Virus record (IMG/VR): IMGVR_UViG_3300018432_000001
Location: 1-64,000 of that record
Strand: one strand, 5' to 3'
Length of the DNA stretch: 64,000 nt
From: a virus
Numbering within the stretch: the first letter of the stretch is position 1; every line of letters starts with the position of its first letter. The notes beneath the pieces are model-generated. The model worked only from the letters and a program-made list of their open reading frames with translations. It ran no database searches and had not been told where the DNA came from. Both the position numbers and the translations under genes were made by a program. Shown here piece by piece: positions 1 to 64,000 of this stretch.

Positions 1-205
1 CCGCCTGCGTCCGGTACGTGTAGGTGTCCATGGGTTTCGCCAGGCCGATCACACAGCCAGCAGGTTCGATGAACACCCCCATCTCGTCGTGGTCGTCGGT
101 GCCCGCGATCGCGATGCCGTGCAATCCCGACCCCACTTCGGTGAGCAGGATCTGGCCCGCTCGGGCGATGGTCGCATCCCCGTGCTCGGTGTGCGTCGTA
201 GCCAT
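1..205 (-). CDS. Pol-beta superfamily nucleotidyltransferase (RlaP/PF10127-like), runs off window edge
   Basis: Not in ORF track; manual translation MATTHTEHG...TEVGSGLHGIAIAGTDDHDEMGVFIEP has the GS..HG and DxD catalytic motif; GAAGGGA RBS upstream. Confidence 0.8.
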   Translation of the reverse strand, partial: MATTHTEHGDATIARAGQILLTEVGSGLHGIAIAGTDDHDEMGVFIEPAGCVIGLAKPMDTYTYRTQA

Positions 206-296
206 AGTCGTCCCTTCGTTTTCGGTGTCAGCGCCCCAACGTAATGCAGGGCCCCCGCCCAGCGGAGGCCCTGCACACGAGATGTCGATCTCGGGT

Positions 297-740
297 TTAC
301 CGCCGCTTGGTCTCCACGAAGGCCTGCGCCCGCTCCAGCAGCAGTGTGACGGCTTCAGCGTGGGTGGCGTCCGAGTGCTGGTTCCACAGCAGCGCCGCGC
401 TCAGGATGAGCCGCAGGCCCTCGTCCTCGGCCAGGACCAGGGCGAGATGGATCTTCGCTTCCCGCAGGAAGTTGGGGACCAACTCGAACGAGACGTCCTC
501 GTTGGCGGCGCCCTCGGCGAAACGCCACTTCGCCGCCTCAGCGTACGCGGCGATCCCCGCTTCGTTGGGGACGAGCTTCTTGTCCTTGACGGTGTGGATG
601 AACATGGCGCTCATGAGGGTGGCGGTCAGCGCATCCACGACGACGCCCAGCTCGGCGTCGCCGTAAGCGCCCGGATCGCGGCCGAGCGCCTTGGCCACGC
701 CGCGCAACTGCGCCAGATCCTCATCGGAATAGTTCTTCAT
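297..740 (-). CDS. hypothetical protein
   Basis: ORF from MKNYSD, coding-like codon usage. Confidence 0.6.
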   Translation of the reverse strand: MKNYSDEDLAQLRGVAKALGRDPGAYGDAELGVVVDALTATLMSAMFIHTVKDKKLVPNEAGIAAYAEAAKWRFAEGAANEDVSFELVPNFLREAKIHLALVLAEDEGLRLILSAALLWNQHSDATHAEAVTLLLERAQAFVETKRR

Positions 741-771
741 AACAGCTGCTTTCTTCGGTTGCTGACGGATG

Positions 772-1350
772 TCAGGGTCGGAACGAATTGCCCAGGGCCT
801 CACGGTCGGCCGCCGGGATACGCAGGCTCGGGTGGCCGAAGACCTGCACCTTCCCCTGCAGCACTGAAAGGTCGAGGTCCCACTGATACTGGCCGCGCCA
901 CCGGAAGCGTTCCTCCGCGTTGCGGATCGCGAGGTCGACCTCGGCATCGGTCCACGAGTTGACCGCCTTCAGCTGCGCGCGCACCTGCCACATCTGGTTC
1001 TTCAGCTGCGCGAGGCCGATGTGCTGCACCTGATGGCATTCCACGCACAACGCGATCAACCGGAGCAGACGCTGCACCTTGCTGTCCCCGACCGACTCGA
1101 AATACCACAGCTCATGGCAGTCCGGCGTCCGCTGGGCCCTCGTCTGCCCGTTGCGGCTCGGTTGCCTGCAGACCTCGCAGCGCATGTCGGCCGCCTGCGC
1201 CACCGGCATGCGAAGCCGGTCCCATTCGGGACGGGACAGGATGCCGCGCAGGTTCGACCCCCACACGTTGCTAGGCAGCAGGTCGGGATAGAGCACGCCG
1301 GGCCCGATGGGGAGAACGCCGACGTTCGGACTCAGGGGTTCCATGGTCAC
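772..1350 (-). CDS. HNH-like endonuclease
   Basis: CEVC...CHELW...LIALCVECHQVQH motif; GTGA overlap with upstream stop. Confidence 0.7.
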   Translation of the reverse strand: MTMEPLSPNVGVLPIGPGVLYPDLLPSNVWGSNLRGILSRPEWDRLRMPVAQAADMRCEVCRQPSRNGQTRAQRTPDCHELWYFESVGDSKVQRLLRLIALCVECHQVQHIGLAQLKNQMWQVRAQLKAVNSWTDAEVDLAIRNAEERFRWRGQYQWDLDLSVLQGKVQVFGHPSLRIPAADREALGNSFRP

Positions 1351-1610
1351 TCGCTGTCCTCCTCGTGGACGACAAGCCGGAACCCGCCGCCGATGTCTTC
1401 GAGCTTCGCTGGTTTCAGCGGCCCGACCACGATGTAGGAGAACCCCTCTCCGCGCTCGCGATGGTCGCGGCCATGCGCGTCCACCCACTCCTGGCGGTCG
1501 AGGGGCGTGGCCACGCGCGGCACGCACGTGCAGATGTTGCAGCTGAGGAAGCCCGGGTAGTCCATCGCCGGTTCGTCCGGCTGCTCGCCGCTGTCAGAGG
1601 GAACGGTCAT
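1347..1610 (-). CDS. hypothetical protein (CxxC)
   Basis: coupled ORF, CNIC motif. Confidence 0.55.
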   Translation of the reverse strand: MTVPSDSGEQPDEPAMDYPGFLSCNICTCVPRVATPLDRQEWVDAHGRDHRERGEGFSYIVVGPLKPAKLEDIGGGFRLVVHEEDSE

Positions 1611-1728
1611 AGGGGTCTTCCTTCACGTAGGGAGCAGTCCGGCGCCGGAGGGCGACGATGGCCATGCCGATGAGAATGCCGACGGCGAACGCCGCCGCGA
1701 GCAGGAGAAGATTCGAAGTGTCGTACAT
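1594..1728 (-). CDS. small membrane protein
   Basis: hydrophobic helix followed by RRR. Confidence 0.5.
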   Translation of the reverse strand: MYDTSNLLLLAAAFAVGILIGMAIVALRRRTAPYVKEDPYDRSL

Positions 1729-1770
1729 GAGCTTCATTCTCTCTAGGGGATGTAGGGGGGATAGCAGCGG

Positions 1771-1800
1771 GGAGGTGCACCCACACGGGTGCACCTCCCC
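1771..1800 (-). terminator. perfect stem-loop after HU gene
   Basis: GGGAGGTGCACC-loop-GGTGCACCTCCC. Confidence 0.55.
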
Positions 1801-1809
1801 GTGCCGTCA

Positions 1810-2133
1810 TCAGCCTTCGGTTTTGGTTTCCCGGGCCTTGAAGGCGGCGATCACGCGGTTGCGGAAGTTGATCGCCACGCGGAACACCGGCACCGTCCGC
1901 GCGGGAACGGTCTGAGCCACCCCGGTGCGGGGGTTGCGGGCCGCACGGGCCGCACGCCGCTTCGCCTGGAAGACCCCGAAGTCCGTGAGGGCGACCTCCT
2001 CGCCGCCCATCACGGCCAACTGGATCTCCTCGATGGTGGCATTGAGGATCTTGTAGACCTCCCGTTCCCCCACTCCGGCGCGGGCAGCAACGCGTTCCGC
2101 CAGCTCCGTCTTATTCACACGCAGTTTCTTCAT
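1810..2133 (-). CDS. hup: HU family DNA-binding protein
   Basis: NKTELAERVA...FGVF..KRRAARAARNPRTG...VPVFR signature. Confidence 0.93.
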   Translation of the reverse strand: MKKLRVNKTELAERVAARAGVGEREVYKILNATIEEIQLAVMGGEEVALTDFGVFQAKRRAARAARNPRTGVAQTVPARTVPVFRVAINFRNRVIAAFKARETKTEG

Positions 2134-2216
2134 GATATCCTTTCACCTTTCGTTCGTTCTTTTCGGTTCGGGTACAGCCATTTGGGCAGCGTCAGACTGG
2201 CCCGCACCCTATCGAT

Positions 2217-2603
2217 CTATTCATCGGGGCACGGGAATGGGATGACTTGTTGCGTGAATCGCGCAGGCCTCCCCAGCTCCGGCATCTCGACCAGATCCCC
2301 CGGACAGGAAACGGAGTAGCCATAGACGAGTTCCTCATCGCATCGGGGACACAGGAACGCGATGTGTGTCAGCGCCCAATACCCCGGCGACCAGGTGGTT
2401 TCCGCTTTCGGCCGGATGCCCTCGGTCATCTTCGACCGGACCGTCAACTTTCGGACCCGCTTGCCCGGATGCAGCATCTTCCCGTACCGCAACATCAGCG
2501 GCCCAGGAAACTCACACGCCTGGCAGGAAGGATCGATATGGAACACCGGCAGTGCAGGCTTCCATTCGCCCCAGCGAATCTCCTGTGCCTTCGGGCCCGT
2601 CAT
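2217..2603 (-). CDS. hypothetical protein with two CxxC motifs
   Basis: CQAC and CPRC; ATGA overlap with upstream stop. Confidence 0.6.
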   Translation of the reverse strand: MTGPKAQEIRWGEWKPALPVFHIDPSCQACEFPGPLMLRYGKMLHPGKRVRKLTVRSKMTEGIRPKAETTWSPGYWALTHIAFLCPRCDEELVYGYSVSCPGDLVEMPELGRPARFTQQVIPFPCPDE

Positions 2604-3013
2604 AGCAGAGATATGTACAGGTCCATCCACCGAGCGCTCGCGTCGCAGATCAAAAGCCGGTCAGCGACGTCCATCTCACGCATCATGGCCAGCAGGTCGT
2701 CGCTACTGGGGTTGTCACCAGCAGCGGCGATGCGATCCAACACGAGAGCGAACGACGGCCCATGCAGGATCGTGTTCTTCAGGGACGGGAGAAGCGCTGG
2801 CGGCATGTGCTTGGCGATCGACATCGCAGCGCCCATGAGCACCGCCGTCGTGTCCGGCGATTGCGAGGCCTCCCGCCCGAGGGCCGCGATGCACTCCTCG
2901 CATTTGTCTCGACAGAAGGCGAACAGCCGCATGGTCACCGTCGCGTCGGCGTTCGGTGCCCATGGAACAGGAGACGAAGCGGGAGCGGTATCGAGACCGT
3001 GAGAGTGATCCAT
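2600..3013 (-). CDS. helical CxxC protein (in-window family)
   Basis: AAAGGGA RBS; DKCEEC motif. Confidence 0.65.
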   Translation of the reverse strand: MDHSHGLDTAPASSPVPWAPNADATVTMRLFAFCRDKCEECIAALGREASQSPDTTAVLMGAAMSIAKHMPPALLPSLKNTILHGPSFALVLDRIAAAGDNPSSDDLLAMMREMDVADRLLICDASARWMDLYISLL

Positions 3014-3139
3014 ATGGTCCCTTTCTGTGGCTTGAGCCGTTGTAGCTCAGCTTTGGTTAACGCGAATGTAACTCACGAGAAGTGTCGTCATTGCACCGCT
3101 TCTCATCTTCGATGTGCCCCGGCTGCCACGTGCTCTCCT

Positions 3140-3218
3140 CCAAGTGGTCGATATGGAAGATCGGGGGTGGGGGATTCCACTCATCCCAGCGAATCTCCTG
3201 GGCTCGCGGCTCGGTTAT
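3140..3218 (-). pseudogene. start-less remnant of the 5' end of gene 2217-2603
   Basis: ITEPRAQEIRWDEWNPPPPIFHID vs MTGPKAQEIRWGEWKPALPVFHID; ATGA has become ATAA. Confidence 0.65.
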
Positions 3219-3625
3219 GACGTCGCCCCGGACGATCGCACCGCCAGCGCTTCGATTTCGAACACGAGGTCCGGATGGGTGAGCGCCGCGCAAACGGTTG
3301 CCCGCGCGGCGAGCGTGCTGGGGCTCATGTATCCGGCGGCGTACCCCCCATAGATCGAGTTGAACGTCGGGAAGAGAGCCGAGTCGGTCAGGTACGCCCG
3401 GATTTGGATGACCTCTCCGAGGTGGGAGTCGGCGGCTTCGAGGACGGCAACGAGGTTGTCCATCGCCTGCCGAATCTGCTCTTCGTGGCCTCGAATGATT
3501 TGCCCGGTGACGGGGCTGATGCCGACCTGTCCGGCGACGGCAATGATGCCACCGCGCTCAGCGGCTTGCGCGTACACACCAGCCGGTGCTGGTGCGTGCT
3601 TCGTGGCATGGTTGATGGTGCGCAC
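3215..3625 (-). CDS. ridA: RidA/YjgF family imine deaminase
   Basis: APAPAGVYAQA...AGQVG...NLVAVLEAA...ARATV...EIEA motif. Confidence 0.9.
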   Translation of the reverse strand: MRTINHATKHAPAPAGVYAQAAERGGIIAVAGQVGISPVTGQIIRGHEEQIRQAMDNLVAVLEAADSHLGEVIQIRAYLTDSALFPTFNSIYGGYAAGYMSPSTLAARATVCAALTHPDLVFEIEALAVRSSGATS

Positions 3626-3662
3626 GGGAGGCAACTTTCTGTAATCGTTGGACCGGGATGGC

Positions 3663-4040
3663 TCAAGCTTCGGGGGCGTCGGCTTTGCCGCGCCATTGCC
3701 GCCAGCGCCGCAGCAGCCGCCGGGATCGGCGTCGCTCACGGCGTTCGGCCTGGAGCCGGGTGGCCTCAGCGTACTTCTCGGGGCCCGTGGACGTCGTCGA
3801 GTACACCCGGCGTCGCCCCTCCGGGTAGCCCGCCGCTGGTACCCAGATGCCTTCAACCCACCCCAGCTCGTACTCCATCCGCTCCAGTGCAGGGTAGATG
3901 GAGCCAGCGCCCATCTCGGTGTGCGTGCACAGGACGTAGCCGGTCGGAGGGTCATCCAGTTCGGCCAGCGCCCGCATGATGGCATGCATCGGCTTGGTCA
4001 CCCGGAGGGGCGGGCCCGGTTGGACGTCATCGTCATTCAT
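3663..4040 (-). CDS. PadR-like winged-helix regulator
   Basis: GSIYPALERME..GWV...RRRVYSTT.TG. Confidence 0.8.
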   Translation of the reverse strand: MNDDDVQPGPPLRVTKPMHAIMRALAELDDPPTGYVLCTHTEMGAGSIYPALERMEYELGWVEGIWVPAAGYPEGRRRVYSTTSTGPEKYAEATRLQAERRERRRSRRLLRRWRQWRGKADAPEA

Positions 4041-4942
4041 GTGAGTTCCTGCTCGCTGCCGTCGGGTTGCAGGCGCAGGCACCGCTTGCACGTTACCGCG
4101 TTGGCCGTCTGCGAGAACCTGTCGAAGGCGGCGGCGCCGCACTGCGGTACCGTCGACCACCTGCTTTTTCTGACTCCCCTGTGGACTGCTGCGGAGGTTG
4201 TGGAGCGGCGACCATAGCGCTCCATCACCAGGTTCATCACCGGACCCGTGTCCTCAGGCTCCGGTTCCGGCTCGTCGTCGAAGTGAGCGAACCGCAGCTC
4301 GGGGTTGCCGTCGGGCCCGACACCGGTACGGGCAGCGTCGATGATGGCGCGCACCTCCATGTTGGCATCGTCCCAGGCTTCGGCGGCCGACGACACCAGG
4401 TCGGCAACCCGCTGAACCTGATCGGCGATGTTGCCCAGCCGGACGCCGACCGCATCGGCCTGGACAGTGCCGACCGGCCCCTCCCAGGGCCTGCGGGCCG
4501 CCACGGCCGCGCAGAACGCGGCCACCGCATCAGCGGCAGCGTTGGCATCCACGTCCTCGGGGAGCAGCGTCAGCTTCCGGACCTGGTCGAGCGCGGCGAG
4601 ACCGTCCTTGAGCGCATCCCGTGCCATCGCAACGACGGTCTCCGGCTTCGGGAGCTCCCCGTAGTAGCCCTCGCTCTCGTCGACGAGCTCGGGATCGGCT
4701 CCGGGTCGGGCCTCCACCCGCATCCGCTTTTCGTTCAGCATGACGGTGTCGCCGACGGCAACCTTTCCCGCCGACTCGCCGTCGGCGCCCGTGTGGGCTG
4801 GGACAGCCACCCACCGCCCCTCGATGAAGGTGACGCACCGCAACCGGTCGGGGTCCGGAACGTCGGGGCCGGTGACGGTGATCGTTCGAATCGAAGCGTG
4901 ACCGCCGAGGGGGTCCGCGATCGTGGTCAGGTTCAGTTCCAT
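4037..4942 (-). CDS. hypothetical protein with C-terminal Cys motif
   Basis: long ORF ending in VTCKRC. Confidence 0.65.
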   Translation of the reverse strand: MELNLTTIADPLGGHASIRTITVTGPDVPDPDRLRCVTFIEGRWVAVPAHTGADGESAGKVAVGDTVMLNEKRMRVEARPGADPELVDESEGYYGELPKPETVVAMARDALKDGLAALDQVRKLTLLPEDVDANAAADAVAAFCAAVAARRPWEGPVGTVQADAVGVRLGNIADQVQRVADLVSSAAEAWDDANMEVRAIIDAARTGVGPDGNPELRFAHFDDEPEPEPEDTGPVMNLVMERYGRRSTTSAAVHRGVRKSRWSTVPQCGAAAFDRFSQTANAVTCKRCLRLQPDGSEQELT

Positions 4943-5028
4943 GGTGATCACTCTCTGCAATACATGAGCCACGTGGACTCAACTTTCGAAACGCGAATAT
5001 AACTCACGAGAAGACCTCTTCCCACAAC

Positions 5029-5364
5029 CTATGTCGTAGGGGTCCCTTGGTCTGCCCAGGCCCGGATCTCTCCGTTGGGATCGATCTGTTCGAGCCAGTG
5101 GTCGTGGCGGACGACCTCGCCGCGAAGGAACTTGACGGGGCCGAGCACGTAGGTACTGACCTGAACAGCTACGCGGTACACCCCTGCGTAGAGGTCGGCA
5201 CTGGAGCCGCTGTCGGCGTCCACCGTGAATTCCAGCCGGTTGTCCGGCAGGCGCGACACCGTGTTGAACTCGGGCCGCGCCTCGTGGATGGCGCTGACGG
5301 TGTCATCGGTGATGACAGCGCCGCGCGGCGCCTCGAAAGTGATGCTGATGTGCCAGGTGGTCAT
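5029..5364 (-). CDS. hypothetical protein
   Basis: GGAGG RBS. Confidence 0.65.
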   Translation of the reverse strand: MTTWHISITFEAPRGAVITDDTVSAIHEARPEFNTVSRLPDNRLEFTVDADSGSSADLYAGVYRVAVQVSTYVLGPVKFLRGEVVRHDHWLEQIDPNGEIRAWADQGTPTT

Positions 5365-5366
5365 CG

Positions 5367-6002
5367 TTATTTCCTCCTACGGGGTTTGAGCTGGTCGAGG
5401 TCGTAGCCTTGCTCGGCTTCGGCGGCGAGCCGCTCGATGACCTTGTCGGTCAGCTCGACGCCGCCGGAGGTTCCGTGAGATGCTGGCACCTGTTCGGCGA
5501 CCCTGTACTTGAACCAGTCGATGTCGGCCTCGTAACGCAGCATCTGGATCGCCTGCAGCTCCGCTCTTGTGAGTTCGATGTTGCTCTCCGCGACGCAGGT
5601 GGCAATCCAGCTGACGACCATACCGCCTTCGCCACAGCGATGGGTTTCTCGCATGCGTTCGGCTTCACCGTCCGGCAGGCGGTCTTCGAGCCAGTCGATG
5701 ACGTGGTCGAGCAGGAATCCGAAATCCTCCAGGACCGGCCAATCCGGCAGCGTCTGTGCGTTGCGCAGTGGGGCCGGATCGACCTCGTAGGCGACGGCGG
5801 CGCGAAGCAGCACGTGCTCGTGCCAGCGATGCACCACAACGGCGCGGTCGGCCACCATCTGCATAAGTGCCGCCGTGGCCTCCCGATAATTTCCCTCTCG
5901 CACGAGAAGGAACACCGGTTCCATAGCGGTTTCTCCCGACCATTTGGTGAGGCCGACGATTGATTGCCGCAGGGCACGTTCAAGTTCTTTCGGGCGGTCC
6001 AT
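5367..6002 (-). CDS. protein with MafI-like immunity repeats and a tail resembling the N-terminus of CopG-family proteins
   Basis: WLEDRLP...GEGGMVVSWIATCVAESNIELT..E; tail GVELTDKVIERLAAEAEQGYD. Confidence 0.5.
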   Translation of the reverse strand: MDRPKELERALRQSIVGLTKWSGETAMEPVFLLVREGNYREATAALMQMVADRAVVVHRWHEHVLLRAAVAYEVDPAPLRNAQTLPDWPVLEDFGFLLDHVIDWLEDRLPDGEAERMRETHRCGEGGMVVSWIATCVAESNIELTRAELQAIQMLRYEADIDWFKYRVAEQVPASHGTSGGVELTDKVIERLAAEAEQGYDLDQLKPRRRK

Positions 6003-6026
6003 GAATTCCTTCGTTCTTCCCGCAAC

Positions 6027-6299
6027 CTATGTTGTGGGAAGTCCTTCGTCGGTGATGCGGTCAACGTCCGCTCGGTAGGTGTTCTCGTACCGAATCCACG
6101 AATCGGCGGGGATGCCAACGACCCGCTCCAGCCGGATTGCGGTATCGCTCGTAACCGGCGCGCTCCCGTTGAGGATTCCTTTGAGCTGTTCGAGTGTGTA
6201 CCCGAGGCGGTCGGCGACTGCCTGGTCGGACATTCCCTGATCGTCGATCCACTCCCTCAGGTATTCACCCGGAGCGACGGCGTAGTTGGTCAGAGTCAT
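6027..6299 (-). CDS. HigA/VapI-like HTH antitoxin (orphan)
   Basis: APGEYLREWI...ADRLG...ILNGSAPVTSDTAIRLERVVGIPADSW. Confidence 0.85.
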   Translation of the reverse strand: MTLTNYAVAPGEYLREWIDDQGMSDQAVADRLGYTLEQLKGILNGSAPVTSDTAIRLERVVGIPADSWIRYENTYRADVDRITDEGLPTT

Positions 6300-6321
6300 G
6301 ATGTTCCTTTCGTTCCTCGAA

Positions 6322-6660
6322 CTACGTGAACTGTGCCAGCGCACGTCGGACCGGACGTCCGTGAAGGGCGGCGTCATCGAAGCTATCGAGCCGCAGGTGC
6401 CGCAGCAGCTGCTGCATGTTCTCCTTGAGCTTCGTCTCGTCGACTTCGGGGAGGGCGAGCTTGACGACGATCTCGGCGTCACTCTTGCCCGCTAGAGTCA
6501 TTGCTAGCGCTATCTTGTAGTCGCGGTGCAGCTTTCGAACCTTCGCACCGAGGTCGTTGTGCGAGCGCATGTCGCCACCCTTGGCACCTCGGTTCTGAGA
6601 GATGGCTGAAGCTTTTGCTTTCATAATCCTGCTTTCCTTTCCTGTTCTTCCTTGGGCCAT
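6322..6660 (-). CDS. hypothetical basic protein
   Basis: ORF in gene-dense run; start uncertain. Confidence 0.45.
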   Translation of the reverse strand: MAQGRTGKESRIMKAKASAISQNRGAKGGDMRSHNDLGAKVRKLHRDYKIALAMTLAGKSDAEIVVKLALPEVDETKLKENMQQLLRHLRLDSFDDAALHGRPVRRALAQFT

Positions 6661-6809
6661 GAGAACCCGCGCTCGTTATCGATATGGTCGTCGGGGTGAT
6701 CGGGTTCTTCGTCGCAGAGGACTTCGACTTCGTTCTCTCCATCGAAGCACAGGTTCTCAGCGAGACACATTTCGGGAGATCCACGCCAGTCGTGAACGTC
6801 CTTGTCCAT
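6621..6809 (-). CDS. small acidic hypothetical protein
   Basis: starts just after upstream stop. Confidence 0.4.
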   Translation of the reverse strand: MDKDVHDWRGSPEMCLAENLCFDGENEVEVLCDEEPDHPDDHIDNERGFSWPKEEQERKAGL

Positions 6810-6812
6810 GAA

Positions 6813-7478
6813 CTACTCGACTCCGGTGGATGGCTGCGTCCGGTACAGTCGCGCCTCGGTGGGGGTGGGATCGCTGGCCCGCATGTGCGCGGCAGCCCCG
6901 AGCTCCATGACGTGATGGAGCGAGATATGGGGCAGCTGGTAGTCCGGCAGAAGTCCGGCGTTGAGGAAGGTCAGCTGCTCCAAGGGATCGCGGACCCGCG
7001 CAGGCGGCAACGCCAGCTGCTGCCCCAGTTGGTTTCGGTAGAGGTCATTAGCGACAGACATGGCCTGCCGAGTGGCCCCCTCTCTGTTTTCAGCCTCCAC
7101 GTAACCCTGCACGATCAGCGTGTCATCGCCCAACACCAGAAGCGACCGACCGGCGTCATCGCCGATCCACTCCATAGCGAGATCGCCGAGTCCGTCAGCA
7201 AGCAGCCCCTGCACATCGAACACAGGCAGGACGACGTCGTAAAAGAAAAACTCCATCAGCATTACTCCTAATTTGTTTTGCTTTTCCAGCAGTTGCATGA
7301 TTCGGATAACTTGACTGCGGAAATTCATGTTCATGCGAAATCGATGGTGCGTGTTCTGGTTTTCCCAGATCATTTTCAGCCACTCATCGAGTATCCTCAA
7401 TTGGGCTGATATTTTCATTAGAAAGTAGCACGCCCATGCTCCCATGAAAAGAAATACCCACATCATCCATTCAGGCAT
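6813..7478 (-). CDS. membrane-anchored hypothetical protein
   Basis: N-terminal TM helix; AT-richer 5' part. Confidence 0.55.
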   Translation of the reverse strand: MPEWMMWVFLFMGAWACYFLMKISAQLRILDEWLKMIWENQNTHHRFRMNMNFRSQVIRIMQLLEKQNKLGVMLMEFFFYDVVLPVFDVQGLLADGLGDLAMEWIGDDAGRSLLVLGDDTLIVQGYVEAENREGATRQAMSVANDLYRNQLGQQLALPPARVRDPLEQLTFLNAGLLPDYQLPHISLHHVMELGAAAHMRASDPTPTEARLYRTQPSTGVE

Positions 7479-7490
7479 TGCCCTCTTCTC

Positions 7491-7901
7491 CTATTCGTCC
7501 TGGTTGGGACCGGTGTCGTTATCGGGTACTACTGGCTTAGGGTTCCTCTCGTGCGACCACCGGACGTCGCCGAACATGTCTCGCACCATCTGCTTCAGCT
7601 GGTAGAACCGTGCCACCGCTTCGGCGGACAGCTCTTCCTCGGGGAAATGCTCATCCCAGGTCGCGACCGGCACGACCAGTGCCCTCGGATACTTCTTCTT
7701 TCGCTGTGACGGCCGCACCCAGTACTTGAAGGCCTCCATCTGGAGGTTGAACACGGTGTTCTTCGCCTGGTCGGTGCCCCAGAGCTTGATCATGACGTGA
7801 TGGCTCGCGTAGTTGACGCTCATCGCCTCGCCAAGGAACCGCCAGGGTATTCCGTCGATCTCGTGGGGCGGTCCGTAGCTGTGGAAATCAGTGGGTTTCA
7901 C
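7491..7901 (-). CDS. hypothetical protein
   Basis: ORF in operon. Confidence 0.6.
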   Translation of the reverse strand: MKPTDFHSYGPPHEIDGIPWRFLGEAMSVNYASHHVMIKLWGTDQAKNTVFNLQMEAFKYWVRPSQRKKKYPRALVVPVATWDEHFPEEELSAEAVARFYQLKQMVRDMFGDVRWSHERNPKPVVPDNDTGPNQDE

Positions 7902-7918
7902 AGTTTCATCCGGTCCTG

Positions 7919-8047
7919 TCAGGCGGTCTCGGGGTCAAATTCCGCACCACACTCAGGACACTCGACGCGGGGGCCGTACTCCTCGTCGTCGGCGTCTTCG
8001 TCGATGTAGGCCTTGAACTGGTGCCCGCATCCGGGACACGTGATCAT
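7919..8047 (-). CDS. small zinc-ribbon protein
   Basis: Not in track; MITCPGCGHQF...VECPECGAEF. Confidence 0.65.
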   Translation of the reverse strand: MITCPGCGHQFKAYIDEDADDEEYGPRVECPECGAEFDPETA

Positions 8048-8400
8048 GGATTTCCTTTCGTAAGCACATGAATCGTCCGGGATTCAACCGGTGACAATTC
8101 GATATGGTGATCTTCTATTACGGTCAAGAGATCGTTGACGGCCATCGCATACTCGCCTCCGGCCATCATGTATTCGAATCCAGCCTGGTACTCGGTGGGA
8201 ATTTTCGGCATCAAGCGTCGAATGAGATAGTCGGCGGCCCGGTTGAATTCTGCTTCGTGACAAGGAGAGCATACGTCCCATCGGAGACCTTCGGTCTGAG
8301 TGGGCGCGAGATTCTCGTAGCGAGTTGGACTAGTGCAGATCTGGCAAATCTGCCAAACTTGGCCGTCGGCGTCTTTCCATCGCGATAGCCGGGAATCCAC
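8044..8400 (-). CDS. Zn-finger fused to MafI-like domain
   Basis: CQIC...CSPC then GGEYAMAVNDLLTVIEDHHIELSPVE. Confidence 0.5.
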   Translation of the reverse strand: MDSRLSRWKDADGQVWQICQICTSPTRYENLAPTQTEGLRWDVCSPCHEAEFNRAADYLIRRLMPKIPTEYQAGFEYMMAGGEYAMAVNDLLTVIEDHHIELSPVESRTIHVLTKGNP

Positions 8401-8900
8401 TACCAGCCCTCCGGCACCTGGAGCTTGGCGATGTGAGTGCTGTGCCAGGGGCAGCCGTCCCAGCTGCAGAGAATCTGCTTAGGGTGGTCAGGGCAGCCCT
8501 GCCGGTTGCGCTCCAGCGCCGCGAGCAGGGTGGGGTGCGCGGGTGTGGCGAGCCCGATGCTGCCGGTCTCGCCTTCACCGTTCCAGGTGGAGTGAATCTC
8601 ATGGCCACAGTCCTGGACTTGGGCCTGGAGCTGGGTGAACTCGCCGGGCTGCAGGGGGTTGGCCAGCTCCTGGTTGTCGAGCGGGCCCGTGTAGTGGGGC
8701 TTCGCCACGGAGACGACGATGACCGGGGCGCCGACGGGGTTGAACCCGGAAGGGATGAACCTGTAGCGGCGCCCTTCCACCACGGGAGCGTTGATCCCAT
8801 GATGGCTTACGATCGACTCCGAGTCGTCCTGCTCGATGGTGTACAGCCAGTTCAGGCCCGCCCAGACGGTGTCCAGTTGGGATTTGGTGAGCACTGTCAT
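8400..8900 (-). CDS. hypothetical protein with C-terminal Cys/His cluster
   Basis: AAAGG RBS; GCPDH...CSWDGC. Confidence 0.65.
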   Translation of the reverse strand: MTVLTKSQLDTVWAGLNWLYTIEQDDSESIVSHHGINAPVVEGRRYRFIPSGFNPVGAPVIVVSVAKPHYTGPLDNQELANPLQPGEFTQLQAQVQDCGHEIHSTWNGEGETGSIGLATPAHPTLLAALERNRQGCPDHPKQILCSWDGCPWHSTHIAKLQVPEGW

Positions 8901-8926
8901 CGGGTGACCTTTCTTTCGGGGTGGTA

Positions 8927-9358
8927 CTAGGAGTCGCGGGCGAGGATGGGGGCGTAAGAAATGCCAAGAGCACCAGCAGTTCGAATCGCTTCGGGGAAGG
9001 TCATCCCCCACAGCTCGATGTCGCCGTATCCTGCATCCGAGGCGGCATCCCAGGCCTGTTCTTCGTCGACGCCGCAGTCGGCCATGTCGGCGACGAACCG
9101 TTCGATGGAGACGCCATCCACGCAGGCGGCAACGCGCTCCCGGATTTCCTCTTCGGTTGCGGGTCGATGTCGCTTGCCCGGTTTTTCCTGCACTGTCATG
9201 AGCTGGTTTACGGTGATGAACTGAAGTGCGGCTCCATGGAGTTCCATGATGGCGCTGCTGCGAGCGGACCGCGTGAGGTCGACGTCGGACTTGACGGCTT
9301 GCATGCGGTCGCGGAGATATTCGAGATGTTGGTCGTAAGGTGATTTCAGGGTCGACAT
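8927..9358 (-). CDS. hypothetical protein
   Basis: ORF from MSTLKS. Confidence 0.55.
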   Translation of the reverse strand: MSTLKSPYDQHLEYLRDRMQAVKSDVDLTRSARSSAIMELHGAALQFITVNQLMTVQEKPGKRHRPATEEEIRERVAACVDGVSIERFVADMADCGVDEEQAWDAASDAGYGDIELWGMTFPEAIRTAGALGISYAPILARDS

Positions 9359-9480
9359 TCGGGATGTCCGTTCGATATGGCTGGCTGGGGTCATCTGGAG
9401 GGCGGCCGATGGCAGCGCTCGCAAGACGGTAGTGAGGTCCACTCTATTATGTGTTCGTATCCGTGGCTGAAGGAGTCGCT

Positions 9481-9756
9481 ATGCCAATTCCATCTTCCCC
9501 CGAGCAGCGGCCGAAGCCCTGGCACCGGCGCCCGTGGGTCATTGCGCTGGCTGCAGTGGTCGCTGCCATCGCCATCGCGTGCGCCATGGGCGACGATGAC
9601 GATGATGACGATGATGATGACGACGACGACGGAATCTCGGAGCAGTTCGACGACGGCGACGATGATGAGGACGATGAGGGCGCGGGCGACGACGACGGCC
9701 TGTTCGCGGTCGTTACCATCGTCGACAGCGGGCCTTGGAAGATCACCACCCCGTAG
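9481..9756 (+). CDS. membrane/lipoprotein with poly-Asp tract
   Basis: GAAGGAG RBS, TM helix ending IAC, 13 consecutive Asp. Confidence 0.65.
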   Translation: MPIPSSPEQRPKPWHRRPWVIALAAVVAAIAIACAMGDDDDDDDDDDDDDGISEQFDDGDDDEDDEGAGDDDGLFAVVTIVDSGPWKITTP

Positions 9757-9810
9757 GGGTGAAGGCTCCTGTCTGCCGGGGGTGTGCGCATGCCCCCGGC
9801 AGCACCTTGT

Positions 9811-10230
9811 TCAGCGGTTGTCGGCGCCGGAATCGGCAAGACGAGCCGCCAGCTCATCACGATCAGCCATTGTCGCCTTCGCGACATCGGCCAGCGCGAA
9901 CGCGGCTACGAGCGCGTTGTCGCGGTGGTTCTCCAGCTCGTCGCATGCCTCGTCGCGCCAGGTCCGGTACAGGTCGCGGGCGGCCACGCATTCCTCGGCG
10001 AACTCCCGTGTCTTGGTGAGTGCTTCCTGGAGCCGGTCGACTTCGGCGATGAGGGCGCTGCGATCGGCGTCGGCCATGAGGTGGTCGTATCCGAGGGCGG
10101 TCCGTGACGGGATCGGCCGGGCGGCGCTGGCGTCGCGGGTGCGGATGGCGTCCATCTGGGCGCGGGTGAGCTTGTCGGTGCCCGGAGCCCAGAGCAGGTC
10201 CCGGTTGATGAGTCGCTCTTCTTCATCCAT
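9811..10230 (-). CDS. coiled-coil hypothetical protein
   Basis: ALIAEVDRLQ motif common in phage proteins. Confidence 0.6.
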   Translation of the reverse strand: MDEEERLINRDLLWAPGTDKLTRAQMDAIRTRDASAARPIPSRTALGYDHLMADADRSALIAEVDRLQEALTKTREFAEECVAARDLYRTWRDEACDELENHRDNALVAAFALADVAKATMADRDELAARLADSGADNR

Positions 10231-10250
10231 GAACCCGCGCCCTTCTCGCC

Positions 10251-10865
10251 CTATGCGGTGCTGTCGTCCCGGGGGGCGGTGTGGCTGACACCGAAGTTCG
10301 GGGGACTGCCCCTGGTCAGGGTATTCGACCAGGCCTCGACGAACTCATCATAGACAGCGTCGAAAGCGTCCTCCTTGTGCTCGGTGTCGGCCCTCATGAC
10401 GACGGTCAGCCACTCCCCGGGTGCCTGCTTGAAACAGATCAGCCTCGGCATCGCCTGTCGCAGCGCCTGCTCCTCCTCCGCTGAGAGCGGGGTTGTGGGG
10501 ACGTCGATTTCGACGTGCCACTGCTGCAGTGGGTGGCGCTGGCGGAAGCGGTTGACGCGTTCTTGGACGTAGGCGCGTTTGTCGGGGGCGATGGTGAACG
10601 TCCGCTCGATGCCCAGGGGTTGGTCGGGGCTGTGGGAGTAGTTGGCCTCCAGGAACCCTTCGTTCTCCATGCGTTCCAGCGACGCCAACTCGAAGGCGCG
10701 TTTGTGCTGTCCCGCTTTGAGTTTATAGTGCGTGACGTTGCCGCGTTGCAGCAGCAGCGCTCGCGCCACCGACGTGGCCGTGCGCGGCGCGTCGCTGCCC
10801 AGCAGGAGCTCCGCGATCACGACGCGCTCTCGGTTCCAGATGAACGAGGGCTTTCTCAGCGCCAT
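10251..10865 (-). CDS. winged-helix-like protein
   Basis: SLERMENEGFL...RTFTI resembles PadR wing. Confidence 0.45.
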   Translation of the reverse strand: MALRKPSFIWNRERVVIAELLLGSDAPRTATSVARALLLQRGNVTHYKLKAGQHKRAFELASLERMENEGFLEANYSHSPDQPLGIERTFTIAPDKRAYVQERVNRFRQRHPLQQWHVEIDVPTTPLSAEEEQALRQAMPRLICFKQAPGEWLTVVMRADTEHKEDAFDAVYDEFVEAWSNTLTRGSPPNFGVSHTAPRDDSTA

Positions 10866-11332
10866 CAGGATTCCTCAGCGGCCGGTTCGGTCGGGTCGAG
10901 CAGGTCGAGCAGTTCCGTCACGCGGCCTCGGGCCGCCCAGATGCGGTCGTCGCACCGGTCGGGAGGCCCGTTGGTGTCGGCTTCGGCGATGTACTCGCGC
11001 TGGCGCAGCCCGTCGGGGCCGCCCCGGTACATCAGGCCCGTGGTGTCGCGGGCGCAGTTCTTGAGGTCGGCGCGTATGGCCTTCAGTTCCGCTATCACAT
11101 GCTCGGTGAACGGGTACTCGCCGAGGTCGACCGACGGATTTTCTGCTTCGGGTGCGGGGTGCTCGACACTGGTGATTTGTCCGCATCCTCGGCATTGGAA
11201 TCCGATGTAGGTCGGATCGTCGCCCCGGTCGTAGCCGGGGTTCCAGTTGTCCTGGCCGCATGCGAGGCATTCGCCGGGCGCGATGACGCCTTCGCGGTGG
11301 AGGTCGATGAGGTGCTGATTAGCTCTGTCCAT
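10865..11332 (-). CDS. zinc-ribbon hypothetical protein
   Basis: CLAC...CRGC. Confidence 0.6.
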   Translation of the reverse strand: MDRANQHLIDLHREGVIAPGECLACGQDNWNPGYDRGDDPTYIGFQCRGCGQITSVEHPAPEAENPSVDLGEYPFTEHVIAELKAIRADLKNCARDTTGLMYRGGPDGLRQREYIAEADTNGPPDRCDDRIWAARGRVTELLDLLDPTEPAAEES

Positions 11333-11648
11333 CCTGCTGTCCTTTCGGGGGGTGGAGGCCGAGGGTTGCCCCGAGGTGCGTTGCCGAGTCCAGGTCGGCG
11401 GGTGTGTCTTCGGGAGCCGGGGCTATCAGGCGCTGGAGGGCGCGGCCGATGATCCGGTAGTCGCCCTCGGCGGTGAGCAGGTCCACGAGCGGCCTGCACA
11501 GATCGTAGGGATGCACGACCGGGACCTCCGAGCCTTCGCTCCGGTACTGCAGGGGCCACAGCAGGTGATGGGTCTGCATCAAGGTCAACGGCGTTAGGAA
11601 CGCCAGATCCTTGCCCAGCTCATCCCAGCCGTATTCGTCGCGGTCCAC
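11319..11648 (-). CDS. hypothetical protein
   Basis: coupled ORF. Confidence 0.5.
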   Translation of the reverse strand: MDRDEYGWDELGKDLAFLTPLTLMQTHHLLWPLQYRSEGSEVPVVHPYDLCRPLVDLLTAEGDYRIIGRALQRLIAPAPEDTPADLDSATHLGATLGLHPPKGQQDGQS

Positions 11649-11653
11649 GGCGC

Positions 11654-12424
11654 TTACGACTCTCGGGCGGCGGTCGTGTCCAGCGTCCCGAGCAGCTGCT
11701 TGACCGCTGCCTCGATGTCGCGGAGCTGCTGCTGCACCAGCTCGTGGTCGGCGTCGCCGACGACGCCTTCGCGGATGATGCCCTCCAGCGCCCACTGCAC
11801 CGGCGCTGCCAGGTCGCGCAGCCGGTCCAGCTTGTCGACCGTCTCCCCCTCCTCGGCCTCCCAGATCTGCGTGAAGCCTTCCGCGACGCGCCCGTCGAAC
11901 CGCTCGTTCAGCATGTACGCCGAACCCGTGAGGTCCCCGGTGATCGTCGCCAGCGCGAAGCCCTGCTCTTCGGCTGCCCAGGCGTTGATCTGGTCGGTGT
12001 AGAGGACGTGGGTGAGGTTGGTGTCAACGAGGAGGGCGCCGAAGATGCTGAGCCGTGCGGCTTCCTCCTTCAGCCATGCGTCCTCGCGGTATCGCTCTTC
12101 GGTGATGAGGGTGTAGGTGATGCCCGGTCCGCCGTTGGCGTCGAGGTCTTCGAGGAAGCCCTCTTCGGGCGGTTCGCAGCCGACGACGTTGATGACGACG
12201 TGCGCGCCGGGCCGGGGCGCGAGGACTTCGGCGAGGCCGTAGCCGTTCTTGCTCGTGGGTTTGAGGTCTTGCTTGTGGATGTGGAGGATGACCTGCTGGC
12301 CGGTGTCGGGTGAGTGGTAGCGGGTGGTGGTGCCGTAACGGGATTGGGTCGCGGGCTCGGGGTGGAGCTCGGAGAAGTCGGGGCGGATGTCGGGCAGGGA
12401 AGCGGCGGGCGGGGTGATCGGCAT
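11654..12424 (-). CDS. hypothetical protein
   Basis: GAGAGAG RBS, coding bias. Confidence 0.65.
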   Translation of the reverse strand: MPITPPAASLPDIRPDFSELHPEPATQSRYGTTTRYHSPDTGQQVILHIHKQDLKPTSKNGYGLAEVLAPRPGAHVVINVVGCEPPEEGFLEDLDANGGPGITYTLITEERYREDAWLKEEAARLSIFGALLVDTNLTHVLYTDQINAWAAEEQGFALATITGDLTGSAYMLNERFDGRVAEGFTQIWEAEEGETVDKLDRLRDLAAPVQWALEGIIREGVVGDADHELVQQQLRDIEAAVKQLLGTLDTTAARES

Positions 12425-12490
12425 GGTTGCTCTCTCTCAGCGGTGGTGGGTGTGTCGGGTCGGGGGGATGCTCCAGTTAGGGCATGGTGA

Positions 12491-12760
12491 TCACCGGCTT
12501 CCCCCCTCCAGCACCCGGTGGCGGACGCGCGGCGGGTAGCCGTTGCCGCCGCGAGCGAGCCAGCCTTCCTGCATGAGCACCTGCATGACCCGACCAACTG
12601 TGGCGGTGCTGACCTCGAACTGCGCGGCCAAGGTGCTGGCGGCCGGAAGCGACTCCCCAGGGGCGTACATGCCCTCGCCTTCTTCCAGGCGTTCCACGAT
12701 CGCGTCGTACACCTGCTGGAACTTGGAAGCGGCGCGGACGGGCTTCAACGGTCGGGTCAT
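12491..12760 (-). CDS. GntR-family winged-helix regulator
   Basis: YAPGESLPAASTLAAQFEVSTATVGRVMQVLMQEGWL. Confidence 0.88.
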   Translation of the reverse strand: MTRPLKPVRAASKFQQVYDAIVERLEEGEGMYAPGESLPAASTLAAQFEVSTATVGRVMQVLMQEGWLARGGNGYPPRVRHRVLEGGSR

Positions 12761-12776
12761 GCTCGGTCTCCTCGGC

Positions 12777-13238
12777 TTATCGGATAGTGGCAGTGCAGCG
12801 GCACGGACCTTCGCATCCGCAGGTAGGTGCAGGCAGCGACAGGTCGTGCCCCAGGAAGTCCATGTGGTGCGCAGGGAGGCTGGCCCAACCGGTGAACGGT
12901 GCCGTTCCTTCAGCGACTCTGGCAGAGGCCAGGATAGTCGTATTGTTCAGGTCGGCCATGGTGGCCAGCAGTGCCCGCGCTTGCTTTCTGGCGGGGACCA
13001 GGCCGTGCACGGTGAACACGAGCCCGACAGTACGGCCGTGCCAGATGAACCAGCGACGGCGCAACCGGACCTTGCAGGGCCGGTGCTGGTCGTGGTCCAG
13101 CGGGTCCTCGCCGTGCCGGATGCGACGGTTGTCGTCGAGCAGTTCCTTCCACGGGCGCCTCCAGTAGGAGACGACCGCGACGTGGCCCGGTACGTCGTCA
13201 TGCCAGTACGTGTCGGTGAACCGCCACGGGACCGTCAC
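12777..13238 (-). CDS. hypothetical protein
   Basis: GTGA-coupled ORF. Confidence 0.45.
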   Translation of the reverse strand: MTVPWRFTDTYWHDDVPGHVAVVSYWRRPWKELLDDNRRIRHGEDPLDHDQHRPCKVRLRRRWFIWHGRTVGLVFTVHGLVPARKQARALLATMADLNNTTILASARVAEGTAPFTGWASLPAHHMDFLGHDLSLPAPTCGCEGPCRCTATIR

Positions 13239-13867
13239 GATGTTCCCCGCATGATTCGGTCGCGGGAGATCGACCACGTCGCCCGCTCGTGGGCGGCGCG
13301 TTCGCGGCGCAGCATCATCGGATCGGCCCCGAACTGCACGGCCCACTCCACCAGGCGGTTGCGGTCCTCGCGGTCCATGTCGTCCAGGAGGCCTTCACGG
13401 TAGAGCCGATCCCACACGCCCTGGCGGGCGCCCTCGGCTTTGTGCCAGTGCCACTCGGCACGGGCGACCTGATTCCACGCGCGCAACGGCGGCGGGATCG
13501 TCGTCTCCCTGTACTGGGCGAGGACGCGCTCATAGAGGCCGCTGACTTGTCCGCTGACGCTCTCGTAGGAGACGACGGGCATCGTGGTGTAGGCCAGGGC
13601 GGTGACGCCCTCAGCGTGCGGTTCGCAGTCGAAGGCGCTGGGGACGAATCGCCAGGGGCCGAAAGCGTTGGTGGCGACGACGACGGCGCCGGAGAGTTGC
13701 CAGTCGTAGCCCCAGCCGCCTTCGGTGACGTCGGCGAGGTGGACGATGACGAACTTCCCGGCCAGCGGCTGGGGTTCGGTCAGGTGGGTGAAGCCGGTGG
13801 CGAGGAGTTGGTCGACGAGGGGCCGTGCAATGGTCCGGCGCAGGGCGCCGTCGATGGCGGTTTGCAT
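13235..13867 (-). CDS. hypothetical protein
   Basis: AGGAG RBS. Confidence 0.65.
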   Translation of the reverse strand: MQTAIDGALRRTIARPLVDQLLATGFTHLTEPQPLAGKFVIVHLADVTEGGWGYDWQLSGAVVVATNAFGPWRFVPSAFDCEPHAEGVTALAYTTMPVVSYESVSGQVSGLYERVLAQYRETTIPPPLRAWNQVARAEWHWHKAEGARQGVWDRLYREGLLDDMDREDRNRLVEWAVQFGADPMMLRRERAAHERATWSISRDRIMRGTS

Positions 13868-13958
13868 CAGGTCTCCTGGGGGTAGGTGCCGTGTATGGGG
13901 GTGGGCCGTCCGGCGCGGTGGCCGGACGGCCCGGCGGGGGCTACTCCCCCTTGTCGTT

Positions 13959-14501
13959 CTACTTGATGAGTTCGGCTGCCCGCTGTTTCCATCGGTCGCC
14001 GTGTGCGTCTTTGCGGCAGCTGCGGATGGCGTCGCCGACGGCCCGGTACGCCCAGATGGCGGCGCGCGGTTTCGGGTCGACCAGGAGCACCCACGGTTTG
14101 TCAGGGCTCAGGTCGAGGTATGCGTTCTCGAAGTCGTGGAACGACTGGTGCCACAGCCACCAGGTGCGCCCGCCGCAGATGATCTCGTAGGTGCCTTCGT
14201 CGACGTGGTTGACCGTCTCCTCCGGCAGCGGCTGCTGCTGGTGGGCGACGTACTCGCTGACGTAGACCTTGGCGTGGGTCAGCAGCGAGAACGACGCCAG
14301 CCGGTAGCCCTCCGAGCCGTCGGCGTTGGTGTCCGACAGGTGCCAGTTGAAGCCTCGCTTGTACCAGTGCGGCCAGTCGGAGTAGACCGAATAGGCCCAC
14401 TGCTGGCAGATGAACTCCTCGCCTGCGCACACGAGCCGGTACTGGGCCGAGCGCAGGCGTTTCGCCACCGTACGAGGTAGGCCCGGGGCGGAAGTCGTCA
14501 C
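13959..14501 (-). CDS. hypothetical protein
   Basis: starts just after rtcB stop. Confidence 0.6.
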   Translation of the reverse strand: MTTSAPGLPRTVAKRLRSAQYRLVCAGEEFICQQWAYSVYSDWPHWYKRGFNWHLSDTNADGSEGYRLASFSLLTHAKVYVSEYVAHQQQPLPEETVNHVDEGTYEIICGGRTWWLWHQSFHDFENAYLDLSPDKPWVLLVDPKPRAAIWAYRAVGDAIRSCRKDAHGDRWKQRAAELIK

Positions 14502-14503
14502 CG

Positions 14504-15673
14504 CTACTCTCCCTTGACGTTGACGATCTGGCGCAGCTTGTGCACGACCTCGACGAGGCTGTCCGCGTCTTTCATGATCTGGTCGATGTCCTTGTACGCG
14601 TCGGGGATCTCGTCGAGGAACGCGACCTTGTCGTTCCATTCGATGCCGACCATGCGCTCACGCAGCTGCTCGTGGGTGAACTCGGCTTTCGCTTTCGTCC
14701 GCGAGTAGTTGCGCCCCGCGCCGTGCGGGCTGGAGTTGAACGAGACCGGGTTCCCCTTGCCTTTCACCACGTAGGAGGCGGTGCCCATGGAGCCGGGGAT
14801 GAGGCCCAGGCGGCCCTCCTCGGCGTTGATGGCGCCCTTGCGGGTGATCCACAGCTTCTTGCCCCAGTGCTCTTCCTGGGCGGTGTAGTTGTGGTGGCAG
14901 TTGATCTCGGTGTCGACGACGATCTCGGAGTCGCTCCACGCCTCGAACGCGGCGATCATGCGGCGCATCATTTCCACGCGGTTTTCCTGGGCGAACTCCT
15001 GGGCCCACATCATCTCGCGGATGTAGTCGTAGAATTCGTCGGTGCCCTGCGCGATGTAGGCGAGATCCTTGTCGGGCAGGTCGATGTACCACTGCTTGCA
15101 CAGCCGCTGGGCGACCTTGATGTGGTGCTGGGCGATGCGGTTGCCGATGCCTCGGCTTCCCGAGTGCAAGAACAACCAGACAAACCCCTCCTCATCCACG
15201 CAGAGCTCGCAAAAATGGTTGCCCGATCCCAGGGAACCGAGGTGCATCTGCCAGTTCCCCAGGTAGGAGGAGGGCTTGAAGCGCGCGGTCCTGGCCTTGG
15301 CTTCGAGGAACTCGATCGACTGCTCGGCGGTCGCGGTCAGGTGCGTGTTGATGCCCCCCTTCCCCAGCGGGATGGCCTTCTCGATAGCCTTGCGCACCAC
15401 CGACAGATCCAGGTGTGCGATCTGGTCGACGTGGTGGCGGGTGCGGACGGCGGCCATGCCACAGCCGATGTCGACACCCACGGCGGCGGGCATGATCATG
15501 CCCAACGTCGGGATCACCGATCCGACCGTCGCGCCCTTGCCGTAGTGGACGTCGGGCATGACCGCCACGTGCGGCCAGACGCCCCGCATCGACGCCGTCC
15601 GCAGTACCTGCTCGCGGGCCTCGTCCTCCATGATCGAGGCCCAGCTCTTCGCCTTCTCGTTGAGGTCTTCCAT
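14504..15673 (-). CDS. rtcB: RtcB RNA ligase
   Basis: MPDVHYGKGATVG, VGVDIGCG, GSLGSGNHF, LHSGSRG, HHNY, RKGA, PGSMG, HGAGR, DEIPDAYK motifs. Confidence 0.97.
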   Translation of the reverse strand: MEDLNEKAKSWASIMEDEAREQVLRTASMRGVWPHVAVMPDVHYGKGATVGSVIPTLGMIMPAAVGVDIGCGMAAVRTRHHVDQIAHLDLSVVRKAIEKAIPLGKGGINTHLTATAEQSIEFLEAKARTARFKPSSYLGNWQMHLGSLGSGNHFCELCVDEEGFVWLFLHSGSRGIGNRIAQHHIKVAQRLCKQWYIDLPDKDLAYIAQGTDEFYDYIREMMWAQEFAQENRVEMMRRMIAAFEAWSDSEIVVDTEINCHHNYTAQEEHWGKKLWITRKGAINAEEGRLGLIPGSMGTASYVVKGKGNPVSFNSSPHGAGRNYSRTKAKAEFTHEQLRERMVGIEWNDKVAFLDEIPDAYKDIDQIMKDADSLVEVVHKLRQIVNVKGE

Positions 15674-15697
15674 ATGCGTGCCTTTCGATCGGTCCGG

Positions 15698-16006
15698 TTA
15701 GTCGTTGTCGTCGCCGTCGGTGTAGGTGTCGCCGACCTTGAGCTTGTCCCAGTCGGCTTTGGGGATGCAGTCGGAGTACTCGTAGGTGGCGTCTTCGAAG
15801 ACGACGAGGTAGCAGTCGTCCTCGACGTCGGCGGTGCAGCTGGGGCCGTCGGAGTCGACGACGCAGTCGGTCTCGATCCACCCGTCGGGGTGCTCTTCGA
15901 GGCGGGTGATCTCGCCGGTGGCCTCCTTGGGGCCGCTGAACCCGCACGCCCCGAGGGCGAGCAGGGCGGCGCCCCCGGCGGCGGCGGCGATGGCAGTCGT
16001 TTTCAT
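15698..16006 (-). CDS. acidic Cys-containing lipoprotein
   Basis: signal peptide with LGAC lipobox. Confidence 0.7.
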   Translation of the reverse strand: MKTTAIAAAAGGAALLALGACGFSGPKEATGEITRLEEHPDGWIETDCVVDSDGPSCTADVEDDCYLVVFEDATYEYSDCIPKADWDKLKVGDTYTDGDDND

Positions 16007-16035
16007 CGGATTCCATTCCATAGTGGTGTGTGCGG

Positions 16036-16647
16036 TTACTGCAGCTCAGCGGAACGCTTGAGCCACAAGGTCTCGAAGGCGTCGAACTGCTCGCTCGTGA
16101 TCTGCCCGGAGTCGCGGGCGACGTCGGCGCGGAACATGGCGTGATCGAGTTCGGCGCGAGTCGTACTGTCGGCGAGCTCCTGCTCGATCTGGTCCAGCGT
16201 GGCCCCGGCCGGGATCTGCGCGACCGCCTCGATCCACGAGGCGCGTTTCTTGACCAGCGAGAACCAGACCCGGAAGTCGCGGTGGTCGATCCACCAGGAC
16301 GCCTCCCGGGACTGGGCCAGTATTCCCAGCACCGCCGCCTGCTCCAGTTCCGGCGTCGACGCGTACGCGTCTCTCACCCGGTCCGTGACAGTGTCGACTG
16401 CGTCGGCCCGGATGGCGTGCGCCCACGCCACCTGCCGCTTCGATCCCTGCAACGGCGGCCAGCCTTCGGCTGCGGACCGCTCGGCCGCGAGCCGGTTGCG
16501 TTCGTCGTTCGCCTGCTGCAGGCAAGTGGGGCACGCGCGCTCGCCGAGCTTTGCGGCCTTGCGTGCGCGCTCGCCGTTCACGTCGGTGCCGTAGATCTGC
16601 TGTCGGCCGTTGTGGCCGCAGGAGTGGGAGATGTCGTACCAGGCCAC
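16036..16647 (-). CDS. phage hypothetical protein (HSCGH...CPTC, LQGSKRQVAWA)
   Basis: motif common in phage/ICE proteins. Confidence 0.65.
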   Translation of the reverse strand: MAWYDISHSCGHNGRQQIYGTDVNGERARKAAKLGERACPTCLQQANDERNRLAAERSAAEGWPPLQGSKRQVAWAHAIRADAVDTVTDRVRDAYASTPELEQAAVLGILAQSREASWWIDHRDFRVWFSLVKKRASWIEAVAQIPAGATLDQIEQELADSTTRAELDHAMFRADVARDSGQITSEQFDAFETLWLKRSAELQ

Positions 16648-16648
16648 G

Positions 16649-16927
16649 TTATGCTCCCTCGACTTCGACTTCGACTTCCAGTTCGATTCGGGGGAGCATG
16701 GAGACGGCCACGGCCGCCAGGTAGCACAGCTCTTCACGGGGCCATTCGGACAGGAGCACTTGGACGCCTCCGGCGACGGCGACGTGCTCGGAGACGCCGT
16801 CGCGCCGGATCTCCTCGATGTTGCCGACCATCATGTCGATCGTCTCGCGGATTCGGGGTAGCTCACGTTGGAGCCGCAGCTGGATCTCGTACCGGCTCGG
16901 TGTCGCGTCGGGTTTCTTGCGTCGCAT
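16649..16927 (-). CDS. hypothetical protein
   Basis: AAAGGA RBS. Confidence 0.55.
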   Translation of the reverse strand: MRRKKPDATPSRYEIQLRLQRELPRIRETIDMMVGNIEEIRRDGVSEHVAVAGGVQVLLSEWPREELCYLAAVAVSMLPRIELEVEVEVEGA

Positions 16928-16942
16928 GGGGTGGTCCTTTCC

Positions 16943-18244
16943 TTAGATGAGGGCGTCGTCGATGAAGTCGAGGTCGGGGAAGCGGTCGCGGGCGAGCACC
17001 GCCGCGCACGACCGGTGCATTGTCGCGTGGAGCCACCGGTCGTTATCGACATAGCTGATCAGCTCGTAGTAGGTGCGATGCTGCACCTGGATGCCGGTGC
17101 CGCACACGATGCAGGAGTGGGGTTCGGGGTAGCCCATCGCCTCGCGGTCGTGGCGCGACAGCGTGGACACGAGGTACCAGGGCCCCATCGGCAGCTCGGC
17201 CGGGACCCCCGGAACCGCCTGGAGAATGCGCTCGTACTCGGTTTGGTCGATCATGGTGAACCGCGTCCCCTCCGGGTCGCGGGCGATCTTGACCTTCTCG
17301 CCCGGCGGCTTGGGCGGCAGTCCCTCCCCCTTCGGGTAGGACTTGATCCAGATCTTCCTGACGACCTCGCCCTCCTCGTTGCGGTAGCGGCGCCAGTGGC
17401 CCCCCACCTCGAAGCTCACCCCGATCGTGCGGTCGCTCGCCCCGCGCTCGGAGGCCTCGATCGGCTCCGTCCCCCGGGCCAGGTCGATGATGCGCACCGA
17501 CCGCCGGTACGGGCGCTTGACGCCCGCGTTGACAGCGGCCTGCTGGATCGGGCGCGGCAGCGTCTGCGTACGCGGTTCACTCGCCCGCGCCAGCGCCAGC
17601 CGCAGCACGTCCCCGAGGGAGACGTCGGACTCGGTGATGGGCGCTTCCATCTCGCCGACGAACGAGGGCAGCCACACCTGGCTGCTGGCCGACAGGTCGC
17701 CGAGGATGCGGCGCTCCTCCGGGTCGTCGTTGGCGACGCGCTTGCGGTCGGACAGGCGGGCGTAGGCGACGAACGCGGTCCCGTAGAGGGACTTGATGGG
17801 CAGGTCGGACGGTTCGAACGGCACCAGGACCGAGATGACGTTGTGCGCGAGGATGCCCTGTTCGATGACGCGGACACGCATCGGACCCTCGAACGCGACG
17901 ATGGTCCGTTCGGGCAACGGCGGCAGCTCCGACAGCTGCTCGTCGGACATGGTCTCGATTTCGGCCACGGTGTGACTGAGCAGGTCGGTCTCGATCAACA
18001 GCAGTTCGCAGGCGCGCATGTGGCGTTTCAGGGCCCGAGCCCAGACCAGGTGCCGCTCCACACCCAGCGTGTTGGAAAGGGCTTCCCCGTAGAGGTTGTC
18101 CATCATGGCGTTGAGCGCGGCGGCGTTGTAGTCCAGAGCGCTCTCGCACATCTGGGCGCGTTCGCGGGCGATGTCGACCGGCCGGAACGGCGTGAACTCG
18201 ACGGGTTCGTCCCCGTCCTCAAGGCGCGCGGGATCGACGTTCAT
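16943..18244 (-). CDS. phage protein with VxGHWR motif and C-terminal Zn finger
   Basis: EVGGHWRRYR...IWIKSYPKG; CIVC...HRSC. Confidence 0.65.
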   Translation of the reverse strand: MNVDPARLEDGDEPVEFTPFRPVDIARERAQMCESALDYNAAALNAMMDNLYGEALSNTLGVERHLVWARALKRHMRACELLLIETDLLSHTVAEIETMSDEQLSELPPLPERTIVAFEGPMRVRVIEQGILAHNVISVLVPFEPSDLPIKSLYGTAFVAYARLSDRKRVANDDPEERRILGDLSASSQVWLPSFVGEMEAPITESDVSLGDVLRLALARASEPRTQTLPRPIQQAAVNAGVKRPYRRSVRIIDLARGTEPIEASERGASDRTIGVSFEVGGHWRRYRNEEGEVVRKIWIKSYPKGEGLPPKPPGEKVKIARDPEGTRFTMIDQTEYERILQAVPGVPAELPMGPWYLVSTLSRHDREAMGYPEPHSCIVCGTGIQVQHRTYYELISYVDNDRWLHATMHRSCAAVLARDRFPDLDFIDDALI

Positions 18245-18383
18245 GGGGTGCACTCCTTCTTGCGTCGGGGCGACGCGGATCAATTCCTGGGGTGGTAGCG
18301 GTGATCGCTTATAGGTGGGCGCGGGCGCAACAACCCACGGGTTGCCGCCATGGCCTTGGTCACACAATGTGGTTGGTGTTCGG

Positions 18384-18575
18384 TCAGGATGCCGAAGAGG
18401 TGTGGCAGGAGCAGACGCACGAAGTACCGCAGAACTTGCACTCGGCTGGCCGCTTGGACCCGGCGTGGCCGGTGTCGCCTTGGCAGTACTCGTGGCCGGT
18501 GCGACCATCCGGAAGCACCATGTCGCCGTGAAGGCACGCGGTGGACAGGTAGTCGTGATCGATGTGCCCGGTCAT
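18384..18575 (-). CDS. small Cys-rich protein
   Basis: YLSTACLHG...CKFC..CVCSCH. Confidence 0.65.
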   Translation of the reverse strand: MTGHIDHDYLSTACLHGDMVLPDGRTGHEYCQGDTGHAGSKRPAECKFCGTSCVCSCHTSSAS

Positions 18576-18880
18576 CGGCCGGTGCCCAGCAGGTGCCGCA
18601 CGTCCTCGCGGTGGGCGTCGGCGATGCGGTAGAACCGGCGGCGGGGCTGCCAGCCGCCGTTCTCGCGGGGCTCGGCCTCTTCCCACTCGCTGGTGAGCCA
18701 CCGGTGGCGTTCCAGTTTCATCAGCTCGACGGCCACTGCCCCCGAAGGGACGCGGAAGAACCACCGGCGCGGGAGGGCCTTGGCGATCTTGAGCCCGTAC
18801 ATCTGGCCGTCGTCATGATCGAGCAGGAGACGGAGGATCTGGCGGGTGGTGCGGTTGACAGCGAACGGCGGCGCGCTCAC
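18572..18880 (-). CDS. PadR-like regulator
   Basis: MYGLKIAKAL...LERHRWLTSEWE...PRRRFYRI. Confidence 0.8.
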   Translation of the reverse strand: MSAPPFAVNRTTRQILRLLLDHDDGQMYGLKIAKALPRRWFFRVPSGAVAVELMKLERHRWLTSEWEEAEPRENGGWQPRRRFYRIADAHREDVRHLLGTGR

Positions 18881-18966
18881 GGCGGCTCCTTCAGGGTGGG
18901 ATACGACAGGATTTCATGTCGGTGCGGTAGAAACACTCTAACGGCCCCCACCGACAGCGCCCGGAC

Positions 18967-19218
18967 TCAGCGGACGGGGTCGGCGTACTCGGGCCGGAAC
19001 GGTTCCAGTGGGCAGTCCGCGTCGCACGGGTCCTCCTCGCACACCGGGCACTCCCCGTAGCCGTCGTCGCGTTCGACCGCGTACGCAACCTTCTCCAGCT
19101 CAGCTGGGGAACGCACATCGGCATGCCACTGGGCGACTTCGCGCATGGCAGCGGCGATGATCGCGCGCGGATCGTACGGGTCGGTGACCGGCGGAGCGTC
19201 CTGACCAGTGCCGGGCAT
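18967..19218 (-). CDS. small Cys-rich protein
   Basis: CPVCEEDPCDADCPL. Confidence 0.55.
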   Translation of the reverse strand: MPGTGQDAPPVTDPYDPRAIIAAAMREVAQWHADVRSPAELEKVAYAVERDDGYGECPVCEEDPCDADCPLEPFRPEYADPVR

Positions 19219-19364
19219 GGTCACAGCACCCACTTGAACAGCGCCGCGACACCCCACGCGAAGGCCAGGATGATCGCCAGGACAGCGGCGAGCGCGCCGA
19301 GGCCACGTGCCAGGCTCGGCTCGGACTTGGTTCCGGACTCGTCGGATGGTTCGTTTCGCATGCT

Positions 19365-20441
19365 TCAGTTTCCCCTGGATGCTCTCGGCAACGTACCTGA
19401 TCGGACAGTGTCGCAGTCCTCGTCGGACAGCAGCTCGGGGTGGTGGTAGCAGGTGGTGCCCCGACGCGTGATCACGCCGGTCTCGGGGTCGCGGGTAGGG
19501 CGACGCTCCCACAGCGGGACGGTGTAGCGGGCCGGGCGCCGGATGACGCCGTCGTCGCCGGTGTGCTGGCTTTCCTCGTGCAGGAGCTGCTGCGCGCGCG
19601 GGCGCAGGCTCATGACGCGAACCTGCTGTTCGGGTCGAGCGCCCAGGCGCGCGGCCCGTTTCCGCAGACCTTGGGGAACGGCCTCATGTTCGTCGCGGCC
19701 GAGGGAGCGGGCGGTGGCGATCATGAACGCGATACGCAGCATCCGGGGGACGGCGTACCGATTGGAGCGGCCCACGTGCGGCAGCTCGGCGATGTCGGTG
19801 TTGCAGTTGACGATGTGGTCGAGTTCCTCGATGATCTCGGGGTACTCCGAGCGCGCTCCTTCGCGCATGGTGCTGGCGTAGGTGAACAGCCGCAGGTGCG
19901 TCTGGCGGCTGGGCCGTTCACTGATGATGATGGTCTGGTTCTCCCCCGGCTGGTTAAGGTTCTCGGTGAACGGCCCGGAGATGGCGGGGATGAATCCGCA
20001 GTCGTCGATGGGGCCCCACGCGGCGGCGCAGATCGGAGTCCAGTCGCCGCGATCGTTCAGGGGCAGCTCCAGGGGATTCCCGAACACGCAGAAACCGTAG
20101 TCGGAGGGGAAGGCATCGTCGAACCGGCACGGCCCGAACTCTTGCTCGCACGCCCACGCGTGGGCCACGAGCGGACCGGACAGGTGGTAGAGGTCGGCGC
20201 GGGTGATCATGCGCCGATGCCACGCAGCCAGCTGCCGGGCGGCGCTGTCCAGCAGCGGGTCACCGATGTCCATGGGGGTGGCGCCGACGGCTTCGATGGG
20301 GCGCAGCAGCTGCCGTTCGGTAGAGAGCCCGGACAGTTCCTCGATGGGCACGGTCGTGCCAGGCCGCATCGGGTGCTTCCCCAACAGGACGTTGCGCAGG
20401 TAGGCGGTGGCGGTGGGGTTGTAGCGGGGGTAGGGGGACAT
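19365..20441 (-). CDS. hypothetical protein
   Basis: ORF from MSPYPR, AAAGG RBS. Confidence 0.65.
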   Translation of the reverse strand: MSPYPRYNPTATAYLRNVLLGKHPMRPGTTVPIEELSGLSTERQLLRPIEAVGATPMDIGDPLLDSAARQLAAWHRRMITRADLYHLSGPLVAHAWACEQEFGPCRFDDAFPSDYGFCVFGNPLELPLNDRGDWTPICAAAWGPIDDCGFIPAISGPFTENLNQPGENQTIIISERPSRQTHLRLFTYASTMREGARSEYPEIIEELDHIVNCNTDIAELPHVGRSNRYAVPRMLRIAFMIATARSLGRDEHEAVPQGLRKRAARLGARPEQQVRVMSLRPRAQQLLHEESQHTGDDGVIRRPARYTVPLWERRPTRDPETGVITRRGTTCYHHPELLSDEDCDTVRSGTLPRASRGN

Positions 20442-20442
20442 C

Positions 20443-21111
20443 TCAATGCCTTTCACTGGTCGCGGGGAGGCGGTCGTAGACGAAGACGATGTCGTGGAGA
20501 CCCCACCACTGCACGGGCGCGTGGTACTCGACCTCGGCCCATTCCGTTTCCAGGATCTTGTGGAGCGCGTCGTCGCCGGTGCAGCCGCCGTCGCCTTCAC
20601 CGATGTAGATGATCCGCTGCCCCGTGTAGGCGCGGACGGCGTCGGCCCCGTCGCTGGTGTTGTAGGGCGGCCACGACAGCAGGAGGGTCACGCCGGACCC
20701 GGCGGCGGCGACCGTGTCGGCCGCTTCGCCGGGGAGCACCGTCGTCCAGTGCTCGACGCCTCGGTGCCAGTGGTTGTCCTCGGGGGTGGCCGCATGCCGG
20801 TCGTAGGTGAGGGTGAACACGCCGCGCTCGGCCAGGAGCCGCGCCCAGTACCCGCTTCCGGCCATCGGATCGATCACCGTGTCCCCGCAGAACCGGAGGA
20901 CAAAATCGACCGTCTCCGGGTCGGAGACCGTCCAGGCGTAGCGCGGGATCAGCTGCTTGCGCAGCTTCGTGGAGGCGACGTTGCGCCAGATGCCGTCGTC
21001 GTCATCGCCGTGGAGCGGATCGCGTGGGAGCACAGCATGCTGGCGCATGAGGTCGTCCCATCCGATGTGGTCCTTGACCGCATCCCAGTAGGGATTCCAC
21101 CGTGCTCCCAC
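20443..21111 (-). CDS. class I SAM-dependent methyltransferase-like protein
   Basis: VIDPMAGSGYW motif I; LLLSWPPY; YIGEG..GCTG. Confidence 0.75.
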   Translation of the reverse strand: MGARWNPYWDAVKDHIGWDDLMRQHAVLPRDPLHGDDDDGIWRNVASTKLRKQLIPRYAWTVSDPETVDFVLRFCGDTVIDPMAGSGYWARLLAERGVFTLTYDRHAATPEDNHWHRGVEHWTTVLPGEAADTVAAAGSGVTLLLSWPPYNTSDGADAVRAYTGQRIIYIGEGDGGCTGDDALHKILETEWAEVEYHAPVQWWGLHDIVFVYDRLPATSERH

Positions 21112-21123
21112 CAGCCTGTCTCC

Positions 21124-21372
21124 TTATCCCGCGAAGTTCACGCGGGCTTCGTGCGCGAGTTGCTGCCCGCTGTTGTCGGCCAGGAAGTACAGGACGCTGC
21201 GCGTGTCCCAAACCTCGGCGCCGTCGTTGCTGACTTCGACCACGTCGACGTCCTGCACGGCGTACTCCATGGGCCTCTTCAGGCCCATGGTCGCCACGCG
21301 CACCGGGGTGTCGTCCCCGGTAGCAGCAGCGAACCCTTCGAGGGTATCGATCAGTTCACGGATAGTGTTCAT
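21124..21372 (-). CDS. hypothetical protein
   Basis: TIRELIDTLE...DDTPVRVA small phage protein pattern. Confidence 0.6.
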   Translation of the reverse strand: MNTIRELIDTLEGFAAATGDDTPVRVATMGLKRPMEYAVQDVDVVEVSNDGAEVWDTRSVLYFLADNSGQQLAHEARVNFAG

Positions 21373-21412
21373 CAGAGTGAGAGTGCCTTTCGTGAATCGG
21401 TATTCTTACACA

Positions 21413-21835
21413 GTGACAGTGCGAGTTCTGGCAACCGGCGGGCGAGGCTTCCCCGGGCGCGCCGCCGTCGCCCGAGCGCTGGCCCACGTCGAAGGGCTCT
21501 TCCCCCATACATCACCCGGCGACTTCATCCTCGTCCACGGCGACTGCAAGTTCCGGCGCCGGGACGGCACCATCGACTACGACCGCAGCGCCGACCAGCT
21601 CGCGGCCCAAGAGGCCACCAAGCGCGGCTGGCAGATCGAAGCCCACCCCGTCGACTGGGAGAGCATCCCACCCAGCCAGTACAGCGCGGCCGGACGGGCA
21701 CGCAACGCACACATGGTCAGCCTCGGGGCCGATATCTGCATCGCGCTCCCCGGCGGCGGCGGTACGCGCAACTGCAGGAACGCCGCCCACCGGGCAGGCA
21801 TCACCGTCATCACCCTGGCCGATGTCCCAGTGTGA
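21413..21835 (+). CDS. YspA-like SLOG protein (DUF2493)
   Basis: RVLATGGR...LVHGD...ADQLA...HPVDW...AAGRARNAHM...PGGGGT. Confidence 0.85.
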   Translation: MTVRVLATGGRGFPGRAAVARALAHVEGLFPHTSPGDFILVHGDCKFRRRDGTIDYDRSADQLAAQEATKRGWQIEAHPVDWESIPPSQYSAAGRARNAHMVSLGADICIALPGGGGTRNCRNAAHRAGITVITLADVPV

Positions 21836-21970
21836 GGAGACCACGCTTACAGTGACAGGGTCTACACTGACTGCTCTGCTGCGGGTGCTGGTACACACCG
21901 GGACGCATGGAGCCTGGTCAACCACGGCTCCCTGAGCCGCCATCAGAACAGACCTTCGTTGGAGGACAAC

Positions 21971-23023
21971 ATGAAGCGCGATCTCATCTACGGTGACCTG
22001 GGCACCTATGTCAACAACCGGCGCACTGCCAACAAGCAGGATACGAAAATTGCGGGTGCCTACAACGCCTGGAACGCCTTCTCCCATCGAGTACCGGGGC
22101 TAGCGGGAACCACCATCAGCGACGAAGCCACCGAGAAAATCCTGCGGCAGTTCGCCGAGAACGCCCAGTCCGATCTCAAAGAGTCAACGATCAACACCTA
22201 TTCGAGTGATTTCCGGCGCGGCCTTGCGTTCATGCTGCACCACGTCGAACTCACCGGCGGCCTCGATGTCGAAGCCGAGGACACTCCCGTCGAACCGGCC
22301 CCCGCCGCTCCGGAGATCGTTGTGGCGCCCAAGCGCACACCGATCTACGGGGACTTCGGCGAATACCTTGTCGCCTACCAGGAGGACAACCCCCGCGACG
22401 AGACGGCGAGCCGCTGGGCCGGTGCCTACGCCGCAGTGATGCTGCGCGTGCCCGACGCGGCCGAAGAGCACATCGACCCCGAGACGACCGAACAGCTTCT
22501 CGCCCGCTTCGGTGAGATCGCGATCGACGCCAAGGCCACTAAGGCAGCGGTGAAGGCCATCGACTTCGACGACGACGCCGCCGAAGCCCTCAAGCGAGCG
22601 CCGGTCATCAAGATCAGCACCATGCGGCACTACCAGGGCTGCTTCCGCAAGGCGCTGGAGCACTACTGCAAGGTCCGTCATTTCCCGTACACACAGATCA
22701 GCACTGAAGAGCGGCGCCAACGATCCCTCGCCGCCACCCGGGAACGCAAGGCACGCCTGGCCGAAGAGGCCGCCGAGGCCGAGCGCCGGACTGCGGAGAA
22801 GATCGAGGCCGCCCGGATCGCGGCAGCCGCCGAAGCCGCACGAGCCGAAGCGATCGCCGCCGCCACAGCCGAGGCCGAGGAGGAGGTGCCCGAGGAGGAG
22901 CTGGGCGAGTACACCTTCCTGCTGCGACCCGGGCTCGTTGTCGGCCTCAATCTCCCCGACGACCTCACCCGCGACGAGGCCGACCGACTCAGTCAGTGGG
23001 TCGGCGCGTTCGTCATCGACTAG
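21971..23023 (+). CDS. hypothetical protein with duplicated helical domain
   Basis: GGAGG RBS; two IYGD.G.Y...AGAY...ST...Y...FR..L repeats. Confidence 0.75.
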   Translation: MKRDLIYGDLGTYVNNRRTANKQDTKIAGAYNAWNAFSHRVPGLAGTTISDEATEKILRQFAENAQSDLKESTINTYSSDFRRGLAFMLHHVELTGGLDVEAEDTPVEPAPAAPEIVVAPKRTPIYGDFGEYLVAYQEDNPRDETASRWAGAYAAVMLRVPDAAEEHIDPETTEQLLARFGEIAIDAKATKAAVKAIDFDDDAAEALKRAPVIKISTMRHYQGCFRKALEHYCKVRHFPYTQISTEERRQRSLAATRERKARLAEEAAEAERRTAEKIEAARIAAAAEAARAEAIAAATAEAEEEVPEEELGEYTFLLRPGLVVGLNLPDDLTRDEADRLSQWVGAFVID

Positions 23024-23042
23024 GGCAGCGGCCGTGTTGTCG

Positions 23043-23118
23043 TGGTGCGCCGCCTTGGAATCGAACCAAGGACCCGCCGATTAAAAGTCGGCTGCTCTGC
23101 CATCTGAGCTAGCGGCGC
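23043..23118 (-). tRNA. tRNA-Lys(UUU)
   Basis: 76-nt cloverleaf GCGCCGCTAGCTCAG...GCCGA-CTTTTAA-TCGGC...GGTTCGATTCC...GCGGCGCACCA with encoded CCA. Confidence 0.96.
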
Positions 23119-23194
23119 TCGACCGGCTCGACGCTCTCGCGTCGAGCCGGTCGTTCAATTCTGAACCATGCAGTGCGGTGTGGCCACAGCACGG

Positions 23195-23677
23195 TCACTC
23201 CTCGGTGCGGGCGTTCTCGATGAGCATCTGCCGCAGGTCGCTGACGAGGCCGGTGCGACCGGCACACGCGTCCAGGTACTCCTCCAGCTTCACCGCCAGG
23301 TCGTGCGCGTGGTTCATGTCCACTCCGGTCATCTGCAACCCGTGAATGGCCGCGTGCAGTACTTCGGCCAGCACCGCAAGTGCGGCCATGGTCTGCTGGT
23401 CGGGGGTGGTGCGCAGAATGTCGAACCATTCCATCATCACGCCTTGGGTGAACTCGTACTGCTCGCGTTCACCGGCCGGTCCCGCGAGTTTCACGCCGTT
23501 CACCGCGAGACGGTAGAGGGTCTCGCCGAAGTAGTGGCCCAGCATGCGGGTGTTTTCAGCGGCGGGGGCCCCGGGGGTTCGCTCGGTCGTGTAGTGGCCG
23601 ATGGCACCGCTCCACATGGAGATCAGGCGCCAGGTGGGATCGTCGTTCTTGCTGGTGTCAGTGTCAGGGACGGGCAT
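23195..23677 (-). CDS. hypothetical protein
   Basis: GAAGGA RBS. Confidence 0.6.
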   Translation of the reverse strand: MPVPDTDTSKNDDPTWRLISMWSGAIGHYTTERTPGAPAAENTRMLGHYFGETLYRLAVNGVKLAGPAGEREQYEFTQGVMMEWFDILRTTPDQQTMAALAVLAEVLHAAIHGLQMTGVDMNHAHDLAVKLEEYLDACAGRTGLVSDLRQMLIENARTEE

Positions 23678-23683
23678 GGCAGG

Positions 23684-24529
23684 TCATCCTTCTTCGAGTA
23701 TGCGGATGGCGGTGTCGATGGTGCCGGGCCGTTCGAACAGGTACTTGACCAGGGGATAGCCCACTCCCGCGTGGTTGTCCATCTTGAACAGGTGGGCGCC
23801 GAACAGTTTCTGGTGTTCGAGGCCCAGCTCGTCGATACGGTAACCGGCTGCGACCATCAGTTCCAGCAGATAGTTCAGGCGTTTCGGGCGTTTGCCCAAC
23901 GGGATGGGGTTCGTTTCGTGGAGGCGCACGTGCTCTTGGATGCCGTTGACGAGGTGCTCGACCAGCTCGGGTGTCACGTTGGACAGCTCGATGGAGATGC
24001 GCCCGTCGCCTCCCCAGTTGATCTCGCCGAAGATTCTGCGCCCGCGTGCGGGCCGTTCGGCCCGGACGCTGGCGAGGCTGTTCTCCACCTGCCATCCCTC
24101 GCCGAGGCGATCGGCAACGGACTCAGCGTGTCCCCGGCGGGCACCGCGTTGGACTCTCGCGCGTTCCTTGTGGTCAAGCAAAAGGTCGAGGAAGCGCCGG
24201 TAGCCGGGTAGCACGTGCTCTTTCAGGTGCGCGGCCATCTGCGAGGGCAGCTGGAAGAGGTTCATCGTGGTGTCGGTGGTGGGCTTGCCGTTGAGGTCGA
24301 GGGTGCACAGCTGCACGAGGTGCTGTTCCTCCTGGTAGAGGTATCGCATCCGCAGGCGTCGGTTATCGCCTGAGTCCAGCACCATGGCCAGCGGCTGGCG
24401 CTCGGGTCGCACCTCCCATGAGGAACCGAGGTGGGAAGCGAGGCGCTGAGCGAGCTGGTACAGGCCGTAGCCCGGAGCGGTCACATCCTCGATGTTCAGG
24501 GGGTGGTCGTCCAGATGCGGTCGGTTCAT
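23684..24529 (-). CDS. hypothetical protein
   Basis: ORF from MNRPHL. Confidence 0.6.
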   Translation of the reverse strand: MNRPHLDDHPLNIEDVTAPGYGLYQLAQRLASHLGSSWEVRPERQPLAMVLDSGDNRRLRMRYLYQEEQHLVQLCTLDLNGKPTTDTTMNLFQLPSQMAAHLKEHVLPGYRRFLDLLLDHKERARVQRGARRGHAESVADRLGEGWQVENSLASVRAERPARGRRIFGEINWGGDGRISIELSNVTPELVEHLVNGIQEHVRLHETNPIPLGKRPKRLNYLLELMVAAGYRIDELGLEHQKLFGAHLFKMDNHAGVGYPLVKYLFERPGTIDTAIRILEEG

Positions 24530-24637
24530 TTGGCGCCTTCCAGTGCGAGGTCGCGGCCGGTGCTCGGCTGCGGGTCGGGAGATTCGGGTCGGTGCAGGCA
24601 CAGCAGTGCCAGTGGGCAGACGAGGAAGATTCTCAGT

Positions 24638-25330
24638 TTACGTGGGGCGTGGAGACGACGCTGCCCGGCGCTTCCCCTCGACCCGGTCGATCGCCTGCTG
24701 CAGGCGCTCAGGGCTGACCCCGCGCTCGCTGGTGGGGTTGAACAGCTGCTCGGCGAAGCGCGCCATGCGGGCCTTGTCTGCCTTCTGCTGCTGCTCCGGC
24801 CGCGTCAGTCGGGCACCGGGCACCTCTGCGGTAGCGACGCCGTCCTTGACGCGCCACTGCCCGCACAGCCGCCCCGTACCGTCCTCGCTGACCAGCTGCG
24901 CGGTCAGGTCCAGGTAGGGGAACGCGGCGGCGATCTGGGACCACTCGTCGCCGACCTCCTCCACGGAGGGCCACTTGCCGATGTTGTACGCACTCCCGAT
25001 CCGGCCGTCCCAGTCGCACCACCCGCGCGGGCCGCCGATCCAGGAGGAGGCGATCCGGTAGGTCTCCAGGTACTCCAGGTTGAGGACGCCCAGTTCCATG
25101 ACGCGGTCGCGCACCTGCTGGAACGGGAAGTCGGTCTCGGCGGCGCGCTCGTTCTTGAACACGATGCGCGCGACGATGTGGTCCCAGTCGTGGTCGTTGC
25201 AGTGGAGGTAGTAGAGGACGCAAGTGCGGATCAGGATCTCGTCGGCCTGCTCTTCGGTGACCGGCTCGCCCGCCACGATCAGGTGCGGCCACTTGCCGGG
25301 GTCGATGTACGGGTTCTCGGACGTGGACAT
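24638..25330 (-). CDS. hypothetical protein, paralog of 41092-41967
   Basis: shared GW..WDG.I and EW.QIAAAFP.L motifs. Confidence 0.75.
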   Translation of the reverse strand: MSTSENPYIDPGKWPHLIVAGEPVTEEQADEILIRTCVLYYLHCNDHDWDHIVARIVFKNERAAETDFPFQQVRDRVMELGVLNLEYLETYRIASSWIGGPRGWCDWDGRIGSAYNIGKWPSVEEVGDEWSQIAAAFPYLDLTAQLVSEDGTGRLCGQWRVKDGVATAEVPGARLTRPEQQQKADKARMARFAEQLFNPTSERGVSPERLQQAIDRVEGKRRAASSPRPT

Positions 25331-25394
25331 ACGGTTTCCTCTCGAACGAAAACCCCGGGCGCGTTCGCGCCCGGGGCCTTAGCGATCAGGGATG

Positions 25395-25619
25395 TCAGGG
25401 CGTGGGGTCGTCGGGCATTCTGGGGCCGTGCTGCTCCAGGTGCGCCAGTGCGGCGGCGAGGTGGGCCTCAGTGGTCGCGGTGGGCCAGTTCGGTCCACCC
25501 TCCCCCACCTCCCACGAGCCGTTCTTCGAGGTGAAGGCGGCGCTGTTGCGGTCGTCGAAGTGGACGAACCCCCAGGCCGGTTCGAGGTAGGCGCGGTTGT
25601 CCACGGAGACGACCTTCAC
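25395..25619 (-). CDS. hypothetical protein
   Basis: GTGA-coupled; resembles N-half of upstream gene. Confidence 0.55.
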   Translation of the reverse strand: MKVVSVDNRAYLEPAWGFVHFDDRNSAAFTSKNGSWEVGEGGPNWPTATTEAHLAAALAHLEQHGPRMPDDPTP

Positions 25620-26104
25620 GCGGCCACCGCCTGGTCCACCGGCGCGGTCTTCCCCTCGGCCGGGAGCGTGTCCCAGTCGGTCTCGGCCAGGGCCTGGGTG
25701 AGTTCGTTGATGAGCCACTTGATGTAGTCGGGGGCGTTGTCCCGCTGGTGGCGGGGCACCACCGTGACGGCGTCGACCGCGCCGGGACGCGTGATGTCGA
25801 AGTCGGCTTCGGTGCCGTCGGAGATCCGGATGACGCCCCACGGCTGCTCGCGGGTGCCCTGGTTGCTGATGTCGATGGTGCGCTCCAGCTCGACCGGGCC
25901 GTGGGTGCGCAGGTAGTGGTCGACCACCTGCAGGCGCAGGGGGGTGGGCTCGGGCCAGTACTTGCCGCCGCCGATGGCCTGCCAGCGGTTGTCCACGCGC
26001 CGGTAGCCGACGCGGACGCCGTCGCTGAAGTAGAAGTAGCCGAAGTCGGCCTCACCTCGGTTGTCGATGCCGGTGATCACGATGGTGGTCTGGTGCTTGG
26101 GCAT
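25616..26104 (-). CDS. hypothetical protein
   Basis: AAAGGAG RBS. Confidence 0.65.
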   Translation of the reverse strand: MPKHQTTIVITGIDNRGEADFGYFYFSDGVRVGYRRVDNRWQAIGGGKYWPEPTPLRLQVVDHYLRTHGPVELERTIDISNQGTREQPWGVIRISDGTEADFDITRPGAVDAVTVVPRHQRDNAPDYIKWLINELTQALAETDWDTLPAEGKTAPVDQAVAA

Positions 26105-26184
26105 AGTGCTCCTTTCGATTCGGGATATTCTCTCACGTTCAACCGACACTACGATATGTCCGTTTTGTGCGGTAAACTTCCGTT

Positions 26185-26928
26185 ATGTCTGGTTGGCGGG
26201 TGGCGCGGAGTCTCGAAGTCCTCAGAGCCGAGATCAACCAGGTCGCACCCGGCCGCAGCACCGCCTCAGACGGGGCGATCGGCGACGCAGCGCATGCCGC
26301 ATCCGACTCCGACCACAACCCCAACGACGAAAACGTGGTCTGCGCTCGCGATTTCACGCACGACCCCCGTCGCGGGGCGGACATGCACCGCATCTCCCGA
26401 CGCATCGTCGCGGTCTTGCCCCCGGCCTTGAAGTACGTCATCTGGAACCGCCGGATCTGGTCGCGCTCACGAGCCTCCGAGGGCTGGCGCCGCTACTCCG
26501 GCTCCAACCCCCACACCAAGCACATGCACGTCTCGGTAGGACGCGGCAGTGACGGCCACTCGACCGGCCCGTACGACGACACCAGCCCGTGGGGCATCGC
26601 CAGCGGCGCACCGATCCCGCCGAAACCGTCGGTGCCCAGCCGCCCCCGCTTGATCGAGGAGATCATCATGGCGCTCCCGACCATCGACAACAACAACGCG
26701 CCGACGGCCGACAAGAAACGAGCGCAGTCGCTGTTGGCTGCGAACGGGTTCCCACCAGCGAATTCCTTCAACTCGCGGGGTGAACCCGACGGGCAGTGGG
26801 GCCCCGGATCAGAGGACGCGCTCAAACGGTTCCAGGTCGCCCGCAAAGTCCGTGGCAGCGTGCTCTCCAACGGGCGCGGCGACGGCATCCTCGGCGACAA
26901 CTCCTGGGCCGCGCTCCTGGGCGCCTAG
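26185..26928 (+). CDS. endolysin-like Zn peptidase with peptidoglycan-binding domain
   Basis: SDHNP...ARDF...YVIWNRRI...NPHTKHMHVS; C-terminal DGQWGP...ALKRFQ...DGILG..SW.AL. Confidence 0.8.
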   Translation: MSGWRVARSLEVLRAEINQVAPGRSTASDGAIGDAAHAASDSDHNPNDENVVCARDFTHDPRRGADMHRISRRIVAVLPPALKYVIWNRRIWSRSRASEGWRRYSGSNPHTKHMHVSVGRGSDGHSTGPYDDTSPWGIASGAPIPPKPSVPSRPRLIEEIIMALPTIDNNNAPTADKKRAQSLLAANGFPPANSFNSRGEPDGQWGPGSEDALKRFQVARKVRGSVLSNGRGDGILGDNSWAALLGA

Positions 26929-27368
26929 CCCGCGCTGGCGGTCGCCGACGGCGCGACCGTCGCCGAGGCGGACGGGGAGACCGAGGGCGACGGTGTCAGC
27001 CACGGTGTGTGCGTGGCCAGTTCGGGCTGGCCCTCGGTGTACACCATGCCGATCTTCAGCTGGTTCCACATGGCCTCGGTGGTGCAGTCCTCGTAGACGT
27101 CCCCCGCAGGGGTCTCGAACTCCACGAGCCAGCACTTGTACTCCGGCTCGTAGTAGGTGTCGCAGCCGTACACGTTCTTGTACTTCCCGCTGATCGGGTC
27201 GTACTCGTAGTCGTATCCGCAGTCGGTCTCTGTCTCGGCCGCCTCGTACTCGTACTCCAGGTATGTGATGGTGCCGCTGGCGGGCGTGTGCTCCCAGTCG
27301 GAGTCGCTGCATGCAGCGCCGACGGCGAGGACGGCGGTACTGGCCGCCGCGATCAGGGCAGGTTTCAT
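26925..27368 (-). CDS. lipoprotein, paralog of 15698-16006
   Basis: GAAC lipobox; ETDC...CWLVEFE...WNQLKIG. Confidence 0.7.
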   Translation of the reverse strand: MKPALIAAASTAVLAVGAACSDSDWEHTPASGTITYLEYEYEAAETETDCGYDYEYDPISGKYKNVYGCDTYYEPEYKCWLVEFETPAGDVYEDCTTEAMWNQLKIGMVYTEGQPELATHTPWLTPSPSVSPSASATVAPSATASAG

Positions 27369-27397
27369 TCAGTGGGTTCCTTACTGGGAAAATGGGT

Positions 27398-27649
27398 TCA
27401 GGAGTCGACGCGTTCGCCGCGCAGGAGGTAGGTAGCGCGGCCATCGGGGTCGTAGAGGGCGACGCCGCCGGTGGCGCCGATGGCGAGGCGTTCGATCTTG
27501 ACGCGGTGCCGCTCGGGCACGCTCGGGGTGTCCCCGCAGCCCATGGTCAGGCGTATCCACGGCGCGCCGCTGCCGTCGATCGCATCGATCGACAGCAGCG
27601 GCGAGCTTTCGCGGCACTCCAGGCAGGTGATGGCGAACTGGTAGGTCAT
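27398..27649 (-). CDS. hypothetical protein
   Basis: CLEC motif, AGGA RBS. Confidence 0.5.
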   Translation of the reverse strand: MTYQFAITCLECRESSPLLSIDAIDGSGAPWIRLTMGCGDTPSVPERHRVKIERLAIGATGGVALYDPDGRATYLLRGERVDS

Positions 27650-27658
27650 GGGTCCTGT

Positions 27659-28168
27659 CTACCCGGCACGCTCGGCAGCCCAGTGGAGCAGGTCGGTGGT
27701 GTTGATCGTGGCGTACAGGCGCCCGTCGACCATGAGGTGCACGGTGTTGTCCGCCTGCGCGTACCCGTTGAACTCCTGACCTTCCCGTTCCAGGTCCATC
27801 ATCAGCAGCTTGTACTGCGCCCGCTCGGCCAGGTGCTGCCCGTTCCAGCGCTCCTCGCCGTAGGCGGGGACGATCTCGTAGGCGCAGACGCACAGCAGGC
27901 GCTTGCGGTGGTGTTCGATGTCGAACTGGCCGCCTTCGGGCAGCACGTCGTAGTAGACGAACTCGCAGTCCTCGGTGTGCGAGGAGTCGCTGCGCATCGT
28001 GCCCTCCCACTGGCTGGTGGAGGGGTTCTCGCGGCGCTTGTCCTTGCGGTCGGCCGCTCGCACGACGACGATGGTGGCCGCCGTCCACTCGCGGTAATCG
28101 CCGTGCTCGGCACGGGACCGGAACAGCACCTCCTGGTCGAGCGCGAACTGGTTGGGGTGGTCGATCAT
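27659..28168 (-). CDS. hypothetical protein
   Basis: GAGGAG RBS. Confidence 0.65.
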   Translation of the reverse strand: MIDHPNQFALDQEVLFRSRAEHGDYREWTAATIVVVRAADRKDKRRENPSTSQWEGTMRSDSSHTEDCEFVYYDVLPEGGQFDIEHHRKRLLCVCAYEIVPAYGEERWNGQHLAERAQYKLLMMDLEREGQEFNGYAQADNTVHLMVDGRLYATINTTDLLHWAAERAG

Positions 28169-28292
28169 GGTGTCTCCTCGCATATATCGCAAAAGCCCCC
28201 AACAAGGGGCGATAGACTTACAATGGAGGGAAGTCGATCAGGGCTGGCATCTCACCGCCAGCCCGGACCTTCAGGCGCCGGGCAGCCGGTGC

Positions 28293-28652
28293 CTACCTCC
28301 CCGGGTCGCCGCCCCATCGGGAGTGGCGGCGACCCGACTTCCACCCGGGATGGTGGGTGGTCTTCGCCGACTTGCACGAGCGGGTCAGTATCCGTTTCAC
28401 TTCGGCCGCTCCCGCCTTCGGGTAGTAACCGGGGTAGCGGCCGGTCGCGACTGCATGGTCGATGAGCCGGTGGGCCTCGGCGCGGATCTCTTCGCACCCG
28501 CCCTCCTTGATCTGCAGATCGTCGGCTACCCAGCCTTCGGCCTCGATGATGTCCGCTTGGTTCACCCCGTGGTAGAAGCCGACGCGAAACGAGCCGCCGA
28601 CGACGGTGACGTGAGTGTAGAACGGGGTCTCGGGAGGAGTCTTGTCGGTCAT
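28293..28652 (-). CDS. hypothetical protein
   Basis: ATGA overlap. Confidence 0.5.
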   Translation of the reverse strand: MTDKTPPETPFYTHVTVVGGSFRVGFYHGVNQADIIEAEGWVADDLQIKEGGCEEIRAEAHRLIDHAVATGRYPGYYPKAGAAEVKRILTRSCKSAKTTHHPGWKSGRRHSRWGGDPGR

Positions 28653-28894
28653 AGGCGGTCTTTCACGCGCTCGAACGCCTCCTTCCAGCTCGCGCCGTTC
28701 TCGATCAGGTCGGTCACTTCGTCGACCAGGTCGGCGGTGTCGATGTCCCACACGTCCTCGGGGATGTCGCCGGAGAACCACCCCTCATCCTTGTCGTAGA
28801 TCACGGTGGCCCAGCACGCGAGCTGGATGATCTCCGGCCGGTCGACGAGGTAATCGTTGTCCTCGCGCAGCCACGACGGCAAGGTGCTGTACAT
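28649..28894 (-). CDS. small acidic protein
   Basis: GAAGGGG RBS. Confidence 0.6.
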   Translation of the reverse strand: MYSTLPSWLREDNDYLVDRPEIIQLACWATVIYDKDEGWFSGDIPEDVWDIDTADLVDEVTDLIENGASWKEAFERVKDRL

Positions 28895-29077
28895 GATGTT
28901 CCCCTTCCGGTATGCGAAAGCCGCCGGTGCACCTCCGTGCATCGGCGGCAATAACCGACAATAAGGCAGCAAAGCCTCATCATCGGAAAATTGTGGCTTC
29001 TTTCAGATTCGGGTTGCGACTTGCCGTGTTGACATTCGGGAGCATTCCCGCAGCACCGGGCGTCCTTCCCCCTTCCA

Positions 29078-29497
29078 TCACCCAGCGGCCACCGGTTCCA
29101 ACGCCAGACCCATCGGTGTCCGCGTGATCACGTACGATTCGCGGACCCGTGGCCACAGCCACCACACCCTGGCGTTGCCCGACCCCCGGTACTGCGACTC
29201 CAGCACCGTCAACCGCACACCCTCGACCAGCGGCGGCATCGGCCGGTCGAAGCCCAGCTTGACCAGCCACGCCTCCTCGGCCCCCCACGGCAGGCGCATG
29301 CCGACGTTCGACGGTGTGGCCATCTCCGCGATCACGACCTCCTTCGACGTCATCGGCAACCCCGCCAGCAACTGCTGACGCAGGCTGTCCATGCTCGGCC
29401 AGGTCAGCACCTGCCGCAGCTCGACCTCCCCGTCCCCGGCCGCATCGGCCAGGACCGCGAACACCCGCTCTGATCCACGTGCTTTCGGCTTAACCAC
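29078..29497 (-). CDS. hypothetical protein
   Basis: GGAAGGG RBS. Confidence 0.55.
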   Translation of the reverse strand: MVKPKARGSERVFAVLADAAGDGEVELRQVLTWPSMDSLRQQLLAGLPMTSKEVVIAEMATPSNVGMRLPWGAEEAWLVKLGFDRPMPPLVEGVRLTVLESQYRGSGNARVWWLWPRVRESYVITRTPMGLALEPVAAG

Positions 29498-29566
29498 GAA
29501 CGCCCTTCCTGTAATACGATGTGCATGAGTTCACTACTGCGGTCCGGTTCGACGTCACCGGCCGCG

Positions 29567-29845
29567 CTAGCGCGAGCGGTCCTCAAGCCGCTCGCGCTTC
29601 TCCTTGTAGAGGGCGATGAGCGCCCTGGCCACCGCGTCCTCCTTGTCCTCCTCCAGCGGGAACAGGTAGGACGGGCGCTCCTTGCGCCAGTACTCCTTCG
29701 CGAAGGTGGCGAACCACTCGATCGGATCGTCGACGCCGGTCCACAGCTGCCGCACGACCCACGGCTCGGGGCCCGTGGCCATCCGGTCCGCGAGAATCCG
29801 CAGCCTCGGATCGGTCTTGAGCTCCTTGATTTCCTCGGTGTACAC
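29567..29845 (-). CDS. hypothetical protein
   Basis: GAAGGAG RBS. Confidence 0.6.
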   Translation of the reverse strand: MYTEEIKELKTDPRLRILADRMATGPEPWVVRQLWTGVDDPIEWFATFAKEYWRKERPSYLFPLEEDKEDAVARALIALYKEKRERLEDRSR

Positions 29846-29901
29846 GATGTGCTCCTTCCGTAGCGTTCACAGCCGCCCCGAGCGCGTGCTCGGGGCGACG
29901 G

Positions 29902-30183
29902 TCAGCGCTCGGCCAGGGCGTCGAGCTTCGCGATCTCGACGTCAGCCAGGCGCTCACCCTCCTTGCGGATGAGTGCCGCCTCCAACGCGCGGCCCCGGGC
30001 CTGGCGTCGCTCTTCAGCCTTGTCGGCGCGGCGCTCGCGCTCGCGGGTCAGCCCCGCGAACACCATGTAGAGCGCCGCCAGGAACCAGGTCGCCGCCACG
30101 CCCATCAGGACGTAGAGCACGGCCGGGAACAGGACGGCGGCCACAACGATGAGGGCGCCAACCCAGAGCCACATTCGCAGCAT
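29902..30183 (-). CDS. membrane protein
   Basis: two TM helices, GAGGAGG RBS. Confidence 0.65.
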   Translation of the reverse strand: MLRMWLWVGALIVVAAVLFPAVLYVLMGVAATWFLAALYMVFAGLTRERERRADKAEERRQARGRALEAALIRKEGERLADVEIAKLDALAER

Positions 30184-30257
30184 GATTTCTTCACCTCCTC
30201 TTCAACGAACTGCGCCCCCGAGCCGGACGGCTCGGGGGCGCAGCAACACTCGGTGCG

Positions 30258-30488
30258 CTAGGCGTCGCCTTGCGCTTGCGTCATTTTGTACAGGGCGACG
30301 CCCTCCTGCAGCGTCTCCAGCAGCTCGTCGACGTTGCCTTCGAACACCGCGAATTCCACCGGCACAGGATTGCCCTTGCGGTCCAACCCGTGCATCGTCA
30401 GCAGGAGGTCCATCTTCCCGAACGGTCCGGGTATGCCGCCGACCTCAAAGGCCTGCAGCGCCAGTTGCTGCTTGCGTTTGGCCGCCAT
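30258..30488 (-). CDS. hypothetical protein
   Basis: TAATG coupling. Confidence 0.55.
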   Translation of the reverse strand: MAAKRKQQLALQAFEVGGIPGPFGKMDLLLTMHGLDRKGNPVPVEFAVFEGNVDELLETLQEGVALYKMTQAQGDA

Positions 30489-31099
30489 TACTGCCCCTGC
30501 CGTTTCGTCTCGACCGCGATCAGAACACTCGCCACGTCTTCGGGGTCGACGACGCCCTCGCCTTCCAAGTAGACGGTGACCGCCTCGAAGAAGTGGTTAG
30601 CGCGGCGCCCGAGGACCGACTCCTCGTGCGACTGGGGCAGCGACTGTGATGCGAGGGCTTCGGCCTCCACCACCAGCCGCAGCAGCGCGCGCAACCCCGG
30701 CGATGCGGAGGGATAGTCGACGGCGGCCTCGGCCATGGCGGTCAGCGCGATCTGCGCGACCGCGCACACGTGGCGGCGGGCGAGCTTGTCGAGCGTCCCC
30801 GAGGCGTTGACGACCGGCAGGTCGTCCATGTCCCAGGTCTTCAGCTCCTCGCAGACGGACAGCACCCGGCCGATCGGCATGAACGGTGCCAGCGCCTCCT
30901 TGGCGGCGTGGTCACCCACCCACGCTTCGAGCTGCTCTGCGTCGAAGCTGTGCAGGAGGGCGGCGTTGTTCATGACCAGCGCGGCCAGGTCCCACAGCCA
31001 CGCCATGGTCTGCGGGCAGCGGCCGATGGCGTGCGCTTCGCGGTCGGAAACGCACGCGGCCCAGCCGCGCTGCATCAGCTTGCTGCGGTCGGTCACCAT
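30488..31099 (-). CDS. hypothetical protein
   Basis: coupled ORF. Confidence 0.6.
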   Translation of the reverse strand: MVTDRSKLMQRGWAACVSDREAHAIGRCPQTMAWLWDLAALVMNNAALLHSFDAEQLEAWVGDHAAKEALAPFMPIGRVLSVCEELKTWDMDDLPVVNASGTLDKLARRHVCAVAQIALTAMAEAAVDYPSASPGLRALLRLVVEAEALASQSLPQSHEESVLGRRANHFFEAVTVYLEGEGVVDPEDVASVLIAVETKRQGQ

Positions 31100-31518
31100 C
31101 GGTCTTCCGCGTTCTTGAGTCCGGCCGAGGTGAACAGCTGGGCCGCGACCTGGTCAGCCGCGCATGTCAGTCGCAGGCGCGCCAGCTCCAGCAGGTCGCC
31201 GCCAGCTACCGGTTCTTCGCCGAGGCCGTTGTACCCGAAGGGCAGTTTGTAGTTCCAGATCTCGGCGAGGCCGACGACCACGAACACCTTCGGGGGGTGC
31301 AGCCGCTCGACCTCGGAGCGGATCTGCTCCCATTCCCACGCGGCGTAGGAGACGTCTGGGTCCTCTTGCCACGTCTTTTCCTCCTGCTCGTGGCCGTAGC
31401 TGACGGTGTCCATGGCCTCGCTGAAGAACTGCAGCACGTCCTCGTACTCGCCCCACGTGCCGCGCCACTTCACGTTCGCGGTGCGCATCGCCCGCTTGAG
31501 GGCTTCGGTCTTGATCAT
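31093..31518 (-). CDS. hypothetical protein
   Basis: ATGA overlap. Confidence 0.6.
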   Translation of the reverse strand: MIKTEALKRAMRTANVKWRGTWGEYEDVLQFFSEAMDTVSYGHEQEEKTWQEDPDVSYAAWEWEQIRSEVERLHPPKVFVVVGLAEIWNYKLPFGYNGLGEEPVAGGDLLELARLRLTCAADQVAAQLFTSAGLKNAEDRW

Positions 31519-31793
31519 GTGTCGTGCCTTTCTTCCAGATCGGGGTTGACGCAGTCGCATGCGTTGTTCACGCAGCAGCTGCAGCCGCGCGTTTCGGCGG
31601 CGGCCAGTTCGTCGAGGACGGCGCGCATGTCCACGACCGGCAGCGGGTAGGCCGCGCCGTCCGTGGTTTCCATGCCGTCGCCGAACTCACCGGACAGAAT
31701 AGGGCGCTTGTTGACCTCGCACAGCTCGACTAGTTCGGTCAGCCGTTCGCGGGCCGTTGACCCAGCCCGTTCCCAGGGTGGTCGTATCGTCAC
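31515..31793 (-). CDS. hypothetical protein, Cys-rich tail
   Basis: GAAGGA RBS; CSCCVNNACDC. Confidence 0.55.
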   Translation of the reverse strand: MTIRPPWERAGSTARERLTELVELCEVNKRPILSGEFGDGMETTDGAAYPLPVVDMRAVLDELAAAETRGCSCCVNNACDCVNPDLEERHDT

Positions 31794-31860
31794 AGGGTGT
31801 CCTTCCGTGAGTGTTCACCGCAGGTGCCCGACCCGAAGGCCGGGCAGCCACGGAGATCAC

Positions 31861-32481
31861 TCACTCCTCGTTGCGCGGAAGAAGCGTGAACGATCGGTGC
31901 TCGTCGATGTCGGCGACGTACATGGTCTGCGTCGACCGGTTGCGAACCGCGATCTGGTACTTGCCCGCAGGCCAGTCGGTCTGTGACGCGATGTTCCCGA
32001 CCGCGTACATGGCCGCCTCGTACCGCTGCGCGGCGATCTGCTCGGCCTCGCTGTCCCGGCGCGGGATGTCGGCCTCGTCCAGGACGACCTCGAACTGGAC
32101 CCCCCGCACCGGGAGGACCCCGATCGTGAACCCCATGGTGCCGGTGACCGGGGCGGCGTGCGAGCGGATGTCGACGGAGTACCAGTTCTCCTCGGGGCGC
32201 GCCTTCGGCGCTCTGGAGACCCGGTCGGATGTCACGCTCGTGCGGCGGCGCGGCCTGGTGCCCTCCTCGTCCTTGATCTTGACGCCGGTTGCGGTGCGCA
32301 CGACGATCCAGCCCTCGTGCTCGCGCTTCTCGCCCACGGGGGCGGCGGCCATGTCGATGTCGGTGCCGTTGAGGGTGACCCTCGTGCTGGTGGTGGTCGA
32401 CCATTCAGGGCCGACCGTCAGGGGCCCGTTGGCGACCAGGCCTCGGGAGTTGCCGCCGATCGTGTCGTAGATGCGGGTCAT
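31861..32481 (-). CDS. hypothetical protein
   Basis: GGAGG RBS. Confidence 0.6.
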   Translation of the reverse strand: MTRIYDTIGGNSRGLVANGPLTVGPEWSTTTSTRVTLNGTDIDMAAAPVGEKREHEGWIVVRTATGVKIKDEEGTRPRRRTSVTSDRVSRAPKARPEENWYSVDIRSHAAPVTGTMGFTIGVLPVRGVQFEVVLDEADIPRRDSEAEQIAAQRYEAAMYAVGNIASQTDWPAGKYQIAVRNRSTQTMYVADIDEHRSFTLLPRNEE

Positions 32482-32483
32482 TG

Positions 32484-33050
32484 CTAGTCCTCCATTTTGC
32501 TGTCGATCTGAGGGGCGAACACTTCGCGGAGCACGAGGTACCCGGCGTAGCCGAGGAGCACTTCCGCGAGGTCCAGGAGAACGCGGCGCGGTCCTCCTGC
32601 GAGCGTGGGGTCCGTGTCTCCGAGGTACGTTTTCGCGTCCTCGGTCCCCTCGTTCACGCCGATGTCGGCGACGCACACCAGCACGCGGCCGGTGTTGTCC
32701 ATCATCGCGATGAACCGGTCGGTCTCGTCTTGCAGATGCTCGCGGGCCTCGTCGTAGGACATCGCCTCGAACCAGTCGGTGCCGATGTCGTTCGCGGCGA
32801 TTCGGTCGCACAGGTCTCGCAGGAACTGCCAGCCGGGTGAGAGGTGACCGGCGGCGAACCCGAGCGGTCCGGCGTCAGGGTAGGTGCTCCCGGAGATGAC
32901 TGAACTCGCCAGTTCGAAGCAGGCGTCGTTCTCCCAGTCGGCCTCGTTGTCGGGGTCGAGGTCGGTTTCGTACCCGACGACGGGCACGCGCCCGACAGGG
33001 TCCAGCTTGTACTTCTTGCAGGCGGTGCGGATCTGTTCGTCGGTGACCAT
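32484..33050 (-). CDS. acidic hypothetical protein
   Basis: ORF from MVTDEQ. Confidence 0.65.
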   Translation of the reverse strand: MVTDEQIRTACKKYKLDPVGRVPVVGYETDLDPDNEADWENDACFELASSVISGSTYPDAGPLGFAAGHLSPGWQFLRDLCDRIAANDIGTDWFEAMSYDEAREHLQDETDRFIAMMDNTGRVLVCVADIGVNEGTEDAKTYLGDTDPTLAGGPRRVLLDLAEVLLGYAGYLVLREVFAPQIDSKMED

Positions 33051-33073
33051 GATGGCTTCCACTATTGGACCTC

Positions 33074-33223
33074 CTATCCCTTGAGCGCGTTGATGATCTC
33101 GATGGCGCTGATGGTCAGCACGACGACGAGAATGCCGACGGCGAACATGATCCGCCACACCAGCCCGTACTGCCGATCGGCCTTCGCCTCGGCGCGTTCT
33201 TCCCAGCTCTCGCTGTCCTTCAT
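33074..33223 (-). CDS. small membrane protein
   Basis: Not in track; MKDSESWEE...IMFAVGILVVVLTISAI; AAGGAG RBS. Confidence 0.6.
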   Translation of the reverse strand: MKDSESWEERAEAKADRQYGLVWRIMFAVGILVVVLTISAIEIINALKG

Positions 33224-33232
33224 GTCGTCTCC

Positions 33233-33565
33233 TTATCCGTATACGGGCGCCCGGTCCTTGTCGACCGTCACCTTGATGGCGACGCCGTCCCATTTGCAGA
33301 TGAACGAGTGCCAGCCTTTGTTGCCCTCGACGTGGGCGCGCATCGGTGACGTGGCCACGCGGCGCAGCGCCCGGAACGCGGTCTCGGCCGCGAAGCGGCG
33401 CTGCTCAGTGATGAATTCGGTGATGTCGGCGTGCGGGTTGACGCGCGCTTGGAGCGCGTCCGCATCGATGTCGACCACGACCGACACCGATCGCAGCGCC
33501 ACCCCGTCCACGGTCATGACGTCGCCGTCGCGTTTGACGGTGCGGAAGGTGACTTCGTATGCCAT
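33233..33565 (-). CDS. hypothetical protein
   Basis: ORF from MAYEVT. Confidence 0.6.
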   Translation of the reverse strand: MAYEVTFRTVKRDGDVMTVDGVALRSVSVVVDIDADALQARVNPHADITEFITEQRRFAAETAFRALRRVATSPMRAHVEGNKGWHSFICKWDGVAIKVTVDKDRAPVYG

Positions 33566-33581
33566 CCGGTTCTCTCTCTCG

Positions 33582-33953
33582 CTAGTAGACGACCTGGCCC
33601 AGCAGGGCCACCTGCATGACGGTGTCGGCCTCGGAAGGAGTGACGTTGATCTGCTCGATCGGGCGCTCGCAAATGATCTCTTGGCACTTCTGCGCCACTT
33701 CCAAGCGCACCCGAAGCTGGTTCGAACCGCAGGCGAGGATGGCCACCCACAAACGGGCGGCGTCCAGGCGCCTGCGCGCGAACCCGGATTCCTTGTCGCC
33801 GATGTCAACGACCACGTACCAGTCGTCGGGGACCGGGTCGTCGTCCTCGTCGTCGACCAGCTCCCACTGCGGGTAGAAGCCGAGCACGTCGCGGCGGATG
33901 AACAGGCGGTACAAGTCCTGCGCGGTCGCGCTGCCGTATCTCTGCTGGGGCAT
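33582..33953 (-). CDS. hypothetical protein (AD..Q..G paralog family)
   Basis: DAARLWVAILAC...EADTVMQVALLG. Confidence 0.65.
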   Translation of the reverse strand: MPQQRYGSATAQDLYRLFIRRDVLGFYPQWELVDDEDDDPVPDDWYVVVDIGDKESGFARRRLDAARLWVAILACGSNQLRVRLEVAQKCQEIICERPIEQINVTPSEADTVMQVALLGQVVY

Positions 33954-33967
33954 GATGTCTCCTTTGG

Positions 33968-34387
33968 TTACAGTCCGAATCGGACTCTGCTGTACACGAT
34001 GACCTGCAAGATCTGGTCGGCCGTCGCCGAGTCGATGCTCCCGGCGGACTTCCACACGTCCGGGTTGTTCAGCTGGGTCAACTGTCGGGCCGCCTTGCAC
34101 GTCTGGGCGTGGACCCCGGGGACGAGGCCACTAGCGCACCCCAGCAGCGCGGCCCACACCCGGTAGGCGTTGATGACCTGCGTGCCCATCTCAGCTCCCG
34201 TTTCCGGGTGGAACAGCCACAGCCGCATCTGCCACGTCGGGTCGACCGCCGACTGGGTGACGCCGCGCTCGCCACCCCACGTGAGCCACGTGCACCAGTC
34301 GGCGTCGAAGACACCCGATCCGGCGATCGGGTCGTACAAGGCCTGCGGGGGAATCGCCCCCGCAGGCCAGTCGTGGATTGCAATCAT
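33968..34387 (-). CDS. hypothetical protein (same family)
   Basis: NAYRVWAALLGC...TADQILQVIVYS. Confidence 0.65.
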   Translation of the reverse strand: MIAIHDWPAGAIPPQALYDPIAGSGVFDADWCTWLTWGGERGVTQSAVDPTWQMRLWLFHPETGAEMGTQVINAYRVWAALLGCASGLVPGVHAQTCKAARQLTQLNNPDVWKSAGSIDSATADQILQVIVYSRVRFGL

Positions 34388-34761
34388 GCGGGTCCTTTCG
34401 GGAGGTTCCAGGTGATGCAGGGAGGTTCGACTTCGATCACGGCACTGCGCTGGTCGGCGAACCGCAGCGGCCATGAGCGGTACCGGCCCTGGCCTTGGTG
34501 CCAGAAGCCGTGGCAGATCGCCGGAGGTGCGTCGTAGGTGCTGGCTGGGATGGTCTGGTGGCAGGGGATGAAGGTGTTGGCGGCGATGGCGTCGGTCTCC
34601 ATCTGCTCACGCCGTCCCTCGTCGAGGAACATGCGGTTCTCCTTGAAGTAGATGCAGGTTCCGCACTTGCGCTTGTTGACCCGCATCCGGCCGTGCTCGT
34701 CGAGCAGGTCCAGCAGGTACACCTCGTTGGCTTCGCCGCCCTCGGGATCGTCGGTCACCAC
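34384..34761 (-). CDS. Cys/His-motif hypothetical protein
   Basis: CGTC...CHQT...CHGF. Confidence 0.65.
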   Translation of the reverse strand: MVTDDPEGGEANEVYLLDLLDEHGRMRVNKRKCGTCIYFKENRMFLDEGRREQMETDAIAANTFIPCHQTIPASTYDAPPAICHGFWHQGQGRYRSWPLRFADQRSAVIEVEPPCITWNLPKGPA

Positions 34762-34770
34762 GGGTTCTCC

Positions 34771-35301
34771 TCAGTTCAGGTGGAGGGCCAGGTACTCGTC
34801 GCTGTAGCCCATGGAGATGAGCAGGTCGGTAAGCCGTTCGCCGGGCCGGTCGTCGGGGTTCTCGTGGGTGCCCCACTCGTCCGGGGGAATCGCGAAGTAC
34901 TCGCCTTGGAAGGTCTCCAGGTGTTCGGGTGGCATGCGGTAGGCCATCTCACCGAGCCAGTGGAGCATGTGTTTATCGAACAATTTCAGGTCTTCGGACC
35001 TGAGCCCTTGCATCCACTCGATTGCGGCGATGGTGGCTGCCTCAGCGCCGTCGTATCCGATGCGATCGGCCACCTGTGTGGGCACGACCAGGTCCAGGTC
35101 GACGTTGAACAGGTAGTGCACAGTGAACGGCGCGTGGGGCTCGCCCGGCACCCGGTGGTCTTCACGGATGAACAGCGCCCGGCCAGCGGGCAGCCGCCAC
35201 ACCTCGGTAATGCCGCTGCGGGCGATGCCGTGGCGGGGACTGCCGAAGAACGACGGTCGCCGGGCTTTGATGCGAGAGGCCAGCTCGGTCTCGTTGATCA
35301 C
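34771..35301 (-). CDS. hypothetical protein
   Basis: AAGGAG RBS after hairpin. Confidence 0.6.
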   Translation of the reverse strand: MINETELASRIKARRPSFFGSPRHGIARSGITEVWRLPAGRALFIREDHRVPGEPHAPFTVHYLFNVDLDLVVPTQVADRIGYDGAEAATIAAIEWMQGLRSEDLKLFDKHMLHWLGEMAYRMPPEHLETFQGEYFAIPPDEWGTHENPDDRPGERLTDLLISMGYSDEYLALHLN

Positions 35302-35373
35302 GGGAATGTCTCCTTGTCGTAGCGGATTCGGCGAGCGCACCCCGAGCCGGGGCGGGGTGCGTCACCGGGACCG

Positions 35374-35904
35374 CTACGCCTGCGGTCCGGGAATGTCGCG
35401 GGCTTCAAACCACGCGGTCAGGGTCTCGGTGCCCCAGTTGATGGCGACCATCCTGGCGGCGCCACTCAGGTAGGCCTCGGCCACGTAGTCGAGCCTGAGC
35501 ATCTGCGCGCATCGCTGCTTGTACTCCTTCAGGGCCTGCGCATCCGTCTTTCCCCACGGCACCGGGTTCTCGAACGCGCTGGTGAGGCGCATGTAGATCT
35601 CGTCGTCGAACGGGTCGGTCATGACCTCAGGCAGGTGCGAGGCCTCGCACAGCGACAGCACCTTCTTCATCGACCGCGCCTGCAACAGGCACTGGCGGAT
35701 CGAGTTGTCGACCAGGGTGTTCATGCGGTCCTGCCAGAACTCCTCGGTGTCCCACTCGTGGTAGTTGTTGATCGACTCCGTGAGGTGTGTGAGCAGCCAG
35801 AGCCACCAGGACCGTTCGCCCGCGTGGTTCTCGCCCTCAGGCCAGAACCCGTGCGAGGTGATGTGCGCTTCGGCCGCGACGTAATCGAATGCGGGTGAGG
35901 TCAT
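35374..35904 (-). CDS. hypothetical protein
   Basis: GGAG RBS. Confidence 0.65.
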   Translation of the reverse strand: MTSPAFDYVAAEAHITSHGFWPEGENHAGERSWWLWLLTHLTESINNYHEWDTEEFWQDRMNTLVDNSIRQCLLQARSMKKVLSLCEASHLPEVMTDPFDDEIYMRLTSAFENPVPWGKTDAQALKEYKQRCAQMLRLDYVAEAYLSGAARMVAINWGTETLTAWFEARDIPGPQA

Positions 35905-35907
35905 GCG

Positions 35908-36312
35908 TTACTCCGTTTCCTGGTCGTCGGTGCGGGGGTGGGTACCGACCCACTCGACGCCGGAGATGAGTCCGGTGCTGGGCGCGAGCATGAACGAGGG
36001 TGCGTAGCCCTCGGCGATGAAGTTCAGGTACGTCTCCTTCGACAGGCCCGAACCGTGCCACGTGTAGGCCGGGGAGGCCATCCACTCGGCGAGTTCGTCG
36101 GGGGTGGCGAACACCGGGCTGATCGGTGAGCCTTCCGAGACGGTCTCCCAAAGCTGGTAGCCGTCGCCGGGGGTGGGCTCGACCTTGCCGTGCTCGTACC
36201 ACCAGTCGTGGTCCTCGTCGGTGACCAACCCTGGGGGTGGCAGGTAGCCGGGCCACGCCGTGTCGAGGGGGTGGGAGAATTCGAGGTCGACGCGCTTGAT
36301 CTCACGTCCCAT
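35908..36312 (-). CDS. conserved phage hypothetical protein
   Basis: MGREIKRV...YQLWETVSEGSPISPVF..PDELAEW. Confidence 0.7.
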   Translation of the reverse strand: MGREIKRVDLEFSHPLDTAWPGYLPPPGLVTDEDHDWWYEHGKVEPTPGDGYQLWETVSEGSPISPVFATPDELAEWMASPAYTWHGSGLSKETYLNFIAEGYAPSFMLAPSTGLISGVEWVGTHPRTDDQETE

Positions 36313-36568
36313 TGGTTGTCTCCTTGCTGCGGTCGGGGGGCAGGCTGTAAGTGAACTCGGCATCGTCGACCATGACCCGGCCGCCGATCGAGTTGCCGTT
36401 CTCGTCCTTTTGGAGGAAGCTGACGTGCCGGTGCATTGCGTAGCCGTCGGTGCGCATCTCCTGGATCGTCAGCTCGCCACGCAGGGGGAGCTTGTCGGCC
36501 AGGTACGGGTTCGAGGTCGCGGTCAAGGTGACCATGAGCGGCCGGTTCCATCCCGTGTAGTGGCTCAC
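36302..36568 (-). CDS. hypothetical protein
   Basis: GTGA-coupled. Confidence 0.55.
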   Translation of the reverse strand: MSHYTGWNRPLMVTLTATSNPYLADKLPLRGELTIQEMRTDGYAMHRHVSFLQKDENGNSIGGRVMVDDAEFTYSLPPDRSKETTNGT

Positions 36569-37194
36569 TCGTGCATCGCCTTCTCGGCCGCGTCCTTCAG
36601 GTAGTAGCGGCCGAGGTCGTCGGTGTCGACGTGGTCGAAGAAGTGACGCACCAGGCGCGCGACGGGAGCCATCGCCGTGTCCATGCTCCCGATCCACGGG
36701 ACCGGCTTGATGAACAGCTCGGCGATCTCCTTGCCCAGCTCGACCGCGCGCTCGCGCTCGACCAGCCACGTCGCCTTGTACGCGCGGCGCGCCAGCTCCA
36801 TGACCTGTTCGCGCAGATGCCCCGAATTGTCGATCAGGTCGCACAGATCCTGGAGGTAGACGCCGCCGATCGTGGCCGGGGTGCGGTACCAGACGGTGAT
36901 CCAGTCGGGATCGATCTTGTTGGCCGAAATGCGGTAGTGCCGCTCGCCGGTGTCGAACTCGTCGTCGATCTCGACGACGTGGACCGGCGCGATCACGCGG
37001 ACGCAGCCCTCTCCATACCCGGCGGCGTATGCGCCCTGGTCGCGGTTGGAGAAGTAGACCGGGCCGGTGCGCTTGTCGCCCTCCTTCGACTGGAAGCGGC
37101 GGACACGGCCGATCAGTTCGGCCGTGGCGGCGTCGGTGCGGTGGAACAGTTCGATCCACCCCTCGGGGATATTCTGCTCATCTTCGTGGCTCAT
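36565..37194 (-). CDS. ADP-ribosyltransferase-like domain fused to helical domain
   Basis: LFHRT...F...VYFSN...YAAGYG...DDEF..GERHY resembles an H-Y-E ART fold. Confidence 0.5.
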   Translation of the reverse strand: MSHEDEQNIPEGWIELFHRTDAATAELIGRVRRFQSKEGDKRTGPVYFSNRDQGAYAAGYGEGCVRVIAPVHVVEIDDEFDTGERHYRISANKIDPDWITVWYRTPATIGGVYLQDLCDLIDNSGHLREQVMELARRAYKATWLVERERAVELGKEIAELFIKPVPWIGSMDTAMAPVARLVRHFFDHVDTDDLGRYYLKDAAEKAMHE

Positions 37195-37207
37195 GGAGCC
37201 CTCCTTG

Positions 37208-37489
37208 TCACGGTCGGTAGTTCTCGGTCAGGGCGCGGGCCTCGTCGGGGTGCGTCCGGCACCACGCCAGGACGACCGCGACGTTCGCGGTCGCCTTGAG
37301 CAGCGACAGGCACACGGTCTTTGCGCCGGGGACGCCGTCGATCCAGGACTGGAACTCCCACCGCCCGGACGTCTTGGTGGGGTGCTCGGAGTAGAGGAAC
37401 ACGTCCTCCACCCCCACTCCGGCGAGCTGCGCGATCTCGGCCAGCGACGTGGCGTTGGCCTCCTGGAACGACGGTGCGGTACTTGGCAT
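37208..37489 (-). CDS. hypothetical protein
   Basis: AAGGA RBS. Confidence 0.55.
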   Translation of the reverse strand: MPSTAPSFQEANATSLAEIAQLAGVGVEDVFLYSEHPTKTSGRWEFQSWIDGVPGAKTVCLSLLKATANVAVVLAWCRTHPDEARALTENYRP

Positions 37490-37498
37490 GAGCGGTCC

Positions 37499-37843
37499 TT
37501 ACTCTTCGAGTTTTCGCAGGTAGTAGTAGCCGAGGTCGCCTCGGTTGACGTGGTGCAGCAGCTGGTCCAGCAGGCGCCCGAGCGCGTCGTCGGACTGGCC
37601 GGGCGAGAGCATCCCCGTGAAGGTGTGCACCACCTTTTCGCCGACGTCCCGGGCCCGGTCGATCTCGCTGGAGTAGGTCGCCCAGCGCGCTTTCCGGGCG
37701 GCGTCCAACGCGAACCCCAGCAGGCGCTTGTCGTTGTTGACCACAATGGTCACGTCCTGCATGCACGCGGCGTCGATCGCGTCGCTCACCTGCGCCTCGG
37801 TGTAGAACCCCACTGGTGGTGCTCCTCCGTCATGGATCGTCAC
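37499..37843 (-). CDS. helical protein paralogous to C-terminus of 36565-37194
   Basis: AR.A..AT...E..RA...G...HV...DLG.YYL. Confidence 0.6.
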   Translation of the reverse strand: MTIHDGGAPPVGFYTEAQVSDAIDAACMQDVTIVVNNDKRLLGFALDAARKARWATYSSEIDRARDVGEKVVHTFTGMLSPGQSDDALGRLLDQLLHHVNRGDLGYYYLRKLEE

Positions 37844-38283
37844 TTGCCGTACTCCTTCTTCCAGGCGTCGGCCAGCATGACGCCGATCGCGTGGGCCAGG
37901 TGCGCCCCGGCTTCGTCCAGGTGCGCGTACATCACCCGGTGCAGGTCGGTGGGGTCCTCGACGTCGACCTCGTAGTGGGGTTCCCACAGGGAGATCTCGG
38001 TGGCGATGCGGAACCCGTCGCCGGTGAACGGCAACCAGTTCTCGGCCACACCGAGGACGCTTCGCGCCCACTCCCATCCGTCGTTCTCGGCCCAGCCGTC
38101 GGGCTCCCAGGATTCGACGGCTTTCGCGCACACCCGGTCGGCCCACTCCCAGCCCTTGGACACCTCGGCGGCACCGGAGAACCCGGTGTGCTTCCTGACC
38201 TTGAGCCGGGCCTGCTCCGACGCGGCGCGCAGCATCGACGCGCTGACGGGGAAACTGATCCGCAGCGCTTCCAGATCGTCCAT
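37840..38283 (-). CDS. hypothetical protein
   Basis: GGAGG RBS. Confidence 0.6.
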   Translation of the reverse strand: MDDLEALRISFPVSASMLRAASEQARLKVRKHTGFSGAAEVSKGWEWADRVCAKAVESWEPDGWAENDGWEWARSVLGVAENWLPFTGDGFRIATEISLWEPHYEVDVEDPTDLHRVMYAHLDEAGAHLAHAIGVMLADAWKKEYGK

Positions 38284-38751
38284 CTACTGCTCCTCCTGGT
38301 ACGGGTTGGACTTCTCGATCAACTGGCCGGGAGCGTACTCGGTGATCCGCTCGCTCTCCTCGCCCTCGTTCAGGTGCACGAGCACCCACTCGCGGCCCTT
38401 CCCGGTGCGGCCGGAGTCGAGCACGACACCGTACTCAGCCCCGTGCCACCACGTGTCGCTCTCACCGTGCGGGATGGCGACCGCGTCGTCCTCGCCCCAC
38501 CAGTCGAACTCAGAGTTGGTGAAGGCGCGCCGCATCTTCGGGCCCACCCAGAACCGGGCCTTACCGATCGCAACCGCATTCTCGCGTGAGGCTTCGACGT
38601 TGTCGCACATGTCGCAGATGGGCACCGGTTCACCGGCCCAACCCGGGGCCGGTTCGACCGCGCCCATCTCCTCGTCGGCCTGGTCGACCGGGGCGGCGCC
38701 GCAGACGGCGCACTGCTGGTTCTGGTGCAGGTGCTTCAGCTTGAGATCCAT
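38284..38751 (-). CDS. Zn-finger hypothetical protein
   Basis: CAVC...CDMC. Confidence 0.6.
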   Translation of the reverse strand: MDLKLKHLHQNQQCAVCGAAPVDQADEEMGAVEPAPGWAGEPVPICDMCDNVEASRENAVAIGKARFWVGPKMRRAFTNSEFDWWGEDDAVAIPHGESDTWWHGAEYGVVLDSGRTGKGREWVLVHLNEGEESERITEYAPGQLIEKSNPYQEEQ

Positions 38752-38756
38752 TCGTC

Positions 38757-38972
38757 CTACCTTTCGGGGGTCTGGGTGGTCGAGTACTTGCGCCAAGCGG
38801 CGTCGAAGCACTCCGGGTTGACGAACACCTCGCGGCTGTTGCACACATGCGCCTGCATGTATCCGGTCTCGGACTGCTTCTGGTACTTGGGTTTCAGCGA
38901 GCCGACAGTGATCATCGCGCCGCCGACGGCGGCAAGATCCTTGCCGCAGCCAGCGCACTCGGGATACGCCAT
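38757..38972 (-). CDS. small Zn-finger protein
   Basis: CAGC...HVC...C. Confidence 0.55.
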   Translation of the reverse strand: MAYPECAGCGKDLAAVGGAMITVGSLKPKYQKQSETGYMQAHVCNSREVFVNPECFDAAWRKYSTTQTPER

Positions 38973-39089
38973 GATAATGATTCGCCTTTCTGTCGAAACG
39001 ATATCGGACAGGGCCGACATGGATGCCAGGCCAATGGCACGCGTGCCCCGGCCAGCGGCCGGGGCACGATGCGAGAGGACCGGCGAGTG

Positions 39090-39713
39090 CTACTGGCCCG
39101 GGTCGGCGACGGCGACCCACGACAGCTCGCTCATGTACGAGTCGGGCCAGCGCCTCAACCCTTCTTCCCAGGCGATGCAGGTCCGGGGCCCCCAGTGCCG
39201 GTCGCTGTAGTCACGCTGGGTGGACTTGACCGTGCGCGGGGCGTCGACGAAGCTGCGCCTCTCGAACGCCACGACGACGTCCCCCTCGCAGACGTCATCG
39301 GCCCGCTTCCACCGGCCGATGTCGCCCAGGCGCGGCACCGCGTGCCTCCCGAACAGCACTCTCGCCAGCATCTTCTCGTGCCGGGGTGCGTAGTTGTACT
39401 CCTCGGGCCGGAACGTCATGGCCTCCAGGTCTTCGATGACCAGACGCTCGATCGTGCTTGTCGTCCCGGTCTGGGGCCACTGGGCGGTGCCGGTCTCCAC
39501 CCACAGGCGCGAGAAGACGACCGTCTCGACGCCGTCGTGGTCCTCGGGCTTGTCGTGCGTGAACACGAACGCCTCATCGGGGTGCGCCTCCCAGGTGTAC
39601 TCCTCGGAGATCCATCGCTCCTCGATCGGGACGGCGAGCGCGGGCTCCAGCTGGTGCTGCTGCTCCCAGTACATCAGCGACAGCTCTTTCCGCTTGCCCT
39701 GTTCCTTCGTCAT
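39090..39713 (-). CDS. hypothetical protein
   Basis: AAAGGAG RBS. Confidence 0.65.
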   Translation of the reverse strand: MTKEQGKRKELSLMYWEQQHQLEPALAVPIEERWISEEYTWEAHPDEAFVFTHDKPEDHDGVETVVFSRLWVETGTAQWPQTGTTSTIERLVIEDLEAMTFRPEEYNYAPRHEKMLARVLFGRHAVPRLGDIGRWKRADDVCEGDVVVAFERRSFVDAPRTVKSTQRDYSDRHWGPRTCIAWEEGLRRWPDSYMSELSWVAVADPGQ

Positions 39714-39943
39714 GCCGCTCCTTTCAGGGGCGTGTCCTTGTAGGCGACGATGCCGACGATCGGCTCGATGCCGGTCATGCGTCCTTTGTGGGTTGCGATG
39801 CCGGTGTGCCCCCCGCACACGGGCACGGAGACGGCGCCCGCGCGCTCACCGGGCGAGGGATTGTTGATCTCGTAGTGCTCGATCTGCACGGGCACGCGCC
39901 CGCACGAGGCCACGACACAGCGCTGTGGCTTGGGCTTCGTCAT
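39710..39943 (-). CDS. small hypothetical protein
   Basis: CVVASC...CGGH. Confidence 0.5.
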   Translation of the reverse strand: MTKPKPQRCVVASCGRVPVQIEHYEINNPSPGERAGAVSVPVCGGHTGIATHKGRMTGIEPIVGIVAYKDTPLKGAA

Positions 39944-39962
39944 CTGGTTCTCGTTCCTTGGG

Positions 39963-40214
39963 TTAGACACCCACGACCAGAGCGGTCGGGGTGGTCTTGC
40001 TCGCGCGGGCGGCGAAGCTCGACGCCTTGGCGACGATGAGGCTGCCCTTCTTGGTGCCTCCGGTGATGAGGGCGACGATCAGCAGACCGTTGCGGCTGCG
40101 CCGCGCGCCCATCACTTTCACCTTGGTGCCGCTGCTCTTGTGCAGGGCCAGCTGGCCCGTGCCGAACGCGAACACCTTGCTCCGCTTGCGGTTGAGGTTG
40201 GGGTTGTGGTTCAT
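39963..40214 (-). CDS. small basic protein
   Basis: GGAGG RBS. Confidence 0.55.
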   Translation of the reverse strand: MNHNPNLNRKRSKVFAFGTGQLALHKSSGTKVKVMGARRSRNGLLIVALITGGTKKGSLIVAKASSFAARASKTTPTALVVGV

Positions 40215-40370
40215 GAGTATCCTCCATCTTGCTGACGTCGGTGATGCCCGCAGGGTGCGGACGTGAGAGCGGCCCCGTTTCAGGCGCACGAAGAAGCCCA
40301 CCCGGCATGTCCCGGATGGGCTTGTTCCTGCGCCCGGCGCTTACGCGCCGGGCTCGGATCGTCTAGTGGT

Positions 40371-41072
40371 TCAGCCTTGGAAGTACTCCACGTCGCCGCC
40401 GATCGACACGCGCGTCGGGATCGTCCCCGCCTCCGTCTGCACTTCGGGGTACGCCGTGTCGTAGTGGGTGCTGATGCGCAGCTCGCCGTCGGCGAAGTAC
40501 ACGTAGACCTGGACGCCGCCGATCTCCACGCATGGCAGCGTGTCATCCCATCCGCCCGGACTGAACCAGGCCGAGCAGTTCAGGTCGGTCGCATCCTTGT
40601 CGCTGAGTTTGCCCTTGACCAGCGGCACCAGGTCGGCCTGCCCGCGCCCGTAGTTGTCGGTCAGGGTCAGCGTGCGCCGCTCTTCGCGACCGTCGGGGTA
40701 CACCAGGACAAGCACGTCACCGGTGTCCAGGAGTGGGTGGTCTTTCGCGTACACCTGGCCGGACGCGGCTGTGCCGGTCGAGTTGCCGTGCGCGCTGATC
40801 ACCGTGGCCTCGGGCGAGAGCAGGACCGAGAACTCCTCGTCGGTGCCCTTGTTCTGCGGGTCGAGGTACTTGCCGTCGCCGCCGATCGGCCCCATCGCGC
40901 CCCGCCTGGTCTCGCCGGGGTGCGGGTTCGGGCGGTTCCGGTTGCTCCACACCTGGATACGGGTCGGTCCCCCGTCGCCCTTGGTGCGGTAGACGTACGC
41001 CGAGGTGTACTCGATGCCGTAATGCTTGCGCCGGTACTCGTCACCCTCGGCCAACTCGATACGATGTTCCAT
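40371..41072 (-). CDS. hypothetical protein
   Basis: GGAG RBS. Confidence 0.65.
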   Translation of the reverse strand: MEHRIELAEGDEYRRKHYGIEYTSAYVYRTKGDGGPTRIQVWSNRNRPNPHPGETRRGAMGPIGGDGKYLDPQNKGTDEEFSVLLSPEATVISAHGNSTGTAASGQVYAKDHPLLDTGDVLVLVYPDGREERRTLTLTDNYGRGQADLVPLVKGKLSDKDATDLNCSAWFSPGGWDDTLPCVEIGGVQVYVYFADGELRISTHYDTAYPEVQTEAGTIPTRVSIGGDVEYFQG

Positions 41073-41091
41073 AGGTTGCTCCGTCTCGTTG

Positions 41092-41967
41092 CTAATCGCT
41101 GTATTCGGGGTCCAGCTCAGCCGCTGGGGTGAGGTCGCCCGTCCTCATCTGGTCGGCCGCTTCGATCAACCGCGCTGCCGACACATGCCGTTCGTCGAAC
41201 GTGGACATGCCGTACTGGAACGTCCGGGGAAAGAACACCGAGTTCCATCCGTGCCGCACGCATGCGCGGGCCCGTCGGCAGGCGTAGTACACCTGCTGTA
41301 CGGGATGGAACGCCTTCGACCACCACAGCCAGTGCCGCAGCCGGGGAATCCACCGGTCCTCTTTCCGCTTGGGGAACATCGGCTTGGGGGGGAACCCCAG
41401 GTGGATGTACATGCGGGTCACGGTGCCGTGGGTGATGATCCACTCGGCGATGACTGTGTTCTCAGGTGCGGCGCCGGTGCAGCCGAAGCCGCCCGAGAGT
41501 GCCTGCACCTGCATCTCCAGGAAGGGAAACGCCGCAGCGATCTGCTTCCATTCGGCTTCGATCTCATCGACCTCGGGGTACTTGACCCCCACGTACCAGT
41601 CGGGTCGGATCGTGCCGTCCCAGCGCAGCCAGCCGCCGGGCTCATCCGAGTGGGACATGATCGCGTCGTTGTCGAGGTGCCCCAGATCCAGCGCGCCGAT
41701 CGTGCTGCCGTACTCCTCGCTGATCTGTGAGGACCGCTGGCACCATCCGTGCCAGTCGTCTTCGCACTCACCGGCTTCCACCAGTTCATCGAACCGGTCG
41801 TACCACCCGAGGATGGAAGCGGCCATGCCCTCCCATTCCTCGTCGTTGCAGCTCACATGGAACCATCGGTTCGTGCGCATCATGATCTCGTTGGTCTGCT
41901 CCCGCGTCAGCGGATCGCCGACCGCGAGCATGCGCGCCCGTCTGCCGAGGCCGTCCTCATAACCCAT
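41092..41967 (-). CDS. hypothetical protein, paralog of 24638-25330
   Basis: shared motifs. Confidence 0.75.
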   Translation of the reverse strand: MGYEDGLGRRARMLAVGDPLTREQTNEIMMRTNRWFHVSCNDEEWEGMAASILGWYDRFDELVEAGECEDDWHGWCQRSSQISEEYGSTIGALDLGHLDNDAIMSHSDEPGGWLRWDGTIRPDWYVGVKYPEVDEIEAEWKQIAAAFPFLEMQVQALSGGFGCTGAAPENTVIAEWIITHGTVTRMYIHLGFPPKPMFPKRKEDRWIPRLRHWLWWSKAFHPVQQVYYACRRARACVRHGWNSVFFPRTFQYGMSTFDERHVSAARLIEAADQMRTGDLTPAAELDPEYSD

Positions 41968-41982
41968 CCTTCCCCTCCTTCC

Positions 41983-42213
41983 TCATCTGAACCCTTCGAT
42001 GAAGGCGCGCATCAGCTGCGCACTTTCGGTTTGCAGGACACGCTCGCCTTCCTCCCGGGCGAACTGGAGCCGGAAGGGGTTGTCGGTCTCGGGGTGTTTG
42101 CTCATGTCCGAGATGAGACTGTCGAGACCCGCTTCGGGAGTGCCGTTCTCCATCGCTTCCAGGGCACGCTGCTTGGCCCACGCCATGTGCTGAGCTCGGT
42201 TCATGTCGGGCAT
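41983..42213 (-). CDS. conserved small hypothetical protein
   Basis: R..H..WAKQRALE...S..SDMSKHPET...FIEGF. Confidence 0.65.
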   Translation of the reverse strand: MPDMNRAQHMAWAKQRALEAMENGTPEAGLDSLISDMSKHPETDNPFRLQFAREEGERVLQTESAQLMRAFIEGFR

Positions 42214-42228
42214 CGTTACTCCTTCGGT

Positions 42229-43200
42229 TTAGGTGGGGTTGGGGACCAGTCCGTCGCCGCACACCGCGAGGTGGAAGACCGCGTCAGCGGCCTGCGGCGA
42301 GAGCGGCGCACGGTAGCGAGACCAGTCGCAGGTGACCAGGTTGCGGCACTCCAGCGCCACCGCCGGGTCGATCTGCATCGACCCGGTTGCGCACGCCACC
42401 AGCGCCATCCAGATCCGGGCCGCATCGACCTGGACCGCGTCGTTCGTGCCGCACTCCAGCCAGTACGACCACGCCACCTCGCGCTCGCTCTCATGGCCGA
42501 CGACCGTGAACGCTTCCAGCGTCGCCGGTTCGGCCACCGCTTTCCACAGGTCCAGCTGCCGCAGCCGGAAGCTCCAGGGCCGCTGCTGCGGGAACGTGAC
42601 CGGCTGCTCCAGCTCGGTCTCGGCCAGCGCCCGCTCGGCCTCCTCGACCGCGTACTCGTAGCCGACCATGCGCGACGACGTGTAGTCGCCGTTCTCCAGC
42701 GGCTGCCACTCGGTGCGCCTGAGGCCCGTCGCCCTGTGCGACCACTCGGCCTCGTACTCGACTGCGTAGCCGTACACCTCGCCGTCGTTGAAATCCTTGA
42801 CGAACGTCACGGCATGCTCCAGCGCGGTCTCGACGCCCTCCTCGGAGCCGAGTGCCGAAGCGATCCACTGCGGCGTGGACACCGCCCACCACGTGTCCCC
42901 GTTCGGGTCGGTCTGGATGAGCTTGACGCGCACCCCGTAGGCCAGCCACAGGTAGCGCGCGGTCAGCTCTTCCCGGACGTTCCCGATCGCGTAGTGTGAG
43001 GCGGCCCACGCCAGACGCGTGGTGTCGAAACCGTCCTCCCACTGGGCGCCTGCCTGGATGACAGGCGAGCCGTCACGGTTCGGCTTCGGGACCGACACGA
43101 CCAATGGCAGGAAATCGCCCTGGTCGTCCAGCTCCCCGGGGTCCTCGTCGCGGAACACGCGGACCCTCAGGCCCTCGACCCGGCTCGACTCGATATCCAT
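42229..43200 (-). CDS. two-domain hypothetical protein
   Basis: GEVYGY domain plus DAARIWMAL...ADAVFH family domain. Confidence 0.7.
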   Translation of the reverse strand: MDIESSRVEGLRVRVFRDEDPGELDDQGDFLPLVVSVPKPNRDGSPVIQAGAQWEDGFDTTRLAWAASHYAIGNVREELTARYLWLAYGVRVKLIQTDPNGDTWWAVSTPQWIASALGSEEGVETALEHAVTFVKDFNDGEVYGYAVEYEAEWSHRATGLRRTEWQPLENGDYTSSRMVGYEYAVEEAERALAETELEQPVTFPQQRPWSFRLRQLDLWKAVAEPATLEAFTVVGHESEREVAWSYWLECGTNDAVQVDAARIWMALVACATGSMQIDPAVALECRNLVTCDWSRYRAPLSPQAADAVFHLAVCGDGLVPNPT

Positions 43201-43220
43201 CTGCGGTTCTTCCCTTCGCT

Positions 43221-43274
43221 TAGTTCCACAGCGTGGGACCAGCACCCCCGTGCCTGGTCACCGCTGAAGGACTA
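43221..43274 (-). repeat. intergenic hairpin element (GCAC-GGGG-GUGC apex)
   Basis: TAG...CAGCG-GTGACCAGGCACGGGGGTGCTGGTC...CGCTG...CTA on minus strand. Confidence 0.85.
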
Positions 43275-43883
43275 CGCCTTGGGGTGGTGCGACTCCCCGT
43301 CCTGGCGGATCGGTTCGTGCGGTTCATCCCGAATGCACGCGGCCGACCGCTCGTCGTACACGCTGAATCCGTCGATGCGGGGCTCGTACTGGACGCGGCG
43401 TCCGCAGTGGCGGCACTCCCACGTAGCCGGGTGGCCGCCGGACGCGATCAAGTCGAGCCTGGGTTCGTGGTCCGGGAAGTACTGCTTCACGGTGAGGTAC
43501 CCGCCGTGGTGCTCGGGCTCGCCGGTGTTCGCCGACCGCTCCCGGTTGATGACTCCCGCCGGGTAGTAGCACCGCTGATAGTGGTGGTAGACGTGTCCCA
43601 TCCACGCCTCGGAGCACACCAGTTTCTGCGCCGCGATCAGCTCGGCCGCCTTGGCGCGCACCTCCTCGGGCACGTTCTCGCCCTCGGCCGCGTACTTGAT
43701 CTGCATGTACGCGTCCTCGTCCCAGCGGTTACGCCGCTTGACGTCGACCTCGTACGAGTACCGCAGGTTCACGTGCCCCGGCGGACTCGCGTAGCCGCCC
43801 ATGCCCTGCCCGTCATCGATGATCCGGTGACGCTCTCGCCGGTCGCTCGTGACCGCCTCGATCACAACCGTTCTCTTACCCAT
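43272..43883 (-). CDS. hypothetical protein
   Basis: GAGGAG RBS; CRHC. Confidence 0.65.
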   Translation of the reverse strand: MGKRTVVIEAVTSDRRERHRIIDDGQGMGGYASPPGHVNLRYSYEVDVKRRNRWDEDAYMQIKYAAEGENVPEEVRAKAAELIAAQKLVCSEAWMGHVYHHYQRCYYPAGVINRERSANTGEPEHHGGYLTVKQYFPDHEPRLDLIASGGHPATWECRHCGRRVQYEPRIDGFSVYDERSAACIRDEPHEPIRQDGESHHPKA

Positions 43884-43902
43884 ACACCCGTCACTCCTCT
43901 TG

Positions 43903-43960
43903 CGAATAGGTCTACAGCGGACGGCCGGGCGATGCCCGGCCCCCACTGAGGGCCTACTCG
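43903..43960 (-). repeat. intergenic hairpin element (variant apex)
   Basis: TAGG..CAGTGG...CCGCTG..CCTATTCG. Confidence 0.8.
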
Positions 43961-44520
43961 ACGTAGTCACCTGCGCCGCCCTTGGTGACGTCGAAGACGT
44001 ACACCCACTGCGGATAGCCGGTCGCGCGCCCGGCCACCGACCGAAACGCCGCGCCCTTGCGGTTCATGGACCGCTCGGCCCACTCGGTCCAGTCGAACAG
44101 GTCCCCGATCGCGTTGTTGGAGAGGTTGCCCCAACTGGTGAACCCGCGACGCGTCCCGTCCCAGGTGGCGAGGTGGTCCAGCAAGGAACCCTTCCCCAGA
44201 TCCTCGGGACTGGCGAACTGGTCGCGGCAGAACGTCTCGTTCGATTCCCACCGGCCTTTGAAGCCGCCCGCGTTCATCCATCGGATGACCGCCGAGAACG
44301 GATGCGTGTCATCCGCGCGGCGCCACGCGTGCGCGGCGTCGATGCCGTCCCTGCCGTGGGTCTCCTCCAGCTTGACCGCGAGCGGATGCGGGACGTTGTC
44401 CCACATGCTCGACGTCAGCGTCGGGTTCTCCTCCTGCGCCAGGGCGAACGACAGCTGCCGACCCGACAGCTCGGTCACGTACTGCCGCTTCCACAGCTCG
44501 GTCCTGTATGGATCTTCCAT
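43954..44520 (-). CDS. hypothetical protein
   Basis: GAAGGAG RBS. Confidence 0.65.
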   Translation of the reverse strand: MEDPYRTELWKRQYVTELSGRQLSFALAQEENPTLTSSMWDNVPHPLAVKLEETHGRDGIDAAHAWRRADDTHPFSAVIRWMNAGGFKGRWESNETFCRDQFASPEDLGKGSLLDHLATWDGTRRGFTSWGNLSNNAIGDLFDWTEWAERSMNRKGAAFRSVAGRATGYPQWVYVFDVTKGGAGDYVE

Positions 44521-44522
44521 GC

Positions 44523-44909
44523 CTACGCTCCTTCCTCGGTGATCTCGTCGCACTCCGGCTCGAAGCACGGCACCGCCCACACCTCGACGCCGCGCGTCAC
44601 GTGCGAGAGCTTGCCGCCCCCCATCGGGGAACCTTTCGGGCCGTACTTGCTGGCCCCGCTCTCCATGGCGTCGACGATCTTCTCGATCCCGGGCGTGGAG
44701 ATGCGCGAGTCGTAGAGCTGGCCCGCGTTGCGGAACGCGCGCTCTTCCTCGCCGGTCTGGGCGATCCACGCGAAGTGGTAGAAGTGCCCGGCCACGATGT
44801 TCACCGCGTCGTACACGGTCACGCCGTGGGCGACGTTGTCGGGGTTGGGCATCTCGCCCACCTCGCTGTACCCGACGACCCAGTGATAGGCGGTATAGAT
44901 ACGGGTCAT
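44523..44909 (-). CDS. hypothetical protein
   Basis: GAGGA RBS. Confidence 0.6.
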   Translation of the reverse strand: MTRIYTAYHWVVGYSEVGEMPNPDNVAHGVTVYDAVNIVAGHFYHFAWIAQTGEEERAFRNAGQLYDSRISTPGIEKIVDAMESGASKYGPKGSPMGGGKLSHVTRGVEVWAVPCFEPECDEITEEGA

Positions 44910-44916
44910 CCGGTCC

Positions 44917-45219
44917 TCAGCCTCCGTACCCGGGCATGTCGAGCCCGTCCGTCATCTCCCACGGCTCGGGCGCGAAGGACCCGGCTTCGACGTCCTCGTC
45001 CGCCTCGCCGCGTGCCTCGGCCAGCTCGTGCCGCAGGGTCGCGACCTCGCGCTCCAGCTCCCGGATGCGGTCGGCCTCGTGTGTCTGGCTCGCCAGCCGC
45101 ACCACTGCCACCTCGTCCTCGTTATACGGGTCGAAGTCCTCGCCGGGGATGAACACCGGCGACCCGATCGGGTCCTCGCCGACCGCCTGCCGATACGTCA
45201 GTCGATCCACTGTGCACAC
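44917..45219 (-). CDS. acidic coiled-coil protein
   Basis: AAAGG RBS. Confidence 0.55.
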   Translation of the reverse strand: MCTVDRLTYRQAVGEDPIGSPVFIPGEDFDPYNEDEVAVVRLASQTHEADRIRELEREVATLRHELAEARGEADEDVEAGSFAPEPWEMTDGLDMPGYGG

Positions 45220-45250
45220 CTTTCATCGATCAACTTGAATGCGAAGTATC

Positions 45251-45269
45251 GTTGCTGTTCAACAGCAAC
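45251..45269. promoter_or_regulatory. palindromic operator-like site in AT-rich promoter region
   Basis: GTTGCTGTT-C-AACAGCAAC perfect inverted repeat. Confidence 0.55.
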
Positions 45270-45333
45270 AATCAATCGAACGATTTCTATATCACTGGGG
45301 GTCGGAACACCACCGTGCCCGACCCCCATCTCC

Positions 45334-45837
45334 TTACAATCCGGTGAGCCTCGCGAAGTTGTCGAAGGCGTACACCACCGGCGACCCCGAGGGATTGACG
45401 CTCGCGAGGAACGCGAAGTGCGCCGGGAATCGGTCCTCGTGTTCGACCGCGTACCCCACCGACTCCCAGATCGGGCTCACGTCGCTGATTTCCATGTTCG
45501 GGAACCCGAGCTGTTCGCGCTGGCCCCACTTGTCGAACCAGCGCTGAAACTCCCCGGCGAACTGGCGCTCGGCGAACTCGGCCATGTCGGTGAAATCCCC
45601 GAGATAACCGCCCGCCAGCATCCACCGCACGGTGTGCACCGCAGTCGCACCCGAACCCCTGTTGCCGCGCTCGATGTACACCAGCGCAGCGCTGGCCGCG
45701 AGCGGCCCGTGCTGTTCGAGCAGTTCCATCACCGCCGGATGCGCGCCCTCCCACTGAGGGCCCGCTTCCCAGTGCTCGCCGAGCACTTCCTGGAACATCT
45801 TCTTGGACAGTGTGATCACGTCTTTGGCTACTTCCAT
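45334..45837 (-). CDS. ArdA-like antirestriction protein (tentative)
   Basis: YLGDFTDMAEFAE...IWESVG...VYAF resembles ArdA C-terminal domains. Confidence 0.4.
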   Translation of the reverse strand: MEVAKDVITLSKKMFQEVLGEHWEAGPQWEGAHPAVMELLEQHGPLAASAALVYIERGNRGSGATAVHTVRWMLAGGYLGDFTDMAEFAERQFAGEFQRWFDKWGQREQLGFPNMEISDVSPIWESVGYAVEHEDRFPAHFAFLASVNPSGSPVVYAFDNFARLTGL

Positions 45838-45850
45838 GACATCCCTTCCT

Positions 45851-46162
45851 CTACCCTTCGGTGAGTTCCTGCAAGACCAGCGCGGACACCGCCAGCGCGG
45901 CCCGCGTCATCGCCTCGGACATGTCGCGGATGCCGACGCCGTACGTCGGAGCCGTCGTCGGCAGGCTCACGACCTTCCACGCGTCGTGGTAGCGCATGCC
46001 CGCCGTGGGCCCGGTCTCGCGCTTCTGGAGCTCGAACGACCAGAGGTCACCCTTCTCGTCCGTGTCCAGGAAGATGCACGCCCGCACCTCCGCGAACGAC
46101 GCATCGATGATCTCGACCGGGTCGTTCATGGTGTCGTCGTCCACTCGGTACAGCTGTGCCAT
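45851..46162 (-). CDS. hypothetical protein
   Basis: GAAGGAG RBS after hairpin. Confidence 0.6.
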   Translation of the reverse strand: MAQLYRVDDDTMNDPVEIIDASFAEVRACIFLDTDEKGDLWSFELQKRETGPTAGMRYHDAWKVVSLPTTAPTYGVGIRDMSEAMTRAALAVSALVLQELTEG

Positions 46163-46180
46163 TCGTGCTCCTTCGCTCAT

Positions 46181-46241
46181 CGGCTAACACCACGGCCGAG
46201 ACCAGCACCCCCGTGCCTGGTCACGACCGAACTCCTAGCCG
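46181..46241 (-). repeat. intergenic hairpin element
   Basis: 25 nt identical to the 43237-43261 core. Confidence 0.85.
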
Positions 46242-46648
46242 TCGGCCTTGATCGCCTTCCCGTCCGCGACCCCGTCGCGATACGCGCTTGCCACATGGGA
46301 GGCGACCTGCTCGGCCGCCTTCCACTCGTGCTGGTACATCGGCGCACTGGGGTTGACGCCCGCGTTCCTCACCTGCTCCCGCATCGGCCCCGGAATGAGG
46401 TCACCCGTGAGGCCTGCGCCCTCGACCACACCGCACAGGAACGCCACCACGCACAGCGCCCCGGTGGTCCGATCGTCGTAGGTCAGGGCCCGCTGATCGG
46501 AGATGTACCGGACCCCGTGACCGAGGTTCGTGCCGATCGAGAACCACGGTGTGCCCGTGACCTTCTCGACTGCGCGGATCACCGCCTCCACCTCATCGCG
46601 GTGCCACTCGAAGCGCTCCCTATCCGGGTCCTTCTTGACGCCGCTCAC
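46235..46648 (-). CDS. hypothetical protein
   Basis: GTGA-coupled. Confidence 0.6.
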   Translation of the reverse strand: MSGVKKDPDRERFEWHRDEVEAVIRAVEKVTGTPWFSIGTNLGHGVRYISDQRALTYDDRTTGALCVVAFLCGVVEGAGLTGDLIPGPMREQVRNAGVNPSAPMYQHEWKAAEQVASHVASAYRDGVADGKAIKADG

Positions 46649-46926
46649 GCGCTCCCCTTCCCCTGCTGCTGTTCGATGACGCGTTCGGCCGCCTTCTCGC
46701 ACCGCTTGCACAGCCGCTGGTCGAACAGCAGGGCCTTGTACCGGACCTGCTTCAGGGCTTCCTCGACCGTGGCGAAGACCTCGGCGCCATAGCCCAGGTT
46801 CGTACCCCCGGGCCGGTAGGAGAGGGCCGCGCACTTCATGACCGGCTCGGTCTCGCGGTCTTCGGGTACCTCCTGAATGTGGGTCACTCGCGGGCTGTGC
46901 CTGAGCCGGTAGCTTCTCTTGCCCAT
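46645..46926 (-). CDS. hypothetical protein
   Basis: GAAGGAG RBS; CKRC. Confidence 0.6.
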   Translation of the reverse strand: MGKRSYRLRHSPRVTHIQEVPEDRETEPVMKCAALSYRPGGTNLGYGAEVFATVEEALKQVRYKALLFDQRLCKRCEKAAERVIEQQQGKGSA

Positions 46927-46942
46927 GCCTTACTCCTTCCGA

Positions 46943-47000
46943 ATAGACACTCAGCGCGGGACCAGGCACCCCCGTGCCCTGGTCACCACTGATCGCCTAC
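46943..47000 (-). repeat. intergenic hairpin element
   Basis: TAGGC..TCAGTGGTGACCAGGGCACGGGGGTGCCTGGTC..CGCTGA.TGTCTA. Confidence 0.85.
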
Positions 47001-47407
47001 TGTCCGGGCCTGCTCAGCGCGGCGAGCCTGCGCATCTCCGCGATGCCCGCGTCACGTCCGGCTTTCAACCCGGGCATGTAGTCGGAGATGTTGGCTACGT
47101 CGTGCCACTCCTCGAACCGCTCCCGGTACCGGCCAAGCGTCGGGTTGTCGTACGTCTTGGTGATCGTGCCGCCTTCCAGCCGCTGCACCGAGTACGCGAA
47201 GGACGCCGGACCCGACAGGTAGGCGTCCTCGTTCTCGTCCTCGGTGTCCTCCGGCCCGACGTAGACCATCTCGGTGAAGTCGTACACCTCAACCCGCCAC
47301 TGGCAGGTTTCGACGCCGGTCCCGTTGCCGTCGGCCGCAAGCCACGCCTGCGTCCCGTCGACAACCTCGCCGTCCGGGTTGAGGTACCAGGTTTCCGTTG
47401 CACTCAT
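46997..47407 (-). CDS. acidic hypothetical protein
   Basis: ORF from MSATET. Confidence 0.6.
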   Translation of the reverse strand: MSATETWYLNPDGEVVDGTQAWLAADGNGTGVETCQWRVEVYDFTEMVYVGPEDTEDENEDAYLSGPASFAYSVQRLEGGTITKTYDNPTLGRYRERFEEWHDVANISDYMPGLKAGRDAGIAEMRRLAALSRPGQ

Positions 47408-47450
47408 GGGATTCTCTTGCACTCCTATCGATTCGCTAGGAATTTGGGGG

Positions 47451-47822
47451 TTAGAGGCACGCCTCCACCCGTTCGAGCGCGACACCCATCGCCGCCTCGG
47501 CCGCGCCGCTGGTGTAGTGCTTGCTGCGGTACGCCGCCATCTCCTCGGCCGGAATGACACCACCCGCGAGGTTGTGCACGGGCTTCCCCCGCCCGTAGTA
47601 GCGGCTCGCTTCGAAGGTGAACGTCGGCCACACCGACTCGTCGCCCGCCTCGTGCGCCGCGATCGTCTCCTCGCTCGCCCACCCAGTGATCTGGATGTGC
47701 ACGAGGTCGCCGTCGACCTTGTAGATCCGGTTCTCACGCCCGACCTTCCAGCCCGGGAACTCCCGCAGCTCGTCCGAGGAACGCTCGGCAGTCTCCATCG
47801 TCAGCTTGAGCGTGCTACCCAC
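47451..47822 (-). CDS. hypothetical protein
   Basis: coupled ORF. Confidence 0.6.
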   Translation of the reverse strand: MGSTLKLTMETAERSSDELREFPGWKVGRENRIYKVDGDLVHIQITGWASEETIAAHEAGDESVWPTFTFEASRYYGRGKPVHNLAGGVIPAEEMAAYRSKHYTSGAAEAAMGVALERVEACL

Positions 47823-48258
47823 GCGGCGCCCCCTTCAGGTTCGCGTACTCGACCCAGGTGTAACCCGACTCGACCCGGTAGGGCCGAATCAGGTTCAGCA
47901 CCTGCTGGAACTTCTTGATCGGCATGTCCCCGTAGTCCACGAGGATGCGCATTTGGGCGTACCCGCCGGAGTCGACGAACCCAGCCTCGACCCCGTCCTC
48001 GGTGAACCGCTGCAACGCCTCGACCAGGGCGATCTCGCGGCGACCGGCCGCACCCTCCCACCCGTTGAACGTGACGTCGTAGAACGGCCAGGTCGCCGTC
48101 CACTCCAGCGTCAGGCACCCGCGCCGCTCCGGAATCGACAGCGTCCGCTGCGGGAACGCCTTGATCAGCGCCGCGAACGACGCCAGCTCGTTCTCGTCCG
48201 TGGACGGGAGCGAATCGAGCAGTTCGTTGAACGCTTCCCGCGTGTCCTTCTTACCCAA
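47815..48258 (-). CDS. hypothetical protein
   Basis: AGGAGG RBS, TTG start. Confidence 0.6.
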   Translation of the reverse strand: MGKKDTREAFNELLDSLPSTDENELASFAALIKAFPQRTLSIPERRGCLTLEWTATWPFYDVTFNGWEGAAGRREIALVEALQRFTEDGVEAGFVDSGGYAQMRILVDYGDMPIKKFQQVLNLIRPYRVESGYTWVEYANLKGAPRG

Positions 48259-48294
48259 ACCGAGCCTCCTAATGTGAGGAATCTACAGCCTGTG

Positions 48295-48372
48295 TGGTTC
48301 GACAGACCCCACGAACCGGCCCGCACCCCCGTGCGCGGACCGACCATGGGCAACCAGCGAACAACCCGGTTA
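48295..48372 (-). repeat. intergenic hairpin element
   Basis: GCACCCCCGTGC core at 48323-48334. Confidence 0.75.
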
Positions 48373-48723
48373 CGCCTTCGACGCCCGCTCCTGCCGCTCC
48401 TTCACCGCCTCGGCATCCCGGCGTCCCTCGGTCTCGGCCTCACTGTCGAACCGGCCCGAGGCGTGAAGGTATTCGAGCACCGCTCGCGTGTCCGGATCGG
48501 ACAGGTCGACGCCGAACACGGCCGCGACCCCGCCCAGATAGGACAGGGCCGACGCCGCACCCGGACCCCCGAGCCAGAGCCGCCCGCGAAACCCGCCGTG
48601 GTTCGGGATGTAGTGCTTGCCCTTCCCGTCGCCGGGATTGTTGATCTGCAACCAGTCCCGGTTGCCGGTCGCCTCGCATACCGGCAACAGCACCTGGTGC
48701 ACTCTCGCTGATGTCAACCGCAT
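48370..48723 (-). CDS. hypothetical protein
   Basis: GAGG RBS. Confidence 0.6.
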   Translation of the reverse strand: MRLTSARVHQVLLPVCEATGNRDWLQINNPGDGKGKHYIPNHGGFRGRLWLGGPGAASALSYLGGVAAVFGVDLSDPDTRAVLEYLHASGRFDSEAETEGRRDAEAVKERQERASKA

Positions 48724-48740
48724 CGCTCACCTCATGTTCT

Positions 48741-48959
48741 CTACTTGCTGGTGACGCCGTACTCGGCGATCTCCTCGGGACGCAGCCCCGCGAGCCACGC
48801 ATCGCACTCGGCCTCGAACGCGTCCTGTTCGAACGGAATCGTGGCGTGCCCGACGCCGTCAGTGGTGGTCCAGACGTTGTTGGTGGCGACGGCGTACTCG
48901 CCGCCCTCCCACGTGAAGGTCACTCCCCGACACGAGTACGACAGTTCCTCGTCTCCCAT
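48741..48959 (-). CDS. small acidic protein
   Basis: AGGAGG RBS. Confidence 0.6.
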   Translation of the reverse strand: MGDEELSYSCRGVTFTWEGGEYAVATNNVWTTTDGVGHATIPFEQDAFEAECDAWLAGLRPEEIAEYGVTSK

Positions 48960-48970
48960 ATGCGTGCCTC

Positions 48971-49486
48971 CTACTCGTCGTCCTCTTCGCTGTCATCGCC
49001 GCTGTCGTCCTCGTAGTAGGACTTCACGGCCGCGAGGATCGCCGCCGCTTCCGCTCGGCCCTTCCACGACCCGGTCCCGTCCCAGATGAAGTAGTGACTC
49101 AGCTCCTCGGGCACCGCGCGGAGCAGCGCGGTCTTTCCCAGCGGCTCGGCGAGCACCCCCAGGGTGTGCACCTCGTTGATGATCGACAGGCCCCACCCGT
49201 TCGCGAACTTGTGGATCTCGTGAGCGCCCTTGTCGTCAACCCACGTGTCGGACGGCTTGAACTCCGCACCCATGCTGGGTCTCCCTTCGGTATAACCGGT
49301 GACCTTCTCGCTCGGCAGGATCTCGCGGATCTTGTCGATGACTAGTTGCTCTCCCTCTTCATGCCCGGATGCCCACCCCTGGTCGAACCCGGCGGCCCAC
49401 TTCTGGTTTCTGACAGTGGCGCCGACCTCGTACCCGTCCACGAACTCGCGCAGGGCATCGAGCATTTCCTGATTCCGGATCTTCAC
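48971..49486 (-). CDS. hypothetical protein with acidic tail
   Basis: GGAAAGG RBS. Confidence 0.6.
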   Translation of the reverse strand: MKIRNQEMLDALREFVDGYEVGATVRNQKWAAGFDQGWASGHEEGEQLVIDKIREILPSEKVTGYTEGRPSMGAEFKPSDTWVDDKGAHEIHKFANGWGLSIINEVHTLGVLAEPLGKTALLRAVPEELSHYFIWDGTGSWKGRAEAAAILAAVKSYYEDDSGDDSEEDDE

Positions 49487-49508
49487 CGGCGCCCTTTCCT
49501 TCCTCCTG

Positions 49509-49685
49509 CTAGTCGACCGCCGTGTGCACGACCGGCTTCCCGTCGAGCTCGGCCAGCGTCACGCTGATACGCGGGTACTTCTTGCGGCCCTTGTACAGCT
49601 CCCGCGCTTTCACGCTCGCCTCATACGAGGACTCGGCCTCGATCTCGTGTCGCTTGCCCTCCACGAACGCGATGTATCCGTTCAC
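49509..49685 (-). CDS. small phage protein
   Basis: NGYIAF..GKR.EI.A.SSYEA...LAE..G..VVHT; RBS after hairpin. Confidence 0.65.
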   Translation of the reverse strand: MNGYIAFVEGKRHEIEAESSYEASVKARELYKGRKKYPRISVTLAELDGKPVVHTAVD

Positions 49686-49699
49686 GCGAACCGTCCTCT

Positions 49700-49763
49700 C
49701 GAATAGACCTTCAGCGGACGCGCCTGCGCCATCGGCGCTGGCGGACCACTGGACACCTACTCG
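49700..49763 (-). repeat. intergenic hairpin element (variant apex)
   Basis: 22 nt identical to 51374-51395. Confidence 0.8.
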
Positions 49764-49906
49764 CGTGCCCGTACCCGGGCTGCGAACTCCCACCACCGCT
49801 GATTGCGGCGCAACCTTTGCGCCGCAACGAGCCGGGCGATATCCGCATCCGAGAGCGGGAGCGCCACCGTGATGCCTTCCATCTCGATCACTTCACCCAC
49901 TGGCAT
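49757..49906 (-). CDS. small hypothetical protein
   Basis: ends at hairpin TAG; start uncertain. Confidence 0.45.
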   Translation of the reverse strand: MPVGEVIEMEGITVALPLSDADIARLVAAQRLRRNQRWWEFAARVRARE

Positions 49907-50441
49907 GCACCGCACCCTCGCGAACCCTCCTTTCGAGCGCGCACAGCACACCACCGACCGCGTCCCGGATGGGCTGGTGCTTGTAGTTGTGCTCCCGCGC
50001 CTGGGCCAGGGACTTACGCCACTCGTTGAGCGCGTCCTGGTAGACCCCGTACGCGAACAACCCGTGCGTGTCCTCTCGGTAGTCCTCACGCTTGGGCGCT
50101 TCCACGGGACCCCGATACGCGAGGTCACGCGCCGACTTCGGGTTGAACCGCCCGGCCGGAGCAACCCGGGTGTACAGGTGCTGGTTCACACCGAGCGTGG
50201 GAACGTCACTGAGGACGTGCCCCCACAGGTACTCGACCGTGACCGGTTTCCCCGGCCAGTACGACGCCATGACGACCGCCCGCTTGCCGTACCCGTGATG
50301 CTTCACGGTGAACGTCGCCTCCCACGTCTTCCGCTCGCGCGGGTTCACGTTGCAGACGTCGCGGTACGACTCATCGAACACCGATTCCTCCACTACCCAA
50401 TCGCCTTGCGACCAGGTATTGAAGTAGTACAAAACGCCCAT
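49893..50441 (-). CDS. hypothetical protein
   Basis: GAGAGG RBS. Confidence 0.6.
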   Translation of the reverse strand: MGVLYYFNTWSQGDWVVEESVFDESYRDVCNVNPRERKTWEATFTVKHHGYGKRAVVMASYWPGKPVTVEYLWGHVLSDVPTLGVNQHLYTRVAPAGRFNPKSARDLAYRGPVEAPKREDYREDTHGLFAYGVYQDALNEWRKSLAQAREHNYKHQPIRDAVGGVLCALERRVREGAVHASG

Positions 50442-50461
50442 GCCGTTGCCTCTCCTCTCGC

Positions 50462-50941
50462 TTAGCTGTGCGCGTACACCACGCCGTCCTCACCCGCGTA
50501 CAGGTGGAACCCGCCGTACGGCTGGCAGTGGGCGGTGAGCCGGTCACCGACCTCACCCATGCCCCGGTCCCAGAACCCGGCGCCCGCCCTGTTGCGGGTG
50601 AGCACGAAATCGTGACCGATCTGCCCGGCCCCGACCGCGACGACATCAACCCACATCGCGTGGCAGAAATCGGCGACCTCCCGCGTGAACTCCACAGCGA
50701 CCGCTGCGTCGATGTCCTCGCGTTGGCACATCGCACTGAGGGACGCGCCCTCTACGTCCGCTGACGAGGACCACAGGGCCGTATCCAGACCCGTCCACGC
50801 CACGTCCGCGACGTAGTCGAAATCCAGATCCCACTGCGAGCACGCCACGCATGCGGCATTGTCGACCTCGCTGGTGTGCTCAGCCCACCACGCGTCGACC
50901 GCCGCATGCACCAGGTCGTAACCCGTTACCGCACCCGTCAC
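50462..50941 (-). CDS. conserved phage protein (GHDFxLTRNxxGAGFWDR)
   Basis: recognisable motif, function unknown. Confidence 0.7.
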   Translation of the reverse strand: MTGAVTGYDLVHAAVDAWWAEHTSEVDNAACVACSQWDLDFDYVADVAWTGLDTALWSSSADVEGASLSAMCQREDIDAAVAVEFTREVADFCHAMWVDVVAVGAGQIGHDFVLTRNRAGAGFWDRGMGEVGDRLTAHCQPYGGFHLYAGEDGVVYAHS

Positions 50942-51360
50942 CGGCCCTCCTCAGTCTTCCGTTCGGGCATCGGGCCGCGCTCATCACTGAACGTCATGAC
51001 CGTGCTGATGCACCGCACGCCCGCGACCTGCCGACTCGTCACCTCGTGACCGAACCCGGGGTAGCGGATGCGCACCCGGAACGGGCTGTCTTGCCCGGGG
51101 TGGTGGTGGATGTACTCGACCACGGCAACGGCGGTGTTCCGCTCCCACTGCCCCAGGTCACGCAGGTACTGGTCCCACGTGATCTCAAGAGGATGACCGG
51201 ACGAGGCGAAATCCACCAGCACCCGAGCATCCTCAATCGGCAAGCCCGTGATCTGGGCGTACTCATGCGCCAGATCCGCCAGCGCAGGCCAACCCAGACG
51301 CTTCGCACCGTCGACCACTCGCGTCCCTTCCCACGTCGCATCCGTGAGCTTTTCCCGCAT
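50938..51360 (-). CDS. hypothetical protein
   Basis: GAGGAGG RBS after hairpin. Confidence 0.6.
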   Translation of the reverse strand: MREKLTDATWEGTRVVDGAKRLGWPALADLAHEYAQITGLPIEDARVLVDFASSGHPLEITWDQYLRDLGQWERNTAVAVVEYIHHHPGQDSPFRVRIRYPGFGHEVTSRQVAGVRCISTVMTFSDERGPMPERKTEEGR

Positions 51361-51376
51361 GCACCCTCCTCTCCTC

Positions 51377-51439
51377 GAATAGACCTTCAGCGGACCCGCC
51401 GCACCCCCGTGCGCTGGCGAACCACTGTGACGCCTACTC
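51377..51439 (-). repeat. intergenic hairpin element
   Basis: core at 51401-51412, CAGTGG/CCGCTG lower stem. Confidence 0.85.
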
Positions 51440-51997
51440 CTCTTCGACCTTGACCGCGTCCTCGTACAGGACCGAGCCCATGCCTTCCTTGCGGTAGTGG
51501 CAGATGGCCTCCAGCACCGTCTCCAGTTCATCGGGCGTCATGTCCGCGTACCCGAACTGGATCACGACCTGCGCATACCCGCGCTCATCGCGGTAGTACG
51601 CCTCCACTGTCGGGTTCGTGACGTCGCCCTCGTAGTAGGCGAACTTGGCCGCCTCGATCAGTTCGTCCTCGTTCTCACCGGCCCACCCCACGAACCCGTT
51701 GAACCGCAGCTCCTCGGCGTTGTCGACCCACTCCATGACCAGACCGGGCGGGCACGGGAACGCCTCGATCATCTCGGTTTTCGCTTTCGTGTCCGGGTGC
51801 TGCTCGTGAGCGATGGCCTTGACCACCGAATCGGGCACGCCCAGCTCGGACAGGACCCGCTCGGCCGTGTCCTCCTCGTCTAGCTCAGCCTCCCCGCGCA
51901 GGTACTCGTCCGCGAGCAGCCGGTACACCAGCTCCGCAGCACTCCGCGCGTTCTGCCGCTGCGGGTCGTTCCCCAACCCGCTCCACACGTCTGCCAT
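51434..51997 (-). CDS. acidic hypothetical protein
   Basis: GAGGAGG RBS. Confidence 0.65.
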   Translation of the reverse strand: MADVWSGLGNDPQRQNARSAAELVYRLLADEYLRGEAELDEEDTAERVLSELGVPDSVVKAIAHEQHPDTKAKTEMIEAFPCPPGLVMEWVDNAEELRFNGFVGWAGENEDELIEAAKFAYYEGDVTNPTVEAYYRDERGYAQVVIQFGYADMTPDELETVLEAICHYRKEGMGSVLYEDAVKVEEE

Positions 51998-52010
51998 CTG
52001 CGCCTCCTCG

Positions 52011-52370
52011 TTAACTTGTCAACAGCTTGTCGGCCTCGTCCAGCGCGACCTCCCACGCCAGCATCTTGATCAGCTCACCGGGCATCGCAGGACGCAACCG
52101 GTGATTCTCGATCACCCCCGAGCACCGCGCCATCGCCTCGGCGTCGTCGTCCGGGGCGAACACCTCGACCTCGAACCGGTACATCCCGCCAGGGGTCACC
52201 CCGCGACGGGTCCCGAACCCGATGTTGTCGGCCGCGAACACCGTCACCGCGCACCACCCGCCGTTAGCGAGCGCGTACTTGCGCGTCTGCGCCCACGCCT
52301 CCCACATCCCGTTGAACTTCTCGTCCCGGGTGGTGCGCCCGATCTCGGCCCCGTCGTGCAACTGGCTCAC
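52011..52370 (-). CDS. hypothetical protein
   Basis: GTGA-coupled. Confidence 0.6.
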   Translation of the reverse strand: MSQLHDGAEIGRTTRDEKFNGMWEAWAQTRKYALANGGWCAVTVFAADNIGFGTRRGVTPGGMYRFEVEVFAPDDDAEAMARCSGVIENHRLRPAMPGELIKMLAWEVALDEADKLLTS

Positions 52371-52855
52371 TCGCTCACCTCCTCGACGCCGACCGCCGCG
52401 AACAGCTCGGACCGCAACCCGGCAGAGACGCCGTCGGGGTGCAAGCTGTACTCGAACCGCTGATTTTGCTCGTACTGGTACTGCTCGTAGGCGTACACCC
52501 ACACGGTTCCCAGCGGCTGCGACTCCCAGCCGGGAGACGTGGACGCCTCCCAGAGAGAATCCGGGTACACGTTCCAACCCTTGAGCGCGTCCCCGAGAGC
52601 GACCGCAAGCGTGTCGCACACGCAGCACCCGTCCTTTTCGGAGCCGCACTCGCAGTCCTTCTCGACCAGTTCCCAGACGACCGCGAGCGTGCCCAGCTTC
52701 TCGGGCTCGTCCGCGTCCTCTTCCCAGCGGGCGAACTCGGTCCGGTACATGCGCACCACGGGCAGCCCGGTCTCACCCGCGCGGATCTCGCGGTGCTCCT
52801 CGGGCGTGATCTTGTCGAACTCCTCATCAACCCGGAGCTCTTTCAACTCCCACAT
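52367..52855 (-). CDS. acidic Cys-cluster protein
   Basis: GAGGAGG RBS; CECG...CCVC. Confidence 0.65.
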   Translation of the reverse strand: MWELKELRVDEEFDKITPEEHREIRAGETGLPVVRMYRTEFARWEEDADEPEKLGTLAVVWELVEKDCECGSEKDGCCVCDTLAVALGDALKGWNVYPDSLWEASTSPGWESQPLGTVWVYAYEQYQYEQNQRFEYSLHPDGVSAGLRSELFAAVGVEEVSE

Positions 52856-52877
52856 GTGAGACCTCCTCTCAAATCAG

Positions 52878-52945
52878 TAGTGTCCTAGAAGGTTGTGACA
52901 ACCCGCCCCCACCCCCGTGGGAGACGGGCTCTCGGAACCCGCTAC
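52878..52945 (-). repeat. intergenic hairpin element with compensatory apex
   Basis: CCAC-GGGG-GTGG instead of GCAC-GGGG-GTGC. Confidence 0.8.
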
Positions 52946-53070
52946 AACCAGCAGTGACCCGCCTTCCGGAACCACCGCGTATGACGCCACAGACCCCAAC
53001 CCGTCCGCGCCCGGAACCGCACCAGCCACCCGCCGCACTGCTTGCAGCGGCGCCGCTCCCACCGCTTCAC
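52942..53070 (-). CDS. 42-aa Arg/Trp-rich peptide with CxxC
   Basis: Not in track; MKRWERRRCKQCGGWLVRFRARTGWGLWRHTRWFRKAGHCWL; GTGA-coupled, ends at hairpin. Confidence 0.55.
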   Translation of the reverse strand: MKRWERRRCKQCGGWLVRFRARTGWGLWRHTRWFRKAGHCWL

Positions 53071-53333
53071 GACCCGGCCCCCGCTCTCGGCAGCTCCACC
53101 AGGTACTCGGTCAACTGCCCATACCCGCTGTTGTACGTCGTGTCACGGGAAGTCCCGAACACCCGGACCATGACCAGCTTCCCGGCCCCGACCACCGCGC
53201 CAGCCTCCACCAGCACCTCACGCCACGGCCGCTCCTGGCCCTCCTCCTCGTCGCCGGACTCGCCCCGGTAGATCACCCGACCCACCAGCGAACCCCGGTC
53301 ACGGTGCAACCGCACCAACTCCCGACCCATCAC
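53067..53333 (-). CDS. hypothetical protein
   Basis: GAGGAGG RBS after hairpin. Confidence 0.55.
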   Translation of the reverse strand: MMGRELVRLHRDRGSLVGRVIYRGESGDEEEGQERPWREVLVEAGAVVGAGKLVMVRVFGTSRDTTYNSGYGQLTEYLVELPRAGAGS

Positions 53334-53347
53334 GGACCTCCTCTCAC

Positions 53348-53414
53348 GTTGGGAACCTTGCGGCAACCCGGCACGCACCCCCGTGCGCCTGCCGGGCACC
53401 GTAAAGCGCCCTAC
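53348..53414 (-). repeat. intergenic hairpin element
   Basis: core at 53375-53386. Confidence 0.85.
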
Positions 53415-53457
53415 TTGCGGACCCGCGCACCTTCGTACGCAGGGTTAACGACCCGCT

Positions 53458-54018
53458 CTAGAGCCCCTGCCGCTGCGCCTGATCGGTGAAATTCCACTCG
53501 TATTCCTCGTGTGTGAGGTCCGACGTGGGGTAGCCCTCGCTACTCAGGGCGTCGCACAGCGCAGCGGCGTCCTCGTACGCCAGGCCGTCCGCCTGCCCCC
53601 AGTCGACGCAGTCCATGGTCGCGGTCTCGTCCACGGGGGGCAGGTCGTCCTCTTCGGGAGACACGTACTCCGGTTCCTCCCTCGGTTCCTCGGGAGACAC
53701 GTACTCCGGAGCGCTTGCGTCCCCTTCGGGGGTCGCGTCGCCTGCGGGCACGGGGCCGTCCACCGTGGCGGGCGCGTCGTCCACCGCGACGGTGGTATCC
53801 ACCTTGACGGGTTCAGGCACTGTCACCGCCTCGGGCGTGGGCACGGGCATCCTCTCCGGCACGGCACCCAGGGCATCCCGGTCGCCGCGCTCCGGTGCGG
53901 GGGCCACCGCCGTGTCCGCCACGGCCACCGCGTCAGGCGCGACCTCCGTTCCAGCACACCCGGCCAGAACCGCGAACGCGGCAAAGGTGAGGCACACCCC
54001 CATAAGTCGATTACGCAT
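53458..54018 (-). CDS. acidic Pro/Ala-rich lipoprotein
   Basis: LAGC lipobox; duplicated PEYVSPEE. Confidence 0.7.
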   Translation of the reverse strand: MRNRLMGVCLTFAAFAVLAGCAGTEVAPDAVAVADTAVAPAPERGDRDALGAVPERMPVPTPEAVTVPEPVKVDTTVAVDDAPATVDGPVPAGDATPEGDASAPEYVSPEEPREEPEYVSPEEDDLPPVDETATMDCVDWGQADGLAYEDAAALCDALSSEGYPTSDLTHEEYEWNFTDQAQRQGL

Positions 54019-54034
54019 CGTATGTCCTTTCTTG

Positions 54035-54095
54035 GTTGGAAACCTGACGGAAACCCGCCCCCACGCCAAGGACGGGCTCCCGTCAAACGTCCAAC
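54035..54095 (-). repeat. intergenic hairpin element (variant apex)
   Basis: TTGGA..TGACGG.AGCCCGTCC/GGGCGGGTT.CCGTCA..TCCAA then RBS. Confidence 0.7.
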
Positions 54096-54151
54096 GATCA
54101 GGCGCGTCGCGGGCCGCCCCCGAAGGGACGAGACGGACTCACACCTGGCTC

Positions 54152-54508
54152 TCAACCCAGGAGCACCGCACCCGCAGTCGCCCGCGTCGTCGGCACATGC
54201 CGACCCCACCGCAACCGCACCGTGTGGTCCTCGCGCCCGTACTCGGCGAGCACCACCGGCTCCAACTCCTTCGGGCACCCGCGCTTGAACATCGGCGCGA
54301 CCGCGCGCACCGGGTCATCGGCGAACTCGCCCCACGGCAGCGTCAACCCACCCTGCAACGGATTCACCGCCCCGAACGCGAACGCCTCGCACTCCCCGTC
54401 CGGAGCCGCAACCCGGTCCTCCTCGCGCAACTGCTCGAACAGCCACCGCACGAACTTCGCGTTCGTCTGCGCCTCCACCTGAACCTCAACCCGACCCACA
54501 CCAACCAC
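54152..54508 (-). CDS. hypothetical protein
   Basis: GGAGG RBS. Confidence 0.55.
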   Translation of the reverse strand: MVGVGRVEVQVEAQTNAKFVRWLFEQLREEDRVAAPDGECEAFAFGAVNPLQGGLTLPWGEFADDPVRAVAPMFKRGCPKELEPVVLAEYGREDHTVRLRWGRHVPTTRATAGAVLLG

Positions 54509-54523
54509 GAGCCAACCTCCCTC

Positions 54524-54946
54524 TTACAGCTTCTCGATACGAACCGGAACCGACCCGAAGTCGCGCACGAAATGCTCGCTCCACGCCAGCTCCATCACGC
54601 CCTTGAACGAGTCCTCCTCGGGCCGGTGCGAGGACACACCCCACTTCGGGTGCGTCACCTCCAACGACCAGCCCTGATAGGACAACTCGCCCCGTGAGGA
54701 CATCACCGCGTTCACGACGATCTCCACACCCAGATCCGGCGCAGCCGTCTGCACGAACGCGGCCCGCTTCCGACCCGTGAACGCGCCCTCAGGCTTCGCG
54801 TTCCCCTGCTTGTCCTTCGGAGTCGTCTCCTCCAGAACATCCGCGACCACCCGCGCGAGCTCCTTACGGGACCCGTGCGGCATGACCACCGACGCCAGCG
54901 CACCCGCGATCGTCTTCACATGCGACGTCGTCAACCGATGCACCAT
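54524..54946 (-). CDS. hypothetical protein
   Basis: GGAGG RBS. Confidence 0.65.
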   Translation of the reverse strand: MVHRLTTSHVKTIAGALASVVMPHGSRKELARVVADVLEETTPKDKQGNAKPEGAFTGRKRAAFVQTAAPDLGVEIVVNAVMSSRGELSYQGWSLEVTHPKWGVSSHRPEEDSFKGVMELAWSEHFVRDFGSVPVRIEKL

Positions 54947-54949
54947 TCG

Positions 54950-55162
54950 CTACACCTCCTCACAATGAACAGACGAGTACACCTCGCCAGAGCGCGCGAT
55001 CTCGGCCGCTTCCACGAACAGCGTCGCGTTGAAACGCGGGTTGTCCGCAATGAACACCTCGATCATTGCCGCCAGCAGGTCATAGAACACCTTGTCGGGC
55101 ATCTCCACACCCGCCACCAACGCAGCGAACTGCTCATAGGTCGTCTTGCTCATACGCGGCAT
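54950..55162 (-). CDS. small phage protein (DNPRF motif)
   Basis: GAGGAG RBS; FIADNPRFNATLF. Confidence 0.65.
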   Translation of the reverse strand: MPRMSKTTYEQFAALVAGVEMPDKVFYDLLAAMIEVFIADNPRFNATLFVEAAEIARSGEVYSSVHCEEV

Positions 55163-55176
55163 GACAACTCCTCTCC

Positions 55177-55234
55177 TCGTGAAAACACTCAGGCCCCACC
55201 CGGAAACCCGGATGAGGCCTAAGCAGGTTCACGA
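55177..55234 (-). repeat. intergenic hairpin element (variant apex)
   Basis: TCGTGAA..AGGCCTCA/GGGGCCT..TTCACGA then GAGGAG. Confidence 0.65.
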
Positions 55235-55251
55235 CCTGCGCCGAACCAACC

Positions 55252-55437
55252 TCACACCTCCTCGCACACCACCTCAGACCAGCCCGGCCGCAACCCCACC
55301 GACGGCACGAACGGCTCCTCCATGCGCTGCCCCCACTGGACCAGCACCCGGAACCGCTCACCCTCCGCGTGGATCGCATAGACCCGCAACCGACCCACCC
55401 GAACCGCGCTAATCGACTTGCCCCGGAAAAACTCCAT
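55252..55437 (-). CDS. small hypothetical protein
   Basis: AAAGGG RBS. Confidence 0.55.
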   Translation of the reverse strand: MEFFRGKSISAVRVGRLRVYAIHAEGERFRVLVQWGQRMEEPFVPSVGLRPGWSEVVCEEV

Positions 55438-55940
55438 GACCTGCCCTTTCACCGAACTAGTTGAAACTTCAATGACTGAAAACCCGGGGAAACACCCCGA
55501 ACCCAGGCACGCCAAGCGCCCCGGCCACCCGAAGACGGCCGGGGCACCTCACCCGGTTGAACAAACTTCACGACTCGGGAGAATGCCGCTCCCGACCAGC
55601 ATCAACTTTGAAATTAGTATGAAATTAGCTCGAACCTACAGAAACGGCCCGTTCAGTGACGTGATTGCCGCTCGCCCACCAGACACCCGCTTATCCGGGG
55701 TGGGGCCGCGCCCGCTCTATTCCACCTACTAGCGACCTGCCCTCTGAGGACAACTCACGCCCACCGATACCTCAACCCGCAAGGGGAGGCACCCGATGCG
55801 CATGAAAAATACTCAGAGACCCGGACCCATGACCCGCAACCCGCTAGACAATGTCCAGATTGTCCCGAATTTTATATTTCACGTGCGGCCCGTTCATGTT
55901 GCGAGCGTGAGCAGGGCGTGCGTTTTGTCCGTTTTGGGGA

Positions 55941-55970
55941 CACGAAAAAAGGCCGCCCGTGGGCAGCCTG
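55941..55970 (-). terminator. intrinsic terminator
   Basis: AGGCTGCCC-AC-GGGCGGCC followed by TTTTTT on minus strand after 55987 gene. Confidence 0.75.
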
Positions 55971-55986
55971 ATTTCGTTGGTTTCGT

Positions 55987-56928
55987 TCACTTTTCGACTT
56001 TCGCGAAGGTTGCGAGGTCCTTCAGGAATTGTCCGAATTCTCCGGACTTGTAACGCTTGGGCAACCCTTGCGTCAAGCTGGTCACTTCACTAGGCGAGTA
56101 CAGGTCAATATCGACCATTTCGCCCGGTTCGATGCGTTGGGCAAGTTCCCGTAGCATGTCGCTACGGTTGTCGCCTGCCAGCTTGCCGCGCTTGGCTTGG
56201 ACGTCGTGAACCCGTGCGAGCATGACGAGCATGTCGCGCGGGATTGCGAGCGTGTACCGGTTCGCGACCGGTTCGCCAGCGCTGGCGGGTTCGGTTGCGT
56301 CTCGCATGACGTTCGCGAGCGCTTCCCTTGCCGTCGGGTCGCTTTTGTACATAAGGTGCTTATTGCGTGCCGTGAGCGGTTTGTCCGTTCCGGCACCGTG
56401 CGGCATGACGTACTCAATGCCGCTGGTAGACACGTGCTTACGCTTGGATGATGCCTTGCGATCGATAGGCGACGGCTTATCCATGTACGCGTCCGAAGAG
56501 AACGCATACGTAGCCGCTGAATAGTAGCCAGCTTTAGCCGCCCGGTCCCGCGCTTCCGTCGAAATGTCCTTATCGTCCCTATGCGGGAGATTGGGACCTT
56601 CCGACAGTTCGGCTACATCCATAACCACGGGCGAAACCTTACGGAATCGCAGCGGAATGAACTTGCCAACTACGCGGTTGTCACCCGTACCGAACACTTT
56701 CGGTTTCTGCTCTTCATAGGCAGCGTGAGCCGCCATGTGTTCCGCACGGTCATCACTGCGACGCTGCGACACTCGCGCTTGCGATTCCGCACGGTCCTCG
56801 TAAAACTTTTTGACCGCGCGTTGTTTCGCTTGCGCTGGCGTCTCCCCCTTGCGAGGGTTAGCCGCTTTCGATGCACCGGGAATCCTATAGACCTCATAGT
56901 CACGATCCGTCACAAACGGTTCAGACAT
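55987..56928 (-). CDS. basic hypothetical protein, atypical codon usage
   Basis: 313 aa, GAGGAG RBS, own terminator. Confidence 0.75.
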   Translation of the reverse strand: MSEPFVTDRDYEVYRIPGASKAANPRKGETPAQAKQRAVKKFYEDRAESQARVSQRRSDDRAEHMAAHAAYEEQKPKVFGTGDNRVVGKFIPLRFRKVSPVVMDVAELSEGPNLPHRDDKDISTEARDRAAKAGYYSAATYAFSSDAYMDKPSPIDRKASSKRKHVSTSGIEYVMPHGAGTDKPLTARNKHLMYKSDPTAREALANVMRDATEPASAGEPVANRYTLAIPRDMLVMLARVHDVQAKRGKLAGDNRSDMLRELAQRIEPGEMVDIDLYSPSEVTSLTQGLPKRYKSGEFGQFLKDLATFAKVEK

Positions 56929-57130
56929 GATGATATCTCCTCAATAGTCCCATTTCGCGCAACTAGTCCCCTTCGCATATAGCTAGCCATGGCACAGTTC
57001 GCCCCCAAGGGAGCGCCCAATGCGGGCGGGATTCGTCGCGCGTCTGCGCTTCAAAACACACTGTTCGGTTAGGAAAAAACAGTCGCCGCCCGGGTTCCGC
57101 GTTCCGTGTGGTTCGCGTCGCTCGGAAGCG

Positions 57131-57148
57131 ATGACATAACTATGTCAT
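57131..57148. promoter_or_regulatory. palindromic operator-like site upstream of 55987-56928
   Basis: ATGACATA-AC-TATGTCAT. Confidence 0.55.
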
Positions 57149-57711
57149 AGGCCAGCGCGCCCAATTTTGGGGGTCCTGACCTGGGGATTCATTTTGTCCG
57201 TTTTGCGTTTCGCCTGGTCACGGGCTTGTGGGAGGAAATGGGGTCAGCAGTCAAGAGGGTATGACAGCGCTTGCCACAAAGGTCACGGTTTGGTAAAGCC
57301 TGCGTATGCCCTGGTCAGCGGCTCAACATTTCCGAAATTCGCACGGTATCGACATTGTGGACAGTCAAGTGGAAAGCGCTTGCTTTACACAGTGGATGGT
57401 CACAGTAGTCACGCTAGGCAACACGCGTCACAAGCGGCCAGCGCGGGCAGTGATCGCGCGTTGTGACGGGATGGGCTTAGGGGGACGAGACGATGCGGAT
57501 GAGGCATTGAGGGTGTGAGCTGGGAGGATGCAGCGTTTCGCCTGGTAGATTCGTCGCACTGTCGCAAGTGGAGCCGAGAGCGTCCGAAGTGGACACGATG
57601 GGGTGGGAGTGGCGTATGCCTGCCAGCGCGTCAGATGATGCCAATGAGGCATTGTGGCGCTGGCCTGCGACGATACGCGTTTCCCCTGGTAGATTGCTCG
57701 CGACCGGTTCG

Positions 57712-57845
57712 GGTAGGCCGCTAGGGGAGGCGTAGCGCGCTGGCAGTGGCGCGGCCTAGCCCACGGGTAGGGATGCACGCTGCGAGCGGCGTAGGGAGGC
57801 GTACAGCGGCCTAGGGAGGCAGGTACGCCAGCGCGGCCTAGCCGC
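57712..57845 (+). repeat. TAGGGAGGC / GCGGCCTAG short repeat cluster
   Basis: about three copies of each in non-coding DNA. Confidence 0.6.
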
Positions 57846-58084
57846 TCCCTTCACACGGTGCGCATGTGTGCGCGAATAGCACAGTGCCGCGCTGGCGTCA
57901 AGGGTGAGGCCATGATCGTTATCGTATTGTGATGTCATGCTGGCAAGCAATGGAGCGCTCCCAAGAATGGAGCCGCATGTCAAAGGCACATTCCATGCAT
58001 ACCGAGTATCAACACATTGTTTACCGAATGCCACACAGTGAGACGCCAGCTACCAAACGCAAGCGCATCGCTACACAGAGCTAG

Positions 58085-58316
58085 TCCACATGAGAGGCAG
58101 CTATACGCGCGGCTAGTGCCAGCGCGCCACTACACATAATCCACAAGCGACGCTCACCAATTCCACACAGGACACATCCACATGAGACACGCTCGCCTCC
58201 ACAAAGGACGTCCACACAGGACAGAGCGAAGATCATGCATCCACAAGCGACAGTCCACACAGGATCAATCCAAAATCGACAGTCCACATCGGAGGGCCGA
58301 TCCGTCCACAGTGGAC
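58085..58316 (+). repeat. array of ten co-oriented TCCACA hexamers
   Basis: at 58085, 58140, 58162, 58177, 58198, 58211, 58240, 58254, 58283, 58305. Confidence 0.85.
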
Positions 58317-58511
58317 GCCACCCCCTTAAAAGATAGGGGGGTCGTGAAATTTTCCAGGATTCGAGCGTATCACATGAGGATCGCTCGTGAATGCAGGGTT
58401 TTGCCATTGTCGTGATGGTGTTGTGCCTGGTGTGGCCCGAGTTTGTTTTGTAGGTAGTGGAACCTTCTCGGTGGCCTCTCGTGCAGCATGCGAGAGGCCT
58501 TCATGCGTTGG

Positions 58512-58802
58512 TTATTTGCTGGGGCCCGGGGGTCGTCCTCTTAGGGTGAGGCCTTCGCGTTGACGTTGGTGGGTGAGGGCGATGCGTTGTTCGTTCCAGG
58601 TTTCCCATTCGGGGAGGCGTTCTTGGAGCCAGAGGGGTGTGGGGGTTCCTCGTTTTCCGACGAGGTGTGCGTCGGGGGGTGGGGTGGGAAGGTCGCGGTC
58701 GTTTTGCCACTTGTTGATGAGGTGGCGGATGTTGCTGGGTGAGATGTATCCGAGGGTGGTTGCGATCTGTGTGATTGTGATGTAGATGGGCTGGGTGCTC
58801 AT
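58512..58802 (-). CDS. HTH DNA-binding protein with AT-hook-like tail
   Basis: ITITQIATTLG...PPPD...PLW; C-terminal RGRP. Confidence 0.65.
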   Translation of the reverse strand: MSTQPIYITITQIATTLGYISPSNIRHLINKWQNDRDLPTPPPDAHLVGKRGTPTPLWLQERLPEWETWNEQRIALTHQRQREGLTLRGRPPGPSK

Positions 58803-58952
58803 CGGTGGTCCTTGTGGGTTGGGTGGGGGTGCCGCGCTGCTCGGGGTATGACTGCCGTGCAGCGCGGCGGCTCTGTGGGGTGGGGTTGACGGTAGCAGGG
58901 TGGCGATGTCGAGTGAAGGGCTGTCGCATTTGATCGTCTAGACTTCCTGGTC

Positions 58953-59501
58953 ATGCACACGAGACGAGTCTTGCCCTTTGGGCATGCGCCCGAGGAACAC
59001 CGGCATGCAGTGTTCGAGAGCCTGGGTCCGGAGTACGGGTCTGAGGAGGAGCAGCGGAAGGTCGGTCTGTGGTTGTCGGTGGCGGCCGATGAGTGCGCGG
59101 GGTGTTCGCAGCGGCTGGTGTGGCTGCTGGCTAAGGATGTGGGGGCGGTGGTGTCGTTGGGGAAGGTCGTGAAGTTGTTGTTCACGTCTGCGCCGCCGCC
59201 GGAGGGCGCGCATGAGGAGTTGACGGAGTTCCTGCAGTGGAGCACGGTGAGTGATCGTGCGGAGTTGGTGGTGGAGATCGCGAACGATTTCATTGCGCGG
59301 CGGCGTGAAGCGATTGCGGCGGCGGCGGCGTCGTTGGGGGATGCGGCGTCATTCCTGGGTGGGGTCGAGGAGCGGGGTGAGGGTTTTGGTGTTGCAAGGG
59401 AAGACCCAGGTGAAGGTGCTGGCGTTCGTCCAGTTCTCTCTGGTGGAGAGCAGGGTCTCCAGGGGGCTGAGTGTGGTCAGGAAGGCGATGGCGTGCCATA
59501 G
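58953..59501 (+). CDS. helical CxxC protein (in-window family)
   Basis: DECAGC motif; 3' end overlaps opposite gene. Confidence 0.5.
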   Translation: MHTRRVLPFGHAPEEHRHAVFESLGPEYGSEEEQRKVGLWLSVAADECAGCSQRLVWLLAKDVGAVVSLGKVVKLLFTSAPPPEGAHEELTEFLQWSTVSDRAELVVEIANDFIARRREAIAAAAASLGDAASFLGGVEERGEGFGVAREDPGEGAGVRPVLSGGEQGLQGAECGQEGDGVP

Positions 59502-59816
59502 GCCGGTGGTGTCGTGGGGTGGGGGGTTGTCCCAGCCGGGGATGACGGTGAGGGTGTCGGTGAGGTGGGGGTAGCGCAGGAGGGCGTTGCGCACCCATTC
59601 GGGTACGGCGAGGAAGTGGGGGCTTTCGCGCCACCGGTAGCGGAGTTCGATCTGGACCATCTCGATGAAGGCGGCGAGGTGTCGGGTGGCTTGGTCGCGG
59701 TCTTTGGGCATTTCGTCGGGTTCCCAGATGACGGGTGCCTGGTCGGCTTCATTGATGATGCGTCGCATGGTCATGTTCACGTGGGCGTGGACGGGCCCGG
59801 GGATGTCGAATCGCAT
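59349..59816 (-). CDS. hypothetical protein
   Basis: ORF downstream of DUF6879 gene. Confidence 0.5.
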   Translation of the reverse strand: MRFDIPGPVHAHVNMTMRRIINEADQAPVIWEPDEMPKDRDQATRHLAAFIEMVQIELRYRWRESPHFLAVPEWVRNALLRYPHLTDTLTVIPGWDNPPPHDTTGLWHAIAFLTTLSPLETLLSTRENWTNASTFTWVFPCNTKTLTPLLDPTQE

Positions 59817-59842
59817 GGAGCGACGCTAGCAGCCGCTTGTGT

Positions 59843-60526
59843 TCAGATGCGTTTCTTCGGCCGGTACTTTCCTCGCGTTTCGAGGTAGTCGTCGGGGATC
59901 TGCTCGACGGGGCCCGGGGCAGGTAGGTTCTTGATGTGCTTCTCGAAGTAGTCGGCGAGCGGTGAGCCGTGTTCCCAGTAGTACTTGGTGTAGTCACGCC
60001 AGGCGGTGACGACGGTCGGGTCGGTGAAGCGGATGTTGCGGTCTTGGACGCCGTGTTCGTCGTAGGTGTGGAGGTAGAGGACGGTGTCGTCCATGGTGCA
60101 GATCTCGGGGAGTTCGCTGCCGTAGGCGCGTTCGTCTTCGGTGATGGCGGTGGTGGGGAAGACGCGGATGGTGCCGCCGGAGACTTCGTTGCGGAGCTGG
60201 AGCAGGTGAAGTTCCCATTGGAGGTAGGGGCCGATGGGTTCGTCGACGATGCGAACGCGGCGGGCGGTGACACTGTGGTCGGCCATCTCGTTGTAGTGGG
60301 CTACCAGGTCGACCCGGCGCGCTTCGGTGAGCTGGAGGGCCAGGTCCCAGTTGCCGTGCTGGAAGGCCTGCCATGAGGCGTCGTGCGGCTCGGCGAAGTG
60401 CGTGGCGCGTTCGAGTTTCCAGAAGTCGGTGGCCTGCCAGAAGCGGGTGTTGAAGTCGTTGAAGAACTCCTCGTCCGGAAGGTATTCGCCGTCGGCGGCG
60501 TTCAGCGGCGGTGGAATGGTGGTCAT
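59843..60526 (-). CDS. DUF6879 family protein
   Basis: FWKLER..HFAEP...SWQAF...RRVRIVDEP..PYLQWELH. Confidence 0.7.
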   Translation of the reverse strand: MTTIPPPLNAADGEYLPDEEFFNDFNTRFWQATDFWKLERATHFAEPHDASWQAFQHGNWDLALQLTEARRVDLVAHYNEMADHSVTARRVRIVDEPIGPYLQWELHLLQLRNEVSGGTIRVFPTTAITEDERAYGSELPEICTMDDTVLYLHTYDEHGVQDRNIRFTDPTVVTAWRDYTKYYWEHGSPLADYFEKHIKNLPAPGPVEQIPDDYLETRGKYRPKKRI

Positions 60527-60730
60527 CGCGGTGTTCCTTCCGGTGGGCATGGGACAGCCCGGGGGACGGAGGTCTCCCCGGGCTGTTCGGGTTGGGTTGC
60601 CGAGACGGTGGCTTCCAACCCTGTGTGTCTCATACTTCGCGTGCGCCAGCGTAGCATCCGCGAGACGTTCATGTTAGCCCGGTTGTTAGCAATACTTTGT
60701 GAGCATTGTCCGGTTCTGTACGATTTGTGT

Positions 60731-61369
60731 ATGTCGAACTGGGATGAACCGATCGAACTCGATGAGGACATCGAGCTGTGGGAGCAGCAGCCGGGCGAGA
60801 CCGACGAGCAGTACACCCTGTTCAAGATGTACATGAAGCTCTCCCCGCAGGCGGACACGGACACCCGTGAGGTGCTGCCGCGCCGGATCTCGGAGCTGTT
60901 CGGCAAGACTGAATTCTCCGACCGGCATGTCAAGCGCCTGGCGCGACGTTACTCGTGGGAGCCACGCGCCCGCGCCAACGACCTCGCGAAGGTGCAGTCG
61001 GTGCAGGGGCAGCTGGAGCATCACTGGCTCGTTCTCGTCGAGAACCGGCTGAAGCAGCTCGCGAAAGCCGAAGACATGATCTTCAAGGCCATGGAGGTGA
61101 TGGTCCAAGACGCCGAGTCCTGGAAACTGCGCGACCTCGTCATGTTCTGGGAGACGTCGGTGAAAGTCGGCAACGGCATCCTCGGGATGACGCGCCTCGG
61201 CGGTCCCGAGCAGGCCGCCGCCGCGCAGGTCATGGCCGGAGCCCGCGCCGAAGTCACCGTCGGCTCGGGCGATTCCCTCGACGCCCGCACCATGGAACTC
61301 GCCGAAGAACTCCGGCGCCGCGCCGAACTCGCCGCATCAGCACCGACGCCAGCGATCGAGCAGGCCTAA
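60731..61369 (+). CDS. terminase small subunit-like protein
   Basis: WEQQPGET...Y.LF..Y...YSW..RA.A.D pattern seen in putative TerS proteins. Confidence 0.55.
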   Translation: MSNWDEPIELDEDIELWEQQPGETDEQYTLFKMYMKLSPQADTDTREVLPRRISELFGKTEFSDRHVKRLARRYSWEPRARANDLAKVQSVQGQLEHHWLVLVENRLKQLAKAEDMIFKAMEVMVQDAESWKLRDLVMFWETSVKVGNGILGMTRLGGPEQAAAAQVMAGARAEVTVGSGDSLDARTMELAEELRRRAELAASAPTPAIEQA

Positions 61370-61737
61370 CCCGGTGCGTTCTGTTGCTTGTTGATGAGTT
61401 CTACCAGCGCGTGCAGCTCATTGGCGACCGCGCTGGCTTGCCTGGTCAACGTCTGGATGGACAAGGCATTCGGGTCATCCTGGTCATTCGTGTCGTCGCC
61501 GGGCAGCAGCGATGCTGCGGGCACCTCTAGCGCGTCGGCCACGAGGACGAGGTTGATGACGTTGATCCCTCGGCTGCCGCACTCCCAGTGGGCAATAGTG
61601 ACCTGGTGAACGCCGATCTTGGAGCCGAGCTGCCCCTGTGTCAAGCGCCGCTGGTTACGGGCTTGCGCTATGCGGCGTCCGACGAGTACCGCGATCTGTG
61701 TGGCGTACCCGGGTTGGTCGTAGTTCCGTGCGGGCAT
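61366..61737 (-). CDS. XRE-family HTH regulator
   Basis: IAQARNQRRLTQGQLG...TIAHWECG.R...LVADALEV. Confidence 0.88.
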   Translation of the reverse strand: MPARNYDQPGYATQIAVLVGRRIAQARNQRRLTQGQLGSKIGVHQVTIAHWECGSRGINVINLVLVADALEVPAASLLPGDDTNDQDDPNALSIQTLTRQASAVANELHALVELINKQQNAPG

Positions 61738-61832
61738 CAGTCGCTCCTTCAGGATGGCAGCGTGGCGCACCGATCATCGCCGATGGCGCTCCGTTACCAT
61801 CAGCGGGTGCTTCATGTTCTGTGGGAGATCTG

Positions 61833-62273
61833 ATGAACCCTTCACGACACGGTGTCGACACCCATCTGAAAGAGCGGTTGTCCGGTGAGCAGCGTCGTGC
61901 GCTGGGTCAGCAGCCGGTGGCGCGGCGGCTGGTGTGGACCGCGCATGAGGTCGGGCTGAGCATGTGCGTGCCGTGCTCGAAGGTGATGGCGAACCGGGTG
62001 GCGGCGTCGACCGAGGCGATGATGGAGCTGGCGCGACTCGCGCACGCGACCGATCTCGCTCTGGATAAGGCCCCCCTTCACCAGAGCGGCTTGCCGTACC
62101 AGCTCGATGAAGACGCGGTACGCCGCGACCTCGAACAGGCAACGGCCGTGCAGCGGCGCGCCATGGCTGTGCAGGCGCTACACATGCTGGCCCATGATCT
62201 CCCCGGTGCTCGACGAAAGGCAGCGCAATGGAAAACGGACCTGGACACCACTACCGATCTCACTACCGACTGA
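61833..62273 (+). CDS. helical CxxC protein (in-window family)
   Basis: GGGAG RBS; MCVPC. Confidence 0.55.
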   Translation: MNPSRHGVDTHLKERLSGEQRRALGQQPVARRLVWTAHEVGLSMCVPCSKVMANRVAASTEAMMELARLAHATDLALDKAPLHQSGLPYQLDEDAVRRDLEQATAVQRRAMAVQALHMLAHDLPGARRKAAQWKTDLDTTTDLTTD

Positions 62274-62719
62274 TCGTCGACGGCCCCGGCGTCCGCGATG
62301 TTCTGGGCGACGCGCGGCATGTCGCGCTCGCCGAGAACGCGATCTGCGCGGAGATGGACGGGTGCGCGTCCTGTTTCGAAGCGATCGTCGATGATCTCGC
62401 GGTCGAACCGACGGCGCTCCTGACCGCGCGTCGGTTCGGGTCGCTGATCCTCGGGTTCGCCGAGGGCATCACCCCGATCGGCTCCGATGAGGAAGCGCAG
62501 GAGCTGCAGGCGATCATCGCGCACCTCGCAGAGTCACGGGGGCTCGCGGCCGAGCTGCTGCGGTTCTGCGCCATGAACATGATCGCTGCCCACCACGCGC
62601 ACGACGCCCACCCGCACAGCCATAGCCATGGCCATGGGGAGAAGACGAAGAAGCGGAAGGTAGTGCGTCATCCGGGGCGGCGCGTGCGCACGAAGGAAGA
62701 GCGCCAGGGAGACAGCTAG
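62228..62719 (+). CDS. helical CxxC protein with His-rich tail
   Basis: DGCASC; HHAHDAHPHSHSHGH. Confidence 0.6.
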   Translation: MENGPGHHYRSHYRLIVDGPGVRDVLGDARHVALAENAICAEMDGCASCFEAIVDDLAVEPTALLTARRFGSLILGFAEGITPIGSDEEAQELQAIIAHLAESRGLAAELLRFCAMNMIAAHHAHDAHPHSHSHGHGEKTKKRKVVRHPGRRVRTKEERQGDS

Positions 62720-63141
62720 GAGCGCGGGGCGGTGACCGCACCGAGGAAACGGATGGCATGAACACGGCAGCCGCACGGCTGGTTCGTCTCCTCCAGGGAG
62801 ACCAGGCCCTGATCGTTGACGCGGTAGATCCCGGTGTAGCCGATGAGGCCCGCGTCGCAGTCGCGGCAGCGCGGCGGCAGCTCCGCATCGATGTCGCCGG
62901 TGTGGGCGCTGCCGTGTCGTTGGGCGACGATGCGTTGCATGTCGTGTGCTTTCCGGAAGCTGAGGGCGAGTATCCAGTGCTGGAGCATGACGATGACCGA
63001 CGTGATCAGCACGAGTGTGCTGGTGCTGGCAACTACGGTGTTGATCTGCTGCGGCGAGAAGACGGCGAGGGCCAGGACGGTCGCGGAACCGCCGAACACG
63101 CCGAAGGCAGCGAGCAGGCTAAGCAGGCGTATCGAGATCAT
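62716..63141 (-). CDS. membrane protein with C-terminal Cys motif
   Basis: two TM helices; CRDC...CGC. Confidence 0.6.
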   Translation of the reverse strand: MISIRLLSLLAAFGVFGGSATVLALAVFSPQQINTVVASTSTLVLITSVIVMLQHWILALSFRKAHDMQRIVAQRHGSAHTGDIDAELPPRCRDCDAGLIGYTGIYRVNDQGLVSLEETNQPCGCRVHAIRFLGAVTAPRS

Positions 63142-63197
63142 GGAGTGCCGTCCTTGCTGGTCGTAGATTCGCCGGAGTCTGAGTCGCAGATTCGTCG

Positions 63198-63962
63198 CTA
63201 GTCGAGCTCGCCGAAGATCTTCTCGGTCTTCCTGCAGGCGCTCATGAATTCATTGATGCCCATGGTCGTCACTCCCAGCAGCCGCACCATCGTGGAGGGC
63301 AGCAGTGTCGCCACCGACAAGTGGGTGGTCTCGTCCATCCAGTTGTCTTCCTTCGGGTCGAAGCAGGCATCGATGATCTGCTCCAACACCTCGACGGGAA
63401 ACTCGCCGTGGAGGCGCTCCATGTCCTTCGCGAGGCGGTCGCGTTCGTCGCGGCTGGGATTGCGTCCCCCGAAGAGCGTGTGGAGAGCGCCGCTGGCGGC
63501 GTTGTAGACCATGATCGAACGCTGATGAGGAGTTTTCGTGTCGTCCGCGAACAGCAGGCGCGCGGCGCGGCTGGGATCGATGCAGACCGTCCGGTAGAAC
63601 TCGGCGTAGTCCTCCCCCCATGCTTCGATCACTGACTGGCGTCCCTCCTGGAAATGGTTCACCGCCTTGTCCACCCACCGGTTGATGTCGGCCTCGGAGG
63701 CGGTGGCGCCGGAGTAGATGCCGTGCGGCAGGAGGAACGCGATCCGCCGCATGATGCGCGGATCGATCGAATCCAAGCGTCGCTGCATGGCCACCGAATC
63801 GGGGACGAAGCAGCTCTCGATGACCGTCGCCAGCGCGAACGTGTCGATCGGTTCGTCGAAGATCCGGCGCATCCGGGAGGCGAGGGCCCGGATCTGCGCG
63901 GGCCCCGGCAGTTTCTGGAAGCCGGACATGATGGCCTGCTGTGCGGCGACCGAGCGGAGCAT
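63198..63962 (-). CDS. hypothetical protein (may start beyond window)
   Basis: long ORF with coding bias. Confidence 0.6.
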   Translation of the reverse strand: MLRSVAAQQAIMSGFQKLPGPAQIRALASRMRRIFDEPIDTFALATVIESCFVPDSVAMQRRLDSIDPRIMRRIAFLLPHGIYSGATASEADINRWVDKAVNHFQEGRQSVIEAWGEDYAEFYRTVCIDPSRAARLLFADDTKTPHQRSIMVYNAASGALHTLFGGRNPSRDERDRLAKDMERLHGEFPVEVLEQIIDACFDPKEDNWMDETTHLSVATLLPSTMVRLLGVTTMGINEFMSACRKTEKIFGELD

Positions 63963-64000
63963 CGCGCGTTCGTTCTTCGACCACTGGTCGAGTTCGGGTT

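Follow-up and report, generated by a model that had tools for sequence, protein, structure and literature searches.

The early RNase III signals of phage T7 (R0.3, R0.5, R1, R1.1 and R1.3) are irregular, internally looped hairpins some 50-70 nt long, which lie among co-directional early genes on a read-through transcript, carry neither a promoter nor a U-tract, adjoin the downstream ribosome-binding site and resemble one another. The same description applies to a set of hairpins in an uncultivated actinobacterial phage, studied here in a window of 64,000 nt (positions 1 to 64,000 of IMG/VR record IMGVR_UViG_3300018432_000001), in the genome to which it belongs and in two related IMG/VR phages (G001 and G002) that have the same elements, covarying. 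The T7 plan of a two-turn helix with an internal loop or bulges, set between genes of one transcript, is found in them. However, the two sets have no sequence similarity, the host is here an actinobacterium and cleavage is putative, and the present elements differ in having a stop codon within the helix (in most copies), three tiers and two families of lower stem.

The SAS and ESAS motifs of cluster K phages (PMC3203893; PMC11373665) also come from actinophages, occur in a single orientation, are confined to the non-structural half of the genome and consist of imperfect inverted repeats with a variable spacer followed by a conserved motif that includes the Shine-Dalgarno sequence; in both systems the function is putative. 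The current interpretation of ESAS is a SigA promoter with an invariant spacing of 17-18 bp, accompanied by an operator-like repeat (PMC3203893; PMC11373665), whereas the present elements lack promoter hexamers and take in the stop codon, and their spacer, which varies in length, forms a stem that covaries. Neither the 13-bp SAS GGGATAGGAGCCC nor 17-bp inverted repeats with SigA -35/-10 hexamers occur in them. The PeSL of T4-like phages (PMC2839356; PMC4122927) are likewise repeated stem-loops between small variable early genes and are associated with indels among close relatives, but they carry an early promoter, whereas a scan for sigma-70-like promoters over 41-59 kb returned no site here.

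The REP sequences of enterobacteria and pseudomonads are likewise extragenic imperfect palindromes past stop codons. Newbury in 1987 and Liang, Rudd and Deutscher in 2015 reportedly found that REP stabilises the upstream mRNA and that its closeness to the stop matters for translation. REP sequences number hundreds per chromosome, in both orientations (BIMEs), with RAYT transposases, whereas about a dozen copies (~13) occur here, in one orientation, and the Y1 transposase (PF01797) is absent from the three genomes. Integron attC sites share the imperfect hairpin, conserved foot, unpaired spacer, bulged base and variable terminal structure, and they too stand at the 3' end of promoterless cassettes. 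The attC analogy offered in the original prediction fails at the conserved ends, which are RYYYAAC / GTTRRRY (R''/R') in attC and UAGG/CCUA here, and at the enzyme: neither an integrase nor another tyrosine recombinase (PF00589) is encoded in the three complete genomes, with a positive control, and pairing is here kept through G-U pairs, at the RNA level. The layout of an intrinsic terminator, a short GC-rich stem with a U-tract immediately behind it, is not that of these elements, among which only 55187-55224 has a U-rich tail.

Organization of the hairpin array

The early gene block, at 42-56 kb of the 142-kb genome, contains about 32 co-directional genes on the minus strand. All 30 array genes tested are short ORFans with no match in either Pfam or PHROG, as is typical of an early host-takeover block. 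Twelve intergenic gaps in the block are long, 70-133 nt each, and the remaining junctions all fall between -46 and +22 nt. Every long gap contains a hairpin (12/12), with stems of 14-27 pairs, a median of 22 and internal loops that are conserved. The 11 hairpins listed beforehand were all recovered in place on the minus (coding) strand, and there is a twelfth. The elements, six of which form a tight family (class A), are listed below, with covariance-model scores in bits.

55187..55224, minus strand: hairpin after the first array gene, 17 perfect or wobble pairs, -32 kcal/mol, z -7.4; 98.5% identity in G001; a possible attenuator, since the U-rich run GUGUUUUCA follows it, alone in the array
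54096-54151: second hairpin beside the next element, 21 pairs, starting at the upstream TGA
54035..54095, minus strand: class B hairpin, lower stem GGACGUUUGACGG / CCGUCAGGUUUCC, 26 pairs, z -6.8, 3' end 17 nt ahead of the start codon
53352..53413, minus strand: class B hairpin, apex GCACGGGGGUGC; its initial UAG is not the upstream gene's stop
52942..53070, minus strand: newly called gene for a 42-aa basic CxxC...HC peptide conserved in all three genomes, with a GTGA start/stop overlap and its TAG stop in the 5' arm of 52882-52949
52882..52949, minus strand: three-tier hairpin, apex CCACGGGGGUGG, orthologues in G001 and G002; its UAG is paired with CUA and serves as stop codon for the 42-aa gene (53070..52942)
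51380..51436, minus strand: class A element with UAG stop, internal loop, CAGUGG/CCGCUG stem, upper stem and CUA, then UUCG and Shine-Dalgarno; 62.9 bits
49704..49759, minus strand: class A element, divergent apex GCGCC-GAU-GGCGC, 22-nt block identical to the 51380 copy; 57.5 bits
48294..48365, minus strand: long three-tier hairpin, 27 pairs, apex GCACGGGGGUGC, 7 nt past a TAA stop; 96% identity in G001 and G002
46944..46999, minus strand: class A element, bulged G under the CAC-GGGG-GUG apex, two copies in G002; 72.1 bits
46185..46237, minus strand: class A variant, middle stem CGGUCG/CGGCCG with two compensated pairs, upper stem identical to the 43221 copy over 25 nt; 60.6 bits
45296-45328, minus strand: twelfth hairpin, GGGGGUCGGG...CCCGACCCCC, beyond the 11 listed beforehand, within 45211..45328
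45211..45328, minus strand: module in which an AT-rich spacer of about 85 nt with a second hairpin follows 45296-45328; three occurrences in G001 and two in G002; a probable internal terminator/promoter module
43907..43956, minus strand: class A element, upper stem GGCCGGGC-AUC-GCCCGGCC; 61.4 bits
43221..43274, minus strand: class A element, CAGCGG/CGCUG variant; 68.2 bits
35318..35378, minus strand: outlying copy of the same design, UAGCGG...CCGCUA, z -6.5, Shine-Dalgarno 15 nt ahead of the start, orthologous matches in G001 and G002; 24.8 bits
31808..31863, minus strand: outlying hairpin of identical geometry, UGAGUG...CACUCA, in which the stop is TGA; a Shine-Dalgarno follows

Class A copies follow the order UAGG, internal loop, CAGYGG/CGCUG stem, variable upper stem, CUA, UUCG and Shine-Dalgarno. 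The CAG(C/U)G...CGCUG stem described earlier is present as such in five copies, and two more have compensated variants of it (CGGUCG/CGGCCG and CGGUG/UGCCG). The apex CACGGGGGUG (CACGGGGGTG) occurs in the seven exact copies expected, which all lie between 43.2 and 53.4 kb on the minus strand, and CACGGGGGTG is found nowhere else in the 142,477-bp genome; the compensatory swap reported at 52909 is also real, the flanking G-C pair being C-G there. Lower stems are conserved in sequence beyond pairing and form two families, the middle stem has a fixed U-G wobble in 11 of 14 class A copies, and the two lower tiers span about 15 nt. The upper stems are unrelated in sequence, every one self-complementary, and copies share identical blocks of 22-25 nt in mosaic combinations.

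The motif that follows the hairpin is UUCG and then a purine-rich Shine-Dalgarno, only a few nt away. That this sequence comes right after the hairpin, as had been noted, is borne out by a nearly constant spacing: in 10 of the 12 hairpins, 17-26 nt separate the 3' foot from the start codon downstream. Its strength is equal at hairpin and tight junctions, and it is free in most copies. The UAG stop of the upstream gene pairs with CUA in seven of 12 hairpins (43221, 43903, 46181 (weakly), 46943, 49700, 51377 and 52878), the last case being clear because the 42-aa gene was newly found, so the earlier statement that most begin in this way is barely correct; the other five begin 7-59 nt past the upstream stop. 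The claimed absence of U-tails holds for 11 of 12 hairpins and not for 55187-55224, which is followed by GUGUUUUCA. Canonical terminators with 8-11 bp stems and U4-6 occur elsewhere in the genome (55950-55969; 25352; 107934). Rfam covariance models gave no match over 42-58 kb at a threshold of E<=1, no match to the elements was found in cultured phages, and a search of 185,579 species genomes returned no copy. The hairpin family is uncharacterised, as had been proposed, but the kind of element is already known.

Conservation as RNA structure

Compared with dinucleotide shuffles, the hairpins are much more stable (z -2.75 to -7.4). Covariation was assessed in 14 class A copies from the three genomes, in which 92% of alignment cells are paired, compared with 31-46% when the partners are slid, and double changes are found at nine pairs; 0 of 500 shuffles reach the observed scores. 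Orthologues differ by 35 changes that affect one side of a pair only; 25 of these leave the coding-strand pair intact (14 expected, P=1.7e-4), and just 17 of the same 35 would pair on the opposite strand. The coding strand folds more stably in 13 of 13 hairpins tested, by 4-16 kcal/mol in nine of them, and the covariance model scores 57-72 bits on it and 15-31 on the opposite strand, an asymmetry that is inflated since the coding strand is G-rich (GC skew) and G-U pairs are therefore favoured. Because pairing is kept on the coding strand and covaries, the elements are a conserved strand-specific RNA structure and not a DNA operator; a double-stranded DNA operator would have no need of upper stems that are self-complementary yet unrelated in sequence.

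Possible roles of the hairpins

On the best reading, to which about even credence is given, the elements would act between cistrons on an early transcript that is read through, processing or stabilising it in the manner of the T7 RNase III sites. The host RNA polymerase would make one long polycistronic early message, with the hairpins as its punctuation signals, each an irregular helix of 20-27 pairs, or about two turns of double-stranded RNA, between a stop and the next Shine-Dalgarno. Cuts in or near the internal loop would be made by an endoribonuclease specific for double-stranded RNA, the host RNase III being the simplest candidate, and the helix, cut or uncut, would also block 3'-5' exonucleases. 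The upstream unit would be left with a protective 3' hairpin directly past its stop codon, and the downstream unit would begin a few bases ahead of its ribosome-binding site. Helices with a median of 22 pairs and an internal loop fit the known substrates of RNase III, the early sites of T7 among them. With only a few nt before the Shine-Dalgarno there is neither room for a promoter nor a sigma-70-like site, so the downstream genes are read through; the lack of promoter room and of a U-tract together make a role on a read-through transcript the most economical reading. This part of the original prediction is supported, and its second part, crossover points, is taken up below. A gene for RNase III is absent from all three phage genomes searched. 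Processing does not require a stop codon within the helix, and its presence there points to a possible connection with translation.

It is unlikely, though less so than the readings that follow, that the hairpins are tail-less intrinsic terminators or attenuators, each halting some polymerases and producing a falling gradient of early expression. GC-rich hairpins directly past stop codons in an actinobacterial context, and the U-rich tail at 55187-55224, are consistent with this, and a title cited in PMC3993855 describes hairpins without poly-U in the phiC31 early region as terminators. Nevertheless, 11 of 12 lack the U-tract that canonical terminators of this genome possess, and the stems are twice the length of terminator stems. 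Purified mycobacterial RNA polymerase requires a U-tract for termination and passes U-less hairpins even with NusA or NusG (PMC3993855). About nine terminators in series would leave the distal genes starved, since there is no promoter, nor space for one, ahead of the gene that follows each hairpin.

Translational coupling, in which ribosomes are handed across the 70-nt gap, is improbable. With the stop codon as the 5' foot and the Shine-Dalgarno past the 3' foot, the helix brings the termination site beside the next initiation site, and a terminating ribosome would open the two lower tiers and free a standby site. The stop pairs with the 3' foot in seven of 12 copies, and does so with other sequences at 35318-35378 and with a TGA stop at 31808-31863; in the relatives the class A UAG is the true stop of unrelated genes in six of eight copies, and the foot-to-start distance and tier length noted above also fit. 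Against coupling, an unsequestered Shine-Dalgarno leaves nothing to unmask in most copies and is no stronger at hairpin junctions than at tight ones, five hairpins start 7-59 nt past the stop, and genome compaction alone could merge stop and stem.

Similarly doubtful is the proposal that the elements are primarily recombination linkers, PeSL-like without the promoter, whose modules provide homology for cassette swapping, with a secondary RNA role. The mosaic of identical 22-25 nt blocks argues for it, as do some homology breaks exactly at hairpins (55187-55224 against G001; 43907-43956 against G002), single-gene cassettes between hairpins that differ in presence among the genomes, and a chimeric hairpin in G002 where one cassette is absent. 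Yet adjacency is conserved in 6 of 23 comparisons at hairpin junctions and in 12 of 32 at tight junctions (Fisher p=0.40); unlike the situation with PeSL, indel boundaries that coincide with hairpins are in no significant excess. The cleanest indel is flanked by a 13-nt Shine-Dalgarno-linker repeat rather than by hairpins, and recombination has no need of one-strand G-U pairing under selection. Cassette exchange specifically at hairpins is not supported, because synteny breaks are equally frequent at hairpin-free junctions.

There is also a slim chance that a dedicated phage RNA-binding protein or endoribonuclease among the ORFans, Cas6/Csy4-like or RegB-like, reads the lower stems and so processes or regulates the operon. 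RNase III reads sequence weakly, and two sequence-conserved lower-stem families, together with the fixed U-G wobble, fit a sequence-specific partner better; conserved genes of the array, several in number, occur across the three phages. No candidate emerged from Pfam or PHROG (0 matches each for the array genes tested) or from the protein atlas, which gave no lead, and an RNase III-like match in G002 is noise (E=0.013). DNA-level sites, whether promoter/operator elements resembling the cluster K mycobacteriophage ESAS or mobile palindromes such as attC and REP, are highly improbable despite inverted repeats with a variable spacer directly before a start-associated motif (like ESAS plus SAS), an attC-like three-tier shape with a bulged base and a REP-like 5' (G)TAG, given that promoter hexamers, tyrosine recombinase, Y1 transposase and copies in species genomes are all absent, that spacers vary by 12 nt and more and covary as stems, and that G-U changes preserve one strand only.

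Processing or stabilisation of the early transcript, the preferred reading, and coupling might be served by one structure: the helix could be a ribosome bridge that couples termination to initiation across about 70 nt and doubles as a 3' protective cap after cutting, though this is improbable. If true, the bridge would be a bacterial counterpart of shunt-type re-initiation, and the stop-hairpin-RBS unit would be a portable adaptor through which any inserted ORF could be expressed.

Phage, relatives and gene layout

The phage has a genome of 142,477 bp with 66% G+C and direct terminal repeats (IMG/VR record; the window is its first 64 kb). Portal proteins of Arthrobacter, Curtobacterium, Streptomyces and Microbacterium phages share 25-32% identity with its own, and megablast of the 12.5-kb array region, the minus-strand block of small early genes, against 50,697 phage records brought up no match; the phage is therefore, judged by sequence, an uncultivated actinophage of a new lineage. 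Candidate hosts are soil Actinomycetota. Two related IMG/VR phages, G001 and G002 (141 and 138 kb), show patchy identity of 73-91% to the array region.

Starting at about 55.5 kb, the genes lie on the minus strand as far as 29 kb at least, and approximately 32 short genes were counted in the 42-56 kb block. Pfam returned no match for the 30 array genes tested, PHROGs none for the ten larger ones tested, and the protein atlas no functional lead for those tested. Two array genes, 51434-51997 and 47815-48258 (minus strand), are distant paralogues that cluster into one protein family, and the family of gene 44568..43954 has a second, diverged copy in G002 (32% identity, tblastn). Elsewhere the genome carries an RtcB RNA ligase gene (window 14507-15673, minus strand; Pfam E=6e-119) and nine tRNA genes, six of them clustered near 125 kb.

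Array junctions fall into two classes, about 19 that are tight (-46 to +22 nt), often as ATGA or GTGA overlaps, and twelve that are long (70-133 nt). What looked like a gap of 211 nt is really one of 86 nt, owing to a previously uncalled 42-aa gene (53070..52942, minus strand), whose GTG start overlaps the preceding TGA and whose own TAG stop lies inside the next hairpin. The peptide is basic and zinc-ribbon-like (CxxC...HC), and its gene is kept in all three genomes, with synonymous changes in G001 and G002.

The surroundings of the array include a 156-nt gap at 40215-40370 (minus strand) with three strong hairpins, totalling -82 kcal/mol and kept in both relatives, which may be where the early block ends. 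TGTGGA occurs ten times on one strand within 225 nt (window 58085-58310, minus strand), in a low-GC non-coding stretch at about 56.9-58.3 kb where the GC skew flips sign; transcription probably diverges around this stretch, and the iteron-like array is a possible origin or regulator-binding array.

Twelve intergenic hairpins and their families

Coding-strand hairpins had been predicted between groups of small genes, with 11 listed; one is in fact present in each of the twelve long gaps.

Hairpins of the array
55187-55224, minus strand, hairpin, the only one of the twelve followed by a U-rich run
54035-54095, minus strand, class B hairpin
53352-53413, minus strand, class B hairpin (copy 53348)
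52882-52949, minus strand, hairpin with the apex closing pair swapped at 52909
51380-51436, minus strand, class A hairpin (copy 51377)
49704-49759, minus strand, class A hairpin (copy 49700)
48294-48365, minus strand, hairpin
46944-46999, minus strand, class A hairpin (copy 46943)
46185-46237, minus strand, class A hairpin (copy 46181)
45296-45328, minus strand, newly found hairpin, absent from the original prediction
43907-43956, minus strand, class A hairpin (copy 43903)
43221-43274, minus strand, class A hairpin

The hairpins contain 14-27 pairs (median 22), and their folds are more stable than those of dinucleotide-shuffled sequences (z -2.75 to -7.4). Scanning the entire genome for raw MFE was uninformative because at 66% GC it folds everywhere (mean -23 kcal/mol per 70 nt). 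As anticipated, the fold is strand-specific, the opposite strand folding worse in 13 of 13 hairpins and by 4-16 kcal/mol in nine of them, an asymmetry for part of which the G-rich coding strand must account. The proposed shared apex is also real: the decamer CACGGGGGTG is present in seven copies, on this strand only and all within 43.2-53.4 kb, with no copy in the rest of the genome, and at 52909 the closing G-C is indeed exchanged for C-G. The Shine-Dalgarno sequence likewise follows directly, since in 10 of the 12 the 3′ end of the hairpin lies 17-26 nt ahead of the start codon and a few nt upstream of the Shine-Dalgarno.

The stop codon is embedded in the 5′ foot in seven of the twelve, and this stop-in-stem geometry, the most distinctive trait of the family, recurs at 35318-35378, where the sequences differ, and at 31808-31863, where the stop is TGA. 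Such recurrence would suit a role in which the embedded stop links the hairpin to termination and re-initiation, a reading that we hold to be improbable.

Class A and class B are distinguished by the sequence of the lower stem. Class A comprises six array copies (43221, 43903, 46181, 46943, 49700 and 51377) with the order UAGG, an internal loop of 3-5 nt, CAGYGG, a variable upper stem-loop, CGCUG, a short loop, CCUA, UUCG and the Shine-Dalgarno. When these six were aligned with eight copies from G001 and G002 on a three-helix structure, 92% of cells were paired, versus 31-46% with partners slid by 1-3 columns; double changes occur at 9 of 20 pairs, and none of 500 shuffles attained the observed scores. 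A U-G wobble in the middle stem is kept in 11 of the 14 copies and replaced in the 46181 lineage, where the middle stem reads CGGUCG/CGGCCG with two pairs changed compensatorily. The conserved lower-stem sequence and fixed wobble would allow for a sequence-specific, possibly phage-encoded partner acting on the lower stems; we think this has only a slim chance of being correct.

A covariance model run over the three whole genomes gave class A copies coding-strand scores of 44-74 bits, versus 15-40 on the opposite strand; its only other match, weak and orthologously conserved, lies at 35316-35376 and has the UAG...CUA plus Shine-Dalgarno design. In class B the lower stem reads GGRCGYUUKACGG / CCGYMAGGUUYCC; 54035 and 53348 belong here, as do copies in G001 and G002. 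Modules are shared in a mosaic manner, with an identical 25-nt block in 43221 and 46181, one of 22 nt in 49700 and 51377, and the GCAC-GGGG-GUGC apex found on lower stems of three kinds.

As a kind, conserved hairpins between the cistrons of early phage operons have long been known. The present family matches no Rfam model and has no counterpart in cultured phages (a blastn search with one element found nothing real in 50,697 phage records); metagenome pattern scans added one class A copy only, on a 1.7-kb contig, and a pattern scan of 185,579 species genomes revealed no host or prophage copies.

RNA fold, gene exchange and rejected readings

A comparison of best orthologues shows 35 one-sided substitutions at paired sites. 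A standard pair is kept on the coding strand in 25 of them, against an expectation of 14 under a 2:1 transition bias (binomial P=1.7e-4); on the complementary strand pairing would survive in only 17. Upper stems of unrelated sequence are all still self-complementary, and the UUCG-looped stem shows a compensated A-U to G-C difference between G001 and G002. This one-strand pairing and the self-complementarity of the upper stems therefore indicate selection on a single-stranded fold, not on a double-stranded operator, and the selected object is most simply the fold of the transcribed strand, that is, RNA.

Cassette exchange had been proposed as a second function. At the level of genes the three genomes form a strong mosaic: identity to G001 rises abruptly from below 50% to 96-100% exactly at hairpin 55187-55224, identity to G002 falls away at the 3′ end of hairpin 43907-43956, hairpin-bounded single genes are present or absent between genomes, and G002 has a chimeric hairpin at the site of one such missing gene. 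Breakpoints nevertheless show no significant excess at hairpins, adjacency being kept in 6 of 23 hairpin versus 12 of 32 tight comparisons (Fisher p=0.40), and hairpins tend to stay put while genes on both sides change. The best-resolved indel, an extra 177-aa gene in G002 (locus L058, 9425-10062), sits between the orthologue of class A hairpin 46944-46999 and that of gene 46926..46645. What flanks it is not a pair of hairpins but the Shine-Dalgarno linker, directly repeated over 13 nt (AGGAGYAAGGCAT), which makes it a clean case of cassette indel by microhomology. The units of exchange appear to be genes, not hairpin-bounded blocks.

Termination is argued against by the lack of a U-tract, a predicted feature that holds for 11 of the 12 hairpins and fails for 55187-55224. 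Elsewhere the genome has conventional terminators, with GC stems of 8-11 bp and U4-6, and so makes use of ordinary termination signals as well.

Intrinsic terminators of the phage
Window 55950-55969, minus strand, directly upstream of the array
Window near 25352, minus strand
Window near 20905, minus strand
Genome near 107934, minus strand
Genome near 115975, minus strand
Genome near 126258, plus strand

Purified mycobacterial polymerase requires a U-tract, even with NusA or NusG (PMC3993855). A sigma-70 scan found no promoter-like site in 41-59 kb and the helix ends a few nt from the Shine-Dalgarno, so downstream genes need read-through. Two non-coding segments deserve separate mention. The module at 45211-45328 (minus strand), a hairpin GGGGGUCGGG...CCCGACCCCC followed by an AT-rich spacer of about 85 nt that contains a second small hairpin, recurs at several junctions (three in G001 locus L057, two in L058) and is probably an internal terminator/promoter unit. 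The 500-nt leader upstream of the array (55440-55950, minus strand) has several hairpins, the terminator-like GGGGUGUUUCCCCGGGUUUUC among them, and AT-rich stretches, and is likely an early promoter and attenuator region, in which the sigma-70 scan found no promoter.

ESAS, read as SigA promoters of fixed spacing in the Adephagia study (PMC11373665), differ from the array hairpins, whose spacer varies in length and covaries, and a promoter/operator of that type was rejected. Sequestration of the Shine-Dalgarno by an alternative fold is seen in single copies (for example G002 locus position 6622) and is not a general feature. The attC and REP readings fail, since neither a tyrosine recombinase nor a Y1 transposase is encoded in the three complete genomes (controls positive) and 185,579 species genomes contain no copies of the elements; PeSL is set aside as the elements have no promoter, and recoding by amber suppression or read-through as none of the nine tRNAs is a suppressor and gaps of 70-73 nt place the next ORF in different frames.

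Proposed processing of the early transcript and its significance

Two-turn helices with internal loops are classical RNase III substrates and classical barriers to 3′ exonucleases. The array, with its likely internal terminator/promoter at 45211-45328, would be transcribed as one or two long early transcripts that helices of this type punctuate. Were the RNA cut at the foot or in the internal loop, the upstream unit would end with a protective hairpin immediately after its stop codon, and the downstream unit would start just ahead of its ribosome-binding site. The T7 early region is cut into units with such ends. RNase III-type punctuation and 3′ protection of the long early transcripts is a reading whose chances we judge to be evenly balanced. 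A search of the phage genomes found no RNase III gene, an RNase III-like match in a G002 array gene (E=0.013) being dismissed as noise. A search for T7-like RNA polymerase gave no signal from the phage and none from the control either, which makes it uninformative, and a sigma-r4-like match at 135,963-136,079 was sub-threshold only.

In Actinomycetota, termination and mRNA 3′-end formation at U-less hairpins are still disputed, and early-transcript processing of this type, characterised in T7, is not known to have been described in phages of Actinomycetota. The elements aid annotation, the missed 42-aa gene having come to light through them, and they offer small building blocks for expressing several genes from one message in hosts of high GC content. 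If RNase III-type punctuation is correct, large actinophages would possess a defined, covarying RNA signal that splits a 10-kb ORFan early transcript into units made separately stable and translatable.
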